Positions 1 to 64,000 of a stretch of 64,000 nucleotides of DNA are shown here, piece by piece; within the stretch, counting starts at the first letter, position 1; each line of letters opens with the position of its first letter. The notes under the pieces are model-generated. The model saw nothing but the letters and a program-made list of their open reading frames with translations. It did not search any database and was not told where the DNA came from. Origin of the DNA: an uncultured Rivularia sp. GTDB lineage: Bacteria; Cyanobacteriota; Cyanobacteriia; Cyanobacteriales; Nostocaceae. Position numbers and translations under genes: made by a program. The DNA lies in the NCBI GenBank assembly GCA_963665115.1, contig OY762007.1, positions 3,200,001-3,264,000 of the forward strand. The letters run 5' to 3'.

Positions 1-508
1 GTAAAGCAGCTTTAGTTAACTGGTCCTGAAAAATGATTGTCGGACAGTTAGGTAGTTGGTCGAAACCTCTTTGCTGCCATTGTTCTTGAGTAATTAAAGG
101 TAGTGCAACAATAGTTCTACCGTTGACTTTACGCCAAATAGCCGGTTCTCGGTCAGTATATGCAATTAAAGCGCGTAATTGATGTTCTGCTAATTGAGAT
201 GGAGATGCTTCTGCTGTTCGGAAGTTTCGTAAAAGCCAATTTTTATCGTTGATTTCAGTTATTTGATCGATAGTAACTGGCAAAATTTCAATAACAGTTA
301 AACCGAATTCTCTATCAACAACAAGGATATCGGGTTCCTTACGAATTTCACCTACCTTCGAGAAAATCGGATACCGCCAATACCCGATACAGTTTCTATC
401 TGCAAACGCATTTTTTACAGCGTCCCATGCTTGTTGTTCGGTTGATTCCGTTCCGGATTTTATCGCTTCAGTAGTGATAAATTTATTATTAGTATCTTCA
501 AAAGTCAT
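1..508 (-). CDS. N-terminal part of a NERD/nuclease-related domain protein, probably fused to a superfamily I helicase; runs off the window
   Basis: Manual translation from ATG at 508: MTFEDTNNKFITTE...AWDAVKNAFADRNCIGYWRYPIFSKVGEIRKEPDILVVDREFGLTVIEI, open to base 1. The EPDILVVD..G..VIE motif is NERD-like. Confidence 0.65.
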   Translation of the reverse strand, partial: MTFEDTNNKFITTEAIKSGTESTEQQAWDAVKNAFADRNCIGYWRYPIFSKVGEIRKEPDILVVDREFGLTVIEILPVTIDQITEINDKNWLLRNFRTAEASPSQLAEHQLRALIAYTDREPAIWRKVNGRTIVALPLITQEQWQQRGFDQLPNCPTIIFQDQLTKAAL

Positions 509-1063
509 TTGATATTGTTCGCGTTGAATTTGCTGAAAGTGATGAACTTGTGTTACGCAAAATTGCCCTCACCCTCGAAGAGTGGGGCTATATATATATA
601 ATTCGTCTAAGCACCCTGTAAAGAAGTAACAAAAGTTTCATTCGTGTTGCTAAATTAGCATCGCTTCAGTGTCTGCTGCCAGTGCAGATACACGGATGAG
701 GGGTGATTTTACGCGGTTTATAGTATCAGGAATGGTGCGGAGTTATTTTTATAATTATTGTGATAAATATTGCTTTATAACAAAGAGTAATTATTATCGT
801 GTTGTTATCGATTGCGGTCTTCTCGAATTAGCTTTGATGGTTTCTAGCGAATTCTCCAAAAATATAGACACATAATCTGTATTTAATGGGAAATTTTTCA
901 GCATTCGCTGTTGATAAATTTCTTATTGTGAATACTTTTCACGTATCTTGCTACCCCATGAGGCACTTTCGTGAATAATGCTAAATCATAAATTTATGCA
1001 GATGAGTAAGCAAGCTTTGATTCACTCACCCGCAAACGAGTATAGGCGATAATAAAAATAAAA

Positions 1064-1148
<85 letters not shown>

Positions 1149-1223
1149 AGGTAAGCTGTCAGCGATTAATCTTGAGCAGGGCGCTTAGATAATGGCTGAC
1201 CAATTACAGATTATACTATATCT

Positions 1224-2153
1224 TTACGCTGGTTGTACCATCGAAGTCGATTTTTGATAAAGAATTTCCTCGGATTTAATAGTGAAGTCGTTGCCAATCC
1301 ACACTAATGAAGCTTTCATGACTTTTCCATTTTCGAGTTCGACTATTGAAAAATTACGCAGCTTATCTTGAGGTTTTTCAATAATTCGCGGTACGCTGGC
1401 TGCATTTAGATAAATAATTCCTTCTGGGCTTCTAAAAATACGCTTTCGCAATACTTTTGTATGTCGCAGGCTATGGTGCATATGTCCAAATGTCACCAAA
1501 GGAATATTTTTACTTGTGGTGATAGTTTGAGAAATTGCTTCCGCAAAATCTGGGTCGCCATAATCGCCGCCGATGGGATGCCAGTCTTTGCCGCAGGGAT
1601 CTTCTGGTTTGTCTCCTAATCCGAATGGTCCATTATGACCGAGAAAAATAATCGTTTCATGAGCAGCGCTGTTTACTGCTTCCATGATTCGGGCAGTTGA
1701 TTCAGATAGAGTTGCAACCCCAAATCTTTCTTTACATAAATCGGCAAATTTCCATTTCGGACCACCCCAGGTAAAAGGACGACTTCCCACCACGGTTAAG
1801 TTGAAATCCGGAAAATCCATCTTACCGAAACCAACGTGAGTATCGCCTAAAAAATCAAGCTGTTGCTGCACCCAATCTTCTTTTGTACGGTCGTAGGGAC
1901 ACTTTTTACGCCCCCATTCGGTGGCAGTGAACCAAGCATCGTGATTGCCCATCACTACTGCTTTGGGGATATCAAGATCGGCGATTTTTCTTACAACTTC
2001 CACCGATTCATTTCCAAAATCCCCGACAAATAGCACCAAATCAACAGCTAGATGCTTGAGTGCAATCCCATCTTCCTTTTCCCACTGGTCGTGAACGTCT
2101 CCTACTACAGCGATTTTTACGATTTTCGAGTTTGTTATCTGACTACTTGTCAT
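1224..2153 (-). CDS. Calcineurin-like metallophosphoesterase (TIGR04168/DevT-like)
   Basis: GDVHD, GDFGNE, GNHD and GHMH metallophosphoesterase motifs; likely start MTSSQ at 2153. Confidence 0.85.
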   Translation of the reverse strand: MTSSQITNSKIVKIAVVGDVHDQWEKEDGIALKHLAVDLVLFVGDFGNESVEVVRKIADLDIPKAVVMGNHDAWFTATEWGRKKCPYDRTKEDWVQQQLDFLGDTHVGFGKMDFPDFNLTVVGSRPFTWGGPKWKFADLCKERFGVATLSESTARIMEAVNSAAHETIIFLGHNGPFGLGDKPEDPCGKDWHPIGGDYGDPDFAEAISQTITTSKNIPLVTFGHMHHSLRHTKVLRKRIFRSPEGIIYLNAASVPRIIEKPQDKLRNFSIVELENGKVMKASLVWIGNDFTIKSEEILYQKSTSMVQPA

Positions 2154-2241
2154 ACCACTTTCCTTTCCATATGTTTCCAGGATAGGAAACTCAAACCGAT
2201 TTTGGCACAATTTTTTTGAAGTCGTATTATCCCCCTAGTAA

Positions 2242-2262
2242 TTTTGGTAAAAAGTACTATAA
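2242..2262. promoter_or_regulatory. Putative NrtR operator upstream of nadA
   Basis: TTTTGGT-AAAAAGT-ACTATAA, a 21-bp GT-N7-AC pseudo-palindrome similar to the site upstream of pncB. Confidence 0.7.
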
Positions 2263-2412
2263 TTATTTCAAGATTAAGAATTGTATCTTGCACATACGTA
2301 TTATTTTGATTGCCAAACCCTTTGAGTTTAAAAGCGACGAGGGGCAAGGTAAGCTTTCGTACAAAAATGCAAGATTTTGAATTAAAAATAGATCATTTTA
2401 CTAGATCCTACT

Positions 2413-3387
2413 GTGTTTACTACCGCACTGCGAAGACCTGAAACAACCCAACTGGGTGCATTACCGCTAGATCTATTTGCAGCCATTGAGAATCTTAAAA
2501 AAGAGCTCAATGCTGTTGTTTTGGCGCACTACTATCAAGAACCGGATATTCAAGATATTGCAGATTTTATTGGCGATTCGTTGCAACTTTCCAGAACAGC
2601 AGCCGATACAAATGCAGATGTTATAGTCTTTGCTGGGGTTCACTTTATGGCAGAAACAGCAAAGATTCTTAATCCAGACAAGTTGGTGTTATTGCCAGAC
2701 TTAGATGCTGGTTGTTCTTTAGCTGATAGTTGCCCACCGAGTGAATTCGCAGCATTTAAAGCAGCGCATCCAGAGCATTTAGTGATTTCTTACATCAACT
2801 GTACTGCGGAAATTAAAGCGATGAGCGATATTATCTGCACTAGTTCCAATGCGGTGAAAATTGTGCAGCAGATACCCAAGGAACAGCCGATTATTTTTGC
2901 TCCAGACAGGAATTTGGGACGTTACGTAATGGAACAAACTGGGCGCGATTTACTATTGTGGCAAGGTAGCTGTATCGTTCATGAAACCTTTTCGGAGAAG
3001 AAAATTGTGCAGTTAAAAATTGCACATCCACAGGCTGATGTAATTGCTCATCCCGAATGCGAAACAACCGTATTGCGACACGCTGATTTTATTGGTTCGA
3101 CGGCAGCTTTATTAAAATATTGTCAGCAGAGTTCGAGTGATAAATTTATTGTTGCTACCGAACCGGGAATTATTCATCAAATGCAAAAACAAGCACCGGA
3201 AAAACAATTTATTCCTGCACCACCAACGAATAACTGTAATTGTAATGAATGTCCGTTTATGAGGTTAAATACGTTGGAAAAGCTTTATTTGGCGATGAAG
3301 AATCGCACGCCAGAAATTACTATGAGTGAGGAGACGAGAATTAAGGCTTTGCGTCCAATGCAGCGGATGTTGGAGATGAGTGTTTAA
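2413..3387 (+). CDS. nadA: Quinolinate synthase
   Basis: [31 protein letters not shown] and CNECPFM motifs. Confidence 0.97.
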
Positions 3388-3597
3388 GTAGATATTATAG
3401 AGGCGTGATGATAAAGCTACGTCTCTATTGTTTTATTATGTTGAATTGAAGAGAGAAATAAATAATTGTTTTAAATCTTTGGCTTAAGCTAATGTAAAAT
3501 TTTAATCATTTTAGTTAGAGCCAAAATTTATTCATGTTCTGCAATTTGTCCTTGATTAAAAAATAGTCCGGCACTTTTCTTTTTGTAAATCCTTTAT

Positions 3598-4377
3598 CTA
3601 CCTTTTACAAGCAACAAACTCAATATTAGTAGCAGTATATTTCAAAGGTGTACGTTCAGTTAACCACTGATCTATAAATTCAAATTTATGATAATTAGTA
3701 TATGAAATACTATTTTTAGGCAAAAGTTGCCGATGCCAAATGTCTACAAGTTCAAGCTTACTTTGCTCAAGAAGATTTTTCACCATATTTTTGCTATACA
3801 ACCTGTCATGATAAAAATCTCGCCGAAGATGCGCTAAACGCTGAGTCCATGAAAGGTGGTAAGGAAGAAAAAAACAAAAGAAAAGTCCCGACGGTCTTAA
3901 GATTCGGTTAATTTCCTGGAGCGATTGAAGGTGATTGGGGACGTGTTCGAGTACTCCAAAACTCAAGACTATATCAAAGCTTGTATCTTTGAAGGGAAGT
4001 ATATAAGGATGTTCTAAAGGAATGATATCTATAGATGCTTTTTCAATAATGGGTGTATTTTGACCAAAACTAGAATCATCTGCACCACGAACATCACAGG
4101 AAGTAATTTCGGCACCCATTTCCCGCATTAAATAAGAGATATGACCTTTTCCACATCCCCAGTCAAGTATCTTTAATTCACTCAAGCTTTTCTTAAACCA
4201 ATACTCAGAAAATGCTTTTACGTAGCTTGTTAGGTAAAGATAGACGTTTTGGGAAGTTGGATTTCTTAAAAAAGCATGACTATCTGCATCTAAAGTTAAA
4301 TCTAATAACTGTTGATTCAAAGGCTGGGTTTTTTGAAAATTACTGCGTCTAAGAGCAACAAGAGTTTTGCTATTCAT
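3598..4377 (-). CDS. Class I SAM-dependent methyltransferase
   Basis: ILDWGCGKG motif I; FDIVLSFGVLEHV; RILRPSG. Confidence 0.9.
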   Translation of the reverse strand: MNSKTLVALRRSNFQKTQPLNQQLLDLTLDADSHAFLRNPTSQNVYLYLTSYVKAFSEYWFKKSLSELKILDWGCGKGHISYLMREMGAEITSCDVRGADDSSFGQNTPIIEKASIDIIPLEHPYILPFKDTSFDIVLSFGVLEHVPNHLQSLQEINRILRPSGLFFCFFLPYHLSWTQRLAHLRRDFYHDRLYSKNMVKNLLEQSKLELVDIWHRQLLPKNSISYTNYHKFEFIDQWLTERTPLKYTATNIEFVACKR

Positions 4378-4445
4378 GATGAAATTTTCGCTTCACTTAA
4401 CAAAACATGACATGACGCATTATGAAATTTAACTTAAAACTAAAA

Positions 4446-5393
4446 TTACTTTTTATCAGCTCTTTCTAAAGCCAACTCGCTATATTCCTTGTAGAGTTGA
4501 ATCCTTGACTGTGCTTCTTTGAAGCGACTATGACTGGATGGAACTTCAGACATTAAATCGGATGCATATTGCCATTTTTCAGCTACATCTAACCATTTAT
4601 CTGAACTATTAGCTGTTTTTCTATCTTCTACTGCTTGGTTAGCAATTCGTATCGCAATGTAGAATATGTCATCTTCTAATTGTTGAGAAGGTGCTTGAGA
4701 AGCTGTTGGATAAGTATTGACAACAGGTGTCTGTAACTTATTTTTGATATCTGTAGGCTTTGAAGATTTTATATTAGACTTATTCGATGAATTGTATTTT
4801 AAACTTGCTGTCTCTATTGAATTTTTAATTTTACTGCCTAAAAAATAATAGGCTAACCAACCTGCTGACAATAGTATTAAGCATAAACCAAGTAAATTCA
4901 TCATCCCTCCTAAGAATGACTTTTTGGGTTTACTCCTATTACTAACTATTAAGTATCGGGAAGATTGAGGTTGAGGTAATTGTGGTTTTTGTGATTCTTT
5001 CTTATTTTCTTTAAAATCTCTAATTATTTGCTTTAAAACATTTGGTTTTTTTAAGGTTATTTGTTCTGACCATAGTAGCTGATTTTCTGGGTCGCGATTA
5101 ATCTCTTCTAACCACAATAATTGCTGTTCTCGAACAATACGACTATTTATATTTACCCTATGGACGTTACGGGGTGCAATAGATTCTAATATCTGCTTAA
5201 TTTTTTGTACTAAAGTCGATTTCTCAAGATTTTCTTTAGTGCGAGCTTCACATAAAAGTTGTAAAACTCCACCATCAAACATTGCTCTAGTTCTTACACC
5301 AGAATTAGCCAACTTTTCATTCAAAACTTGAATAATTGCCGCAATACTGCCTTGACTAGCTTGCGAAGCAATATCATTGATCTGATTTACCAT
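4446..5393 (-). CDS. Conserved cyanobacterial hypothetical protein with one transmembrane segment
   Basis: 315-aa ORF; N-terminal GSIAAIIQVLNEKL and C-terminal W..A..W..AS.LM helical motifs; central hydrophobic helix. Confidence 0.75.
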   Translation of the reverse strand: MVNQINDIASQASQGSIAAIIQVLNEKLANSGVRTRAMFDGGVLQLLCEARTKENLEKSTLVQKIKQILESIAPRNVHRVNINSRIVREQQLLWLEEINRDPENQLLWSEQITLKKPNVLKQIIRDFKENKKESQKPQLPQPQSSRYLIVSNRSKPKKSFLGGMMNLLGLCLILLSAGWLAYYFLGSKIKNSIETASLKYNSSNKSNIKSSKPTDIKNKLQTPVVNTYPTASQAPSQQLEDDIFYIAIRIANQAVEDRKTANSSDKWLDVAEKWQYASDLMSEVPSSHSRFKEAQSRIQLYKEYSELALERADKK

Positions 5394-5549
5394 TTTTGAA
5401 GTAGTAACTGTTTGTCAAACTTAAGTGGTTAACAGACAATCTAGTTTAAAAGAGTCACAATTTTTGTTCCTTAGAAACTTCTGTAAACTTCTATTTTACT
5501 TTGATTGTATGTTGAAAAATACAAAATTGACAAACAATATTGCAAAAAT

Positions 5550-5579
5550 AAAGCCTCCTTCAAATATGAAGAAGACTTT
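5550..5579 (-). terminator. Terminator hairpin after 5S rRNA, operon A
   Basis: AAAGCCTCCTTCA...TGAAGAAGACTTT imperfect inverted repeat followed by a T-rich tract on the minus strand. Confidence 0.6.
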
Positions 5580-5593
5580 ACCTAAATTACAAA

Positions 5594-5711
5594 CCTGGCA
5601 CCGAGCTATTTTCACAGGAGGCAACCCTCCAACTATCGTCGCCGCAACGGCGTTTCACCTCTGAGTTCGGGATGGGATCAGTGTGGTTCCACCGTGCCAT
5701 AGGCACCAGGA
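5594..5711 (-). rRNA. rrf: 5S rRNA, operon A
   Basis: Reverse complement TCCTGGTGCCTATGGCACGGTGGAACCACACTGATCCCATCCCGAACTCAG...GCCAGG. Confidence 0.97.
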
Positions 5712-5806
5712 AACTTGTAGGGAATACAGAATCCCTGAAGGCTGCACATTCACGCGCTTTTTGTAAAAATGATTAGTATCTTTAAAATGTAGAACATCAA
5801 TTGATG

Positions 5807-8626
<2,820 letters not shown>

Positions 8627-8845
8627 ACAAAGATATTCCAATACAATCATTGGTTACAAAATAGGATATCTAGATACTTTCCTTAACTACTTAAAGTAAT
8701 CAAGGACTACCTAAATCATTTCGCGTGAATATGCAGTTTTCAAGGTTCTGACTGGATAATAATCCAGCATTCCAATTTATTTCTATATAAATTTGGGTGC
8801 TGAAACTTATCTACTTTTTTCACTCATAATTCAATCAAAAAAATT

Positions 8846-8921
8846 TGGTGGAGGTAAGCGGACTCGAACCGCTGACATCTGCCTTGCAAAGGCAGCGCTC
8901 TACCAACTGAGCTATACCCCC
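8846..8921 (-). tRNA. trnA: tRNA-Ala(TGC) in the ITS
   Basis: GGGGGTATAGCTCAGTTGGTAGAGCGCTGCCTTTGCAAGGCAG...CCACCA. Confidence 0.98.
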
Positions 8922-8974
8922 ATCTACAGCTACCAGTGACCAAATAATTATTTAATACTGTTTGCTGTTTCAGG

Positions 8975-9048
<74 letters not shown>

Positions 9049-9191
9049 ATAAGTTATGAGTTCTTACGAACCGAACCTATAATTGTTTGAAAGCCTTTCA
9101 AATACCTAATCTACGTTACGACCTGGGATATACCAACTCGATCATCTAATCACAAATTGCTTTGGATGTATGAGTGGTTAGGTCTCCCTGA

Positions 9192-10676
<1,485 letters not shown>

Positions 10677-10890
10677 TGGATAAGTTGAATACTTAGCAAA
10701 TAGTCACATCCGTAACCACCTAAGCATTCTTCGTCCTTGACTGACTTTTTTTAAACCTTAGTCTTGGTTAATTACTTTACTAACGCAGACCTTTTATGGT
10801 ATGCTGGCTTTCAAACAAATATATAGTTTTCTTGGTTCGGAACCCTTGAGGAGTCGGCGTTTTGCGCTTCTCTCTCTCAGGCACTTATAC

Positions 10891-10919
10891 ATAGTACCGA
10901 GAACACCTATTCGTGTCAA
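10891..10919 (-). promoter_or_regulatory. rRNA operon A promoter
   Basis: Minus strand TTGACA-17 bp-TACTAT with an AT-rich upstream tract. Confidence 0.8.
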
Positions 10920-11064
10920 CTCTTTTTTCAAAAAAATTTGGAATTAGTTTTTGGTAAACTCCTGTAATACTCTTCTGCTATACTTTACAGAGTTCAAAGA
11001 AAGTTTAAGTTGATGGAGATTTATAATCCAGTTTTGCTTCCAAGGGTTGGTAATAGTTTTTTGA

Positions 11065-11192
11065 TAAGCTGATGTGCAGCTAGATCGCATAATGCAAAAA
11101 ATTTAAAATATTGTATTGCGTTAGTGCAGCGTGTCCGCGAGGATATGCATCTTGCTCGCTAGTACTATAAAAATTAAGTGGGTAAGAGCTTA
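11065..11192. repeat. TAAGCT...AGCTTA-bounded dispersed repeat (MITE-like) carrying a REP-like hairpin
   Basis: Related copies at about 29250-29385, 45186-45287 and 59733-59835. Confidence 0.7.
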
Positions 11193-11346
11193 TCAATCAA
11201 AAAATTTTAGAAGTTTAACGCTTCGTAGGAAGAAGAAGAATTGGAAATTCTGTATTAGATAGAAGAAGACTCAGATAAATTTAAATATTCATCTTGCCAC
11301 GATTTTAGCTTTAGAACTATTCAAACCAAAGTTATTAGATTATTAA

Positions 11347-11606
11347 CTGGAGTTTAAACTAAGACACAATAAAACAGCGCAGCAGTAATATTTTGATGCG
11401 TATCCGTGATGAAACAAGAAAAATAAGGTCTTTAAGTAGGTTTTGGTTTCTTTTTATTGCTATTCTTAGTACGTTTTTTGACAACAGGGTAAATAATTCT
11501 ACACTTACGGGTTTTTTCTGGTTTCCAGACTGCTAGTGCTATCACGGCTAGAATTCTACCTATAGACTGTGCAACTCTCCCAGGTGTTAACTTTGCGGCT
11601 GTTTTT
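11347..11606 (-). mobile_element. Right-end remnant of a cyanobacterial DDE transposase element (IS701/IS4-like)
   Basis: Minus-strand translation KLTPGRVAQSIGRILAVI...WKPEKTRKCRIIYPVVKKRT* (stop at 11432); terminal motif CTGGAGTTTAAACTAA at 11347. Confidence 0.7.
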
Positions 11607-11607
11607 A

Positions 11608-12132
11608 CTGGAGTTTAGACTAAAGCTCGTGACCGCTACGCGGTCACGGCGCACAAAAAATGGTATAAAAAATAGGGAAATGCTTGTGGTAAAACAAGTA
11701 CCTCCCGAGGGAAGACGAGAAAAACACTACCAAATCTCAACTTTCGTTATGGATGTTTTTGCACATTTAAGGGAATTCCGTCAAGCCGCATACAAATGTT
11801 TATGTAAAGCCAGCGATGCAACATTTGAATTAATGGACTCAATACTGCTAACTCGAAATGCATATAGTTTGGCGGACTTATCTTTATGCCCAGTGTTTCG
11901 TCGTAAATGGTCAAGTGTGTATGAAGCATTGCAAGACACAAAAGTCCAACGAAATAAATTAATGGGACTATACATCAAAAATATACCAAGCCAAGAAGGT
12001 ATTATTCTTGCTGGAGACCATACTGCGTGGTCAAGACCAAACGCACCAACTTTAAAGGAAAGGACTTATGAACATTATACCCAAAGTGGTATTAGAGGTC
12101 GTCCAGTAACTGCGGGATATGGTTATAGTACA
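11608..12132 (+). mobile_element. Left end and truncated transposase of the same IS family (pseudogene from ATG 11749)
   Basis: Terminal motif CTGGAGTTTAGACTAA at 11608; MDVFAHLREFRQAAY..DATFELMD..LSLCPVFRRKWSSVYEALQD..LAGDHTAWSRP..GYGYST, then similarity appears to break off. Confidence 0.8.
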
Positions 12133-12180
12133 CCTCGTCCGCAGTATGGTAGCGGTACAGTCCAAGCTTATATAAACAGC

Positions 12181-12216
12181 AAAAAACCCTCCTGAATATC
12201 ACAGAAGGGTTTTTTT
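12181..12216 (-). terminator. Terminator after 5S rRNA, operon B
   Basis: AAAAAACCCTCCTGA...CAGAAGGGTTTTTTT hairpin with A/T tracts on both sides. Confidence 0.8.
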
Positions 12217-12226
12217 AAATTACAAA

Positions 12227-12344
12227 CCTGGCACCGAGCTATTTTCACAGGAGGCAACCCTCCAACTATCGTCGCCGCAACGGCGTTTCACCTCTGAGTT
12301 CGGGATGGGATCAGTGTGGTTCCACCGTGCCATAGGCACCAGGA
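12227..12344 (-). rRNA. rrf: 5S rRNA, operon B
   Basis: Matches the copy at 5594-5711. Confidence 0.97.
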
Positions 12345-12439
12345 AACTTGTAGGGAATACAGAATCCCTGAAGGCTGCACATTCACGCGCTTTTTGTAAA
12401 AATGATTAGTATCTTTAAAATGTAGAACATCAATTGATG

Positions 12440-15259
<2,820 letters not shown>

Positions 15260-15476
15260 ACAAAGATATTCCAATACAATCATCGGTTACAAAATAGGAT
15301 ATCTAGATACTTTCCTTAACTACTTAAAGTAATCAAGGACTACCTAAATCATTTCGCGTGAATATGCAGTTTTCAAGGTTCTGACTGGATAATAATCCAG
15401 CATTCCGACTTTTACATAAGTCTGGGTGCTGAAACTTATCTACTTTTTTTCACTCATAATTCAATCAAAAAGAATT

Positions 15477-15552
15477 TGGTGGAGGTAAGCGGACTCGAAC
15501 CGCTGACATCTGCCTTGCAAAGGCAGCGCTCTACCAACTGAGCTATACCCCC
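15477..15552 (-). tRNA. trnA: tRNA-Ala(TGC)
   Basis: Matches the operon A copy. Confidence 0.98.
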
Positions 15553-15605
15553 ATCTACAGCTACCAGTGATCAAATAACTATTTAATACTGTTTGCTGTT
15601 TCAGG

Positions 15606-15679
<74 letters not shown>

Positions 15680-15822
15680 ATAAGTTATGAGTTCTTACGA
15701 ACCGAACCTATAATTGTTTGAAAGCCTTTCAAATACCTAATCTACGTTACGACCTGGGATATACCAACTCGATCATCTAATCACAAATTGCTTTGGATGT
15801 ATGAGTGGTTAGGTCTCCCTGA

Positions 15823-17307
<1,485 letters not shown>

Positions 17308-17521
17308 TGGATAAGTTGAATACTTAGCAAATAGTCACATCCGTAACCACCTAAGCATTCTTCGTCCTTGACTGACTTTTTTTAAACCTTAGTCTTGGTT
17401 AATTACTTTACTAACGCAGACCTTTTATGGTATGCTGGCTTTCAAACAAATATATAGTTTTCTTGGTTCGGAACCCTTGAGGAGTCGGCGTTTTGCGCTT
17501 CTCTCTCTCAGGCACTTATAC

Positions 17522-17550
17522 ATAGTACCGAGAACACCTATTCGTGTCAA
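17522..17550 (-). promoter_or_regulatory. rRNA operon B promoter
   Basis: TTGACA-17 bp-TACTAT, same as operon A. Confidence 0.8.
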
Positions 17551-17815
17551 CTCTTTTTTCAAAAAAATTTGGAATTAGTTTCTTTGTCATCGCTATAATC
17601 CCTACTCCACAACGGTTTTAAGCGATAAAAAAAGTTTCTTCGGTGGTGCTTTTGAGCGGTACTTTACCTCTGAGGAGTTGAAATTGGCTTTCAAAGTCAA
17701 TTAGGAGCTATCTATAATTCAAGGTCATTTAATAAAAACGGTCGAAAAAGTCTTCTTGAGGTTTCAAGTTTGAGCAACAATGGTTAATGCATTGTTGGCT
17801 TAGAGGAGAATAGCG

Positions 17816-18694
17816 ATGAATTTTCAATCGGCGATCGCAGTTTTAAATGAATTTTGGAGCAGTCAAGGCTGTTTGATTGCTCAGTCATACGATATTGAGA
17901 AGGGAGCGGGGACAAAGAATCCACATACTTTTTTAAGGGCTTTGGGACCAGAGCCTTGGGCTGTGGCTTATGTAGAACCTTGTCGTCGTCCCACTGACGG
18001 GCGCTATGGAGAGAACCCAAACCGTTTTCAATCCTATTATCAGTACCAAGTTCTGATAAAACCTTCACCGGACAATATCCAAGAAATCTATTTGGATTCG
18101 TTGAAGGCTTTGGGAATTAGACCAGAAGAACACGATATTAGATTTGTAGAAGATAACTGGGAAGATGCGACTGTAGGTGCTTGGGGAACTGGTTGGGAAG
18201 TTTGGCTCGATGGGATGGAAGTTACCCAGTTCACGTACTTTCAACAATGTGGAGGAATTGATTGTCGTCCGGTGTCAATCGAAATGACTTACGGGCTGGA
18301 ACGATTGGTGATGTATCTACAAGAAGTGGAAGCAATAACCAAAATTGATTGGACGGACAATATTAAATATGGAGATATTCACCTCCAAGGGGAGATTGAG
18401 CAGTGTACCTACAATTTTGAAGCTTCAAATCCTCAGATGCTGCTAACACTATTTAATATGTATGAGGAAGAAGCTAAACAATTAACTGAAAAGGGTTTAG
18501 TTTTACCAAGCTTGGACTATATTATGAAGTGTTCTCATACTTTTAACTTGCTAGATGCAAGAGGTGTGATTGCTGTGACAGAAAGGACTCGCTACATTGG
18601 CAGAATTAGAAGTTTGGCAAGGAAGGTAGCACAGCTTTATGTAGAGCAGCGAGAACAGTTAGGTTTTCCGTTGTTGAAAAAAGTTGCTGCGTGA
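17816..18694 (+). CDS. glyQ: Glycine--tRNA ligase alpha subunit
   Basis: [46 protein letters not shown]. Confidence 0.98.
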
Positions 18695-18741
18695 AGCGAT
18701 ATTGAGTCTACTCGTAGAAAAAATCAAAAATATCCGGTCAT

Positions 18742-18859
18742 ATATACAGCAGATTTCATTTAAGTGAGGTACACATCGTTTCTAGAGGAAGTAGTGAGTA
18801 GTGAGTAGGGAGTAGGGAGTAGGGAAATGTACCTCATATACCTGCAAAGTGCTGTATAT
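18742..18859. repeat. MITE-like element enclosing heptamer STRR repeats
   Basis: ATATACAGCA/TGCTGTATAT terminal inverted repeat; inner TGAGGTACA/TGTACCTCA; (AGTAGGG/AGTAGTG)n core. Confidence 0.7.
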
Positions 18860-19030
18860 GGTGTCCCGCTAATTCTAAACAAGCGGGATATTTTTTAGTT
18901 ACCTACAAAATGCTCTGCTTCTCCTGTCTTAACTTCATCTAGCAATTTTGCTGTCATAAAATACAAGTGCTATAAATTGCTCAATCCTCTGCAATAATTC
19001 TATTGTTGCGGATATGCGAACTGATAAAAA

Positions 19031-19510
19031 ATGACAAATCTGACTGAAATACTCAAACCTATTGCCAATTGGTTTAGCTATGCCGGTATTCCTGAACCAG
19101 TAATACATTGGGGTCATCCGGCTATGATGGCAGTTGTAATCTTTGTAATGGGTAGTTTTGTGGGATTTACAGGTTGGCGGTCGCGAATTACCGAAGACAA
19201 ACAAGTTGCGATTGAAAGTCGCAGCGGTCATCGTAAACTAGCACCGTGGATGTTTTTATTCATGATGCTCGGTTCGATTGGTGGGGTTTTATCTTTGGTG
19301 ATGCAAAATAAACCAATTTTACAAAGCTCTCATTTTTGGACTGGCTCAATTATATTGGTGCTACTGGCAATTAATGCCACAATTTCTTTAACGAAATTTG
19401 GAGGTAATAAGCCAGGTTTGCGAGCGCTTCATGCTTACTTAGGTAGCACTGCACTTTGTGTAATGGTTTTACACGCAGTACTTGGTTTCCGATTGGGTAT
19501 ATCAATTTAA
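19031..19510 (+). CDS. DUF4079-family membrane protein (cytochrome b561-like)
   Basis: HWGHPAMM, HRKLAP, SHFWTG and LHAYLG histidines in four hydrophobic segments. Confidence 0.8.
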   Translation: MTNLTEILKPIANWFSYAGIPEPVIHWGHPAMMAVVIFVMGSFVGFTGWRSRITEDKQVAIESRSGHRKLAPWMFLFMMLGSIGGVLSLVMQNKPILQSSHFWTGSIILVLLAINATISLTKFGGNKPGLRALHAYLGSTALCVMVLHAVLGFRLGISI

Positions 19511-19550
19511 TTGATTAACTATAATCTTTGTAGCTTTATATCCTTCCTTA

Positions 19551-21716
19551 GTATCCGCTCAAAAAAATGGGGTAAAGGTACACCTTGCGTCGTAGAATAT
19601 GAAGCATGACGCAAAAACGATCATCTAAAAAATTAGTCACAGCATTATTGCAATCAATCGACCCAAAACAGATTGCAGACGAGGACGTGCGTCAAACGGT
19701 AGAAGTATTACTCAACTTAATAGAACAGCTAAATGTAAAAATCAAAGAATTAGAAGAAGAAAATCAAAAACTACGTGATGAAAACAACCGCTTAAAAGGT
19801 GAACAAGGTAAACCAGACATCAAAGCGAATAAAAACAAAGGGTTTAAGAAAAACTATTCATCAGAAAAAGAACGAAAAATAGCAAAAGAACACAGTAAAG
19901 CAAGTAAAAACGAGTCTATCAAGATAAACCGAGAAGAGATTGTAGTTTACCCACAAGAACAATTACCAGCAGACGCACAGTTCAAGGGTTATGAGGAAGT
20001 AGTAGTCCAAGACATTTTACTTAAGCCAGATAACATACTGTTCCGCAAGCAAAAATACTACTCACCAGAAACAGGAAAAACTTATTTAGCGGAACTACCA
20101 ACAGGTTACGAAGGTGAATTTGGTCCAGGAGTAAAAGCTTTGGTCATGAGTCTATATTATGGTGGAAACATGACCCAAGGGAAGTTATTAGAATTTTTAG
20201 AAGATATTGGTATCTCGATTAGTGCAGGAACAATATCAAATTTATTAATTAAAAACCAAGAATATTTTGAAGCTGAATACGAAGAAGTATACAAGGAAGG
20301 GTTAGCCAGCAGTCCTTGGCAACACTTTGACCAAACAGGTGCGCGTGTTGCAGGAGTGAACCATACAACAAATGTGATTTGTAACCCCTTGTACACAATT
20401 TACCAAACAACGCGATACAAAGACCGTTTGACTGTATTAAAAGTATTTCAAAACACAACCGAACTCTCCTTTGTTCTCAACGAGATGACCTATGAACTTT
20501 TGGAGACTTTTAAAGTTCCAATTAAGTGGGTTAATAAACTAAAATTACTATCTCAACAGAAGGCTTTTACCGAAACTGAGTTTAATTTTTTGATTGGTGA
20601 GTACTTAAGTAGACTTGGTTCTCAACACCGTTCTCGCATATATGAATCGGCAGCAATTGCTTTTTATCATCAGCAATCAACTGTACCAGTAATTACAACT
20701 CTAGTATGCGATGATGCTCCGCAGTTCAAGTTAATAACATCGGATTTGGCTCTTTGTTGGGTGCATGAAGGACGACATTATAAGAAATTAAGTCCGCTTA
20801 TACCTTGCCATCAAAAACTTTTAGATAATTTTCTAGAAAGATTCTGGGAATATTACAGAAAATTATTATCTTATCGAGATTCTCCAAGTTGGGATAAAGC
20901 TCACGAACTAGAAATGGAATTTTGGACACTTTTTACAGAAAAAAGTGGTTATCAACAGTTAGATGAGCGAAAACGATTAACTACTTTGAAAGTAAACGAG
21001 TTGCTTCTCGTGTTGGAGCATCCAGAATTACTATTGCATAACAACCCTGCCGAATTAGCTGCTAGGACTATGGTACAACGACGTAACATCAGTTACGCAA
21101 CCCAGACAAAACAAGGCACAAAAGCGTGGGATGTTTTTATGTCCCTTGTTGACACTACTCGTAAGTTGGGTATCAGTTTTTATGAGTATATGCGTGACCG
21201 CATTTCTCAAGTTGAAAATATTCCATCTTTGGGGACAATTATTCGGAAGAAATCTTCTTCTAATTCCTATGGTTGGTCATGGATGCCTCAATAACACCCC
21301 TGTATATTAAGACTGTGCTAAACCCTCATATCCTTGGTTGTAGAATACTGTAAAGTGCATGGATTAACCACATCTATTTCTTCATAGTTTTTATAAGCGA
21401 TTGAAACTTTTTTAGTTACTTTGATAGCATATTTACAATTTACCTTATTTGCAACTTCCGCTATTAATCAATTTCTTGATTTTGATTATTTTTATTTATT
21501 TGTTGCTCTCACGAGAGATCCAGCAACTGGGGAAGATTTGGCGGCGACAGCGGAGTGCCAGGTGGGGGCACGATTATTTTCTGTGCCTATGTAAAATCTA
21601 TCTGCCCCTACCTGGTACCGTCAAATCAGCGTAGCGGTTCCCCAGTTGCGCCGCTGCTTTTTTTTATCGTAGTTGACATTCAAGACAGCCGATACCCCGA
21701 AATTTTGAGGGGATAC
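19551..21716 (+). mobile_element. Complete IS66-family insertion sequence (single-ORF, ISBst12-like organisation), 2166 bp
   Basis: Left IR GTATCCGCTCAAAAAAATGGGGTA; right IR reverse complement GTATCCCCTCAAAATTTCGGGGTA; 8-bp direct repeat CTTCCTTA at 19543-19550 and 21717-21724. Confidence 0.92.
19606..21294 (+). CDS. IS66-family transposase
   Basis: N-terminal coiled coil; HFDQTGAR, LVCDDAPQF, LCWVHEGRHY and HNNPAELAAR (DDE). Confidence 0.9.
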   Translation: MTQKRSSKKLVTALLQSIDPKQIADEDVRQTVEVLLNLIEQLNVKIKELEEENQKLRDENNRLKGEQGKPDIKANKNKGFKKNYSSEKERKIAKEHSKASKNESIKINREEIVVYPQEQLPADAQFKGYEEVVVQDILLKPDNILFRKQKYYSPETGKTYLAELPTGYEGEFGPGVKALVMSLYYGGNMTQGKLLEFLEDIGISISAGTISNLLIKNQEYFEAEYEEVYKEGLASSPWQHFDQTGARVAGVNHTTNVICNPLYTIYQTTRYKDRLTVLKVFQNTTELSFVLNEMTYELLETFKVPIKWVNKLKLLSQQKAFTETEFNFLIGEYLSRLGSQHRSRIYESAAIAFYHQQSTVPVITTLVCDDAPQFKLITSDLALCWVHEGRHYKKLSPLIPCHQKLLDNFLERFWEYYRKLLSYRDSPSWDKAHELEMEFWTLFTEKSGYQQLDERKRLTTLKVNELLLVLEHPELLLHNNPAELAARTMVQRRNISYATQTKQGTKAWDVFMSLVDTTRKLGISFYEYMRDRISQVENIPSLGTIIRKKSSSNSYGWSWMPQ

Positions 21717-21770
21717 CTTCCTTATATATAGGGAAGGAAGTTTTTTTCTCAATTATTTTTCTTCTTCTTA

Positions 21771-24123
21771 ATGATTCAAGCTCCTGGTTTAATTATTTGT
21801 CTTGGCTATATTCTAGGGTTGGTAATAAGTGCAAGTCCTTGGGGCGGAATTTTGGTATTGTTTTTAAGTGTAGTCGTAACCGTTCTGTTTCAAAGACAGC
21901 GTGTTGTTTCTAAGAAGCTTGCTCTACAGAAAACAAAGCCTCAAGTTGCCAAGAAAGCCGCACATACTTTAAGAACTACTCCTCATCCCAGAATATTTTT
22001 GATTGCTGGTTTGGTTGCATTGCTCGCCACATTTTATTTTCAAGCGCGTCTTCCCCAGCCAGGAGCTAAAGATATTAGTAATTTTGTTCCCGTTGGGAAT
22101 AGTAAAAATCAAGAACAATTGGTAATTGTTAGAGGTGATGTAGCAAGCACCCCCCGTTTAACTCGTTCGGGAAAGGGACAATTTTGGTTACAGGCAACTC
22201 AACTTTCTGAAGTAACTAATAAAAGTGAAGAAGCAGTTAGCAAAGGAGTTACTGGAAAGTTATATGTAACGGTACCCATCCTAAAATCTACTGGTTTATA
22301 CCCAAAACAACAAGTTGAAGTTACTGGAGTTTTATACAAACCTAAAAACGCATTAAATCCTGGAGCTTTTGATTTTAAAGCTTATTTGCAAAAACAAGGT
22401 GCTTTTGCTGGTTTAAATGGAAGACAGTTGAAAGATTTTGACGAAGAATATGAATGGGGATTGTGGAAGTTACGACAGAAAATAATTAAGTCACAAGTTC
22501 GTTGGTTGGGTGTTCCGGAAGGGTCCGCTCGTCAGTGCTATGGTTTTAGGAAGCAAAGCAGTTGATTTACCATATTCCACTCGCGATTTATTTGTACAAG
22601 CGGGATTAGCTCATTCTATAGCTGCTTCAGGATTTCATGTTTCGCTAATTTTAGGTTTGGCATTAGGTTTAACAAAACGTTTTTCTAAAAAAACTCAATT
22701 TATTTGCGGTAGCTTAGCATTAATTTTATTCTTGAGCTTGACTGGTTTGCAGCCTTCGGTTCTTAGAGCGGTAATTATGGGATTTGCTGCTTTAATTGCA
22801 ATCGGGCTAAAACGAAAGGTGAAACAGTTGGGTTCATTGATAGTTGCAGCGACTCTATTATTATTGTTTAATCCTCTATGGATTTGGGACTTAGGATTTC
22901 AACTAAGCTTTTTGGCTACTTTGGGATTAATTCTCACGGTACCCGCAATTACAAAACGTTTGGGATGGCTACCACCAACTATTGCATCTTTAATTGCAGT
23001 TCCTTTGGCGGCTACGATTTGGACGTTACCTTTACAGCTTTATGTATTTGGTATCGTACCATCTTACGGAATTCTACTAAATATTATCGTTACACCTTTA
23101 ATATCTGTAATCAGTATTGGTGGGATTATTAGTGCTGTGGCTGCATTGATATTGCCTTTTGCAGGAAGCTTTTTGGCTAGCGTGTTGCATTACCCAACCA
23201 ATTTATTAATTAAAATAGTCGAATTTTTTAGCAATTTACCAGGAAACTCAGTTGCAGTTGGCAAAATAGGAATTTGGCAAGTAGTTATTATTTACGGACT
23301 GCTTTTCTGTACTTGGCAGATACGCTGGTGGCAAAAACGGTGGTTTATTGCAGCTTTAATATCTATAGGTTTAGTACTAATTCCTGCTTGGCATTCCGCA
23401 AATAGTTTATTTCGCGTTACCGTTTTAGCTGCCGGAAGAGAACCAGTTGTGGTAATTCAAGATAGAGGAAAAGTAACGGTAATTAATAGCGCAGATGAAG
23501 ATGTCGGGAATTTTACGATAGTACCGTTTTTACAACAACAAGGTGTAAATATAATTGATTGGGCGATCGCCACTGATTTTCAAAACAATGGTAGCAGTGG
23601 CTGGCTGGAAATAATAGAACGTTTAGCCATCAAAATTTTCTATGATTATTCCCCCAATCCGAATTACGCTTTAACTCAAAAAGCAATTCAAACAGAAGTA
23701 CGGCAAGACAAAGGAATATACCAGGTTTTATCTTTAGGTCAAACTGTAAATACTGGTTCGGCGGTAATACGACTGCTTAATAATCGATTGCCTGTAATGC
23801 AGATGCAAATACTCGATCGATCTTGGTTGTTTGTTGGAAATCTCGAACCCGACGAACTCCGCAAGCTAATCGAAAGCCGAAGTTTACCGCGCCCGCAAGT
23901 CCTTTGGTGTCCTACCAAATCTTTAAAAGAACTAGTTCCCGCTCTACAACCGCAAGTGGCGATCGCACCTAATGCCAACCTTGAAACTAAGGATTTATCA
24001 TTACTCAACCAAAGTAAAACTCAAATATTATTTACAGGAAGAGATGGTGCAATTCAGTGGACACCTCAGCGACAATTTGAGCCATTTGTTCGGAGTACAG
24101 AAGATATCACTTCTTTACTGTGA
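21771..24123 (+). CDS. comEC: ComEC/Rec2 competence protein, split by a +1 frameshift at about 22522
   Basis: NPGAFDF, GLAHSIAASGFHV, PSVLRA, GFQLSFLAT and GRDGAIQW motifs; removing one G restores VPEGPLVSAMVLG. Confidence 0.92.
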
Positions 24124-24202
24124 TCTTTTAATTAACTCTAGTTTATTGATAAATTCGACTAAGATATGATATTTTGTTTATATTAGGGGTAATATGCCCT
24201 TT

Positions 24203-24289
24203 GGAGAGGTGGCAGAGCGGTTGAATGCGGCGCACTCGAAATGCGTTATACCTTTACGGGTATCGGGGGTTCGAATCCCCCCCTCTCCG
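24203..24289 (+). tRNA. trnS: tRNA-Ser(CGA)
   Basis: GGAGAGGTGGCAGAGCGG...GCGCA-CTCGAAA-TGCGT, long variable arm, GTTCGAATCC. Confidence 0.97.
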
Positions 24290-24833
24290 TTTAATTAGTT
24301 TTGAACTGAATTGAATTTTGGATGACAGCGTTTTGATGAACCTAACGCTACGATTGTTATAAGTCAATTTAACTTAAACCGATCGCATTTAGAAGCAGTT
24401 TTACCTAAAAATCAGGATTTTCAGATTTATCCGTAATTGGCCTTTACCAAATTGATTTAATTTAAGTAGGAATCAGTATTTCACTAAACTAGATAAAATA
24501 TTGCGAAAGCTATTATTTTTAACTGTTTGCACCAATAGATGCAGCAGAAATTCGCTTTCCTTATAGCTTCAACATCTACAAGTATGCAAATAGCGATCGG
24601 CAATAAAATATACTTTTGATATCGTTCCTTAATCAATGAGTAATTACTTGCATCTACTTCAAGCACTTATGTAGCAGTAACGAGGCTGCTGATTATGTTT
24701 GGGAAAAGAACGAATCACCTAAGTCTATTCACTTATCGATTACGCTAATACAAAGTATAAAAATAGTGATACTTACTGAACCATTCTGCTAAACACTTAG
24801 TTAAATTAAAGCCATAGTGTGAGGAGTTGAAAT

Positions 24834-26001
24834 ATGTTGAATCAGAAGCTGAAGGCATCGCTTTCAGTTAGCTTTGTCGGTTGTTGTTTTGCGCTGGGTT
24901 TTGGTATAAGTTTACTCATGCGCTTCCAGGCACAGACATCACAAAAAAATGATGTTGTAATAAAAACAGCAGTCGCATCTTTGGAATCCAAAGATTCAAA
25001 AAGAATCCCAACTAACGAAAAGAAAAATGCAAAGTCGATAACGATTAAAGCGGTTGGAGATGTTATCCCAGGTACAAACTATCCTAATTACAGACTTCCA
25101 GCTAATTCCAACCAACTAATACCAGAACCTGTAAGAGCTTATTTAAGTGAAGCTGACGTTTTATTTGGTAACTTTGAAACTACCTTAACTAACCATCGTT
25201 ATTCGGCGAAAGATGTTAGTAGAGGACAGGTGTTTGCTTTTCGTTCCCCACCAGAATATGCCAAATTATTTTCTGATGTTGGATTTAATGTATTCAACGT
25301 AGCGAATAATCATGCCAGAGACTTTGGCATGGTTGGTTTCAAAGACACGATGAAAAATCTTAAAGACGTTGGTATTGAAACATTAGGTCATAAAAATCAA
25401 ATTCTCTTTTTAGAAAAAAATAATAACAAAATTGCGATGATAGGGTTTGCGCCCTATGAATTTTATAATTCTATTCACGATTTAGAAGCAGCTAAAGCTC
25501 TTATAAAAAAAGCCCGAAAAGAAGCAAATATAGTAATCGTATCCATGCATGTAGGCGCTGAAGGTACTGGTGCGCTACACACCAAAAATAAAACAGAATA
25601 TTTTTACGGGGAAAATCGGGGAAATTCGGTTAAATTTGCTCGGACAATGATTGACGCAGGAGCAGACTTGGTACTTGGGCACGGACCCTCATGTTCCTAG
25701 AGCAATGGAAATGTACAAGGGAAAACTGATTGCTTATTCTTTAGGAAACTTTTTAGGGTATCGGACTTTATCGAGTGTTGCACAAGCGGGTTACTCAATG
25801 ATATTAGAAGTCAAAATGAGTCCTCAAGGAAGTGTGGAGAACGCAAAAATTATTCCGGTGCGAATGAATGGACAAGGAATTCCCTATATTGACCAAAATT
25901 TTAAAACTGTGCAACTGGTACGTTATTTAAATAAATCTGATTTCCCTAATTCGACTGTAGAGATTAATCAAAAAGGAGAATTGGTACTCGCAAAGCAATG
26001 A
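24834..26001 (+). CDS. CapA/PGA_cap family metallophosphoesterase, +1 frameshift at about 25687
   Basis: AVGDV, GNFE, NVANNHARDFG and SMHVGAE; removing one C restores LGHGPHVPR..YSLGNF. Confidence 0.88.
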
Positions 26002-26043
26002 ACAATTATCAATGAGCAATGAATATTGATAATTGTTCATTGT

Positions 26044-26877
26044 TCATTGATTTACAGTTTCCAAAACTTCCTTATTTAAAACTTGATTTAATTTTCCGCT
26101 GCGATAACCTTCTAAATCTAAAGTTACATAAATAAAGCCAAATTCCTGAAAAGCAGATACTAGTGACTTTAAATCTATATTTATAATAAAATCCTGGATT
26201 TGTTCTGGTGGTAATTCTATACGTGCTGTATCACCCTCCGAACGAACTCGTAAGTTATTCCATCCCAATTTACGTAAATGTATCTCTGCTCTTCCTACTC
26301 GCTGTAATTTAGTTACGGTAATCTCTTCACCGTAAGGAAAGCGGGAACTAAGGCAAGGTTGTGCTGGTTTATCCCACCAAGACAAACCTAAATGCTGGGA
26401 AATTTGACGAACTTCTGGTTTACTTACACCAACTTCTGCTAAGGGAGAACGCGCACCTCTTTCTTTTGCAGCTTGAATACCCGGACGATAATCGTGTAAA
26501 TCGTCTGCATTTACGCCATCAATTACGTAAGGATAACCCAATTTATTTGCCAATGGTTTCAGCGTATCGTGTAATTCGCTTTTGCAAAAATAACAACGAT
26601 TAATGGGATTAGAAGTGTAATTAGGATTTTCCATCTCATTGGTTTCTACAACCTGATGACGAATCCCGATTGTTGCTGCTTGAATTTTGGCATCTTCTAA
26701 TTCTTCTGGCAACAAGCTCGGTGACATCGCAGTTACCGCCAAAGCCCGATTGCCTAGCAGATCGTAAGCAATAGAAGCAACTAAAGTACTATCAACACCA
26801 CCGGAATAAGCAATTATTGCCTGCTCCATCTCTTTAAATAAAGCTTTTAACTGCTCTAGTTTTTCTAAATAGATCAT
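26044..26877 (-). CDS. larE: ATP-dependent sacrificial sulfur transferase LarE family
   Basis: AYSGGVDST PP-loop, RCYFCK, DYRPG, PCLSSRFPYG, DLEGYRSG; likely start MIYLEK. Confidence 0.92.
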   Translation of the reverse strand: MIYLEKLEQLKALFKEMEQAIIAYSGGVDSTLVASIAYDLLGNRALAVTAMSPSLLPEELEDAKIQAATIGIRHQVVETNEMENPNYTSNPINRCYFCKSELHDTLKPLANKLGYPYVIDGVNADDLHDYRPGIQAAKERGARSPLAEVGVSKPEVRQISQHLGLSWWDKPAQPCLSSRFPYGEEITVTKLQRVGRAEIHLRKLGWNNLRVRSEGDTARIELPPEQIQDFIINIDLKSLVSAFQEFGFIYVTLDLEGYRSGKLNQVLNKEVLETVNQ

Positions 26878-26960
26878 TTCCCAATTCCAACGCAAAATTA
26901 TATGAATTAATCCTTCTATTTTAAGAGGGAGATGAAGTAAGTGAATAAAAAGCTGATTCG

Positions 26961-28805
26961 TCAAGGATCTGTAATATATCGAGATAACATTGTTGCTAAA
27001 AGCGGTAAATCAATCGGTTTACAAATATAATCGTTGACTCCTGCTGCAAAACAAGTATCGCGATCGCCTTTCATTGCCATTGCTGTTTGAGCAATTATAC
27101 AAGTCTTAGAATATCGCTCATTGTCTCGAAGCTGTTTGACTAATGTAATACCGCTGGCATCTGGTAAAACAATATCTATTAAAATAACGCAATAATCTTG
27201 TTTGTTTAAAGCATCCCACATTTGAGAGGCGCTTTTTACCCAAGTAAGTTGATATCCTAATCTTTCTAAATAAGTTTTTATCAGTTCGGCATTAGGTACA
27301 TCGTCTTCTACTAACAAAATATCTGAAGCACCTTTTGAGGAAATTGGTACGTTGTAATTTTTAGAAGCCTGAGTTTGACGTTTCTTTACTGATAAGCTTT
27401 CTTGTGAGGCATCCGAATTTTGTTCTACAGGAATTACTATAGTAAAATGCGAACCTTTATTTAATTCTGATTCTACTTCAACCCAACCACTGTGAATTTC
27501 AGCAAGTTTACGAGTTACCGTTAAACCTAAACCTGTACCTTCTTCACCATTCACGTGTCTCTCGTTAAAAATTTGAAAATATGGTTGAAAAAGTTCGCTT
27601 TGATTTTCCTGACTAATACCGATTCCGGTGTCCCAAACCGTAAAATACATCAAATCATCTTGGGATTTAACTTCTAAACCCACTGTTCCTGTTTTAGTAA
27701 ACTTTACCGCGTTAAAAAGTAAATTCAAAAGTATCTGCTTGAGCCGTAAAGGATCGGCTACCATATTCGTAATATTGGAATCTATATTAAGCCGCATTTG
27801 CAAGCCTTTATTCGCAGCTTTCTCCTTTACCAGTGCTAATACATTACGACACAGTTGTCGGATATCAATTGTTTCCCAATTAACTTCTAACTGATTGGCT
27901 TCAATTTTAGATAAGTCAAGAATATCGTTAATTAAAGCTAGCAGATGTTTACCGCTTGACTGAATAATATTTAAATATTCATGATGACGCTGCTTGGAAG
28001 GGTCGTAACCTTGGGCTAATAGCAAATGAGTAAAACCAATAATCGAACTCAAGGGAGTGCGAATTTCATGACTTGTATTTGCTAAAAATTGGTTTTTAAG
28101 TTGATTAGTACGCTGTAGTTCTTGGTTGTGATGATTAAACTGTAGAGCTTCTTGCTGTAACGAATCAATTTGCTCAAGTTGGCTTAAAGTTGCGGCACAC
28201 ATTGCAGCAGCCTTTGACATTAATTTTGGTAGTTGTTCTATTACATTTACATTTGTGCAAGATTTCACTGAAGCGATTAACCAACCAATAATTTCCAAAG
28301 AATCATTAGTTATACACCAAGCTGCTTGGGGTTGTTGATTTTCTAATTGCTGCAAATCTTCAAAACGTATTTTATTTTTTAACTCCAACCGCAACTTTTT
28401 ATCTTTCCTTACCATCACAGTCAACGGAGAGGGCTGTGAGTGAGTGGTTGAATGAGAAGAGACATAACAAATTTTACAATCAGTTTCCGGTGGTTGAACA
28501 ATGGCGATCGCTACCACATTAAAATCTAATACAATCTTAAGTTCGTTAACTACTGTTTGAAAAATTTCTGTTTTCGTAATGGCTGCTTGAGTATTTTGTC
28601 GATCTTTCGTCTTTCCGGGAATTTGCTCCGAGGACAAAGCTAAAGCCAGACAATGGTTGAGCTGACTTTGCAGTTGATTCACACTGCGTTCCAGCCACAA
28701 TTCGGCTCGAAGTTGTTCGATTTTTGTCAAAACTGTCGATGAATTGGCATCTACATCTAGTTGTGAGTTTTGCTCTGGTAAGCTTGAATACTGCTGCATG
28801 GTCAA
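26961..28805 (-). CDS. Hybrid histidine kinase/response regulator (HrmK-like)
   Basis: SHEIRTPL H-box, NAVKFT, DTGIGI, GTGLGL and a C-terminal receiver domain. Confidence 0.9.
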   Translation of the reverse strand: MTMQQYSSLPEQNSQLDVDANSSTVLTKIEQLRAELWLERSVNQLQSQLNHCLALALSSEQIPGKTKDRQNTQAAITKTEIFQTVVNELKIVLDFNVVAIAIVQPPETDCKICYVSSHSTTHSQPSPLTVMVRKDKKLRLELKNKIRFEDLQQLENQQPQAAWCITNDSLEIIGWLIASVKSCTNVNVIEQLPKLMSKAAAMCAATLSQLEQIDSLQQEALQFNHHNQELQRTNQLKNQFLANTSHEIRTPLSSIIGFTHLLLAQGYDPSKQRHHEYLNIIQSSGKHLLALINDILDLSKIEANQLEVNWETIDIRQLCRNVLALVKEKAANKGLQMRLNIDSNITNMVADPLRLKQILLNLLFNAVKFTKTGTVGLEVKSQDDLMYFTVWDTGIGISQENQSELFQPYFQIFNERHVNGEEGTGLGLTVTRKLAEIHSGWVEVESELNKGSHFTIVIPVEQNSDASQESLSVKKRQTQASKNYNVPISSKGASDILLVEDDVPNAELIKTYLERLGYQLTWVKSASQMWDALNKQDYCVILIDIVLPDASGITLVKQLRDNERYSKTCIIAQTAMAMKGDRDTCFAAGVNDYICKPIDLPLLATMLSRYITDP

Positions 28806-29759
28806 CTCGACCGCTAAATAATTTTGATCGCTTTTTTTAAAGGGCGCGAAATAAACTGGAGTATATTAGCGCACAATCCCTTCTATATATATAAACTAAA
28901 AGCTGTAGTGTCAAATGTCACTCTAAAAATATAGCCTATCGTATTCCGATAATACGGTCACTTATTTGCACTGACTTTAAAGCCTGCTGACCATAAATTT
29001 TTCAATTAATATGGCTGAAACCATGATGACAATAGACTTAAGCAGAATTTAAACTCATATGTATTAACTGTTGCAAAAAGTAAACATCGTGTCAGTCTAA
29101 ATTCTATCCACCTTCAATCTTTTTTTTACAATTCCTTAATATATAGCAATCCGTTTTGATTTCTGTTGGCGCAAGGGTGGCGGAGCCATATAACTCGTAG
29201 GGGTTAAGGAATAGGGAGCAGGGAATCGAAAAGATACTGAGTTTTCTCAGCGCAAATATAGTAATAGCGAGCAAGATGCATGTCCTGGCGGACACGCTGC
29301 GTTAGCGGAGCGAGACGATAGTCTTAGGCAGCACTACAACCTTTTCAAATTTTCCCATTATCCAATTTAGCTGCACATCAGCTTAACGGCTAAAGCTTGA
29401 GTTTATTTTTTATAACCTTGTGTATAATCCTATTTCGTGAATAAAACGGATGCCTATTTTTATTTATAGTCAGAGTAAGAGTGATATAAACCTTCATTTA
29501 TACCGAATAAAATAGGTAGAACAATGATGTTACTTATTTTACACGTACTTTTTCGATACGTATTACACTTGAAAATAAATAAATTTCTAATTGTTATCGG
29601 CTGCGAACTTATAAATTATTCTTGGAAAAGTATAGATTATTTATGATTTTCTGTTCGTGAAAAAGCTGAAGTATTGCTCGATGTTCCTCTAAGTTAGTTT
29701 CAAAGAAGAACTTACGAGCAATACACTTCGATAAAAGTTGAAAGCAAAAAGCAAAGATG

Positions 29760-29929
29760 TTAGGTGCGATGATTTGCCAACCTAAATATTTCCATACTCC
29801 AGATTCAAGTCATTTTTTACACTGTATTTTTATATAGTGCAATCGGGACTGACTTCCGGCAACCTCCAACTTTAATCTCGTATTAGCACGGCACGCTTAC
29901 ATCAGATGCCCAAGCGCGACTTTGCCGCA
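29760..29929 (-). ncRNA. ssrS: Probable 6S RNA (SsrS/SsaA); ends approximate
   Basis: Reverse complement ...GGAGGTTGCCGGAAGTCAG...AAAAAATGACTTGAATCTGGAGTATGGAAATATTTAGGTTGGCAAA..GCACCT resembles cyanobacterial 6S RNA as I recall it; no ORF; self-complementary (AGTCA/TGACT). Confidence 0.72.
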
Positions 29930-29931
29930 AT

Positions 29932-30066
29932 TTAAGGATTAATAATGTGAAAATAAATTGCTGCCACCAATACATTACCAGCCAGCAGAATAGCACTGAT
30001 TAAAGTGCGGTAGGGGAAAGGTGCTTTAGCATCTGTCTGAGGAACATCTACACCTACTTTAGCCAT
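29932..30066 (-). CDS. psaX: Photosystem I 4.8 kDa subunit PsaX (44 aa, below the ORF-track cutoff)
   Basis: MAKVGVDVPQTDAKAPFPYRTLISAILLAGNVLVAAIYFHIINP; AGGAG RBS upstream. Confidence 0.9.
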   Translation of the reverse strand: MAKVGVDVPQTDAKAPFPYRTLISAILLAGNVLVAAIYFHIINP

Positions 30067-30212
30067 AATCGTTTCTCCTAATTTTAGAACTTCTTAACAA
30101 ATACCAAATAGCTGTCGTTTTTCGCGAAATTTGTTAGAAAGATTTTCATAAAACTGTTAAAAGCTGCAATTAATTGGATTTTCATCCTTTTGTCAATTCT
30201 GTAGATAGTTGA

Positions 30213-31091
30213 CTATGAAACATCTGCATGGTAAGAGCTACGAACTAAAGGACCAGAACGAACGTGAGAGAATCCTAAGTTACGAGCGATTGTGCCTAAT
30301 TCTTCAAATTCTTCTGGTGTCCAATATTTTTGTACGGGTAAATGTTCTAATGAAGGTCGCATATATTGGCCGATTGTCAGGCGATCGCACTCGACATTAC
30401 GTAAATCTTTCATAGTCTCGATCACTTCTTCGGCTGTTTCACCATGTCCCAACATCAAGCCGGATTTAGTGGGAATTGTAGAGTCGATTTCTTTGACTAA
30501 TTGCAGTACCTGCAAGGAACGATTATACTTTGCCCCTCGACGCACGGGGTCTTGTAAACGTCTTACTGTTTCAATATTATGGTTATAGCAAGCTGGTTTA
30601 GCTAAAGTAATTACTTTTATGGGTTCTGTTTTGCCATAAAAATCTGGTGTAAGCACTTCAATTTTAGTTTCTGGATTTAATTGACGGATGGTTTCCATTG
30701 TCTTTACGAACCAACTCGCACCACCATCTGATAAATCATCGCGGGCTACAGAAGTTAAAACCACATAGCGCAATCCTAAAAGCTGTATCGCCTGTGCCAC
30801 TTTTTGTGGTTCTTCTGGATCTAAAGGCATTGGTGCATGACCCTTATCTACTTGACAGAAAGCACAGGATCGAGTGCAAGTAGGTCCCATTAACAAAAAG
30901 CTGGCAGTTTTTTGTGAATAGCACTCTCCACGGTTTGGACAACGCCCTTCTTCGCAGATAGTGTGGATCTGGCGCTGCTTAATAATCCTTTGAACCGTCG
31001 AGAGTTCGCTGGCTTTACCAATCCCAGGACGCAACCACCCTGGCATTGCCGTAATTTCTGATTTAATAGAAGCTTGTTTTGAGGAAGTCAT
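30213..31091 (-). CDS. lipA: Lipoyl synthase
   Basis: [20 protein letters not shown] and VRSSYHA. Confidence 0.97.
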
Positions 31092-31583
31092 GGACATCCG
31101 TGGTTTATGAGTATGTTTACAGATTGAGTAACCTAAGATCAACATACAACAAACTGCTATTTCTACCTTGATTTAACAAATAGCTTCAAAAACGCATTTT
31201 GAATTAACAATACATTTTAAGAAAAACAGAATCTGCCTTAAGTGCGTAAGTCTTAATACTGATATCTATCGGTAAATTACAGATAATATGAGTAATTTTT
31301 ATTTAATTTCCTAGTATATGGTTACTCCTAGCGAACTAATTTATATCCTTCCTCAATGCTCAAAAGCTTGTAGATCGGGAGGAAAAGCTTTTAATTTTGC
31401 AATATAAATGTGCCAGTCACAGCTATCTCATGATGTTGTATAAAACACCTATATAAATGCTATTTTCTCGGAAATTACTCTCCCCCCATATATATATATT
31501 TTGGATATAGTGGGATAACTCTAGTATTCAGCTATGGGCGATAACGCCATTTAAACCTAAATTATCTTTTAGAGCGAAACATC

Positions 31584-32180
31584 GTGGCAAATAATAAAAT
31601 TTTAGTTATTGATGACACTACAGTAGTCAGGGTAAAAGTACGGGAAATGTTACCTCCGGGTAATTTTCAAGTACTAGAAGCAAAAGACGGCTTAGAAGGG
31701 CTTAAATTAATCAAGAAAGAAAGATTTAGTTTGATTATGCTAGATTTTCTGTTACCAAAGATGAGTGGCTGGGAAGTTTATCAGGAAATTCAGGCACAGC
31801 CAGATTTAAGAAAAACTCCTTTAGTTGTAATGTCAGGACGTAAAGAGGAAGTTACTGAAAAAATTTCCGAGCCGTTTGAGCATTTTGAATTTCTTAACAA
31901 GCCTTTTGACCAAAAACAGCTTATTAGCTCAATTAAAGCAGCGATGGCGAAGGCTAAACAACCTCGAACCCAACCTGTTGCTGTAGCAGCTGCTCATACA
32001 AACGGAAGCAACGGCACTAATGGCACTAATGGCAATGGAACCATGACTGCAGAATTTCCTAGTTCTGCGGCAGAAGTAGATGCACTCAATCAAAAAATGG
32101 CGAAAATGCAGTCAGAGATTGATGGTTTGAAAAAACAGCTAACACAGGTTGTTGCCTACATCAAACAAAAGATAAAGTAG
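31584..32180 (+). CDS. Response regulator (receiver domain plus C-terminal coiled coil)
   Basis: ILVIDD, LIMLDFLLPKMSG, KPF. Confidence 0.92.
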   Translation: MANNKILVIDDTTVVRVKVREMLPPGNFQVLEAKDGLEGLKLIKKERFSLIMLDFLLPKMSGWEVYQEIQAQPDLRKTPLVVMSGRKEEVTEKISEPFEHFEFLNKPFDQKQLISSIKAAMAKAKQPRTQPVAVAAAHTNGSNGTNGTNGNGTMTAEFPSSAAEVDALNQKMAKMQSEIDGLKKQLTQVVAYIKQKIK

Positions 32181-32221
32181 CTTTCTTCGTCAATTTAAAA
32201 TCTAAGCTCAAATTCTTACTA

Positions 32222-32246
32222 AAGCCTGTATAAACGGGCTTTTTTT
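32222..32246 (+). terminator. Intrinsic terminator
   Basis: AAGCCTGT-ATAA-ACGGGCTT followed by a T-run. Confidence 0.75.
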
Positions 32247-32320
32247 ATTTGCTCGAAATTTATAGTTTCAGCTTAGCTATACGAAGAGCGTGATGCCAGA
32301 GGGATATCTTACCTTGTCAC

Positions 32321-32685
32321 TACTAGCCAACCACGATAATTCTGCGGAGTTCCGGGAGTGCGAGCCGGAAAGCTCGCTAGTTGTCACGTGGGAGCGTCTC
32401 GCTCCCACTACATTTTGATTACCCCGCAAAACTAATGTGGTGGAATACTACTAGTCCTTTTCATTTGTTTTAATGGGTTGTAGAGACGTAGCAGTGCTAC
32501 GTCTCCCGACGTTAGGTCGAAAACGTACCCCTCAGAATTTATGCAAAGGACTACTACTACCCAACCACATTAATTTTGCGGTGTTAATAATTGTTCGTAG
32601 TTGCGCTTCAGCGCCTCTGGATACCGGAATATGAGGCGCTGAAGCGCAACTACGTACCCCTCAGAATTAATGTGGTGGAATACTA
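32321..32685. repeat. Three abutting MITE-like modules, each carrying a REP-like palindrome
   Basis: Imperfect terminal IRs (CCACATTAATT/AATTAATGTGG; TAGTCCTTT/AAAGGACTA); internal GTAG-type hairpins. Confidence 0.75.
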
Positions 32686-32837
32686 CGTACTAAGAATATC
32701 AATTTGAGTAATACTTAGGCATTTTCACTTATGCAATATACAGAATTTTTAAATTCTTTAACAGCGAATATATTTACTTATTCGTAATACTGAATATCAT
32801 TGGTAATTTTTATGAGCGTTTTGATACAGTTGGCTGC

Positions 32838-35800
32838 TTGATGGGAACAATAAAAACAACACGTGCTAGTGAATTGGGAATAGTCAAAATGGTTTTATCA
32901 TCATCTAAGTTATGTATGATTTCTGGGTATCGGATCATTGAGCAAATTCACATAAACAACCAAACTGTTATTTATAGAGGAGTCAGAGAAAAAGATCGTA
33001 AACCAGTAGTCATTAAACTGATGCGAAACGAATATCCTAATCCTCAAGAAATCGCTCAGTTTCGCAACCAGTACTCGATCGGGAAAAATCTAAATACACC
33101 CAGTATTGTCAAATCTTATAGCTTTGAAAATTACAATAAAAGCTATGCCCTTATAATGGAAGACTTTGGGGGAATTGCGTTAAGCAACGAAATAGAACGC
33201 TGGACTTTTGATGGAATACGCCAAAGTCCTGATTTTATCTATTATTTTCTCGATATTTCTATCAAAATAGTATCTGCTATTGATGAGTTACATCGTCATC
33301 AGATAATTCATAAAGATATTAAACCGGATAATATTTTAATTAACTCCAACACTAAGGAAATAAAAATAACAGATTTTAGTATTTCCACAATGTTATCTAG
33401 AGAAGTTCAATTCCTCAGCAATCCTGACGTTTTAGAAGGGACGCTTGCTTATATTTCCCCCGAACAAACTGGAAGGATGAATAGGGGTATTGACTATCGT
33501 AGCGATTATTATTCTCTAGGCATAACTTTGTTTGAGTTGCTAACCGGAGAATTACCTTTCAAAAATGACAACCCATTAGAGTTGATTTACTGTCATATAT
33601 CTCAACAGCCACCAGTTAACAAAATTATTAACTCTAATATCCCTTCGATAATATCAGACATAATTCGTAAATTGATGGAAAAAAATACCGAAGATCGCTA
33701 TCAAAGTGCTTTCGGAATAAAATATGACTTAGAATTATGCTTGCACCATCTACAAAAAAATAAACAGATAGAGCCTTTTGAGTTAGCAACCAAAGATATC
33801 TCAGATCGTTTTTCAATACCTGAAAAACTTTATGGTAGAGAAGTAGAGATACAAGAATTAATTGCTGCTTTTGATAGAGTTATAAATCCTCCCAAACACC
33901 ACATTGAAAAAGAAAAAGAAGTACGGAAAGGTGTAGAAGTAGTTTTTGTAAAAGGTTATTCCGGAATGGGAAAAACCGCAGTTATAGATGAAATCCACAA
34001 ACCCGTTATTAAAGAAAAAGGTTATTTCATCAAAGGGAAATTCAGCCAATTTAAACGAGATATTCCCTTTTCAGCATGGGTAGAAGCCTTAAGCAATTTA
34101 ATAGAGCAACTGCTGAGTGAAAGCGATACACAAATTGAGCAATGGAAAAGCAATATTCTCTCTAGTTTAGGTGACCAAGCTCAAGTAATAGTTGATTTAA
34201 TTCCACAGTTAGAACTAATCATTGGAGTACAACCTGAAGCAGCAGAATTATCTGGTATTGCGGCTCAGAATAGGTTACAGTTCTTATTTCATAAATTCAT
34301 CAAAATTTTCGCAATTAGAAAGCATCCCTTAGTTATATTTTTAGATGATTTGCAATGGGCAGATGCGGCTTCTCTAAATTTTGTTAAATTATTGGTGAGT
34401 GAAAATACTACAGTAAATAATCTAGGTAAATTGTCTAAAAAGTCAGGTATTCAGATGCCTGACTTTAATCAAGCTCACACTAATGATGATGATAATGCTC
34501 TATTGTTCATTGGCTCTTATAGAGATAACGAAGTTGATGTTACACACTCGCTTAATTTAACTATAAAAGAAATTCAACAAGAAAATGTAACTATTAGTTA
34601 TATAAAACTCGAACCTTTACATCAAAGTGATTTAGGTTTCTTGATTGCTGATACTTTTAAGTGCGAAGTAGATAGTATTGTTTTATTAACTCAAGTAGTA
34701 TTTGCTAAAACTAAAGGCAATCCATTCTTCATTCATCAATTTATTAAGGCTTTATATAAAGAGAAAGCGATCAAATTTAATTATGAAAGTGGTCGTTGGC
34801 AATGCGATGTTGCAGATGTAAAAAAATTAGCCCTTACAGATGATGTCGTAGAATTCATGGCGCTTCAAATAAAAAGACTACCAAGCTATAATCAAAAATT
34901 ACTAAAAGTCGCCGCTTGTATTGGCAGTAAATTTGATTTAAAAACTCTTGCTAAAATGAATGGTAAATCGACTGAAGATACGACAACAGAATTATGGGAA
35001 TCCGTATTGCAAGGGTTAGTGTTACCTGTAGTTAAAGACTACGTTTCATCAAATTCCGATCGTGAAATAACAGCATTAATAGTTGATAGTGATGATAAGA
35101 AAGAATTAGCTTTAAATCGTTCTAGAACTAGTCATTTTACATTTATACACGACCGGGTTCAACAAGCCGCTTATTCCTTGATTGCTGAGTCCGACAAACA
35201 GAAGATTCATTTAGAACTAGGAAAACAACTGTTAGAAAAGACTTCTGCCGATTCTTGGAAAGATGATATTTTTGAGACTGTTAATCAGTTCAACAAGGCT
35301 TTAGAATTAGTTACCGTTCAGCAAGAACGTTACGAATTAGCGAAAATGAACGTGCTTGCAGGACAAAAAGCTATCTCATCAACAGCTTATCAAGCAGCAT
35401 TAAAATATTTGAATACAGGAAAAGAACTGCTTATTTCTGATAGCTGGAAGACAGAATATGAATTGAGTCTGGGTTTATATGAAGCATTAGCAGAAGTTAC
35501 ATATTTAACAGGCGATTTTCAGGCTTCTGAAAAATATGTAGAAATAGTATTAGCGCAAGCTAATACGCTATTGGAAAAAATTAAAGTTTATGAAATTAGA
35601 ATTCAAGCTTATGGAGCGCAAGGAAAAGCAATAGAAGCGGTTAATACAGCACTTAATGTTCTCGAACAGTTAGGCATAGAATTTCCTGAGAATCCTACTC
35701 AATCTGATGTTGAACAAGCTATGGCACAAACAGCATTAAATCTTGCTGGCAGAGAAATAGAGGAGTTAGCCGATTTACCAGAAATGACGGAAGCAGAACC

Positions 35801-38570
35801 CTTAGCAGCAATGCGTATTCTCTCGAGTGCAATAACGCTTGCTTATCAAAGCTTCCCAGAACTAATGCCGCTAATTTGCAATAAACAAATTAGCTTATCT
35901 CTCAGACATGGGAATGCTCCCTTATCAGCCCTAGCATATATTACCTATGGATTAATTATGTGCGGAATAGTTGGAGATGTCGAAACTGGGTATAAATTTG
36001 GCAACCTAGCTGAAAACTTAGTAAATAAATTTCAGAACAAGGAAATATCGATCAAGGTGGCAGCGACATACAATCAATTAATAAAACCTTGGAAAGAGCA
36101 TATTACGAATACATTCCAACCTTTAGAAAATGTTTATTGTACTGGTATAGAAGTAGGAGATTTGGAATTCACGGCTCATGCTCTGAATGCTTTCTCTTAT
36201 CATGCATATTTTCTAGGCAAAGAACTAGAAGTACTGCAAGCAAATATTTTTAGTTACAGTGTTACTATTGAGCGAATCAAGCACGATAGAATTATTTACT
36301 GGAATGAAATCTATCGGCAAACTATCTTAAATTTGTATGAATGCGTTGAAGATCCATGCACTTTAAATGGTGAGGCATATAAAGAAGAAAAAAATATACC
36401 GCTTCATGTGGCAGCTAAAGATGGAGTTGCACTTTTTTGCTTATACATATGCAAGCTACAACTATGTTATCTGTTTGAAGAATATCTTGAAGCTTTTGAA
36501 AATGGAATCAAAGCAGAATATTATTTATATGGTGGAATTGCAAAATTCATTACTCCTCAGTTCTATTTCTACGACTCATTAACGCACTTGGCATTATACC
36601 CTGAAGCTTCTGAATCCGAGCAAAAGGAATTTATCGAAAAAGTAACGGCTAATCAAGAAAAAATGCAACATTGGGCAAATCATGCTCCGATGAATTTTCT
36701 GCATAAATTTCATTTAGTAGAAGCCGAAAAGAATAGCGTTTTAGGAAAAAAAATGGAAGCAATGGAACTATTTGATTTAGCCATTGCTGGAGCAAAAGAA
36801 AACGAATATCTTCATGAAGAAGCACTTGCGAACGAACTTGCAGCAAAATTCTATCTAAAATGGGGTAGGCAAAAAATAGCAAAAGCTTATCTTGATGATG
36901 CTTACTATGGCTACATTCGTTGGGGTGCAAAAGCTAAAGTTAAGGATTTGCAAAAACGCTATCCTCAATTACTTAATCATATTGTTTCACAGGAAGAAAC
37001 TAATAATACCGATAAAAATACTTCTTTAAGCGATATTAAACAACTATCTGAGATTAATAATCATAAAACCATATCAGGTACCAATAGCACCATCTCAACA
37101 TATTTAGATTTGGAATCAGTAATTCAAGCTTCTCAAGCACTTTCCGAACAAATACAGTTAGACGATTTACTTTCTACTTTGATGAAAGTGATTATGGAAA
37201 ATGCGGGAGCCTCTAAATCTGCTTTAATTTTAAGTAAAAATGCTAATTTAGAGTTGGAGCTAACTGCAATTAGTTGCAACGATAATATATCTTCTATTTC
37301 TACAGAATTACTTTTTACTCCTTTAGAGTCCAATAACAACGTTCCACTAAGTTTAATTAATTATGTCAAACGTACAAAGGAAAGTATCGTAATAGACGAT
37401 GTTGACACCCAAGATAACTTAGCTGCTGATAGCTACATTATCGCTCGAAAACCTAAAAGCATATTATGTATCCCAATTATTAACCAAGGAAAATTCTTCG
37501 GAATTCTTTACCTTGAAAATAAGCTAACAATAGGAGTCTTTACTCACAATCGTATAAACCTGATAAATTTAATTACTAATCAAGCTGCAATTTCTCTTAA
37601 GAATGCAATCCTTTACGATAATTTGATTGAAGCAAAAGAAAATTTAGAAAATCACAATCAAAGTTTAGAGGAAAAAGTTGTACAAAGAACGCAAGAGATT
37701 AATGACAAAAATAAAAACCTGGAAAAGGCTTTAAAGCAGCTACAAAGTACACAAGCTCAATTAGTTCAAACTGAAAAAATGTCAAGCTTAGGACAAATGA
37801 TAGCAGGAATTGCCCATGAAATTAATAACCCTGTAAATTTTATTCATGGCAATATTAATCATGCAGCTCAATATGTCCAATATTTAGTAGACTTAATCGT
37901 TATTTATCAGCAAGAATATACCAATCCCAACTCGATTGTTGTAAAGAAAGCTTCTGAAATTGATATAGATTTTGTACTTGAAGACTTACCCAAACTTCTG
38001 AATTCCATACAGGTAGGAACTTCACGTATTCGTAACATTATTTTAGGGTTACGTAACTTCTCTCGTTTGGATGAAGCCGAAATGAAATCTGTAGATGTTC
38101 ATGAAGGAATAGAAAACACCTTGATGATTTTGCAACACCGATTTAAAGCAAAAGATAGCCATCCCGAAATTCAAGTCATCAAAGAATATGGACAGCTATC
38201 TGAAATTACTTGTTACCCAAGTCAGCTTAACCAGGTGTTTATGAATATTTTGAGTAATGCAATTGATGTATTTAAAGAATCACAAATAAAACCTCAAAAA
38301 TTTGAAAATCCTACAATTTGTATTTCGACACAACTAGTAAATTCAAATACAGTAAGAATTCAGATTGCAGACAATGGTTCCGGAATTGAACAAAAAGTGC
38401 AGCAGAAAATATTTGATCCGTTTTTTACTACTAAACCAGTCGGAAGTGGTACGGGATTGGGTTTATCAATTAGCTATCAGATTATTGTTGAAAAGCATAA
38501 AGGTCAATTGATTTGTAATTCTAAAGTAGGAGAGGGGACTGAGTTTGTGATTGAAATACCGATGTCATAA
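32838..38570 (+). CDS. Hybrid Ser/Thr kinase - AAA ATPase - GAF - histidine kinase
   Basis: [29 protein letters not shown] Walker [12 protein letters not shown] domain, AHEINNP and GTGLGL. Confidence 0.95.
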
Positions 38571-38626
38571 GATTAAGAAGATTCTACACGAATCAATATT
38601 TATATCTTTGTTCAGCAACCTCAAAT

Positions 38627-39361
38627 TCATTTATGTTTCATCGCAGTATAAAATGTAGGAACTTTAGGATAATTTCCATCTGGAAGTAAGAAAGCAATAT
38701 TAAGACAATCTTCTCCTGATTTCAATATTTCAAAATCGGGAAATAAACTTACTATTTCCTCTAATGTAACTGTACCCGGTCTCAAACCATGTTCGAGTAC
38801 AATTGTCATTTCGTCAGGCAGTTTCCCATATTTTTCTCTTATAGAATTAAAGTAGTTTACTGCATTTATACCTAGCTCAATAAGATAAATGAGACCGCTA
38901 TTTCCTAGCAATATCTGTAGAGATTCAGCGAATCTAGAACGCTTTTCTACCGGAATATGATGAAAACCCGTTCTCATATAGATATTAGCATCGCCGATTT
39001 CAGAATGAAGAGATTCTGCTTGCTCTGGCTTTAAAGCATCGAGTATTCGATATTCTATGTTTGAAGCATGATGCTTAGCTTTAGCCATTTCTAAAGCGCT
39101 TTTAGAAACATCAATTCCAATTACCTTTGTAAAATAGTCTGCAAGAAAACGAGTTTGGGTACCATTGCCACAAGCAAAGTCAATTAAAGGCAATTGAGAA
39201 TCCATCGCATCTTTGAAACGAGGTAGATCCCTAGCTGCTGCAACTTCGGGGCTGCAATCCCACAAGATAGGGTTAGACAACTTAGAAGTTTTATTCCAAT
39301 AAGATTCCCACGCGGAAGAAATATCTATATTTGGTTTGTCTTCCAAAATTATTTTTTCCAT
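38627..39361 (-). CDS. Class I SAM-dependent methyltransferase
   Basis: LIDFACGNG motif I, IGIDVS motif II, YMRTGFHH. Confidence 0.9.
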   Translation of the reverse strand: MEKIILEDKPNIDISSAWESYWNKTSKLSNPILWDCSPEVAAARDLPRFKDAMDSQLPLIDFACGNGTQTRFLADYFTKVIGIDVSKSALEMAKAKHHASNIEYRILDALKPEQAESLHSEIGDANIYMRTGFHHIPVEKRSRFAESLQILLGNSGLIYLIELGINAVNYFNSIREKYGKLPDEMTIVLEHGLRPGTVTLEEIVSLFPDFEILKSGEDCLNIAFLLPDGNYPKVPTFYTAMKHK

Positions 39362-39582
39362 CAGTCAATTAAATCTCCACTAGAGGTAACAAAAGTTGGT
39401 GTACAATCAAACTAAAAGTCATTATTTAATGAACTCATCTATTAACTATTAGTTTGTTACAAGTAAGTTCGCTCAAATAAACCTAACTATGTAACTAAAC
39501 TTAAAATACTCGAAACCACTGCGATTGCTTAATTTCGCTCTAATTCGTTCGCAATGACGTAGAGATAAATTTCTCCACTCAC

Positions 39583-41181
39583 CTAGTTAATATTAGAGAG
39601 TGATGCTTCTAATCGAATTGTTTCACTCTCACTTGATAATTGATGACTTAAGAATTTTAGTAATGGATTAGTATGAACATCTTCTAGCCATTCACTATCT
39701 ATATCTTCAATAACATGATGTTCTGCGATCAACTTACTACCACAGAAGTGACGAATTATAGGATGTATACCCGAACTTAATGAAGCTCGCTCGACATCAT
39801 CTTTATGAATCCTCTCAACTGCAAATGGATCTGGACTTGCAAATATGATATCAAGTCCAAATTCTAAAGTTACAGTATAGTAATGTTTTTGCTGACCTAA
39901 ATTGCTATCATGTACATAATCTGTAGGAATATCTCTGTAGTATCGTGCTTTATTGTCATCTTTAGATACTACAATAAGGTCACACAAATATCCAGTTTGC
40001 TGCCATAAACCAGAGCTTTTATTTACTCGCTGAATAATAGTCTGCATTAAAATTTCAGCAGTACAGTCAATTCTCTGGCAAGGTAGCTGTTGATTATAAT
40101 ATTTATAATCTAATATTTGATGTAATGCCCGAATGTTATAGCGGAATCCGTGAATAAAGCCGGATTGTTTCTTTTTATAATCCCGCATATGAGTCAATAT
40201 TCCAACAAAATATAAGTCTTTAATGTTGGTTGATTCCCATTCACTTGTTTGATTTGGGTAGCGATTATTAATAGTTAACTGAGGCTGACATGATTCATCA
40301 AAGATAGAGTTATCGAAACGGAAGCCAGTACATACTATTACACGATCGTAAATTAAATCCTCAACTTCTCCATCTGCGTGTCCGTAGGTAAAGGTAACAA
40401 TGTATTTACCTTCTTTAAACTCAATTTTTTCTACATTAGCGTCCAAAACTACATTTTGCGATTTCAGCTGGTAAGTATCAAGAAAGTTGTTGTTGATGCC
40501 TCTCAAATGCCCAACATATTTAGTCTTCCATGCCATCTCTACAGGAGTGGGACTAACTATATGAATAAGTGAAGCTGTTGCAACTAAATTATCAGCAGTT
40601 TCAAAGCCAGAGTTTCCTTTACCAATAATCAATACCCGTTGATTCGCAAAGTCTTCTGGATCTACTGATACATCTGTATAATTTTCCGCGAACTCTATTC
40701 CAGGAATGTCTGGGACATATGGTTTACTAAAACCAGTAGCTACAATTAAACGAGCCGCTGAGAAAACATTACCATTGCTATCTATCACCATAAATTTATT
40801 ATTTTTGGCGATTCTAACAACTTGGCAATTATATTTGATATTGAGGTTAAAATGATTGGCGAAATCACCGAAATATCTAACCAAATCATCTGTATGGGGA
40901 AAATATTCTCTGCTGTAATTCTTAAAAAGCATTTCTTCACTATCGCTTAATAAAGAATTCCAATCCCAACGAAGATTTATCTCAGAATCTTCAAACCCTG
41001 TGTATACTTTATTAATTGAAATTAACTTTTTATGTCTAGGAAACTTATTAAAAAAGTTTCCCGCTTTATTTGAACCTTCAAGAATAAGATAATCACGATT
41101 AGCTTTTTCGAGATAATAACCAAGCTGTAATCCAGCAGGGCCTGCACCAATAATCAAGTATTCAAATTCTGGTAAAATCAT
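39583..41181 (-). CDS. FAD/NAD(P)H-dependent oxidoreductase, FOXRED2-like
   Basis: GAGPAG and GKGNSG Rossmann motifs; ATG motif; FPRHKKLISINK, WDWNSLLS and GFIHGFRY signatures. Confidence 0.85.
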   Translation of the reverse strand: MILPEFEYLIIGAGPAGLQLGYYLEKANRDYLILEGSNKAGNFFNKFPRHKKLISINKVYTGFEDSEINLRWDWNSLLSDSEEMLFKNYSREYFPHTDDLVRYFGDFANHFNLNIKYNCQVVRIAKNNKFMVIDSNGNVFSAARLIVATGFSKPYVPDIPGIEFAENYTDVSVDPEDFANQRVLIIGKGNSGFETADNLVATASLIHIVSPTPVEMAWKTKYVGHLRGINNNFLDTYQLKSQNVVLDANVEKIEFKEGKYIVTFTYGHADGEVEDLIYDRVIVCTGFRFDNSIFDESCQPQLTINNRYPNQTSEWESTNIKDLYFVGILTHMRDYKKKQSGFIHGFRYNIRALHQILDYKYYNQQLPCQRIDCTAEILMQTIIQRVNKSSGLWQQTGYLCDLIVVSKDDNKARYYRDIPTDYVHDSNLGQQKHYYTVTLEFGLDIIFASPDPFAVERIHKDDVERASLSSGIHPIIRHFCGSKLIAEHHVIEDIDSEWLEDVHTNPLLKFLSHQLSSESETIRLEASLSNIN

Positions 41182-41339
41182 AATATTCTAGTAACAGCCA
41201 AGAATTTATACAACAGAAAAGCGCTTTTTAGGACTATTTAAGCTTGTTTTTACAAATGTAAAATTAAAATACAGGAGAAAAACCTATATATTCAATTATT
41301 AAAATTATAAAAAAGAATGAAATAGTCCTGTGAAAGCAT

Positions 41340-42089
41340 TTAGACAATAGATAATGTTTTTTCAACAAGCTCAGATTCGATAAAAGGTTTATCCATATAG
41401 TGTTTATGAGCAAAAAGAAGCATCTCGTTTGTTGCGTTCATAAAGTCTGTAAATACTCTTTCTACCAAAATAAAAGCTTTTTCTTTTTGCAGTTCTGTAA
41501 GCTTTATTTCTTCAAGAAAATGCTCTATATCATCCATATCCGATTGAATATGACCTGTTTCGACAGCATAATGAGAGTGTGCAAAATAAGGATGATGTTG
41601 TTTTGTAATTTTCTTTAATTCCTCAGCCACTAATCCTGTCTCATACAAGGCGACATTTCCTGTCACTTCTATTGATTCAATAATAACCAGCTTCATTAAC
41701 AAATCATCTTCAAAACTACACATTCCGAATAGGTTATAAGCCATCAAACGGACATTTTGTGTTTCTTCTCCCCACACAAATCTTAAGGCATCTGTAAAAT
41801 TATATTGATTATCAAAGCCAAGTAACTTAAGGTCTTGTAAAAACCATTTCCAATGACGACCATCCTCATAAGTATGCTGGTTTATCATTTGTTGGATTTT
41901 GTTATTAGCTGGCTCTTTACGAAGAGTAAGACTATTAAAGTCTTTAAAACTCATGGCAAAAGGTGTAAAGCAAGGGGCCCAAGCTAGCCTTTGTCTTGGA
42001 TGTATGCTTTTATCTTGGAGGAACTTAATAAATGGTGATTGAGCAAACTCCTGTTTTTTTATTTGAATGTATTCCAAAACTTCTTTCAT
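41340..42089 (-). CDS. Heme-oxygenase-like diiron oxidase (HDO), AetD-like
   Basis: HTYEDGRHWKWFLQDL, IIESIE and SHYAVETGH motifs; AAGGAG RBS 8 nt before ATG 42089. Confidence 0.8.
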   Translation of the reverse strand: MKEVLEYIQIKKQEFAQSPFIKFLQDKSIHPRQRLAWAPCFTPFAMSFKDFNSLTLRKEPANNKIQQMINQHTYEDGRHWKWFLQDLKLLGFDNQYNFTDALRFVWGEETQNVRLMAYNLFGMCSFEDDLLMKLVIIESIEVTGNVALYETGLVAEELKKITKQHHPYFAHSHYAVETGHIQSDMDDIEHFLEEIKLTELQKEKAFILVERVFTDFMNATNEMLLFAHKHYMDKPFIESELVEKTLSIV

Positions 42090-43187
42090 TTTCAATACTC
42101 CTTACATTAATTACCTAGCTGCAAAAAATCGGAATAAAACACCGGCATTTAAACTTTTCGTAATTCCTATTCGATGTTTTCTTATTAGCTTCTAATTTCA
42201 GTAGCTAGCTTTCTAAAACTATTATTGAATAATTTTTAAGTGTAAATATCCGTAAATACGTTTAACTATGTGTTTATTTTCAAAAAAAAATAACGGAGTA
42301 TTAATGCATCCAGAATTAAAAATTAAATACATAGTATATAGATAAATATCTAATATTATATTTTTCAAATTAGCGTATATTTAACGACTTATACCATGTC
42401 AGTAATCTGATGTAACCCTATCAAAACCGTAAAATAGTAGGCTTTATTACTTACTTGTATTGGCTAAAGATTTCAAATACTTAATAACTATAAAAATTAT
42501 CTAGCTATTTTTATTTACAGAACACTTAAGTATTATCCACTAAATGTCAACAAACCGTAATTTTATTTATTGGCTAAATATTTGCTTATTAATTAATTTT
42601 CAAAACTTGAAAAGTGGTTAAAATCTTTGATATACCTTTTAAATTAGACATCATATATAATTGAGAAAATAATGTACGCTTTTATACGTCAAGCTAATAA
42701 GCGTCAAATAGACATTTAATAACATCCAAATAGGTAGATGATTTTTTTAGGGAAATATAGTATACGCCTTAAGATTCAAAAATAGTAGTTTTTTATATAT
42801 CTTTTGATAGATGACTATTTAATTTTTAATGTCTTTCTATCACAGTCCGAAACAGTTACACTACAGAATCCATTTTCTTATCAGTAATCTAGAAACAAGC
42901 GCGAAAGAATATATCAAATTGAATTGATGTAGCTGCCTTTCATCCCGATATTTTGTCCGGTAGAATGCTAATAAGAAAGGTTTTACTTAGGTTCAAACTA
43001 ATAAAAACCAATTAGATATATTTGAGATTATCTACCTTGTATAAAAAAATAAAAATGGCTGTTCGCTTTAATTGGAACAGCCATTTACTATTAATGAAAA
43101 ATTATTCTTTTGACAACACTTAAGTATTGCTAACGAAAGATCGTTTTCAAGCTCCTTGTAATAAAGGAGCGAAAAAAGTAATTCCTT

Positions 43188-44741
43188 CTACGGCTGCTGA
43201 TTCATAGCTACATTAGCCCCAGGGGTAGAAACTATTGATTTCTGCAACATAGGGGTGTTAGCAACCGAATTATTTGCCAAGGTAAATAATGGGTTGGAAA
43301 GAATTCCTGCAATAGAGGTGGCAATTAAAGTAGTTACCAAGCCTATTTGTAATGGTCTTAATCCAGGTAAATTCCAATTGATTGGGGGATAATTCTTCAC
43401 TACATCGGACATTTCTTGAGGTTCTTTCACTACCATCATCTTGACGACGCGGATGTAATAGTAAATAGATACCACGCTAGTAACCAAACCCAATAAAACT
43501 AAGCCATAAAGACCTGCTTGCCAACCTGCCCAGAAAAGGTAGATTTTACCAAAGAACCCGGCTAAAGGAGGAATGCCCCCCAAGGAAAGCAAAGAAAAGC
43601 TTAAACCCAAAGTCAAAAGTGGGTCTTTCTGATATAAACCAGAGTACTCGGTAATTTGGTCGGTTCCCGTCCGTAGAGAGAACAGAATTACGCAGGTAAA
43701 ACCACAAAGGTTCATAAACAGGTAAACTAGCAAGTAAAATATCATGCTGGAATATCCTGCTTCTGTGCCAGCAATCAAGCCAATCATCACAAACCCAGCT
43801 TGAGCAATAGATGAATAAGCCAGCATCCGTTTCATGCTAGTTTGGGCAAGGGCAACCACGTTACCCAATACCATACTTAATACAGCTAAAGCGGTAAATA
43901 CGAATCTCCACTCATCAGCCACCAGAGGAAATACTGTTGTTAGCAAACGGATAGCTAAAGCAAAACCCGCAGCTTTGGAACCTACAGATAAAAACGCAAT
44001 TACCGGAGTTGGTGCGCCTTCATATACATCTGGTGTCCATTGGTGAAAAGGTGCGGCAGATATTTTAAAACCTATACCAGCAATTACAAACACTAAGGCA
44101 ACAACTACACCCAAGGATTGACCGAGGTTTGCAGTTTCGATGCCAGTGGCGATCGCGCTCAGTTCAGTTTGTCCACCAGACAATCCGTAAAGCAGGGAAA
44201 CACCATACAAAAAGACGGCCGTGCTAGAAGCTCCAATCAACAAATATTTGAGTGAGGCTTCGTTAGAACGAGGGTCGCGCTTGGTATAACCTGTCAATAA
44301 ATAAGAGGAAATACTAAGAGTTTCTAAGGAGATGAAAACCATCACCAACTCATTAGCACCCGATAGAAACATTCCTCCAAGGGTGGCAGTAAGCAAAATA
44401 GCGATAAATTCTGCTAAGGCGGTACCACTTTGTTCAACGTAGCGAATTGACATCAAAATAGTGATAACCGCACTTAGAGCAATAATACCGCGAAATACGA
44501 TACTAAGGTCATCGCCATTGAAGGCACCAATAAATGATATGGGATTAGGATTATCCCATTGAAGATACAAAGCGACCAAAGAAGCAAGTAAACCTGCAAT
44601 TGCTAGATACCCAATCCAGCGTGCGGACGAACGTCCTAAAATCAAGTCTACGATCAAAACCCCTAAAAAGGTGATAATTACAATCCCCTCTGGTACTATC
44701 GTTCCAGCATTTAACTGGGATGCAAGGTTAACAAAATCCAT
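43188..44741 (-). CDS. ndhB: NAD(P)H-quinone oxidoreductase subunit 2 (NdhB)
   Basis: [46 protein letters not shown]. Confidence 0.98.
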
Positions 44742-45185
44742 GAGATATACAGGTTTCGACTATTAGACTTTCACACTAACTCTGTTAATTCTATTGTTTT
44801 TTACTGTTATTTCACCAAAATCATTCAAGATGAAAGTTAAATTCTACCTTTCAATTTGTATAGCTAAACATTTGTACTATATTTACTGCTATTAAAAAGT
44901 ACCTCTTGCATTAATGTCACAAACCGGGTTTTTTTCTAAGAAAGCATGAGCAGGACACTTGGTTTCTTTGGAGTTGTTGAGAGTGGTGCAAGATTTCAAT
45001 TAAAAAGCACCTCGTAAAAGGTGCTTTCGTAATTATTAAATCTAACTTTTATGTTTTCTTCAGTACTTAGTATGCTTTAATTTATCTAAAAATCGCTGAA
45101 ATAGTTGCTATACAAGGATTGTTATTTTCTACAATCGAGATTCGGGAACTAATAAATTTTTTCCTCTATTCCCTATTCCCTCTTC

Positions 45186-45287
45186 TAAGCTGCTGCACAT
45201 CTAATTTGTATTATCGTAGCGGGCAAGATGCCCGCACTACAAAACTTTCAAAAATTCCAATATACAAATTAAAAGATTTTTAGCTTA
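45186..45287. repeat. TAAGCT...AGCTTA dispersed repeat with REP-like core
   Basis: Core AGCGGGCAAGATGCCCGCACTAC; AATTTGTAT/ATACAAATT inner IR. Confidence 0.7.
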
Positions 45288-45341
45288 CTACTATTTTATT
45301 GGCTTTCTAAACTACGGAAGAACAACTTTAATCAAAAGTTT

Positions 45342-45966
45342 TTAAGCTTCGTGGCGAACGCGAGGAGTACGTGCCCCAGCTGCTGCTCCAACCATTGATG
45401 CGATTAAACCCAGTAAAGAACCGAATACAAACCACCATAAACCTTTGGAAGTCGCTTCTGCAATTTGAGTAGCTTGTTGTGGATTAATGTTGGGTACATT
45501 TTGCGGAATATCAGCACTTTGTATCTGATTAATTACTTCCCCAGCGTTATAAGCCGCAACACCGAAAGCTCCAGATACACCACTTGCTAGCAACCAAGAA
45601 CTAACAGCTAAAGTTGTAGCCCAAAGAATTGCACCATTTAGCAAAGCTGTACTGCGATTCATGGGGCCCGCAAGCACGAGTTGTAATCCAACCAGCAACA
45701 AACAAGGAGATTAACAAAGCTATTGTTGACCAAATGCCTACGTTACCTGCAATATTGGGTGCAATACTTCCAGGTGTACTAGAGTCGGAAACAAACGTTG
45801 CTCCAATAGCACCGAACAAAGCGCTTAAAATTAATTGAGTAGCTAAACCAACCAACAAGCCAGAGATAATCGGACCCCAACGAACGCGATCGTGATAATC
45901 TACTACTCTACTTGTTACAACAGGTTCATTAATTACTTCTTCACCGACTCTATTTACATAAGACAT
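45342..45966 (-). CDS. Conserved membrane protein, +1 frameshift at about 45665
   Basis: RVRWGPIISG motif; removing one base restores RACGPMNRSTALLNG and joins the two ORFs. Confidence 0.8.
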
Positions 45967-46449
45967 TATTTAGATATCTCCTGATTTTTTAACTAAAAAC
46001 TTTTTGAGCAATACTACTGCTTATAGTTAATAATTAAACGATCAATCTTAGCAATGCAAATCTATCCAACGGTATAGTTATTAGCTCTATCTTTAGCTAT
46101 AAGATACTGTTTTTAATCTTCGACAAAAGTTAACTTTTATTAAGGATATAATTTGATAACTTGTTGATGTTTTTTTTATAAAGATAAACCTAAAAAGCAA
46201 AAAATAGTAGGAATAGGTTTCGCGTCAATGCTATACTGTAAATAGCTTTTAAATTAAAAAATATTTTTAATTGTATCTTGAAAAAAGTTATTAGCTGTAC
46301 CAGTAGATGAATTCAATATAGTCGAAAATGACATCCCGGAGACAGAATAATTAGAAAACATTTTTTTAAAATTACTGTCTCCAGAGTGCCTATAACTTAC
46401 AGAAAATATTGACAATAATTACTTGTAAGCTATGTTTATGTGCTTGATA

Positions 46450-46779
46450 TTATTCACGTACTCTGACGGCAGTACCTACAGCAGTAATTAGTAATAAAAC
46501 ACCCGATTGATCGACATTGATTGTACCAGTATCAATTTCAATCCCGACAACAGCATTTGCTCCCAAACGCTGCGCTCGTTTTTCTAATTCTGAAAGTGCT
46601 TTTTGTTGACCTTCTTCAAATAAACGCTCGTAGCTACCTGTCCGTCCACCGATAATATCTCTTAAACCGGCGAAAAAATCTCGCATGAAATTACTGCCAT
46701 AAACAACTTCCGCCGTTACAACCCCTAAATAGGATTCAACGATAGCTCCTTGAATGACATCAGTAGTCGTAATAATCAT
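46450..46779 (-). CDS. YbjQ/UPF0145 family protein
   Basis: RDIIGGR..YE, GANAVVG, GTAV. Confidence 0.92.
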   Translation of the reverse strand: MIITTTDVIQGAIVESYLGVVTAEVVYGSNFMRDFFAGLRDIIGGRTGSYERLFEEGQQKALSELEKRAQRLGANAVVGIEIDTGTINVDQSGVLLLITAVGTAVRVRE

Positions 46780-47676
46780 AGGTTTGCCTTCATAACTGGG
46801 TTATAATTCCAATTGTGAATGATTCTGCAATCAAATAAATCTCCCTCCGCAAGAAGATGCTTAGAAAGCAATAATTATAATCGTGCAAAAGTAATTTAAG
46901 ATTTTGTTTAGATAGTGAATAGGCAACAGGAAACGGTAATATAAGATTTAAGATAGCTACCTAACTTAATCGGGTGCTTTTGTTTAGCTTGTTAAATATT
47001 TTTTTCAAAAGTACAGCTATTACAGTTCTCTTATATGTTTTATAGCCGTTTTACTAGGTAAAGGGGTTAACACAATAATTAAAGGTTTGTGTAATATCAG
47101 CGTATTACAAATCTATTGCAAACGCAGATATATCTCAATCGTAATCTATTATCTACTAAATCAGTCCTGCAACAAACCATTGCTAAGTAGTCAGGTAAAA
47201 TTATTTATATATTTTAATATATTTTATTTACTGCTCAGTGATGTAATCGTGCCCTATTCCCTACCTAAACGAAATGTTTAATTAATTTTGCACAAATGCT
47301 TATCTAGGAATAAATAAAAAATTAGCGTAAGCCTAAAATTATGTTCCGTGGCTTAGTTGTAGGCAACAATACATTTAAATAATACTGAATAAAAAACAAC
47401 GATATAATACATTAGATATACATACTCTTTAATGAACTAGCTTTTAAACAGCGAAATTACCTAATATAGAGGTTTACTGCTCGAAATAGTAAACAAACAT
47501 TTCATAACCGAGTAATTACTTAGAAAAAATGCTTTTGTATCGCAGTAACGATAAATTAATTGTAAAATTCAAAAAAAGTAAGCAAATAGAGTTTTCAAAA
47601 TTCAATATTTTTGTTTTAATGGACAAGCATAAATTTAAGTTGTGGTAAAGTTGCGAAAACTTTCAGGTATTCAACT

Positions 47677-48357
47677 GTGTACAATCGAACATATTCTCTC
47701 ATCAGTGTTCTCTTAATAGGAAGTGTTGCTTCTGCAATGCCTTCTGTAGCTCGGGCTGAAGTAAAAGTGGCGCAGAAAAGCACTCAGCAGGTAAAAATAC
47801 TGCTGGATGAAGGGCGCAGGCTGGTAAAATCTGGTGACTTTAATGGCGCAATCAGAGTTTATCAAGAAGCTTCGAGCTTAGAACCAAAAAACGGCAGTAT
47901 TTATTCTGGTATTGGTTACTTGTATGCTCAGCAAGGGAATTATCGTGCAGCATTAGCATCTTACCGTCGTGCTGTGTCCTTAAATCCCAATAATGCCGAT
48001 TATCAATATGCTTTGGCTTACGTTAGCGGTAGCATGGGCGATAATAAAACGGCTAAAACAGCTTACCGTAAGTCCATACAAATCAACCGTGAAAACGTTA
48101 ATTCCTACATTGGATTAGCTTTGATTTTGTTACGTTTAGGCGAATATGATAACGCCAAATGGGCATATGAGAAGGTTGTAGAGTTAGACCCAAAAAATCC
48201 TCAAGCTTACGAGTTACGAGGTAGAATCTTGATGAAGAAAGGTCAGTCAAAAGAAGCAGCAGGAGCTTTGAAGAAGGCACAAAATTTATACGAGAGCCAG
48301 AAAAAATGGGACGCTGTTGCTCGGATAGATATAATGTTGCGTGATATTGAGGGGTAA
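47677..48357 (+). CDS. Exported tetratricopeptide repeat protein
   Basis: Signal peptide (ARA cleavage site) plus several TPR units ending LEP/LNP/LDP. Confidence 0.9.
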   Translation: MYNRTYSLISVLLIGSVASAMPSVARAEVKVAQKSTQQVKILLDEGRRLVKSGDFNGAIRVYQEASSLEPKNGSIYSGIGYLYAQQGNYRAALASYRRAVSLNPNNADYQYALAYVSGSMGDNKTAKTAYRKSIQINRENVNSYIGLALILLRLGEYDNAKWAYEKVVELDPKNPQAYELRGRILMKKGQSKEAAGALKKAQNLYESQKKWDAVARIDIMLRDIEG

Positions 48358-48741
48358 ATTACCTTCTATTTTTTATCTTAATAATAGATAAAAAGTGACT
48401 GATGCTGACTTTCGATACTAGTACAATCCACCTATTCAGTAGGAATTGACTTATATGAATAAATAGGACTGTATCAAGAAAGCGTATTAACTTTATTGTT
48501 TGCTCGTGTCGTTTATCAATATTGACTCGAAGCAAGGTGGGAGTTGGAGATTATACTGTACTTATCCCACTTGCTTCATTCTCAAGCAATAACTTTACTT
48601 TTAATAATATTAGATACTAAAATATACAAATATAGTAGTTATTTTTATTCGTAATTATTCGTAAAAAGTGTCTAAAAGTTTTTTAAATTACATCATATTT
48701 CAAATTTAAGCTTAGAACCTAAGTTTAAATTCGCGTCGTCT

Positions 48742-48933
48742 CTAGCAGATTTTTGAATCCAGTTTCGACTTTTCTATGTGTTTGTGAAATATCTGTCTAT
48801 GTAAGTGCGAGCGCTTTTTAAGCAGCTTTGAGCGCTCTTGAAGCTCTTGTGACTGCTCATCAAGGTAGCTTATAGAGACCTCTGAGGTTTTTACTATCAA
48901 ATATCTATCCATTAATTTTATTTTTGCGATCAA
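48742..48933 (-). CDS. Possible small hypothetical protein
   Basis: 63-aa ORF with a coiled-coil-like segment downstream of the kinase; no recognised motif. Confidence 0.3.
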   Translation of the reverse strand: MIAKIKLMDRYLIVKTSEVSISYLDEQSQELQERSKLLKKRSHLHRQIFHKHIEKSKLDSKIC

Positions 48934-49234
48934 GTTTAATGCTCTTATTCTCCCTAATTAAAATTGCTAAGTAAACTAGCATAAGAGATAATTAAAGATT
49001 AAAGTATTTGCACCTAAAGATATGAATGTTTGTTTCTCAAGATTAAATTTTAATCATCTTTAGTCATAAGAACTCAAAAAAAGCCTGCCAAATTAACCAA
49101 AAGGTAGTCAGTTTGATTAAAAAAACTATCAAAAAATTGTGTTCGTAGAGGGTGTTATGGGCAAGAATGTTCTGACTTAAACAAGTGTATTTTATTTAAC
49201 TATAAACCGATTATATAAATTTAAATCCATCAAC

Positions 49235-50591
49235 TTATGCGTTTAGACTAAAAGGAATTGAAATGATAAATTCGCTTCCTGTTCCTAATTCTGAAATACA
49301 TTCAATTTCTCCGTTATGGTTATCAACGATGATTTGATAACTAACTGCTAATCCCATTCCAGTACCTTTACCTACTACTTTTGTAGTAAAAAATGGGTCA
49401 AATAAACGTTTGCTTGCTTCTTGAGTTATTCCAATACCATTATCAGTAATGTGAATTATAGCTTTGTTATCTACTGTCTCTGTAATAATCTTAATCTGAG
49501 GATTAGAAGTATTGTTTAGTTCTGATTTTTCTTCTAATGCATCAATTGCATTAGAGATTACGCTCATGAATACTTGATTTAACTGTTTCGGATAACATTC
49601 CACTTTTGGTAACTGAGCATACTCTTTTATGACTTGGATTTGTTTTCTATGAGGAGCTTGATTTATACGATGCTGCAATAGAATTATCGTATTTTCAATG
49701 CCTGCATGAATATCTACAGACTTGTAATTAGCTTCGTCAAGGTGAGAAAAATCTCTCAAGGATTGCACAATTTTACCGATTCTTTCGGCACCTTGATGCA
49801 TTGACTGAAGCAAGTTAGGAAAATCTTTGATAATAAAATCTAAATCAATATCATCTATATGTTGGTCAATTTCTGCTGCGGCTTCAGGATAATTCTTCCG
49901 ATATAAATTAATTAAACTAAGTAAATCTCCTAAATAACCTGTTGCTGCATCAATATTTCCATAAATAAAGCTAGTAGGATTATTTATTTCATGGGCTACA
50001 CCTGCAACTAAGCTGCCCAAAGATGCCATCTTTTCAGAAAGCAATAATTGGGCTTGAGTCAGTTTTAACTTGGCAAGGGTTTTTTCTAATTCTTGTGCTT
50101 TCTGCCGTTTCTCTTAATTCTGATTGTTGAAGTGCTTCTTCTGCTCGTTTGCGCTCGCTGATATCTCGCGCTACCCAAACCGCTTGAGTTTCACAAATAG
50201 GCGAAATACTTGCACTAAACCAATACTTAGTTTCTTCGACAACAAGACTGTAATCGTAATGAATTGTTTGTACTAATTTCAAAGCTTGACTAACTTTTTC
50301 TAACCAGGTTAGTTTAGCTTGTTCTTGAAAAAACTGTTCTACCGTTTCTCCAATCAAATCTATATCGCTATCTGAACTACTATATTTTGTAGGTATGATT
50401 TCTACATTACTTAGTACATTTCCATCAGCATGGATAATAAGCACTATGTCCGTCATTGCCTCAAAAATTGCTCTTACTTTGTTTTCGGAGCTACTCAGCT
50501 TTTCTTCAAGTAAATCGCGCTCTAGCATATCTTTTTTCAGTTTCTGATTTATTTTTTTTAATTCAGATAATTGCTGATAAAGTTCATCCAT
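49235..50591 (-). CDS. PAS-domain sensor histidine kinase, +1 frameshift at about 50109
   Basis: PAS/PAC (RDISERK); removing one A gives ELRERQKAQELEKTL..SEKMASLG..AHEINNP. Confidence 0.9.
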
Positions 50592-50728
50592 GAAATTATC
50601 TTATTATTTTTGGCTAAAGCCGTATTTTTTATACTGAATTAATATACTAGAAAAGAAAGTAAGCAAAGGTGAAAAAAAGCTACATTAATTAATGATGCAA
50701 TTAACAAGCATAATAAGAACATATATAA

Positions 50729-52423
50729 TTATTTTTCCGAGTTTTTATAAGCATTTTTTCTCGCCAGCCAATTGCTAGCAATTGGCATTCGCCAACCAGT
50801 ACCGAAAGCGCGATCTGTAATTTTGATTCCTGGGGGTGCCTGTCGCCGCTTAAATTCTGCACGAGTCACCATTTGAATAATTCGGTTGACAATTGATACA
50901 TCATGCCCTGCTGCAATTATTTGCTCTGCTGATTGATAATCATTAATTAAACGTTGCAAAATATCATCTAAAACTTCGTAATCTGGTAATGAATCTCGAT
51001 CGAGTTGATCGGGTTTAAGCTCTGCACTCGGTGCTTTAGTTAAAACATTTTGCGGAATTACTTCGCCGTTTCTGTTTAACCAATGACAGATCGAGTAAAC
51101 GCGGGTTTTAGGAACATCGGCAATCACGGCTAAACCACCATTCATATCGCCGTATAAAGTGCAGTAACCAACTGCCATCTCCGACTTGTTACCAGTTGAT
51201 AGCAGAAGATAACCAAATTTATTTGAAATTGCCATTAATAAGTTACCGCGAATTCGAGATTGGATGTTCTCTTCTGCCAATCCAAATTCAGTATCTGCAA
51301 ATAATTCTGCAAAGGTACCGTCATAAGACTTCATTAAATCTCCTATCGGCAGCTTTTGCGTGGTTATGCCAAGATTTTTCGCCAAGTCATCGGCATCCTG
51401 GATCGAAGATTCTGAACTGTAAGGAGAAGGCATCAACACGCCGAGTACATTTTCTTTTCCTAACGCTGCTGTGGCGATCGCCGCAACAATCGATGAATCA
51501 ATACCGCCACTTAAACCTAAAACTATTTTGGAAAAACGACATTTTTGAACGTAATCTTTTACTCCCAATACCAAAGCCTGCCAAATTTCTTCGTCTTCGC
51601 ATTTATAATCGGGTGCAATAGAGCCTACATTCAAATCAAGATTTTGTTTATCAAATTCTAGTTTAAGTAAATCAGTATCAAAACCACAAGCACGAGAAAT
51701 TACTTCACCGCGTTTATTCAAAGCAAAACTTCTACCATCAAAAATTAAATCGTCATTACCACCTACCTGATTTACATAGATAATTGGTGTTTTAAAACGT
51801 ATTGCAGTATGTTTCAACATAGCTTCGCGGAAGTGCTGTTTACCAAATGTATAAGGTGAAGCTGATAAATTAACAACTATATCTACGTTTAATTGAGATA
51901 ATTCGGCAATCGGATTTATGGAATAACTGCGCTTGCCAAAAAATTCTTCATCATTCCATAAATCTTCGCAAATCGTTACGCCGATTTTAACGTTATTTAA
52001 AGTAAAATAATTTACTTTATTACCAGCTTCAAAATATCGATGTTCGTCAAACACATCATAAGTTGGTAGCAATCGCTTGTGAAATATCTGTTTTACTTTT
52101 CCTTCAGCAAGTAAAGCAATGCTGTTATAAAGAGATTTACCTCCAGCAATATCTGCCTTCGTATTTTCTTCAGCGGTTCCGACTAATACCGCTAAATTAG
52201 CTGGTAAATCCTTGGCTAATTGTTGCAAAGCTATATTCATAGCCTGCATAAAATCAGGTTTTAATAATAAATCTCGTGGAGGATAGCCGCATAAAGAAAG
52301 TTCAGGAGTTAATAATAAATCGGCTTTATCTGCTACTGCTTTGTTGGCAGCCTCGATAATTTTTTGAATATTTCCGGGTATATCGCCAATAATTGGGTTG
52401 ATTTGAGCTATTGTAATTTTCAT
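50729..52423 (-). CDS. nadE: Glutamine-dependent NAD+ synthetase
   Basis: Nitrilase domain (PELSLCGY, ICEDLW) plus SGGIDS, TGNKSE and PSAEL. Confidence 0.97.
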   Translation of the reverse strand: MKITIAQINPIIGDIPGNIQKIIEAANKAVADKADLLLTPELSLCGYPPRDLLLKPDFMQAMNIALQQLAKDLPANLAVLVGTAEENTKADIAGGKSLYNSIALLAEGKVKQIFHKRLLPTYDVFDEHRYFEAGNKVNYFTLNNVKIGVTICEDLWNDEEFFGKRSYSINPIAELSQLNVDIVVNLSASPYTFGKQHFREAMLKHTAIRFKTPIIYVNQVGGNDDLIFDGRSFALNKRGEVISRACGFDTDLLKLEFDKQNLDLNVGSIAPDYKCEDEEIWQALVLGVKDYVQKCRFSKIVLGLSGGIDSSIVAAIATAALGKENVLGVLMPSPYSSESSIQDADDLAKNLGITTQKLPIGDLMKSYDGTFAELFADTEFGLAEENIQSRIRGNLLMAISNKFGYLLLSTGNKSEMAVGYCTLYGDMNGGLAVIADVPKTRVYSICHWLNRNGEVIPQNVLTKAPSAELKPDQLDRDSLPDYEVLDDILQRLINDYQSAEQIIAAGHDVSIVNRIIQMVTRAEFKRRQAPPGIKITDRAFGTGWRMPIASNWLARKNAYKNSEK

Positions 52424-52535
52424 TTATTAATTATTAATTGGGGAATTGGGAATAGGGAATTGGGAGTTAATATTATTTACTGATATTTCCTTTCTTTATT
52501 CTCTGTTTTGCTTTTATTAAATCATCTATATCAAA

Positions 52536-53282
52536 TTAAATAAAAACTAAAGGCTTATCTTTAAAAGGTGCGAAAGCTTCTGCATCAAACTGATACAAAC
52601 TAGCAGGACGACCGGCACCTCGCGACACTTTTATTCCGGTATCGGATAAAAAACCTAGTTTTAATAAGCGAGCGCGAAAATTAGAATAGTCAGAAAAATT
52701 TTCTCCTAAAACAGTAGTATAAAACTGATATAAATCGTTCAAAGTAAACTGTTCTGGTAATACATCAAAAGCGACAGGAGAATACTCTAATTTATTTCGC
52801 AAACGCTTGTGTCCGTATGAAATTATTTCATTATGGTCAAATGCTAATGATGGTATTTCTTTTACCGGGTACCAAGCTACATCGGCGACGCTATCGGTAA
52901 TTAATTGTGCTTCTTCAAATCGTACTAAAGCAAAATAACTTACCGATAAATAACGCACTCCATAACTATCGCTTGCTTCCCTTGGGTCGCGTTGGGGGCC
53001 GCCAAAAGTATATAATTGCTCTAAATAAAGGTTTTCAACACAAATTTTCTCAGCCATAATTCTATAGGCTGCATCTTCTAAAGACTCTCCTTCACGAACT
53101 AAAGTCCCTGGAAGACCCCAAGTTTTTGCAAATGGCTCTGAAGGGCGCATTATTAATAGAACTAACAGCCTATTTTGAGCAATATCAACTGAAAAAATCG
53201 CATTATCAACACCTACTTTGAAATCAGCTAAGGGCTGTTGATTTAAGGTTGGTAAAGTTTTGTTTTGGTTGAGTCTTGGCAT
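52536..53282 (-). CDS. nrtR: Nudix-related transcriptional regulator
   Basis: Nudix-like LPGTLV..GESLEDAA, LAFDH, wHTH with NFRARL and GRPASLY; lies in the NAD operon. Confidence 0.92.
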   Translation of the reverse strand: MPRLNQNKTLPTLNQQPLADFKVGVDNAIFSVDIAQNRLLVLLIMRPSEPFAKTWGLPGTLVREGESLEDAAYRIMAEKICVENLYLEQLYTFGGPQRDPREASDSYGVRYLSVSYFALVRFEEAQLITDSVADVAWYPVKEIPSLAFDHNEIISYGHKRLRNKLEYSPVAFDVLPEQFTLNDLYQFYTTVLGENFSDYSNFRARLLKLGFLSDTGIKVSRGAGRPASLYQFDAEAFAPFKDKPLVFI

Positions 53283-53842
53283 TCGTATAAATGCTTTTGA
53301 TTAATATAAGCAGCTACAGAGGGTGTCAAAGCTTGAGTATCGCCATGTTCGCGATACGCTGTTGAAGAAACATCTAATCCTGTAAGGTTCGCTACAGTAA
53401 TTTCTCCTCCTAATTCACGTACATGAAGCAAACTACTTTCATCTATGGTATATCCCGGTCTTGGTATCACCAATACTTCTGCCTCTTGCAACAAAGATTC
53501 AATTCTATACCAACGCTGGAATTGTTCGAGTAAATCAGAACCAATTATCACGACAAATTCACTATCTTTACCCCAACGTTGTTTGGCATTTTCTACTGTT
53601 GTCACGGTTCTCAAATGGCTTAACTCCTGCTCCAAAGCAATATTTTGCCTTAGTGGGTTAATATCAGCAATCAATAACCGTAACATTTCAACGCGATTTT
53701 CTAAAGATGTTTGATGAGATTTAAAAGGATTATTTGCTGCCCAAACTGTTACTAAATCGTAATGATGAGATAACCAAACTAAAACAGCTTGATGTCCTGC
53801 TGTTGGCGGATCTGCACTTGTACCAAATAATGCAATTTTCAT
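53243..53842 (-). CDS. nadD: Nicotinate-nucleotide adenylyltransferase
   Basis: FGTSADPPTAGH, IIGSD, VSSTAYR. Confidence 0.93.
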   Translation of the reverse strand: MKIALFGTSADPPTAGHQAVLVWLSHHYDLVTVWAANNPFKSHQTSLENRVEMLRLLIADINPLRQNIALEQELSHLRTVTTVENAKQRWGKDSEFVVIIGSDLLEQFQRWYRIESLLQEAEVLVIPRPGYTIDESSLLHVRELGGEITVANLTGLDVSSTAYREHGDTQALTPSVAAYINQKHLYECQDSTKTKLYQP

Positions 53843-53890
53843 TATTAGTTATTAGTTGTTAGTTGTTAGTTGTTAGTTATTAGATGTTAG
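53843..53890. repeat. Heptamer STRR tandem repeat (TTAGTTG/TTAGTTA)
   Basis: Direct inspection; similar heptamer arrays at about 26000, 52440, 56940 and 58900. Confidence 0.85.
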
Positions 53891-53948
53891 ATTTTAAGAG
53901 CAATAATTAAAACTAAATTCAATAAACGCATTTTCTACTGTTAACTGC

Positions 53949-55331
53949 TCACTGCTCACTGTTAACTGCTTTTGTCTGCTCGGTTAACTGTTGTAGAGAA
54001 GTTGAAATTTCTACTGGCATTGATGTTTCGGAATCTAAGTTTCTAATCTGAGGAGATAAACTGGCAACTGAAGCGACTGTTCGTTTTCTTATTATTCCAA
54101 TCGTATCTTGAGGTTCTAATCGTTTACCATTTTTCATAAATAATTTTAGTAAAGGTTGCTTGTCTGGATAATTTTCCGAAACTAATCCCAAAGTATCTTT
54201 CTTCAATTCACCTTTGACAAACTCGCGAAAAATCTGCTTTCTTCCTGGGTAACTAACTTTGCCGCTAGACTGCTTCATCACCGGGATACCGTCTATTTCC
54301 ACAAGTTTGTAAACTCCATTTATTGGCTTACCTGTCACCAATCGGGTTCCTATGCCATAACCATCGATTTGGGCATTATTTTTAAGTTTGGCAATTTCCC
54401 ATTCGTCTATATCTCCACTCGCAAAAATTGATACGTTTGGCAAAATTTCTCTGACTTGTTTTGATAATGCTACCAAATCTCCAGAATCTAATCTCACTCC
54501 CGTTAACTTTATTTCTCCCGCTTTTACTTTAACTGCTAATTCACGAGCGGCAGCAATTGTATCATAAGTATCAATTAATAAAGGTGCGCCTGGAAAATAT
54601 TGATGAAATGCACTAAAAGCCTGTTCTTCACTACCTTCTAATGCACAAAGCGCCATAACTAAAGCATGAGCCATTGTACCGCTAGGTTTTTCACCAAGTT
54701 TTAGTGCTGCCAACACGTTGGATGTCGCATCAAAGCCTGCTGCTAATGCCGCTCTCGCCGCCCACAACGACGCTTGGGGGCTGAATGCTCGTCTCGTACC
54801 GAATTCCAACAATGTTGTTTTTTCTCCTGCAACATCGCGCGATCGCGCTGCTCTGGTTGCAATCAATGTCTGATAATTTAAGGTATTGAGCAAGTAAGTT
54901 TCTACCAACTGCGCTTGCCATAACGGTGCTTCAATTCGCAATAAAGGTTCCAGAGCGAATACCGCAGTGCCTTCTGGAACAGCCCATACATCCCCCGTAA
55001 ATTTCCCGGTTTGCAATAACGACCAAAATTCTACAGGTGCCGATGCAAAAATTTCCGTTTGTTGCAAAGCCTTAATTTGATCGTCATTAAAGCTAAAATT
55101 TTCCAGATATTCCAGCACCTGCTCCAAACCCATCGCGATCGCATAACCAAATCCTTCTGGAAGTCTTCTAGCAAATACTTCAAAACTGGCTCTTTTTTGA
55201 TCTACATTTTCACCCTTATAACAAGCCGCCATCGTCAATTGATAAAGGTCTGTCAATAAACTATAATCCTCGCTGGAAATAGTCAATTGCTCGGATATTG
55301 ACGTACACTCGCGCTTAAACAAACTTGTCAT
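53949..55331 (-). CDS. pncB: Nicotinate phosphoribosyltransferase
   Basis: LLTDLYQLTM, EFGTRR, GTMAH, LIDTYD, RLDSGD, VYKLV. Confidence 0.96.
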   Translation of the reverse strand: MTSLFKRECTSISEQLTISSEDYSLLTDLYQLTMAACYKGENVDQKRASFEVFARRLPEGFGYAIAMGLEQVLEYLENFSFNDDQIKALQQTEIFASAPVEFWSLLQTGKFTGDVWAVPEGTAVFALEPLLRIEAPLWQAQLVETYLLNTLNYQTLIATRAARSRDVAGEKTTLLEFGTRRAFSPQASLWAARAALAAGFDATSNVLAALKLGEKPSGTMAHALVMALCALEGSEEQAFSAFHQYFPGAPLLIDTYDTIAAARELAVKVKAGEIKLTGVRLDSGDLVALSKQVREILPNVSIFASGDIDEWEIAKLKNNAQIDGYGIGTRLVTGKPINGVYKLVEIDGIPVMKQSSGKVSYPGRKQIFREFVKGELKKDTLGLVSENYPDKQPLLKLFMKNGKRLEPQDTIGIIRKRTVASVASLSPQIRNLDSETSMPVEISTSLQQLTEQTKAVNSEQ

Positions 55332-55364
55332 ACAGAAAAGCACCTTGGCAACACCTATTTGTAT

Positions 55365-55385
55365 TTATGGTAGTTTTCACCATAA
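55365..55385. promoter_or_regulatory. NrtR operator upstream of pncB-nadD-nrtR-nadE
   Basis: TTATGGT-AGTTTTC-ACCATAA with perfect palindromic arms, GT-N7-AC. Confidence 0.85.
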
Positions 55386-55652
55386 ATCATGTCAATAGCT
55401 AATTTAGGGAATTGGGCATGGGGAAGAATTAATAATTCCTAATTCCTAACTTCTAATTGATTACTAATTTAAGTTAAGATAAATAATGGTTATTCTTTTA
55501 CAGAAAAAACCTAAAGTATTGCAAAGCAAGTTGAAGAAGAGTTGCGAATACTTTCGATATATTGAGAAGTCGAATTAATTTCTCATATAGGAAATAAAGT
55601 AGAGATATCAAGTTTTAAAAGATAAAAATAAAAACTGAAGGAGATTACCTTT

Positions 55653-55805
55653 ATGTTTATTCCCAAAATGCTTTCAAATGTAGCTCAGTACATTTCTGAA
55701 GCGGTAATGCGGATTTTTGGCCCTAGCGATGATGCTTATCCAAATAGTGGGGTTCAACCATTTACAGGTGAAATTTATAAAAAAAGCACAGTTAGTACAT
55801 GGTAA
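55653..55805 (+). CDS. Conserved cyanobacterial small protein (50 aa)
   Basis: MFIPKMLSNVAQYISEAVMRIFGPSDDAYPNSGVQPFTGEIYKKSTVSTW; AAGGAG RBS; hairpin downstream. Confidence 0.8.
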   Translation: MFIPKMLSNVAQYISEAVMRIFGPSDDAYPNSGVQPFTGEIYKKSTVSTW

Positions 55806-55919
55806 ACGATTCAGACAAAGATGAATCAACATAAAATTAAGCCGGTGGTTAAAGACAACTTTCAACCTCCGGCTTTTCCGATCGAGACTTTGCAATGCAA
55901 CGTCTTTAGATTTTCATAT

Positions 55920-56622
55920 TTAATTTTCTTGCAAACTTAATTGACGAAGCAAATATTGCTGTCGATTAAATTCTTTCTGTTCTGATGTTAGTACGTCGTA
56001 ATTGATTGGAGGGACGCATTTCCCACTGAAGTTCGGCTAAAAGTAGTAAACTCATTCCCATAATTAAACCAGTAGCCAGAAACTGTTTACCACCACAGTA
56101 GGATAAAAGTAGAATCCCAAATAGATGAATTGCTGCCGTAATTACAAAAGTGCGCGATTTGACAGCCCACGCTGTGATGACATAACCAGTTGCACTTAAT
56201 CCCAACCATAAGGGACACAAACGCATCAAAACTTGTCCCCAACCGAGAAAAATTCCTAAATCAGTTAAAAGAACACCGCTTAGCATCAAAGCCACCCAAG
56301 CATATATCAACCAGCGCAAACGTTCTACGCTTACCCAAAACCAGGTAAATGCAATCATTGTTGCCGTACCAATTGCAGTCAACGCTGTCCATAAAATTGC
56401 TTGTGTAGCCCAGCTAATGGGTAAATATTGCGCTGTAATGAAGATGCCCGCGCATATTAAGCCCCAAACGATAAATACTTGGTCTATTCGAGTATAAAAT
56501 CCGGAAATAACTTTTACATTACCAATTTTGCCACTTATCCGCCAAATACCTTGTAAATCCTGGTAATCTAAATCTTCCTGCTTATCGCGGAGGAATGGTT
56601 GAGATAACGTCAAAAAAGCCAT
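55920..56622 (-). CDS. Conserved membrane protein, probable +1 frameshift near the C-terminus (about 56012)
   Basis: About six TM segments; removing one base extends the C-terminus to WEMRPPINYDVLTSEQKEFNRQQ...EN*. Confidence 0.75.
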
Positions 56623-57039
56623 TAGCAGTCATCCGCCGTAAGTAATAAATTTATATATCTATAGAAGTATCTTAATAAATCTTCATGATTTTTTGCAACC
56701 TATTTTTAAAGAAAATACCGGAAATTAGTTTGTTTTGAACTTTTGTAAGAAGGATGTTTATGGTAAACCATTTATATGGACTTTATATTGCAGTGACTGT
56801 AGGCTGCGTAAATCTGAAGCTTAGGGGAATTAAATTAATCGATTTCGGATTGTTCGCATGGATAAATCCAAAGGTTTAAAAATTTTAGATCGATCTTTAA
56901 CAAGACAGTTTCAGAGTTGAGGCTGCCTTGCTCAAAACGAAAATCTAAAATCTAAAATCTAAAATCCAAAATCCAAAATTGATTGAGTCATTGTCAAGCT
57001 GAAGCCAGCTTTGATAATAACGAGGATAATCAAAATAAA

Positions 57040-57453
57040 ATGCTTTGGAAATTTATAGTTGGTACTTTAGTATTACCTTGCTGTTTAGGACTTGAGACAG
57101 CTTCAGCAGCAATTAAAAGAGATGTTCAAATTACAGCACAGTCGGAACAATTAGAATTACTTTCCACTGACGAAGAGATTAATGCAGAAGAAGCGATACC
57201 TGCGATAAACCAAAACGATTATAAAATTAGTCATCACAAAAGACGTTATCGCAAACGTAATCATTACAAGCGCCGTCATTACCAACGACGTAATTACCAC
57301 CCAAATTATCGAAGAGTTAATTATCGCAATAATTATCAAGATTGCCCTGAGTCTCGTCGTAGAAGAAGCAACTACCGTCCTACATATTACCGACAAGAGG
57401 CTTATCCTATCAACGGTATGATTTATCGTCGGCATTATTATCGCCGTCATTAA
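57040..57453 (+). CDS. Exported low-complexity protein with an acidic middle and an Arg/Tyr/His/Asn-rich tail
   Basis: GAGG RBS, signal-like N-terminus MLWKFIVG..ASA, terminator hairpin downstream. Confidence 0.7.
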   Translation: MLWKFIVGTLVLPCCLGLETASAAIKRDVQITAQSEQLELLSTDEEINAEEAIPAINQNDYKISHHKRRYRKRNHYKRRHYQRRNYHPNYRRVNYRNNYQDCPESRRRRSNYRPTYYRQEAYPINGMIYRRHYYRRH

Positions 57454-57476
57454 GATATTGCGATTTAAATGAATCA

Positions 57477-57509
57477 TAGCCCGGTTTCTTGGAGGAGCCG
57501 GGATTTTTT
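57477..57509 (+). terminator. Intrinsic terminator
   Basis: CCCGGTTTCT-TGG-AGGAGCCGGG followed by ATTTTTT. Confidence 0.7.
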
Positions 57510-57593
57510 GTATATTTAGGGAATGGAGAATGGGGAATAGGGAAAAGCTATCAGTTAATAATTAAATTCCTACTTCTTACTCCCTGTAAAAAT

Positions 57594-58295
57594 CTAATTA
57601 ATCATTAATTTATTTAACACAAAAGCTAAAGCCGCGCTTCCCAAAGGAACGGTTAAATTATCGATACCAAGAATTGAAATCGCTTCCAAACCAGTAGCAA
57701 CTAAAGCTACAACTATGGATATTAGCCAAGTTTGCCAAGTATTACCTTGTACGCTTTGTAAAATTAAGATACTAATAATAAAGCTAACTAATGTCATAGT
57801 TAGAGAACCTTCTAAACTTTTCTGACCTCCTAATACATTGTATTTATGCTTACCAAAACGCTGACCGATGAGTGCTGCTAATCCATCTCCCCATGCCATA
57901 ATTAATATTCCTAGTACGGCATAGAATGGTTCTTCTAAATACCAAAACCAGCCAACTAAAATGCCAATACTAACAGAATAGAAAAAAGTCCCCAAACTTT
58001 TACGCCCGACGCTATTTATACCGGGAAAAATGGGAAATCGATAGGACAACAAAGTAAATGCGCTTGCTAAAATCGAAGCAGTAATACCTATACTTGCAGG
58101 AATATCTAGCCACCAAGCAAGTAGAATTACATTACCAGTACCAATATGAACTATCTTTCGGATAATTTCCGAATCGCTTTTAGCAAAACGTTTGACTCCT
58201 CCGGCACTAAGAAGAATTAGCGACACCCAAATACCAACGGCTATAATTTGCAGCCACAGAGGCGGAATCGAATCTATAACAGTAAATGAACTCAA
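57594..58295 (-). CDS. Phytol/polyprenol (dolichol-like) kinase family protein
   Basis: RKIVHIGTG, WGDGLAALIG, KSLEGS, GIDNLTVP. Confidence 0.88.
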   Translation of the reverse strand: MSSFTVIDSIPPLWLQIIAVGIWVSLILLSAGGVKRFAKSDSEIIRKIVHIGTGNVILLAWWLDIPASIGITASILASAFTLLSYRFPIFPGINSVGRKSLGTFFYSVSIGILVGWFWYLEEPFYAVLGILIMAWGDGLAALIGQRFGKHKYNVLGGQKSLEGSLTMTLVSFIISILILQSVQGNTWQTWLISIVVALVATGLEAISILGIDNLTVPLGSAALAFVLNKLMIN

Positions 58296-58368
58296 TTTAA
58301 ATATAATTAGTTAGAAATTTTTTCCCTTATTACCAATTTATCGGATTTTCGTTACCGTATTCCAAACT

Positions 58369-58593
58369 ATGAAACTATTATTTATTTGGTTTATTCGGTT
58401 TTACCGGATGTTCATCTCACCACTATTTCCCCCGACTTGTCGCTTTCAACCCACTTGTTCGATGTACGCCATGCAAGCAATTGAACGTTTCGGTGTGTTG
58501 CGAGGTTCTTGGTTAGGTGTTCGCCGTATTTGCCGCTGTCATCCATTCCATCCTGGTGGTTACGATCCAGTTCCGGAAGAGGATGGGAGGTGA
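58369..58593 (+). CDS. yidD: Membrane protein insertion efficiency factor
   Basis: [28 protein letters not shown]. Confidence 0.95.
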
Positions 58594-58960
58594 GGGGATG
58601 GGAGAGAAGGGGACAAGGGGACAAGGAGACAAGGGGAGAGGGGGTAGAGGGGGTAGAGGGGGGAGAGGGGGTAGATAATTATTAATTCCTAATTCTGAAC
58701 TGCTAACTTCGTCAAAATCGTGAATACTTTAATTTGTAGTGCGTTAGCGGAGCGTGTCCGCAAGGACATACATCTTGCTCGCTGGTAACTGGTAATTAGT
58801 AACTGCTAACTGCTAACTTTGTCAAAATTGTGAATACTTTAATTTGTAGTGCGTTAGCGGAGCGTGTCCCGCAAGGACATACATCTTGCTCGCTGGTAAC
58901 TAACTGGTAACTGGTAACTGGTAACTGGTAACTCCTAACTCTTAACTCTTAACTTTTAAC
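58594..58960. repeat. Composite repeat region: purine-rich tandem repeats, a roughly 110-bp tandem duplication and STRRs
   Basis: The unit AACTGCTAACTT.GTCAAAAT.GTGAATAC...CATCTTGCTCGCTGGTAACT occurs at about 58698 and 58808. Confidence 0.85.
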
Positions 58961-59010
58961 TTACAAACCAAAAGCATCCGTTGTTAAAATCTAAAATCAA
59001 AAATACATAA

Positions 59011-59721
59011 ATGCGACCTTATCACAATATTGAAATTGTTGAATGTGACGAACCTTTGAGAAAGATTCCGCTGTCAGATTTTGGGGTGGAATCTCCTCAT
59101 CCTTATGAAAAATTAGGCGCACCTTATGGAGAACATTCTCCTTATTTTCTGCGTGAAACTCTTGTGGATTATTTGATAGAGGCTCAAAATTATCTGCAAA
59201 AACTTCGTCCCGATTGGCGTATTCAAATTTTTGATGCTTATCGCCCTGTGGCAGTACAGAAGTTTATGGTTAATTACACTTTTACTCAAGCTGTGGAGGA
59301 AAAAGGATTAACTGAATCAAGTTTGTCAGAAACACAAAGACAAAGTATTTGGGAAGAGGTTTATAAAATTTGGGCTGAACCTAGTTTGGATGAAAAAACC
59401 CCTCCTCCTCATTCTACTGGTGGTGCGGTAGATATAACTTTGGTTGATGAAATGGGACAAACAATAAATATGGGTTCGCCAATTGATGAGCTTTCCGATA
59501 GATCGCTTCCCGATTATTATGCTGATATTCAACATGAAGAAGCGTTGAGCTATCACGCGAATCGTTTGTTGCTAAAAGATGTGATGGAAAAAGCTGGATT
59601 TACACGCAATCCTAGAGAATGGTGGCATTTTTCATTTGGCGATCAAATGTGGGCTTGGTTGAATAATGAAGCGAATGGTGATAAAAAGTGTGTTGCTTGT
59701 TATGGGAGAGTAGGTGGTTAG
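59011..59721 (+). CDS. D-Ala-D-Ala dipeptidase (peptidase M15D, VanX/DdpX-like)
   Basis: FDAYRP, PHSTGGAVD, EWWHF. Confidence 0.92.
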   Translation: MRPYHNIEIVECDEPLRKIPLSDFGVESPHPYEKLGAPYGEHSPYFLRETLVDYLIEAQNYLQKLRPDWRIQIFDAYRPVAVQKFMVNYTFTQAVEEKGLTESSLSETQRQSIWEEVYKIWAEPSLDEKTPPPHSTGGAVDITLVDEMGQTINMGSPIDELSDRSLPDYYADIQHEEALSYHANRLLLKDVMEKAGFTRNPREWWHFSFGDQMWAWLNNEANGDKKCVACYGRVGG

Positions 59722-59732
59722 TTGTTAGTTGA

Positions 59733-59945
59733 TAAGCTGACGTGCAGCTAAATTGTATAAGGTAAAGAATTTGAACGATTGTAGTGCGGGCATCTTGCCC
59801 GCTTCTCATATACAAATTGAATACGCAACAGCTTAGTTGTTAAATCAGCTGGCGATTAAATATGCCCTCCGGGCACGCAATACCTACGGTACGCTCCGCT
59901 AGGCGCTAACACGGCTACACAAACAAAGTCCGCCTGCGCGGACTG
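59733..59945. repeat. TAAGCT...AGCTTA repeat followed by a second nested repeat family
   Basis: GTAGTGCGGGCATCTTGCCCGCT core; second element related to 61260-61312. Confidence 0.7.
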
Positions 59946-59973
59946 GATAATCATTAATATCAACTAACAACTA

Positions 59974-61155
59974 TCAACTTTTTGATAAACGTTTCACTTC
60001 TTCACCCCCAAGCATCTCATCTACTTCTGCAAGTATTTGAGGGATTTTATCGGCATGGGGACTGTTTTTCAAAGCTTGTTTGAAATCTAATTTATCAATT
60101 TGATTAGCTTTATTGCCGGGAAACCAATCTCCCCCGCTGCCTAAAAGGTTGTAACGCATTTTTGCGTATTCTGTCATATCGTAAGCAACGGCTAAATTTC
60201 TCAACCACAAAACTATCGGGATATTTACGCTTCCTGGTGTTTCTTCCTGTTTGGGTAAGCCGATATGCCAAGTTTTCGCCCAATCTTCTCCCAATGTGGC
60301 GATCGCCTCTTGTTGTAATTTTTCTAAAATTGGCGGTAATACTTCGGAAGCTTTATCTAATAAATTAATGGTTTTTAGATGTTCGTCAAAATCGCTTGGT
60401 TTTGCTGCACCTAATGATAAGGTATGTACTTGAGGATAGGAGAGACAAAATAAGTCGTTAAATACCATCGGTGACAAAGGAGCGCAAAGTTTAACTAACT
60501 TTTCTGGTGGATCGTAAAGTCTACCGCCTTTGTCGGAAGGACTAATTATAAATACTCCCATATCGTGACGGGTAGCAGCTTCTATTGCGGCCCAATTACT
60601 TTGATTGATGTAATACCAATGCAGGTTGACATAATCGAATTGATTGGTATTAATTGCTTCAACAATAATATCAGTTGGCCCATGAGTAGAAAAGCCGATA
60701 AATTTAATTTTTCCTTGAGCTTGGAATTTTCTAACAATATCTAAACAACCACCGGGACGAATTGTGTTTTCTAAAGTTTCGGCGTTATTAATACCGTGAA
60801 TTCCTAATAAATCGATATAGTCTAATTGCAGATTTTTTAAAGATTGTTCTAAAGTCTTTTCAAATTGTTTGGCATCTGCCTTTGGACCGATTTTAGTTTG
60901 TACTATTAATTTATCGCGAGAAAATTTGGGTAAGACTTTTCCTAGCTGTACTTCCGAAGTTCCATAACCGCGAGCAGTTTCAATATGGTTTATACCGATT
61001 TCTAGAGATTTTTTAATTGTTGCTTCCAAATTTTCTTGGTTTTTGCGGGGAATCTCCTCTTGCGGGACATCTTGCCATTTATATTGATATCTCATCCCAC
61101 CGCAGGAAAACACGGGCATTTGTAATTCGGTGCGTCCAAATCTTCTGTATAGCAT
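59974..61155 (-). CDS. Aldo/keto reductase family oxidoreductase
   Basis: YRRFGRT, HIETARGYGTSE, TK, IGFSTHG. Confidence 0.92.
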   Translation of the reverse strand: MLYRRFGRTELQMPVFSCGGMRYQYKWQDVPQEEIPRKNQENLEATIKKSLEIGINHIETARGYGTSEVQLGKVLPKFSRDKLIVQTKIGPKADAKQFEKTLEQSLKNLQLDYIDLLGIHGINNAETLENTIRPGGCLDIVRKFQAQGKIKFIGFSTHGPTDIIVEAINTNQFDYVNLHWYYINQSNWAAIEAATRHDMGVFIISPSDKGGRLYDPPEKLVKLCAPLSPMVFNDLFCLSYPQVHTLSLGAAKPSDFDEHLKTINLLDKASEVLPPILEKLQQEAIATLGEDWAKTWHIGLPKQEETPGSVNIPIVLWLRNLAVAYDMTEYAKMRYNLLGSGGDWFPGNKANQIDKLDFKQALKNSPHADKIPQILAEVDEMLGGEEVKRLSKS

Positions 61156-61796
61156 TGGGGAAATTAGGATTTGAGAATAAATAGTTACTAAAATTAATAT
61201 TAACTAGTATATATGGGAATTTACGTATATAAACCGGATTTATCATTAGAACTTAAGCCATACCTGGCGGTTGAAACCGCTGCTAGACAAGCAAAACCTG
61301 CCTGCGCGGGTTTATTCTTATTACTAAGATCGAGATGAAAACTATGATTTGGTGGCTCTGCCTCCGGTTATTGCAAATGTTTTTCTAAACAGGCGATTAC
61401 TAAATTATTAATAAAATTAACTCTAAATTCCCAACACTGCCTTAGAATAAATTCCCAAGTTTAAAACAAAGTCTAATCGATCGGACTGGGCTAAGATTTT
61501 GGTGCATTTTAATGTACTTTGCATATCAACCTTGAAATTGGTTTTAAGGTGGTTGTGAAGACTTAACAAGAATAGTGAAAAATCTAAAATAAATAGGACT
61601 GGATAAAAATTTTAGTCTACTTTAGTAGGCTTGGGCTATTAGCCTGGGAATTGATTCCAAGGCGGTTGCTGAAATGATGCAAGATGTTGATTTCAACTGA
61701 CTAAAAATATAGAATGGTGCGTTACGGCATTTTTTATCTACTAATAAAAAAGATATATTTGCGAGCCGTAACACACCCTACAGGACTATATAGACT

Positions 61797-62508
61797 CTAC
61801 ATTTCTCTAACAACTGGCTTATTATCTTTAACTTCGCCAATTAACACTTTATCTACACAGTTAACGAAGATACCGTTTTCTAAAACACCAGGAATGTTGT
61901 TAAGTGTTTTTTCTAAGTTATCTGGGTCGGTGATGTTATCAAATGTGACATCAACTACCATATTGCCTTGGTCGGTAATAACAGGACCTGCTTTTTTTAC
62001 ACCCATGCGGATTTCTGGTTTACCACCGAGTTTGGTAATGGCTTGCATTGCAGGAGTAATTGCCATTGGGATGATTTCTACAGGAACCGCAAAAGTTTCA
62101 CCCAAACGGCTAACTAATTTACCGCTGTCTACAACTACGATAAATTGATTGGCGAGATAGTCTACAACTTTTTCGCGGGTATGGGCAGCACCACCACCTT
62201 TGATCAGGTTTTTGGAAGGATCTACTTCATCTGCACCGTCAATGGCTATATCAATATGGTCTATAGCGTCCAAAGTGGTTAAAGGTACGCCATATTGCTT
62301 GGCTAAAACTTCCGACTGAAAAGATGTGGGGATACCAACGATATCTTTTAACTCGCCAGATTTGAGGCGATCGCCAAGAAACTGAATTGTGAAAGCGGTG
62401 GTTGAACCCGTTCCCAATCCGACGATGGAACCGGATTTCACTAAATTTGCAGCGGCTTTACCGACTTCTTGCTTCATCAACTTTACGGGGGTCTGCTGTT
62501 GCGGTCAT
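61797..62508 (-). CDS. rpiA: Ribose-5-phosphate isomerase A; extra base at about 62489 separates the natural start
   Basis: [32 protein letters not shown] precedes ATG 62508 (MTATADPVKLMKQ after removing one base). Confidence 0.96.
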
Positions 62509-62692
62509 TCCCGAAACTCCTTCTTATAAAACGCCAACAATTACTCCATATTAGAGGTCGAGCGGCTTAGTTTGATAACTTCCATCAGCAATTCTGATAT
62601 TTATTTTAAGGAAAATTACTGAAATCAAGAAACTACTGAGTCACGCTTGTTGTCAGTTAGAATTGGTAAAATTTTGATTACAACTATAAATC

Positions 62693-63469
62693 ATGGGTAA
62701 GTTTATCAGCTCGCTTTCATTAATCTTTTTGATACCGGGGTTTTCCCTGGCAGCTTTTGCTCAATCACAAAACACGCCTAAACAGCCATATTTGGTAAAT
62801 ATGGAACAAGAGCAGAAGCAAAATTTGCCACTACCCGATTTTAATAACGTAAAAGTTGAAGAGCAACAGCCGCAAAATTCAGCACAATCATCTAAGGCTA
62901 TCCAAAGAGTGGTAACGGCAAAATTGATGAGTAACTACTCGAATGGTAATTTTCACGCTGAGAAATTGATGAGTCGGGCTGAGTTAGCCGCGATTATGGT
63001 AAAAACTTTCGGACTCGATAAGCGAAACCTTGCTCCCGAAGATATAAAAGTTGCTGATGTTCCATCTTCTCACTGGGCATACAACGATATTCAAACAGTT
63101 TTGAAAACACAGATCATGCAAGGTTATCGAGGAAATTTATTCTTCCCCAATCAAAGAGTTACTAGAGCCGAAGGTTTGGCGATATTTGCTCAAGCTTATG
63201 GTGTATTTCAGTTTTCCGATGACACCGTAGTTGAAATACTTTCCTCATATTCGGATAAAGAATCAATTCCTAATTGGGCAAAGAAAGCAGTTGCCACAGT
63301 TATAACTGAAGGATTTATCGACAGTTGGCAGCCTCAACTTTCTCCTTTAAAACCAATGACTCGCGGAGATATGGCTTATGTACTGAGTCAATATCTGGAA
63401 AGACAGCAGCCACAAGCAGATACACCTGTTGTTCCCGGTGGTTCGGTGAATCCGCAGCCAGCTTTTTAG
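62693..63469 (+). CDS. S-layer homology (SLH) domain protein
   Basis: Signal peptide; three SLH repeats (SRAE, TRAE, TRGD; DVPSSHWAY). Confidence 0.92.
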   Translation: MGKFISSLSLIFLIPGFSLAAFAQSQNTPKQPYLVNMEQEQKQNLPLPDFNNVKVEEQQPQNSAQSSKAIQRVVTAKLMSNYSNGNFHAEKLMSRAELAAIMVKTFGLDKRNLAPEDIKVADVPSSHWAYNDIQTVLKTQIMQGYRGNLFFPNQRVTRAEGLAIFAQAYGVFQFSDDTVVEILSSYSDKESIPNWAKKAVATVITEGFIDSWQPQLSPLKPMTRGDMAYVLSQYLERQQPQADTPVVPGGSVNPQPAF

Positions 63470-63839
63470 TAGGTTTGTAGTAAGGACTTTAATCCTTAAA
63501 TTGAGGGTTAGAGCCACTTACTACGAACCTTTAATAACTATTGAGATTTTAATCCGAAACTTTTTTAACAGGCTCTAAACCTCCTCCGAAACGCCAAATT
63601 AAAGAGTTTATTGCTTAAAAACGCTACCACACCTTCATTTACCGACAATATAATTCATAATTCGTAATTATTGAAACCAAATATCCCTCCATCTCTCCCT
63701 CTCCCCATCTCCCCATCACTCCATCTCCCCCTCTCCTCCTCTCCCTATCTCCTTATCTTCCCTTCATACTCACCCCAATTACCCGTTCCCGTGGGACAAT
63801 CAGTATACAAATAATTGTAGAGAGGAAAACCCAGTAAAT

Positions 63840-64000
63840 ATGCACCTGAGTGAAATTACTCATCCAAATCAGTTGCACGGGTTATCGATTCGGCAACTTG
63901 AGCAGATTGCCCGTCAAATTCGAGACAAGCATTTACAAACGGTAGCTGCTACCGGCGGACACCTTGGCCCTGGGTTAGGTGTTGTTGAATTAACATTGGG
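63840..64000 (+). CDS. dxs: 1-deoxy-D-xylulose-5-phosphate synthase, 5' part; runs off the window
   Basis: [60 protein letters not shown]. Confidence 0.95.

Follow-up and report, generated by a model that had tools for sequence, protein, structure and literature searches.

The question raised by this locus is what an AetD/SktA-family diiron oxidase (HDO), a flavoenzyme and a methyltransferase, encoded side by side in a stretch of 64,000 nucleotides from an uncultured Rivularia sp. (the window), might produce together, and whether they do so as a unit of their own. A preliminary description of this DNA had noted three co-oriented genes with gaps of about 160 and 220 bp behind a 1.1-kb AT-rich region. 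This layout is borne out: all three genes lie on the minus strand, with 158 nt between the HDO and flavoenzyme genes, 221 nt between the flavoenzyme and methyltransferase genes, and 1098 nt upstream (Table 1). The HDO open reading frame spans 41340-42095 and would give 251 aa from a TTG; the ATG at 42089, which gives 249 aa, corresponds to the M1 conserved across the alignment of the HDO family. The AT-rich region has no alignment to the syntenic relative L024, and both its flanks align at 83-93%. Scans of 38000-45200 and 38400-43300 returned no Rfam match above threshold and no excess of promoter-like sites in the promoter/terminator search (23 found against 23.5 expected), and a repeat search for traces of mobile elements around the HDO and methyltransferase genes recovered just short, chance-like repeats. 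In the part of the window scanned with Pfam (19606-55343), the neighbors of the trio are ndhB, a kinase, response regulators and NAD-salvage genes.

Table 1. Features of the locus, in window coordinates
Feature	Position	Strand	Evidence
HDO (AetD/SktA-family diiron oxidase) gene	41340..42089	(-)	full-length AetD homology, fold, ligands
Flavoenzyme gene, Pyr_redox_3 (FOXRED2-like), FAD/NAD(P)H, 532 aa	39583..41181	(-)	Pfam and motifs
Class I SAM methyltransferase gene, TPMT-like, 244 aa	38627..39361	(-)	Pfam and PDB matches
Sensor kinase gene, 1910 aa, convergent to the trio	32838..38570	(+)	Pfam: Ser/Thr kinase, AAA_16, GAF, His-kinase ATPase
AT-rich 1.1-kb intergenic region, ndhB to HDO gene; presumed promoter region	42090..43187	.	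GC 0.225-0.31 (400-nt windows)
Response-regulator receiver gene, directly upstream of the kinase, same strand	31584..32180	(+)	Pfam Response_reg E 1.5e-19

The first protein had been likened to AetD along its length, and HMMER alignment with the solved AetD chains bears this out (E 1.9e-48, 168.6 bits, query residues 1-234 of 249). Of the stretches then cited as shared, HTYEDGRHWKWFLQDLKLLGFD, ALRFVW and SHYAVETGH are present and aligned, whereas the one given as VIExxE reads IIESIE in the window, with IESIE in the alignment. The AF2 model of HDO (pLDDT 90, pTM 0.86) retrieves AetD chains first in Foldseek (TM 0.83-0.93, rmsd 1.6-2.2 A), the top hits 8tww/8ji7 having TM of 0.86-0.93, rmsd of 1.6-1.7 A and 37% identity, followed by CADD, BesC, PolF, UndA and TenA; its superposition on AetD is put at TM 0.88-0.93. 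Together they reveal the seven-helix heme-oxygenase-like fold with the His/Glu/Asp ligands in place, as the preliminary description had anticipated: D76, H79, E141, H173, E177 and H180 of HDO correspond to D76, H79, E140, H172, E176 and H179 of AetD, and the six columns are conserved in 84-85 of the 85 family rows. Further, F44, F48 and Y168 of HDO align with F44, F48 and Y167 of AetD, which, according to parts of PMC11611611 and PMC10654658, clamp Trp and bind its carboxylate. At position 216, HDO shares F with SktA; AetD has there S214, a residue that contacts Br according to part of PMC13108848.

SktA, an AetD homologue from a Nostocales-dominated family, converts Trp to skatole, cyanide and CO2; Trp and 5-Br-Trp were reported to yield (bromo)skatole, cyanide and bicarbonate (PMC11869266). 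HDO is 49% identical over 234 aa to SktA of N. punctiforme NIES-2108, differs from it in the pocket (I140/A147 versus T/M), and falls into a 99%-supported clade separate from that of SktA in a quick IQ-TREE tree with SH-aLRT support only. AetD was left out of this tree, its position being judged from sequence and structure matches and from the report that no other protein clusters with it (PMC11869266). In the clade of HDO, the remaining members mostly adjoin GntR/PAS genes, without kinase or flavoenzyme. The predicted function of HDO is an Fe(II)/O2-dependent conversion of Trp, either to skatole and HCN or to a nitrile. In naming nitrile, oxime or alkene chemistry, the earlier proposal missed the SktA route; given what SktA does with Trp, skatole/cyanide chemistry is at least as likely.

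The second protein had been called a FOXRED2-like flavoenzyme, a label that can be retained. It matches Pfam Pyr_redox_3 over the entire profile (positions 1-305 of 305, E 3.7e-56) and has two dinucleotide domains, with the motifs GAGPAG (residue 12) and GKGNSG (residue 187); eukaryotic FOXRED2 clusters are among its nearest named look-alikes, which is a feature-based lead only. Among solved structures, its best relatives comprise type II FMOs, 3d1c, PAMO and YpdA. A C-terminal domain of about 170 aa is conserved and assigned to no family, and in the ESM Atlas the last 178 aa matched unnamed clusters only. The AF2 model, made from an alignment of 17 close relatives, is poor (pLDDT 58.5), such that active-site residues, including any counterpart of the AetF lysine K258, are not placeable, and in a structure search with this poor model, in which the matches cover residues 2-317 only, oxygenases and reductases tie, the former represented by the Stenotrophomonas FMO 4a9w (Z 14.0), N-hydroxylases and BVMOs, the latter by YpdA (Z 13.9), TrxR and FNR. 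The sole match to the pattern FxGxxxHxxx[YWF], at residue 325, lies outside the canonical place, and the pattern missed the SktC relatives too. AetF is not among the matches listed in the sequence, profile and structure searches, which does not thereby exclude relatedness. A complex prediction of the flavoenzyme with HDO scored 0.00, a value that counts neither for nor against binding. Flavoenzyme relatives show 66-89% identity among the 120 best matches, versus 44-55% for the HDOs paired with them; such unusual conservation would suit an invariant partner no less than a tailoring enzyme.

The third protein, as previously stated, is a methyltransferase, and of the SAM type. It is recognized by Pfam Methyltransf_25 (E 8.2e-11) and by TPMT PF05724 (27.9 bits, Pfam cut-off 26), and matches PDB 3ggd over its full length (E 4.9e-95) and CyaF 9k2f (E 1.3e-22). 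It is a rare, optional add-on, found in 6 genomes among 301 from the order, and the syntenic locus of Calothrix sp. CCY 0018 lacks it.

The same trio was sought in other genome neighborhoods, and it does recur: in the same order on two metagenome contigs and in variant arrangements in three genomes. The order HDO-flavoenzyme-methyltransferase-kinase is seen in L087 (84/85/81/78% identity) and L088 (84/73/77/71%), as well as in Lusitaniella (L021), with the methyltransferase in the same position in all three; in L031/L082 the order is flavoenzyme-HDO-methyltransferase. With dN/dS of 0.11-0.19 for each of the three genes, the trio is kept as a set under purifying selection. Across 83 loci the flavoenzyme is the commonest enzyme partner of HDO (22 loci), and a halogenase and SktC pair occurs in 15. 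Additionally, a member of the kinase family lies at most 8 kb from HDO in 54 of these 83 loci; in the present genome, which has 8 full-length kinase paralogues, the kinase stop is 56 nt from the methyltransferase stop. The trio is a cassette variant of a locus, widely distributed, that combines HDO and a giant kinase. It is neither minimal nor free-standing, contrary to the "minimal cluster" of the preliminary description, which had overlooked the kinase. The response-regulator gene, whose 31969-32268 part is inside a block syntenic with L024, possibly encodes the partner of the kinase, its link to the trio being one of position only.

In the reading that we favor, albeit tentatively, the trio beside the giant sensor kinase turns free L-Trp into a small oxidized, methylated indole, likely releasing cyanide and CO2, and the locus is read as an uncharacterized variant of the skt-type locus. 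HDO would bind L-Trp via the amino acid moiety on Fe1, activate O2 and cleave the Trp side chain in the fashion of SktA to 3-methylindole (skatole), HCN and CO2, AetD-type nitrile formation being less likely at this step; HDO differs from SktA at the pocket residues 140 and 147, and therefore its product may differ. The flavoenzyme, with NAD(P)H and O2, could then oxygenate the indole product, e.g., at C2/C3 to an oxindole-type compound, and the methyltransferase might cap the oxygenated product on N, O or S. The adjoining kinase may control the module or respond to its product. Speaking against this pathway are the placement of HDO outside the SktA clade and the tie between oxygenases and reductases among the structural matches of the flavoenzyme.

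The conversion of Trp to skatole, HCN and CO2 is a two-electron oxidation, and therefore two further electrons per O2 have to come from outside. As the main alternative it is conceivable, if rather doubtful, that the flavoenzyme serves as their source, as a dedicated NAD(P)H reductase of the HDO diiron site that would form with it a self-sufficient oxidase, only the methyltransferase tailoring the product. Consistent with such a role, the two genes are side by side in 6 of 6 sampled genomes holding both, and HDO-flavoenzyme fusions occur in 8 among the 120 flavoenzyme relatives listed, e.g., in Acaryochloris. The flavoenzyme also pairs with HDOs of several separate clades and is conserved where HDO has diverged (83% identity, dS 0.67, versus 49%, dS 1.70, in a comparison of the same locus). 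Its solved relatives include the YpdA disulfide reductase, thioredoxin reductases and TrxR-like ferredoxin-NADP reductases, and FOXRED2/ERFAD is regarded as a reductase. Further, the outside electrons that an HDO needs were supplied to SktA in vitro by ascorbate (PMC11869266), and the words "reductant", "ferredoxin" and "fusion" are absent from the 2026 HDO review. However, many HDO loci are without any flavoenzyme (13 rows in the GntR/PAS group and 17 in the kinase-only/other group), and a simple reductase needs no 170-aa C-terminal domain. Known diiron reductases usually have an Fe-S or FNR module, but none was seen in the flavoenzyme with Pfam, and consecutive enzymes of a pathway can be fused as well. 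It is unlikely that, rather than forming skatole, HDO converts Trp or a different aromatic amino acid by AetD-type or still undescribed chemistry, giving indole-3-carbonitrile, an aldehyde or another rearrangement, with the flavoenzyme and methyltransferase acting on that other product. The divergence of HDO from SktA, which is about as large as its divergence from many other family members, its different, well-supported clade, and the residues 140 and 147, at which it departs from SktA and AetD alike, do point in this direction, as do AetD crystals that contain Tyr and Phe according to the titles of entries 8zvg and 8zvh, and the report, in part of PMC13108848, that AetD and SktA have common ligands and different products. 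Yet AetD groups with no other protein in the published network of similarities, whose authors took nitrile formation as rare (PMC11869266), F216 is shared with SktA, and the sole assayed member of the large cyanobacterial group, SktA, makes skatole.

An inverted sequence of events, in which the flavoenzyme acts first on Trp as an AetF-like single-component halogenase or an N-hydroxylase and HDO uses the modified amino acid, appears very improbable. According to part of PMC10306068, AetF belongs to the group B flavoprotein monooxygenases, carries two dinucleotide domains and works ahead of AetD, and lysine/ornithine N-hydroxylases are among the structural matches of the poor flavoenzyme model (Z 12-13.6); however, the 35 phmmer matches listed do not include AetF, and HDO precedes the flavoenzyme in most loci and in 8 of 8 fusions. 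That the three genes are mere neighbors of unrelated function is scarcely credible: although the spacing of the genes (158 and 221 nt) and the closest syntenic genome, which is without the methyltransferase, would allow it, the gene order is kept in L087, L088 and L021, dS against L087 is uniform over the three genes (0.63-0.71), and HDO-flavoenzyme fusions exist. Moreover, the methyltransferase relatives of at least 56% identity all adjoin HDO or the flavoenzyme where they are placeable, whereas those at 36-45% identity do not.

Under the favored reading, the trio with its methyltransferase points to an undescribed metabolite made from Trp, possibly alongside cyanide, in a background free of halogenase. 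The assayed members of the HDO family are AetD and SktA, which give strikingly different products from a near-identical substrate. The flavoenzyme is a candidate for the electron supply of HDO in vivo, or else for a new indole-oxygenating enzyme, and the natural HDO-flavoenzyme fusion offers a test object for deciding between electron supply and oxygenation. The pairing with the kinase in 54 of 83 loci suggests that the small molecules may be tied to signaling; were this true, it would provide the first candidate ligand for a large orphan kinase family. A more far-reaching combination, which we consider improbable, would have the flavoenzyme as the physiological NAD(P)H-driven HDO reductase, fused to it in Acaryochloris, and volatile indole and/or cyanide as a signal read by the adjoining Ser/Thr-His kinase, whose fast-evolving aa 1101-1300 would track the cassette type. 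Such a system would amount to a swappable "signal synthase plus sensor" of filamentous cyanobacteria.

Literature searches, supplement text included, found no paper on the combination of HDO, flavoenzyme and methyltransferase, in agreement with the earlier statement that no characterized pathway was known to have it. The closest comparisons are with the individual systems. Like AetD (PDB 8ji2, 8tww), HDO shows full-length homology, the same fold and retention of the six ligands and of the equivalents of F44, F48 and Y167; unlike it, HDO has F216 for S214, I140 for M139, T143 for A142 and A147 for I146. The absence of the other aet genes was also noted correctly: the AetA/AetF halogenases, the AetB P450 and the AetE tryptophanase are not found with Pfam among the 22 ORFs scanned. 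With UndA and BesC, which carry out substrate-triggered two-electron oxidations with C-C bond cleavage and need outside electrons, HDO shares the superfamily fold, but these stand lower in the structural list, are 9-12% identical and act on a fatty acid and chlorolysine, respectively. The flavoenzyme resembles group B/type II monooxygenases (4a9w) and TrxR-like reductases (YpdA/Bdr 7a76) in its two dinucleotide-binding domains, with Z of 13.7-14.0 over about 250 residues of the poor model, and is set apart from 4a9w, 7a76 and FOXRED2 by an identity of about 18-22%, the extra C-terminal domain and the fusions to HDO. The methyltransferase is most like 3ggd, a structural-genomics entry titled "SAM-dependent methyltransferase", and more distantly like CyaF 9k2f; no function was found for either entry, and literature searches on CyaF turned up nothing relevant.

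The skt cluster additionally encodes the flavin monooxygenase SktC, for which the authors proposed skatole epoxidation, a role unproven as the protein was insoluble (PMC11869266). Unlike sktABC of Nostoc punctiforme NIES-2108, the present genome is without the SktB Trp halogenase at the locus or elsewhere, neither SktB (L044) nor a second halogenase type (L072) having a tblastn match in the whole 8.69 Mb at E <= 1e-5. Its flavoenzyme belongs to Pyr_redox_3 and SktC to the Pfam FMO-like family, the two having 23.5% identity over 136 aa; at a distance of about 197 kb from the locus, tblastn places an SktC relative of 52.5% identity (G000:C1:3438486-3439949). Further, a methyltransferase has been added, and HDO differs in clade and at residues 140 and 147. 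Nevertheless, the two loci share an HDO of the same, mostly Nostocales, cyanobacterial family, with an identical ligand set and the same Trp-contact residues, a flavoenzyme gene that follows it, and a giant kinase of the same type that closes the locus (L044).

The locus consists of three co-oriented genes coding for a diiron oxidase of the heme-oxygenase-like type (HDO), a flavoenzyme and a methyltransferase, and their common orientation, the gaps of 158 and 221 nt between them (given as about 160 and 220 bp in the preliminary description) and the AT-rich upstream region were confirmed in every particular by ORF and GC scans. An alternative HDO start, a TTG two codons upstream of the ATG, would give 251 aa; it is the ATG methionine, however, that family members share. 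A giant kinase gene converges on the trio, 56 nt beyond the methyltransferase stop. Elsewhere in the window are two ordinary tandem rRNA operons, which account for the repeated short ORFs there, and a run of NAD-salvage genes with no evident link to the trio.

Features of the trio locus, its surroundings and related loci (G000:C1, contig of the source genome; other positions without prefix, window)
Feature	Position	Strand	Size or content	Basis
HDO gene	41340-42089	minus	249 aa from ATG	ORF call
Flavoenzyme gene	39583-41181	minus	532 aa	ORF call
Methyltransferase gene	38627-39361	minus	244 aa	ORF call
AT-rich intergenic stretch upstream of HDO gene			1098 nt, GC 0.225-0.31	
ndhB, beyond the upstream stretch	43188-44741			Pfam
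Giant kinase gene	32838-38570	plus	1910 aa; Ser/Thr kinase, AAA_16, GAF, His-kinase ATPase	Pfam
Fast-evolving kinase segment	36138-36737		aa 1101-1300	
Region collinear with Calothrix sp. CCY 0018 (L024)	31969-46868			
Tandem rRNA operons	5593-10677; 12226-17308	minus	5S, 23S, two tRNAs, 16S	
NAD-salvage run	50729-55343		NAD synthase with CN-hydrolase domain, NrtR-type Nudix regulator, cytidylyltransferase-like protein, nicotinate phosphoribosyltransferase	Pfam
HDO paralogue, 44% identical	G000:C1:5715401-5716135			
HDO paralogue, 41% identical	G000:C1:611476-612159			
HDO fragment	G000:C1:580392-580499		36 aa	
SktC-type FMO gene	G000:C1:3438486-3439949			
Methyltransferase remnant	L073:2386-2526		47 aa	
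HDO genes with GntR/PAS neighbours (L001-L014, L034)	~8001-8750 of each locus			
Tandem HDO pairs (L065, L074)	~7100-8720 of each locus			

The first protein matches no Pfam or NCBIfam family; phmmer against the PDB aligns its residues 1-234 with AetD, the nitrile synthase, at E 1.9e-48. Excerpts of the AetD literature (PMC10654658; PMC11611611) list H79, H172 and E176 as ligands of Fe1, D76, E140, E176 and H179 as ligands of Fe2, and F44, F48, I146, Y167 and S214 as substrate contacts. All six ligands align with residues of the window HDO (D76, H79, E141, H173, E177, H180), in columns conserved in 84-85 of 85 family rows, and the substrate-contact residues F44, F48 and Y168 are retained. Position 216 is F, the residue reported for SktA in an excerpt of PMC13108848, and not the bromine-contacting Ser of AetD. 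An AF2 model built from 51 relatives (pLDDT 90) retrieves AetD chains first in Foldseek (TM 0.83-0.93, rmsd 1.6-2.2 A, 35-37% identity), followed by CADD, BesC, PolF, UndA and TenA proteins. Sequence, predicted fold, ligands and substrate contacts thus agree in placing the protein in the diiron oxidase family, as had been proposed from its likeness to AetD.

Kinship to AetD stands, and the earlier aet-based reading missed a second characterised homologue: the window HDO is 49% identical to the skatole synthase SktA of Nostoc punctiforme NIES-2108, which alone turns Trp or 5-Br-Trp into (bromo)skatole, cyanide and bicarbonate (PMC11869266). The pocket signature at positions 44/48/140/143/147/168/216, FFITAYF, is the commonest in the family (39/85 rows); halogenase-linked HDOs have M or F at position 147 in 17 of 19 rows. 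The source genome holds two further HDO paralogues outside the window, in addition to an HDO fragment. The 44% identical paralogue is preceded by hemC and glgA-like genes and followed by a small Ser/Thr kinase and a further giant kinase; the 41% identical one stands alone. Outside the cyanobacteria, relatives at 35-36% identity occur on the megaplasmid of Streptomyces clavuligerus and on a Cupriavidus replicon (plasmid records), and 36 Piscirickettsia salmonis plasmids carry relatives at 23% identity.

A search of contigs, with one genome per species, returned 326 HDO relatives, and the neighbourhoods of the best 80 of these, together with the window locus and the two paralogues, were compared (83 loci; ORFs called and clustered naively, cluster representatives named with Pfam). 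The giant kinase lies within 8 kb of the HDO in 54 of the 83 loci; chance adjacency would be roughly 2%, as estimated from 8 full-length kinase paralogues in the 8.69 Mb genome. The flavoenzyme of the window type (Pyr_redox_3) occurs in 22 loci, with few exceptions as the gene immediately following the HDO, and 18 of these loci have the kinase too. Other enzymes include the SktB-type halogenase and the SktC-type FMO (15/83 each), an O-methyltransferase (5/83), a second halogenase type (4/83) and, in a few loci, an SDR or hydrolase. The kinase is also present at the end of the published skt locus (L044). On this census the window locus is one version of a widespread arrangement of HDO, variable enzyme cassette and kinase.

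A second, regulator-linked context of the HDO family is seen in 13 of the 83 rows, where the HDO adjoins divergent GntR and PAS genes and the kinase is absent. At the loci L001-L014 and L034, whose HDOs are the closest to that of the window (61-71% identity, among the best 80 of 326), the HDO neighbours are divergent genes for GntR and PAS-domain proteins; some of these loci add a receiver-AraC regulator, and kinase and flavoenzyme are both absent. In two uncultured cyanobacterial genomes (L065, L074) tandemly duplicated HDO genes precede one flavoenzyme gene, and the same arrangement is found in the sampled genomes G027 and G059.

The preliminary description had suggested searching other neighbourhoods for the same trio, and it does recur. 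Two metagenome contigs have the exact gene order of the window, with identities for HDO, flavoenzyme, methyltransferase and kinase of 84/85/81/78% (L087) and 84/73/77/71% (L088); Lusitaniella (L021) has the order HDO-flavoenzyme-methyltransferase-kinase with a methyltransferase 63% identical, and L031/L082 the changed order flavoenzyme-HDO-methyltransferase (56-57%). The methyltransferase is rare: among 301 sampled genomes of the order it occurs in 6, as compared with 53 for the HDO and 12 for the flavoenzyme. The remnant between flavoenzyme and kinase at L073, 77% identical to the window methyltransferase, suggests loss of the gene there. Around a C-terminal methyltransferase fragment (L086, 62%), neither an HDO nor a flavoenzyme gene was present within 1.5 kb, and none of the relatives at 36-45% identity lies beside an HDO gene. 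HDO and flavoenzyme are adjacent in all six sampled genomes having both; in six others the flavoenzyme matches are more distant and the HDO gives none at E <= 1e-20. The dN/dS ratios are 0.11-0.19 for HDO, flavoenzyme and methyltransferase alike.

Further, eight of the 120 listed flavoenzyme relatives are natural fusions of 849-913 aa (P0185, P0193, P0198, P0199, P0207, P0221, P0229, P0233), for example in Acaryochloris sp. CCMEE 5410 and IP29b_bin.148. Residues 1 to ~235 form an intact HDO with its ligand motifs, 39-48% identical to that of the window, and the C-ward part is a flavoenzyme 66-71% identical. These fusions argue strongly that the two proteins act together. An extra tail of ~60-140 aa extends past the aligned flavoenzyme part; that of P0185 matches DUF4388 marginally, its 25 bits lying right at the cut-off.

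The history of the locus is mosaic. Collinearity with Calothrix sp. CCY 0018, at 83-93% nucleotide identity, is interrupted at the HDO gene (463 nt align, at 69%), the intergenic region upstream of it and the methyltransferase gene, which is replaced by 72 bp. In this comparison the flavoenzyme has dS 0.67, as opposed to 1.70 for the HDO (49% identity). When L088 is compared, it is the flavoenzyme that stands apart (dS 1.36), and with L087 all three genes lie at 0.63-0.71. In a quick HDO tree, built with AetD not included, the window HDO is one of 17 rows in a clade with 99% support, the others mostly of GntR/PAS type. The SktA clade, with 13 rows and a support of 98, lies far away, and flavoenzyme-linked HDOs are scattered. 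Lineages have clearly swapped parts of the cassette. Overall, the kinase shares 78.5% of its residues with its Calothrix counterpart, with most blocks at ~80-89%, and 44% and 64% over aa 1101-1200 and 1201-1300; the corresponding blocks of L087 and L088, which share the HDO type and methyltransferase, are 59-64% and 77-78% identical to the window, although outside this segment L088 is more distant than Calothrix. Matches to the middle segment do not include Calothrix in their top ten. These four comparisons give no more than a hint of a segment that changes along with the cassette.

The flavoenzyme matches the full Pyr_redox_3 profile (E 3.7e-56) with both dinucleotide motifs and no NCBIfam model at its cut-off; its conserved C-terminal domain of 170 aa matched no family. 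Distant solved relatives by sequence are 4usq/4a9w-type FMOs, 3d1c, PAMO, YpdA, TrxR and FNR, and in structural matches, for which the model was poor, oxygenases and reductases score alike (Z 12-14). The earlier FOXRED2-like label is a fair lead (rank 11 among the nearest named look-alike clusters, score 0.98) and not a test of identity. The 120 best relatives of the flavoenzyme are 66-89% identical, whereas the accompanying HDOs are only 44-55% identical to the window HDO, so that the flavoenzyme appears far more tightly conserved than its partners. The methyltransferase is of class I fold, scores slightly over the cut-off of the TPMT family and has a full-length homologue in the structural-genomics entry 3ggd (E 4.9e-95), with 'CyaF' more distant; the literature searched gave no function for either.

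Since the genome yielded no halogenase and the residues that bind Trp are preserved, the predicted substrate is most likely free L-Trp, a substrate of SktA as well (PMC11869266). We infer, tentatively and at somewhat under even chances, a scheme in which SktA-like side-chain cleavage by the HDO would yield a skatole-type indole, HCN and CO2, the flavoenzyme would oxygenate the HDO product and the methyltransferase would methylate the result. Two-electron substrate oxidation by O2 needs two electrons from outside, and the main rival, somewhat unlikely, is that the flavoenzyme supplies them to the HDO: the fusions and the strict adjacency argue for this, as do the strong conservation of the flavoenzyme between HDO clades, the reductase-like enzymes among its relatives and the fact that a 2026 review of HDOs names no physiological reductant. 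That many HDO loci have no flavoenzyme argues against it.

Apart from the cleavage scheme and the electron-supply role, the HDO could perform a different chemistry, which we consider improbable, or the flavoenzyme could act first, on Trp, for which we see a slim chance. That the three genes are unrelated neighbours, given their recurrence in the same order and the fusions, is highly improbable.

The trio locus is real and conserved, and is a so far uncharacterised version of a locus type that was described recently. Literature searches returned no paper on the trio, as the preliminary description had supposed of this gene combination, nor on HDO-flavoenzyme fusions or the kinase link. Adak et al. 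(PMC11869266) mined AetD homologues, mostly from Nostocales, and described the remaining ones as of unknown function; a word search of their supplement gave 0 matches for methyltransferase, kinase, neighborhood and oxidoreductase. As their text speaks of 'various genomic contexts' of homologues, and their similarity-network figure lies outside the text comparison, the authors may already know this context. In skt, SktA is partnered by the tryptophan halogenase SktB and the flavin monooxygenase SktC, which was insoluble and whose function is therefore proposed only (PMC11869266). The source genome has an SktC-type gene, 52.5% identical to that of N. punctiforme NIES-2108, ~197 kb from the trio and with no HDO beside it. 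Skt has the halogenase SktB, whereas none was found in the genome of the window locus; the kinase closes the published locus as it does that of the window.
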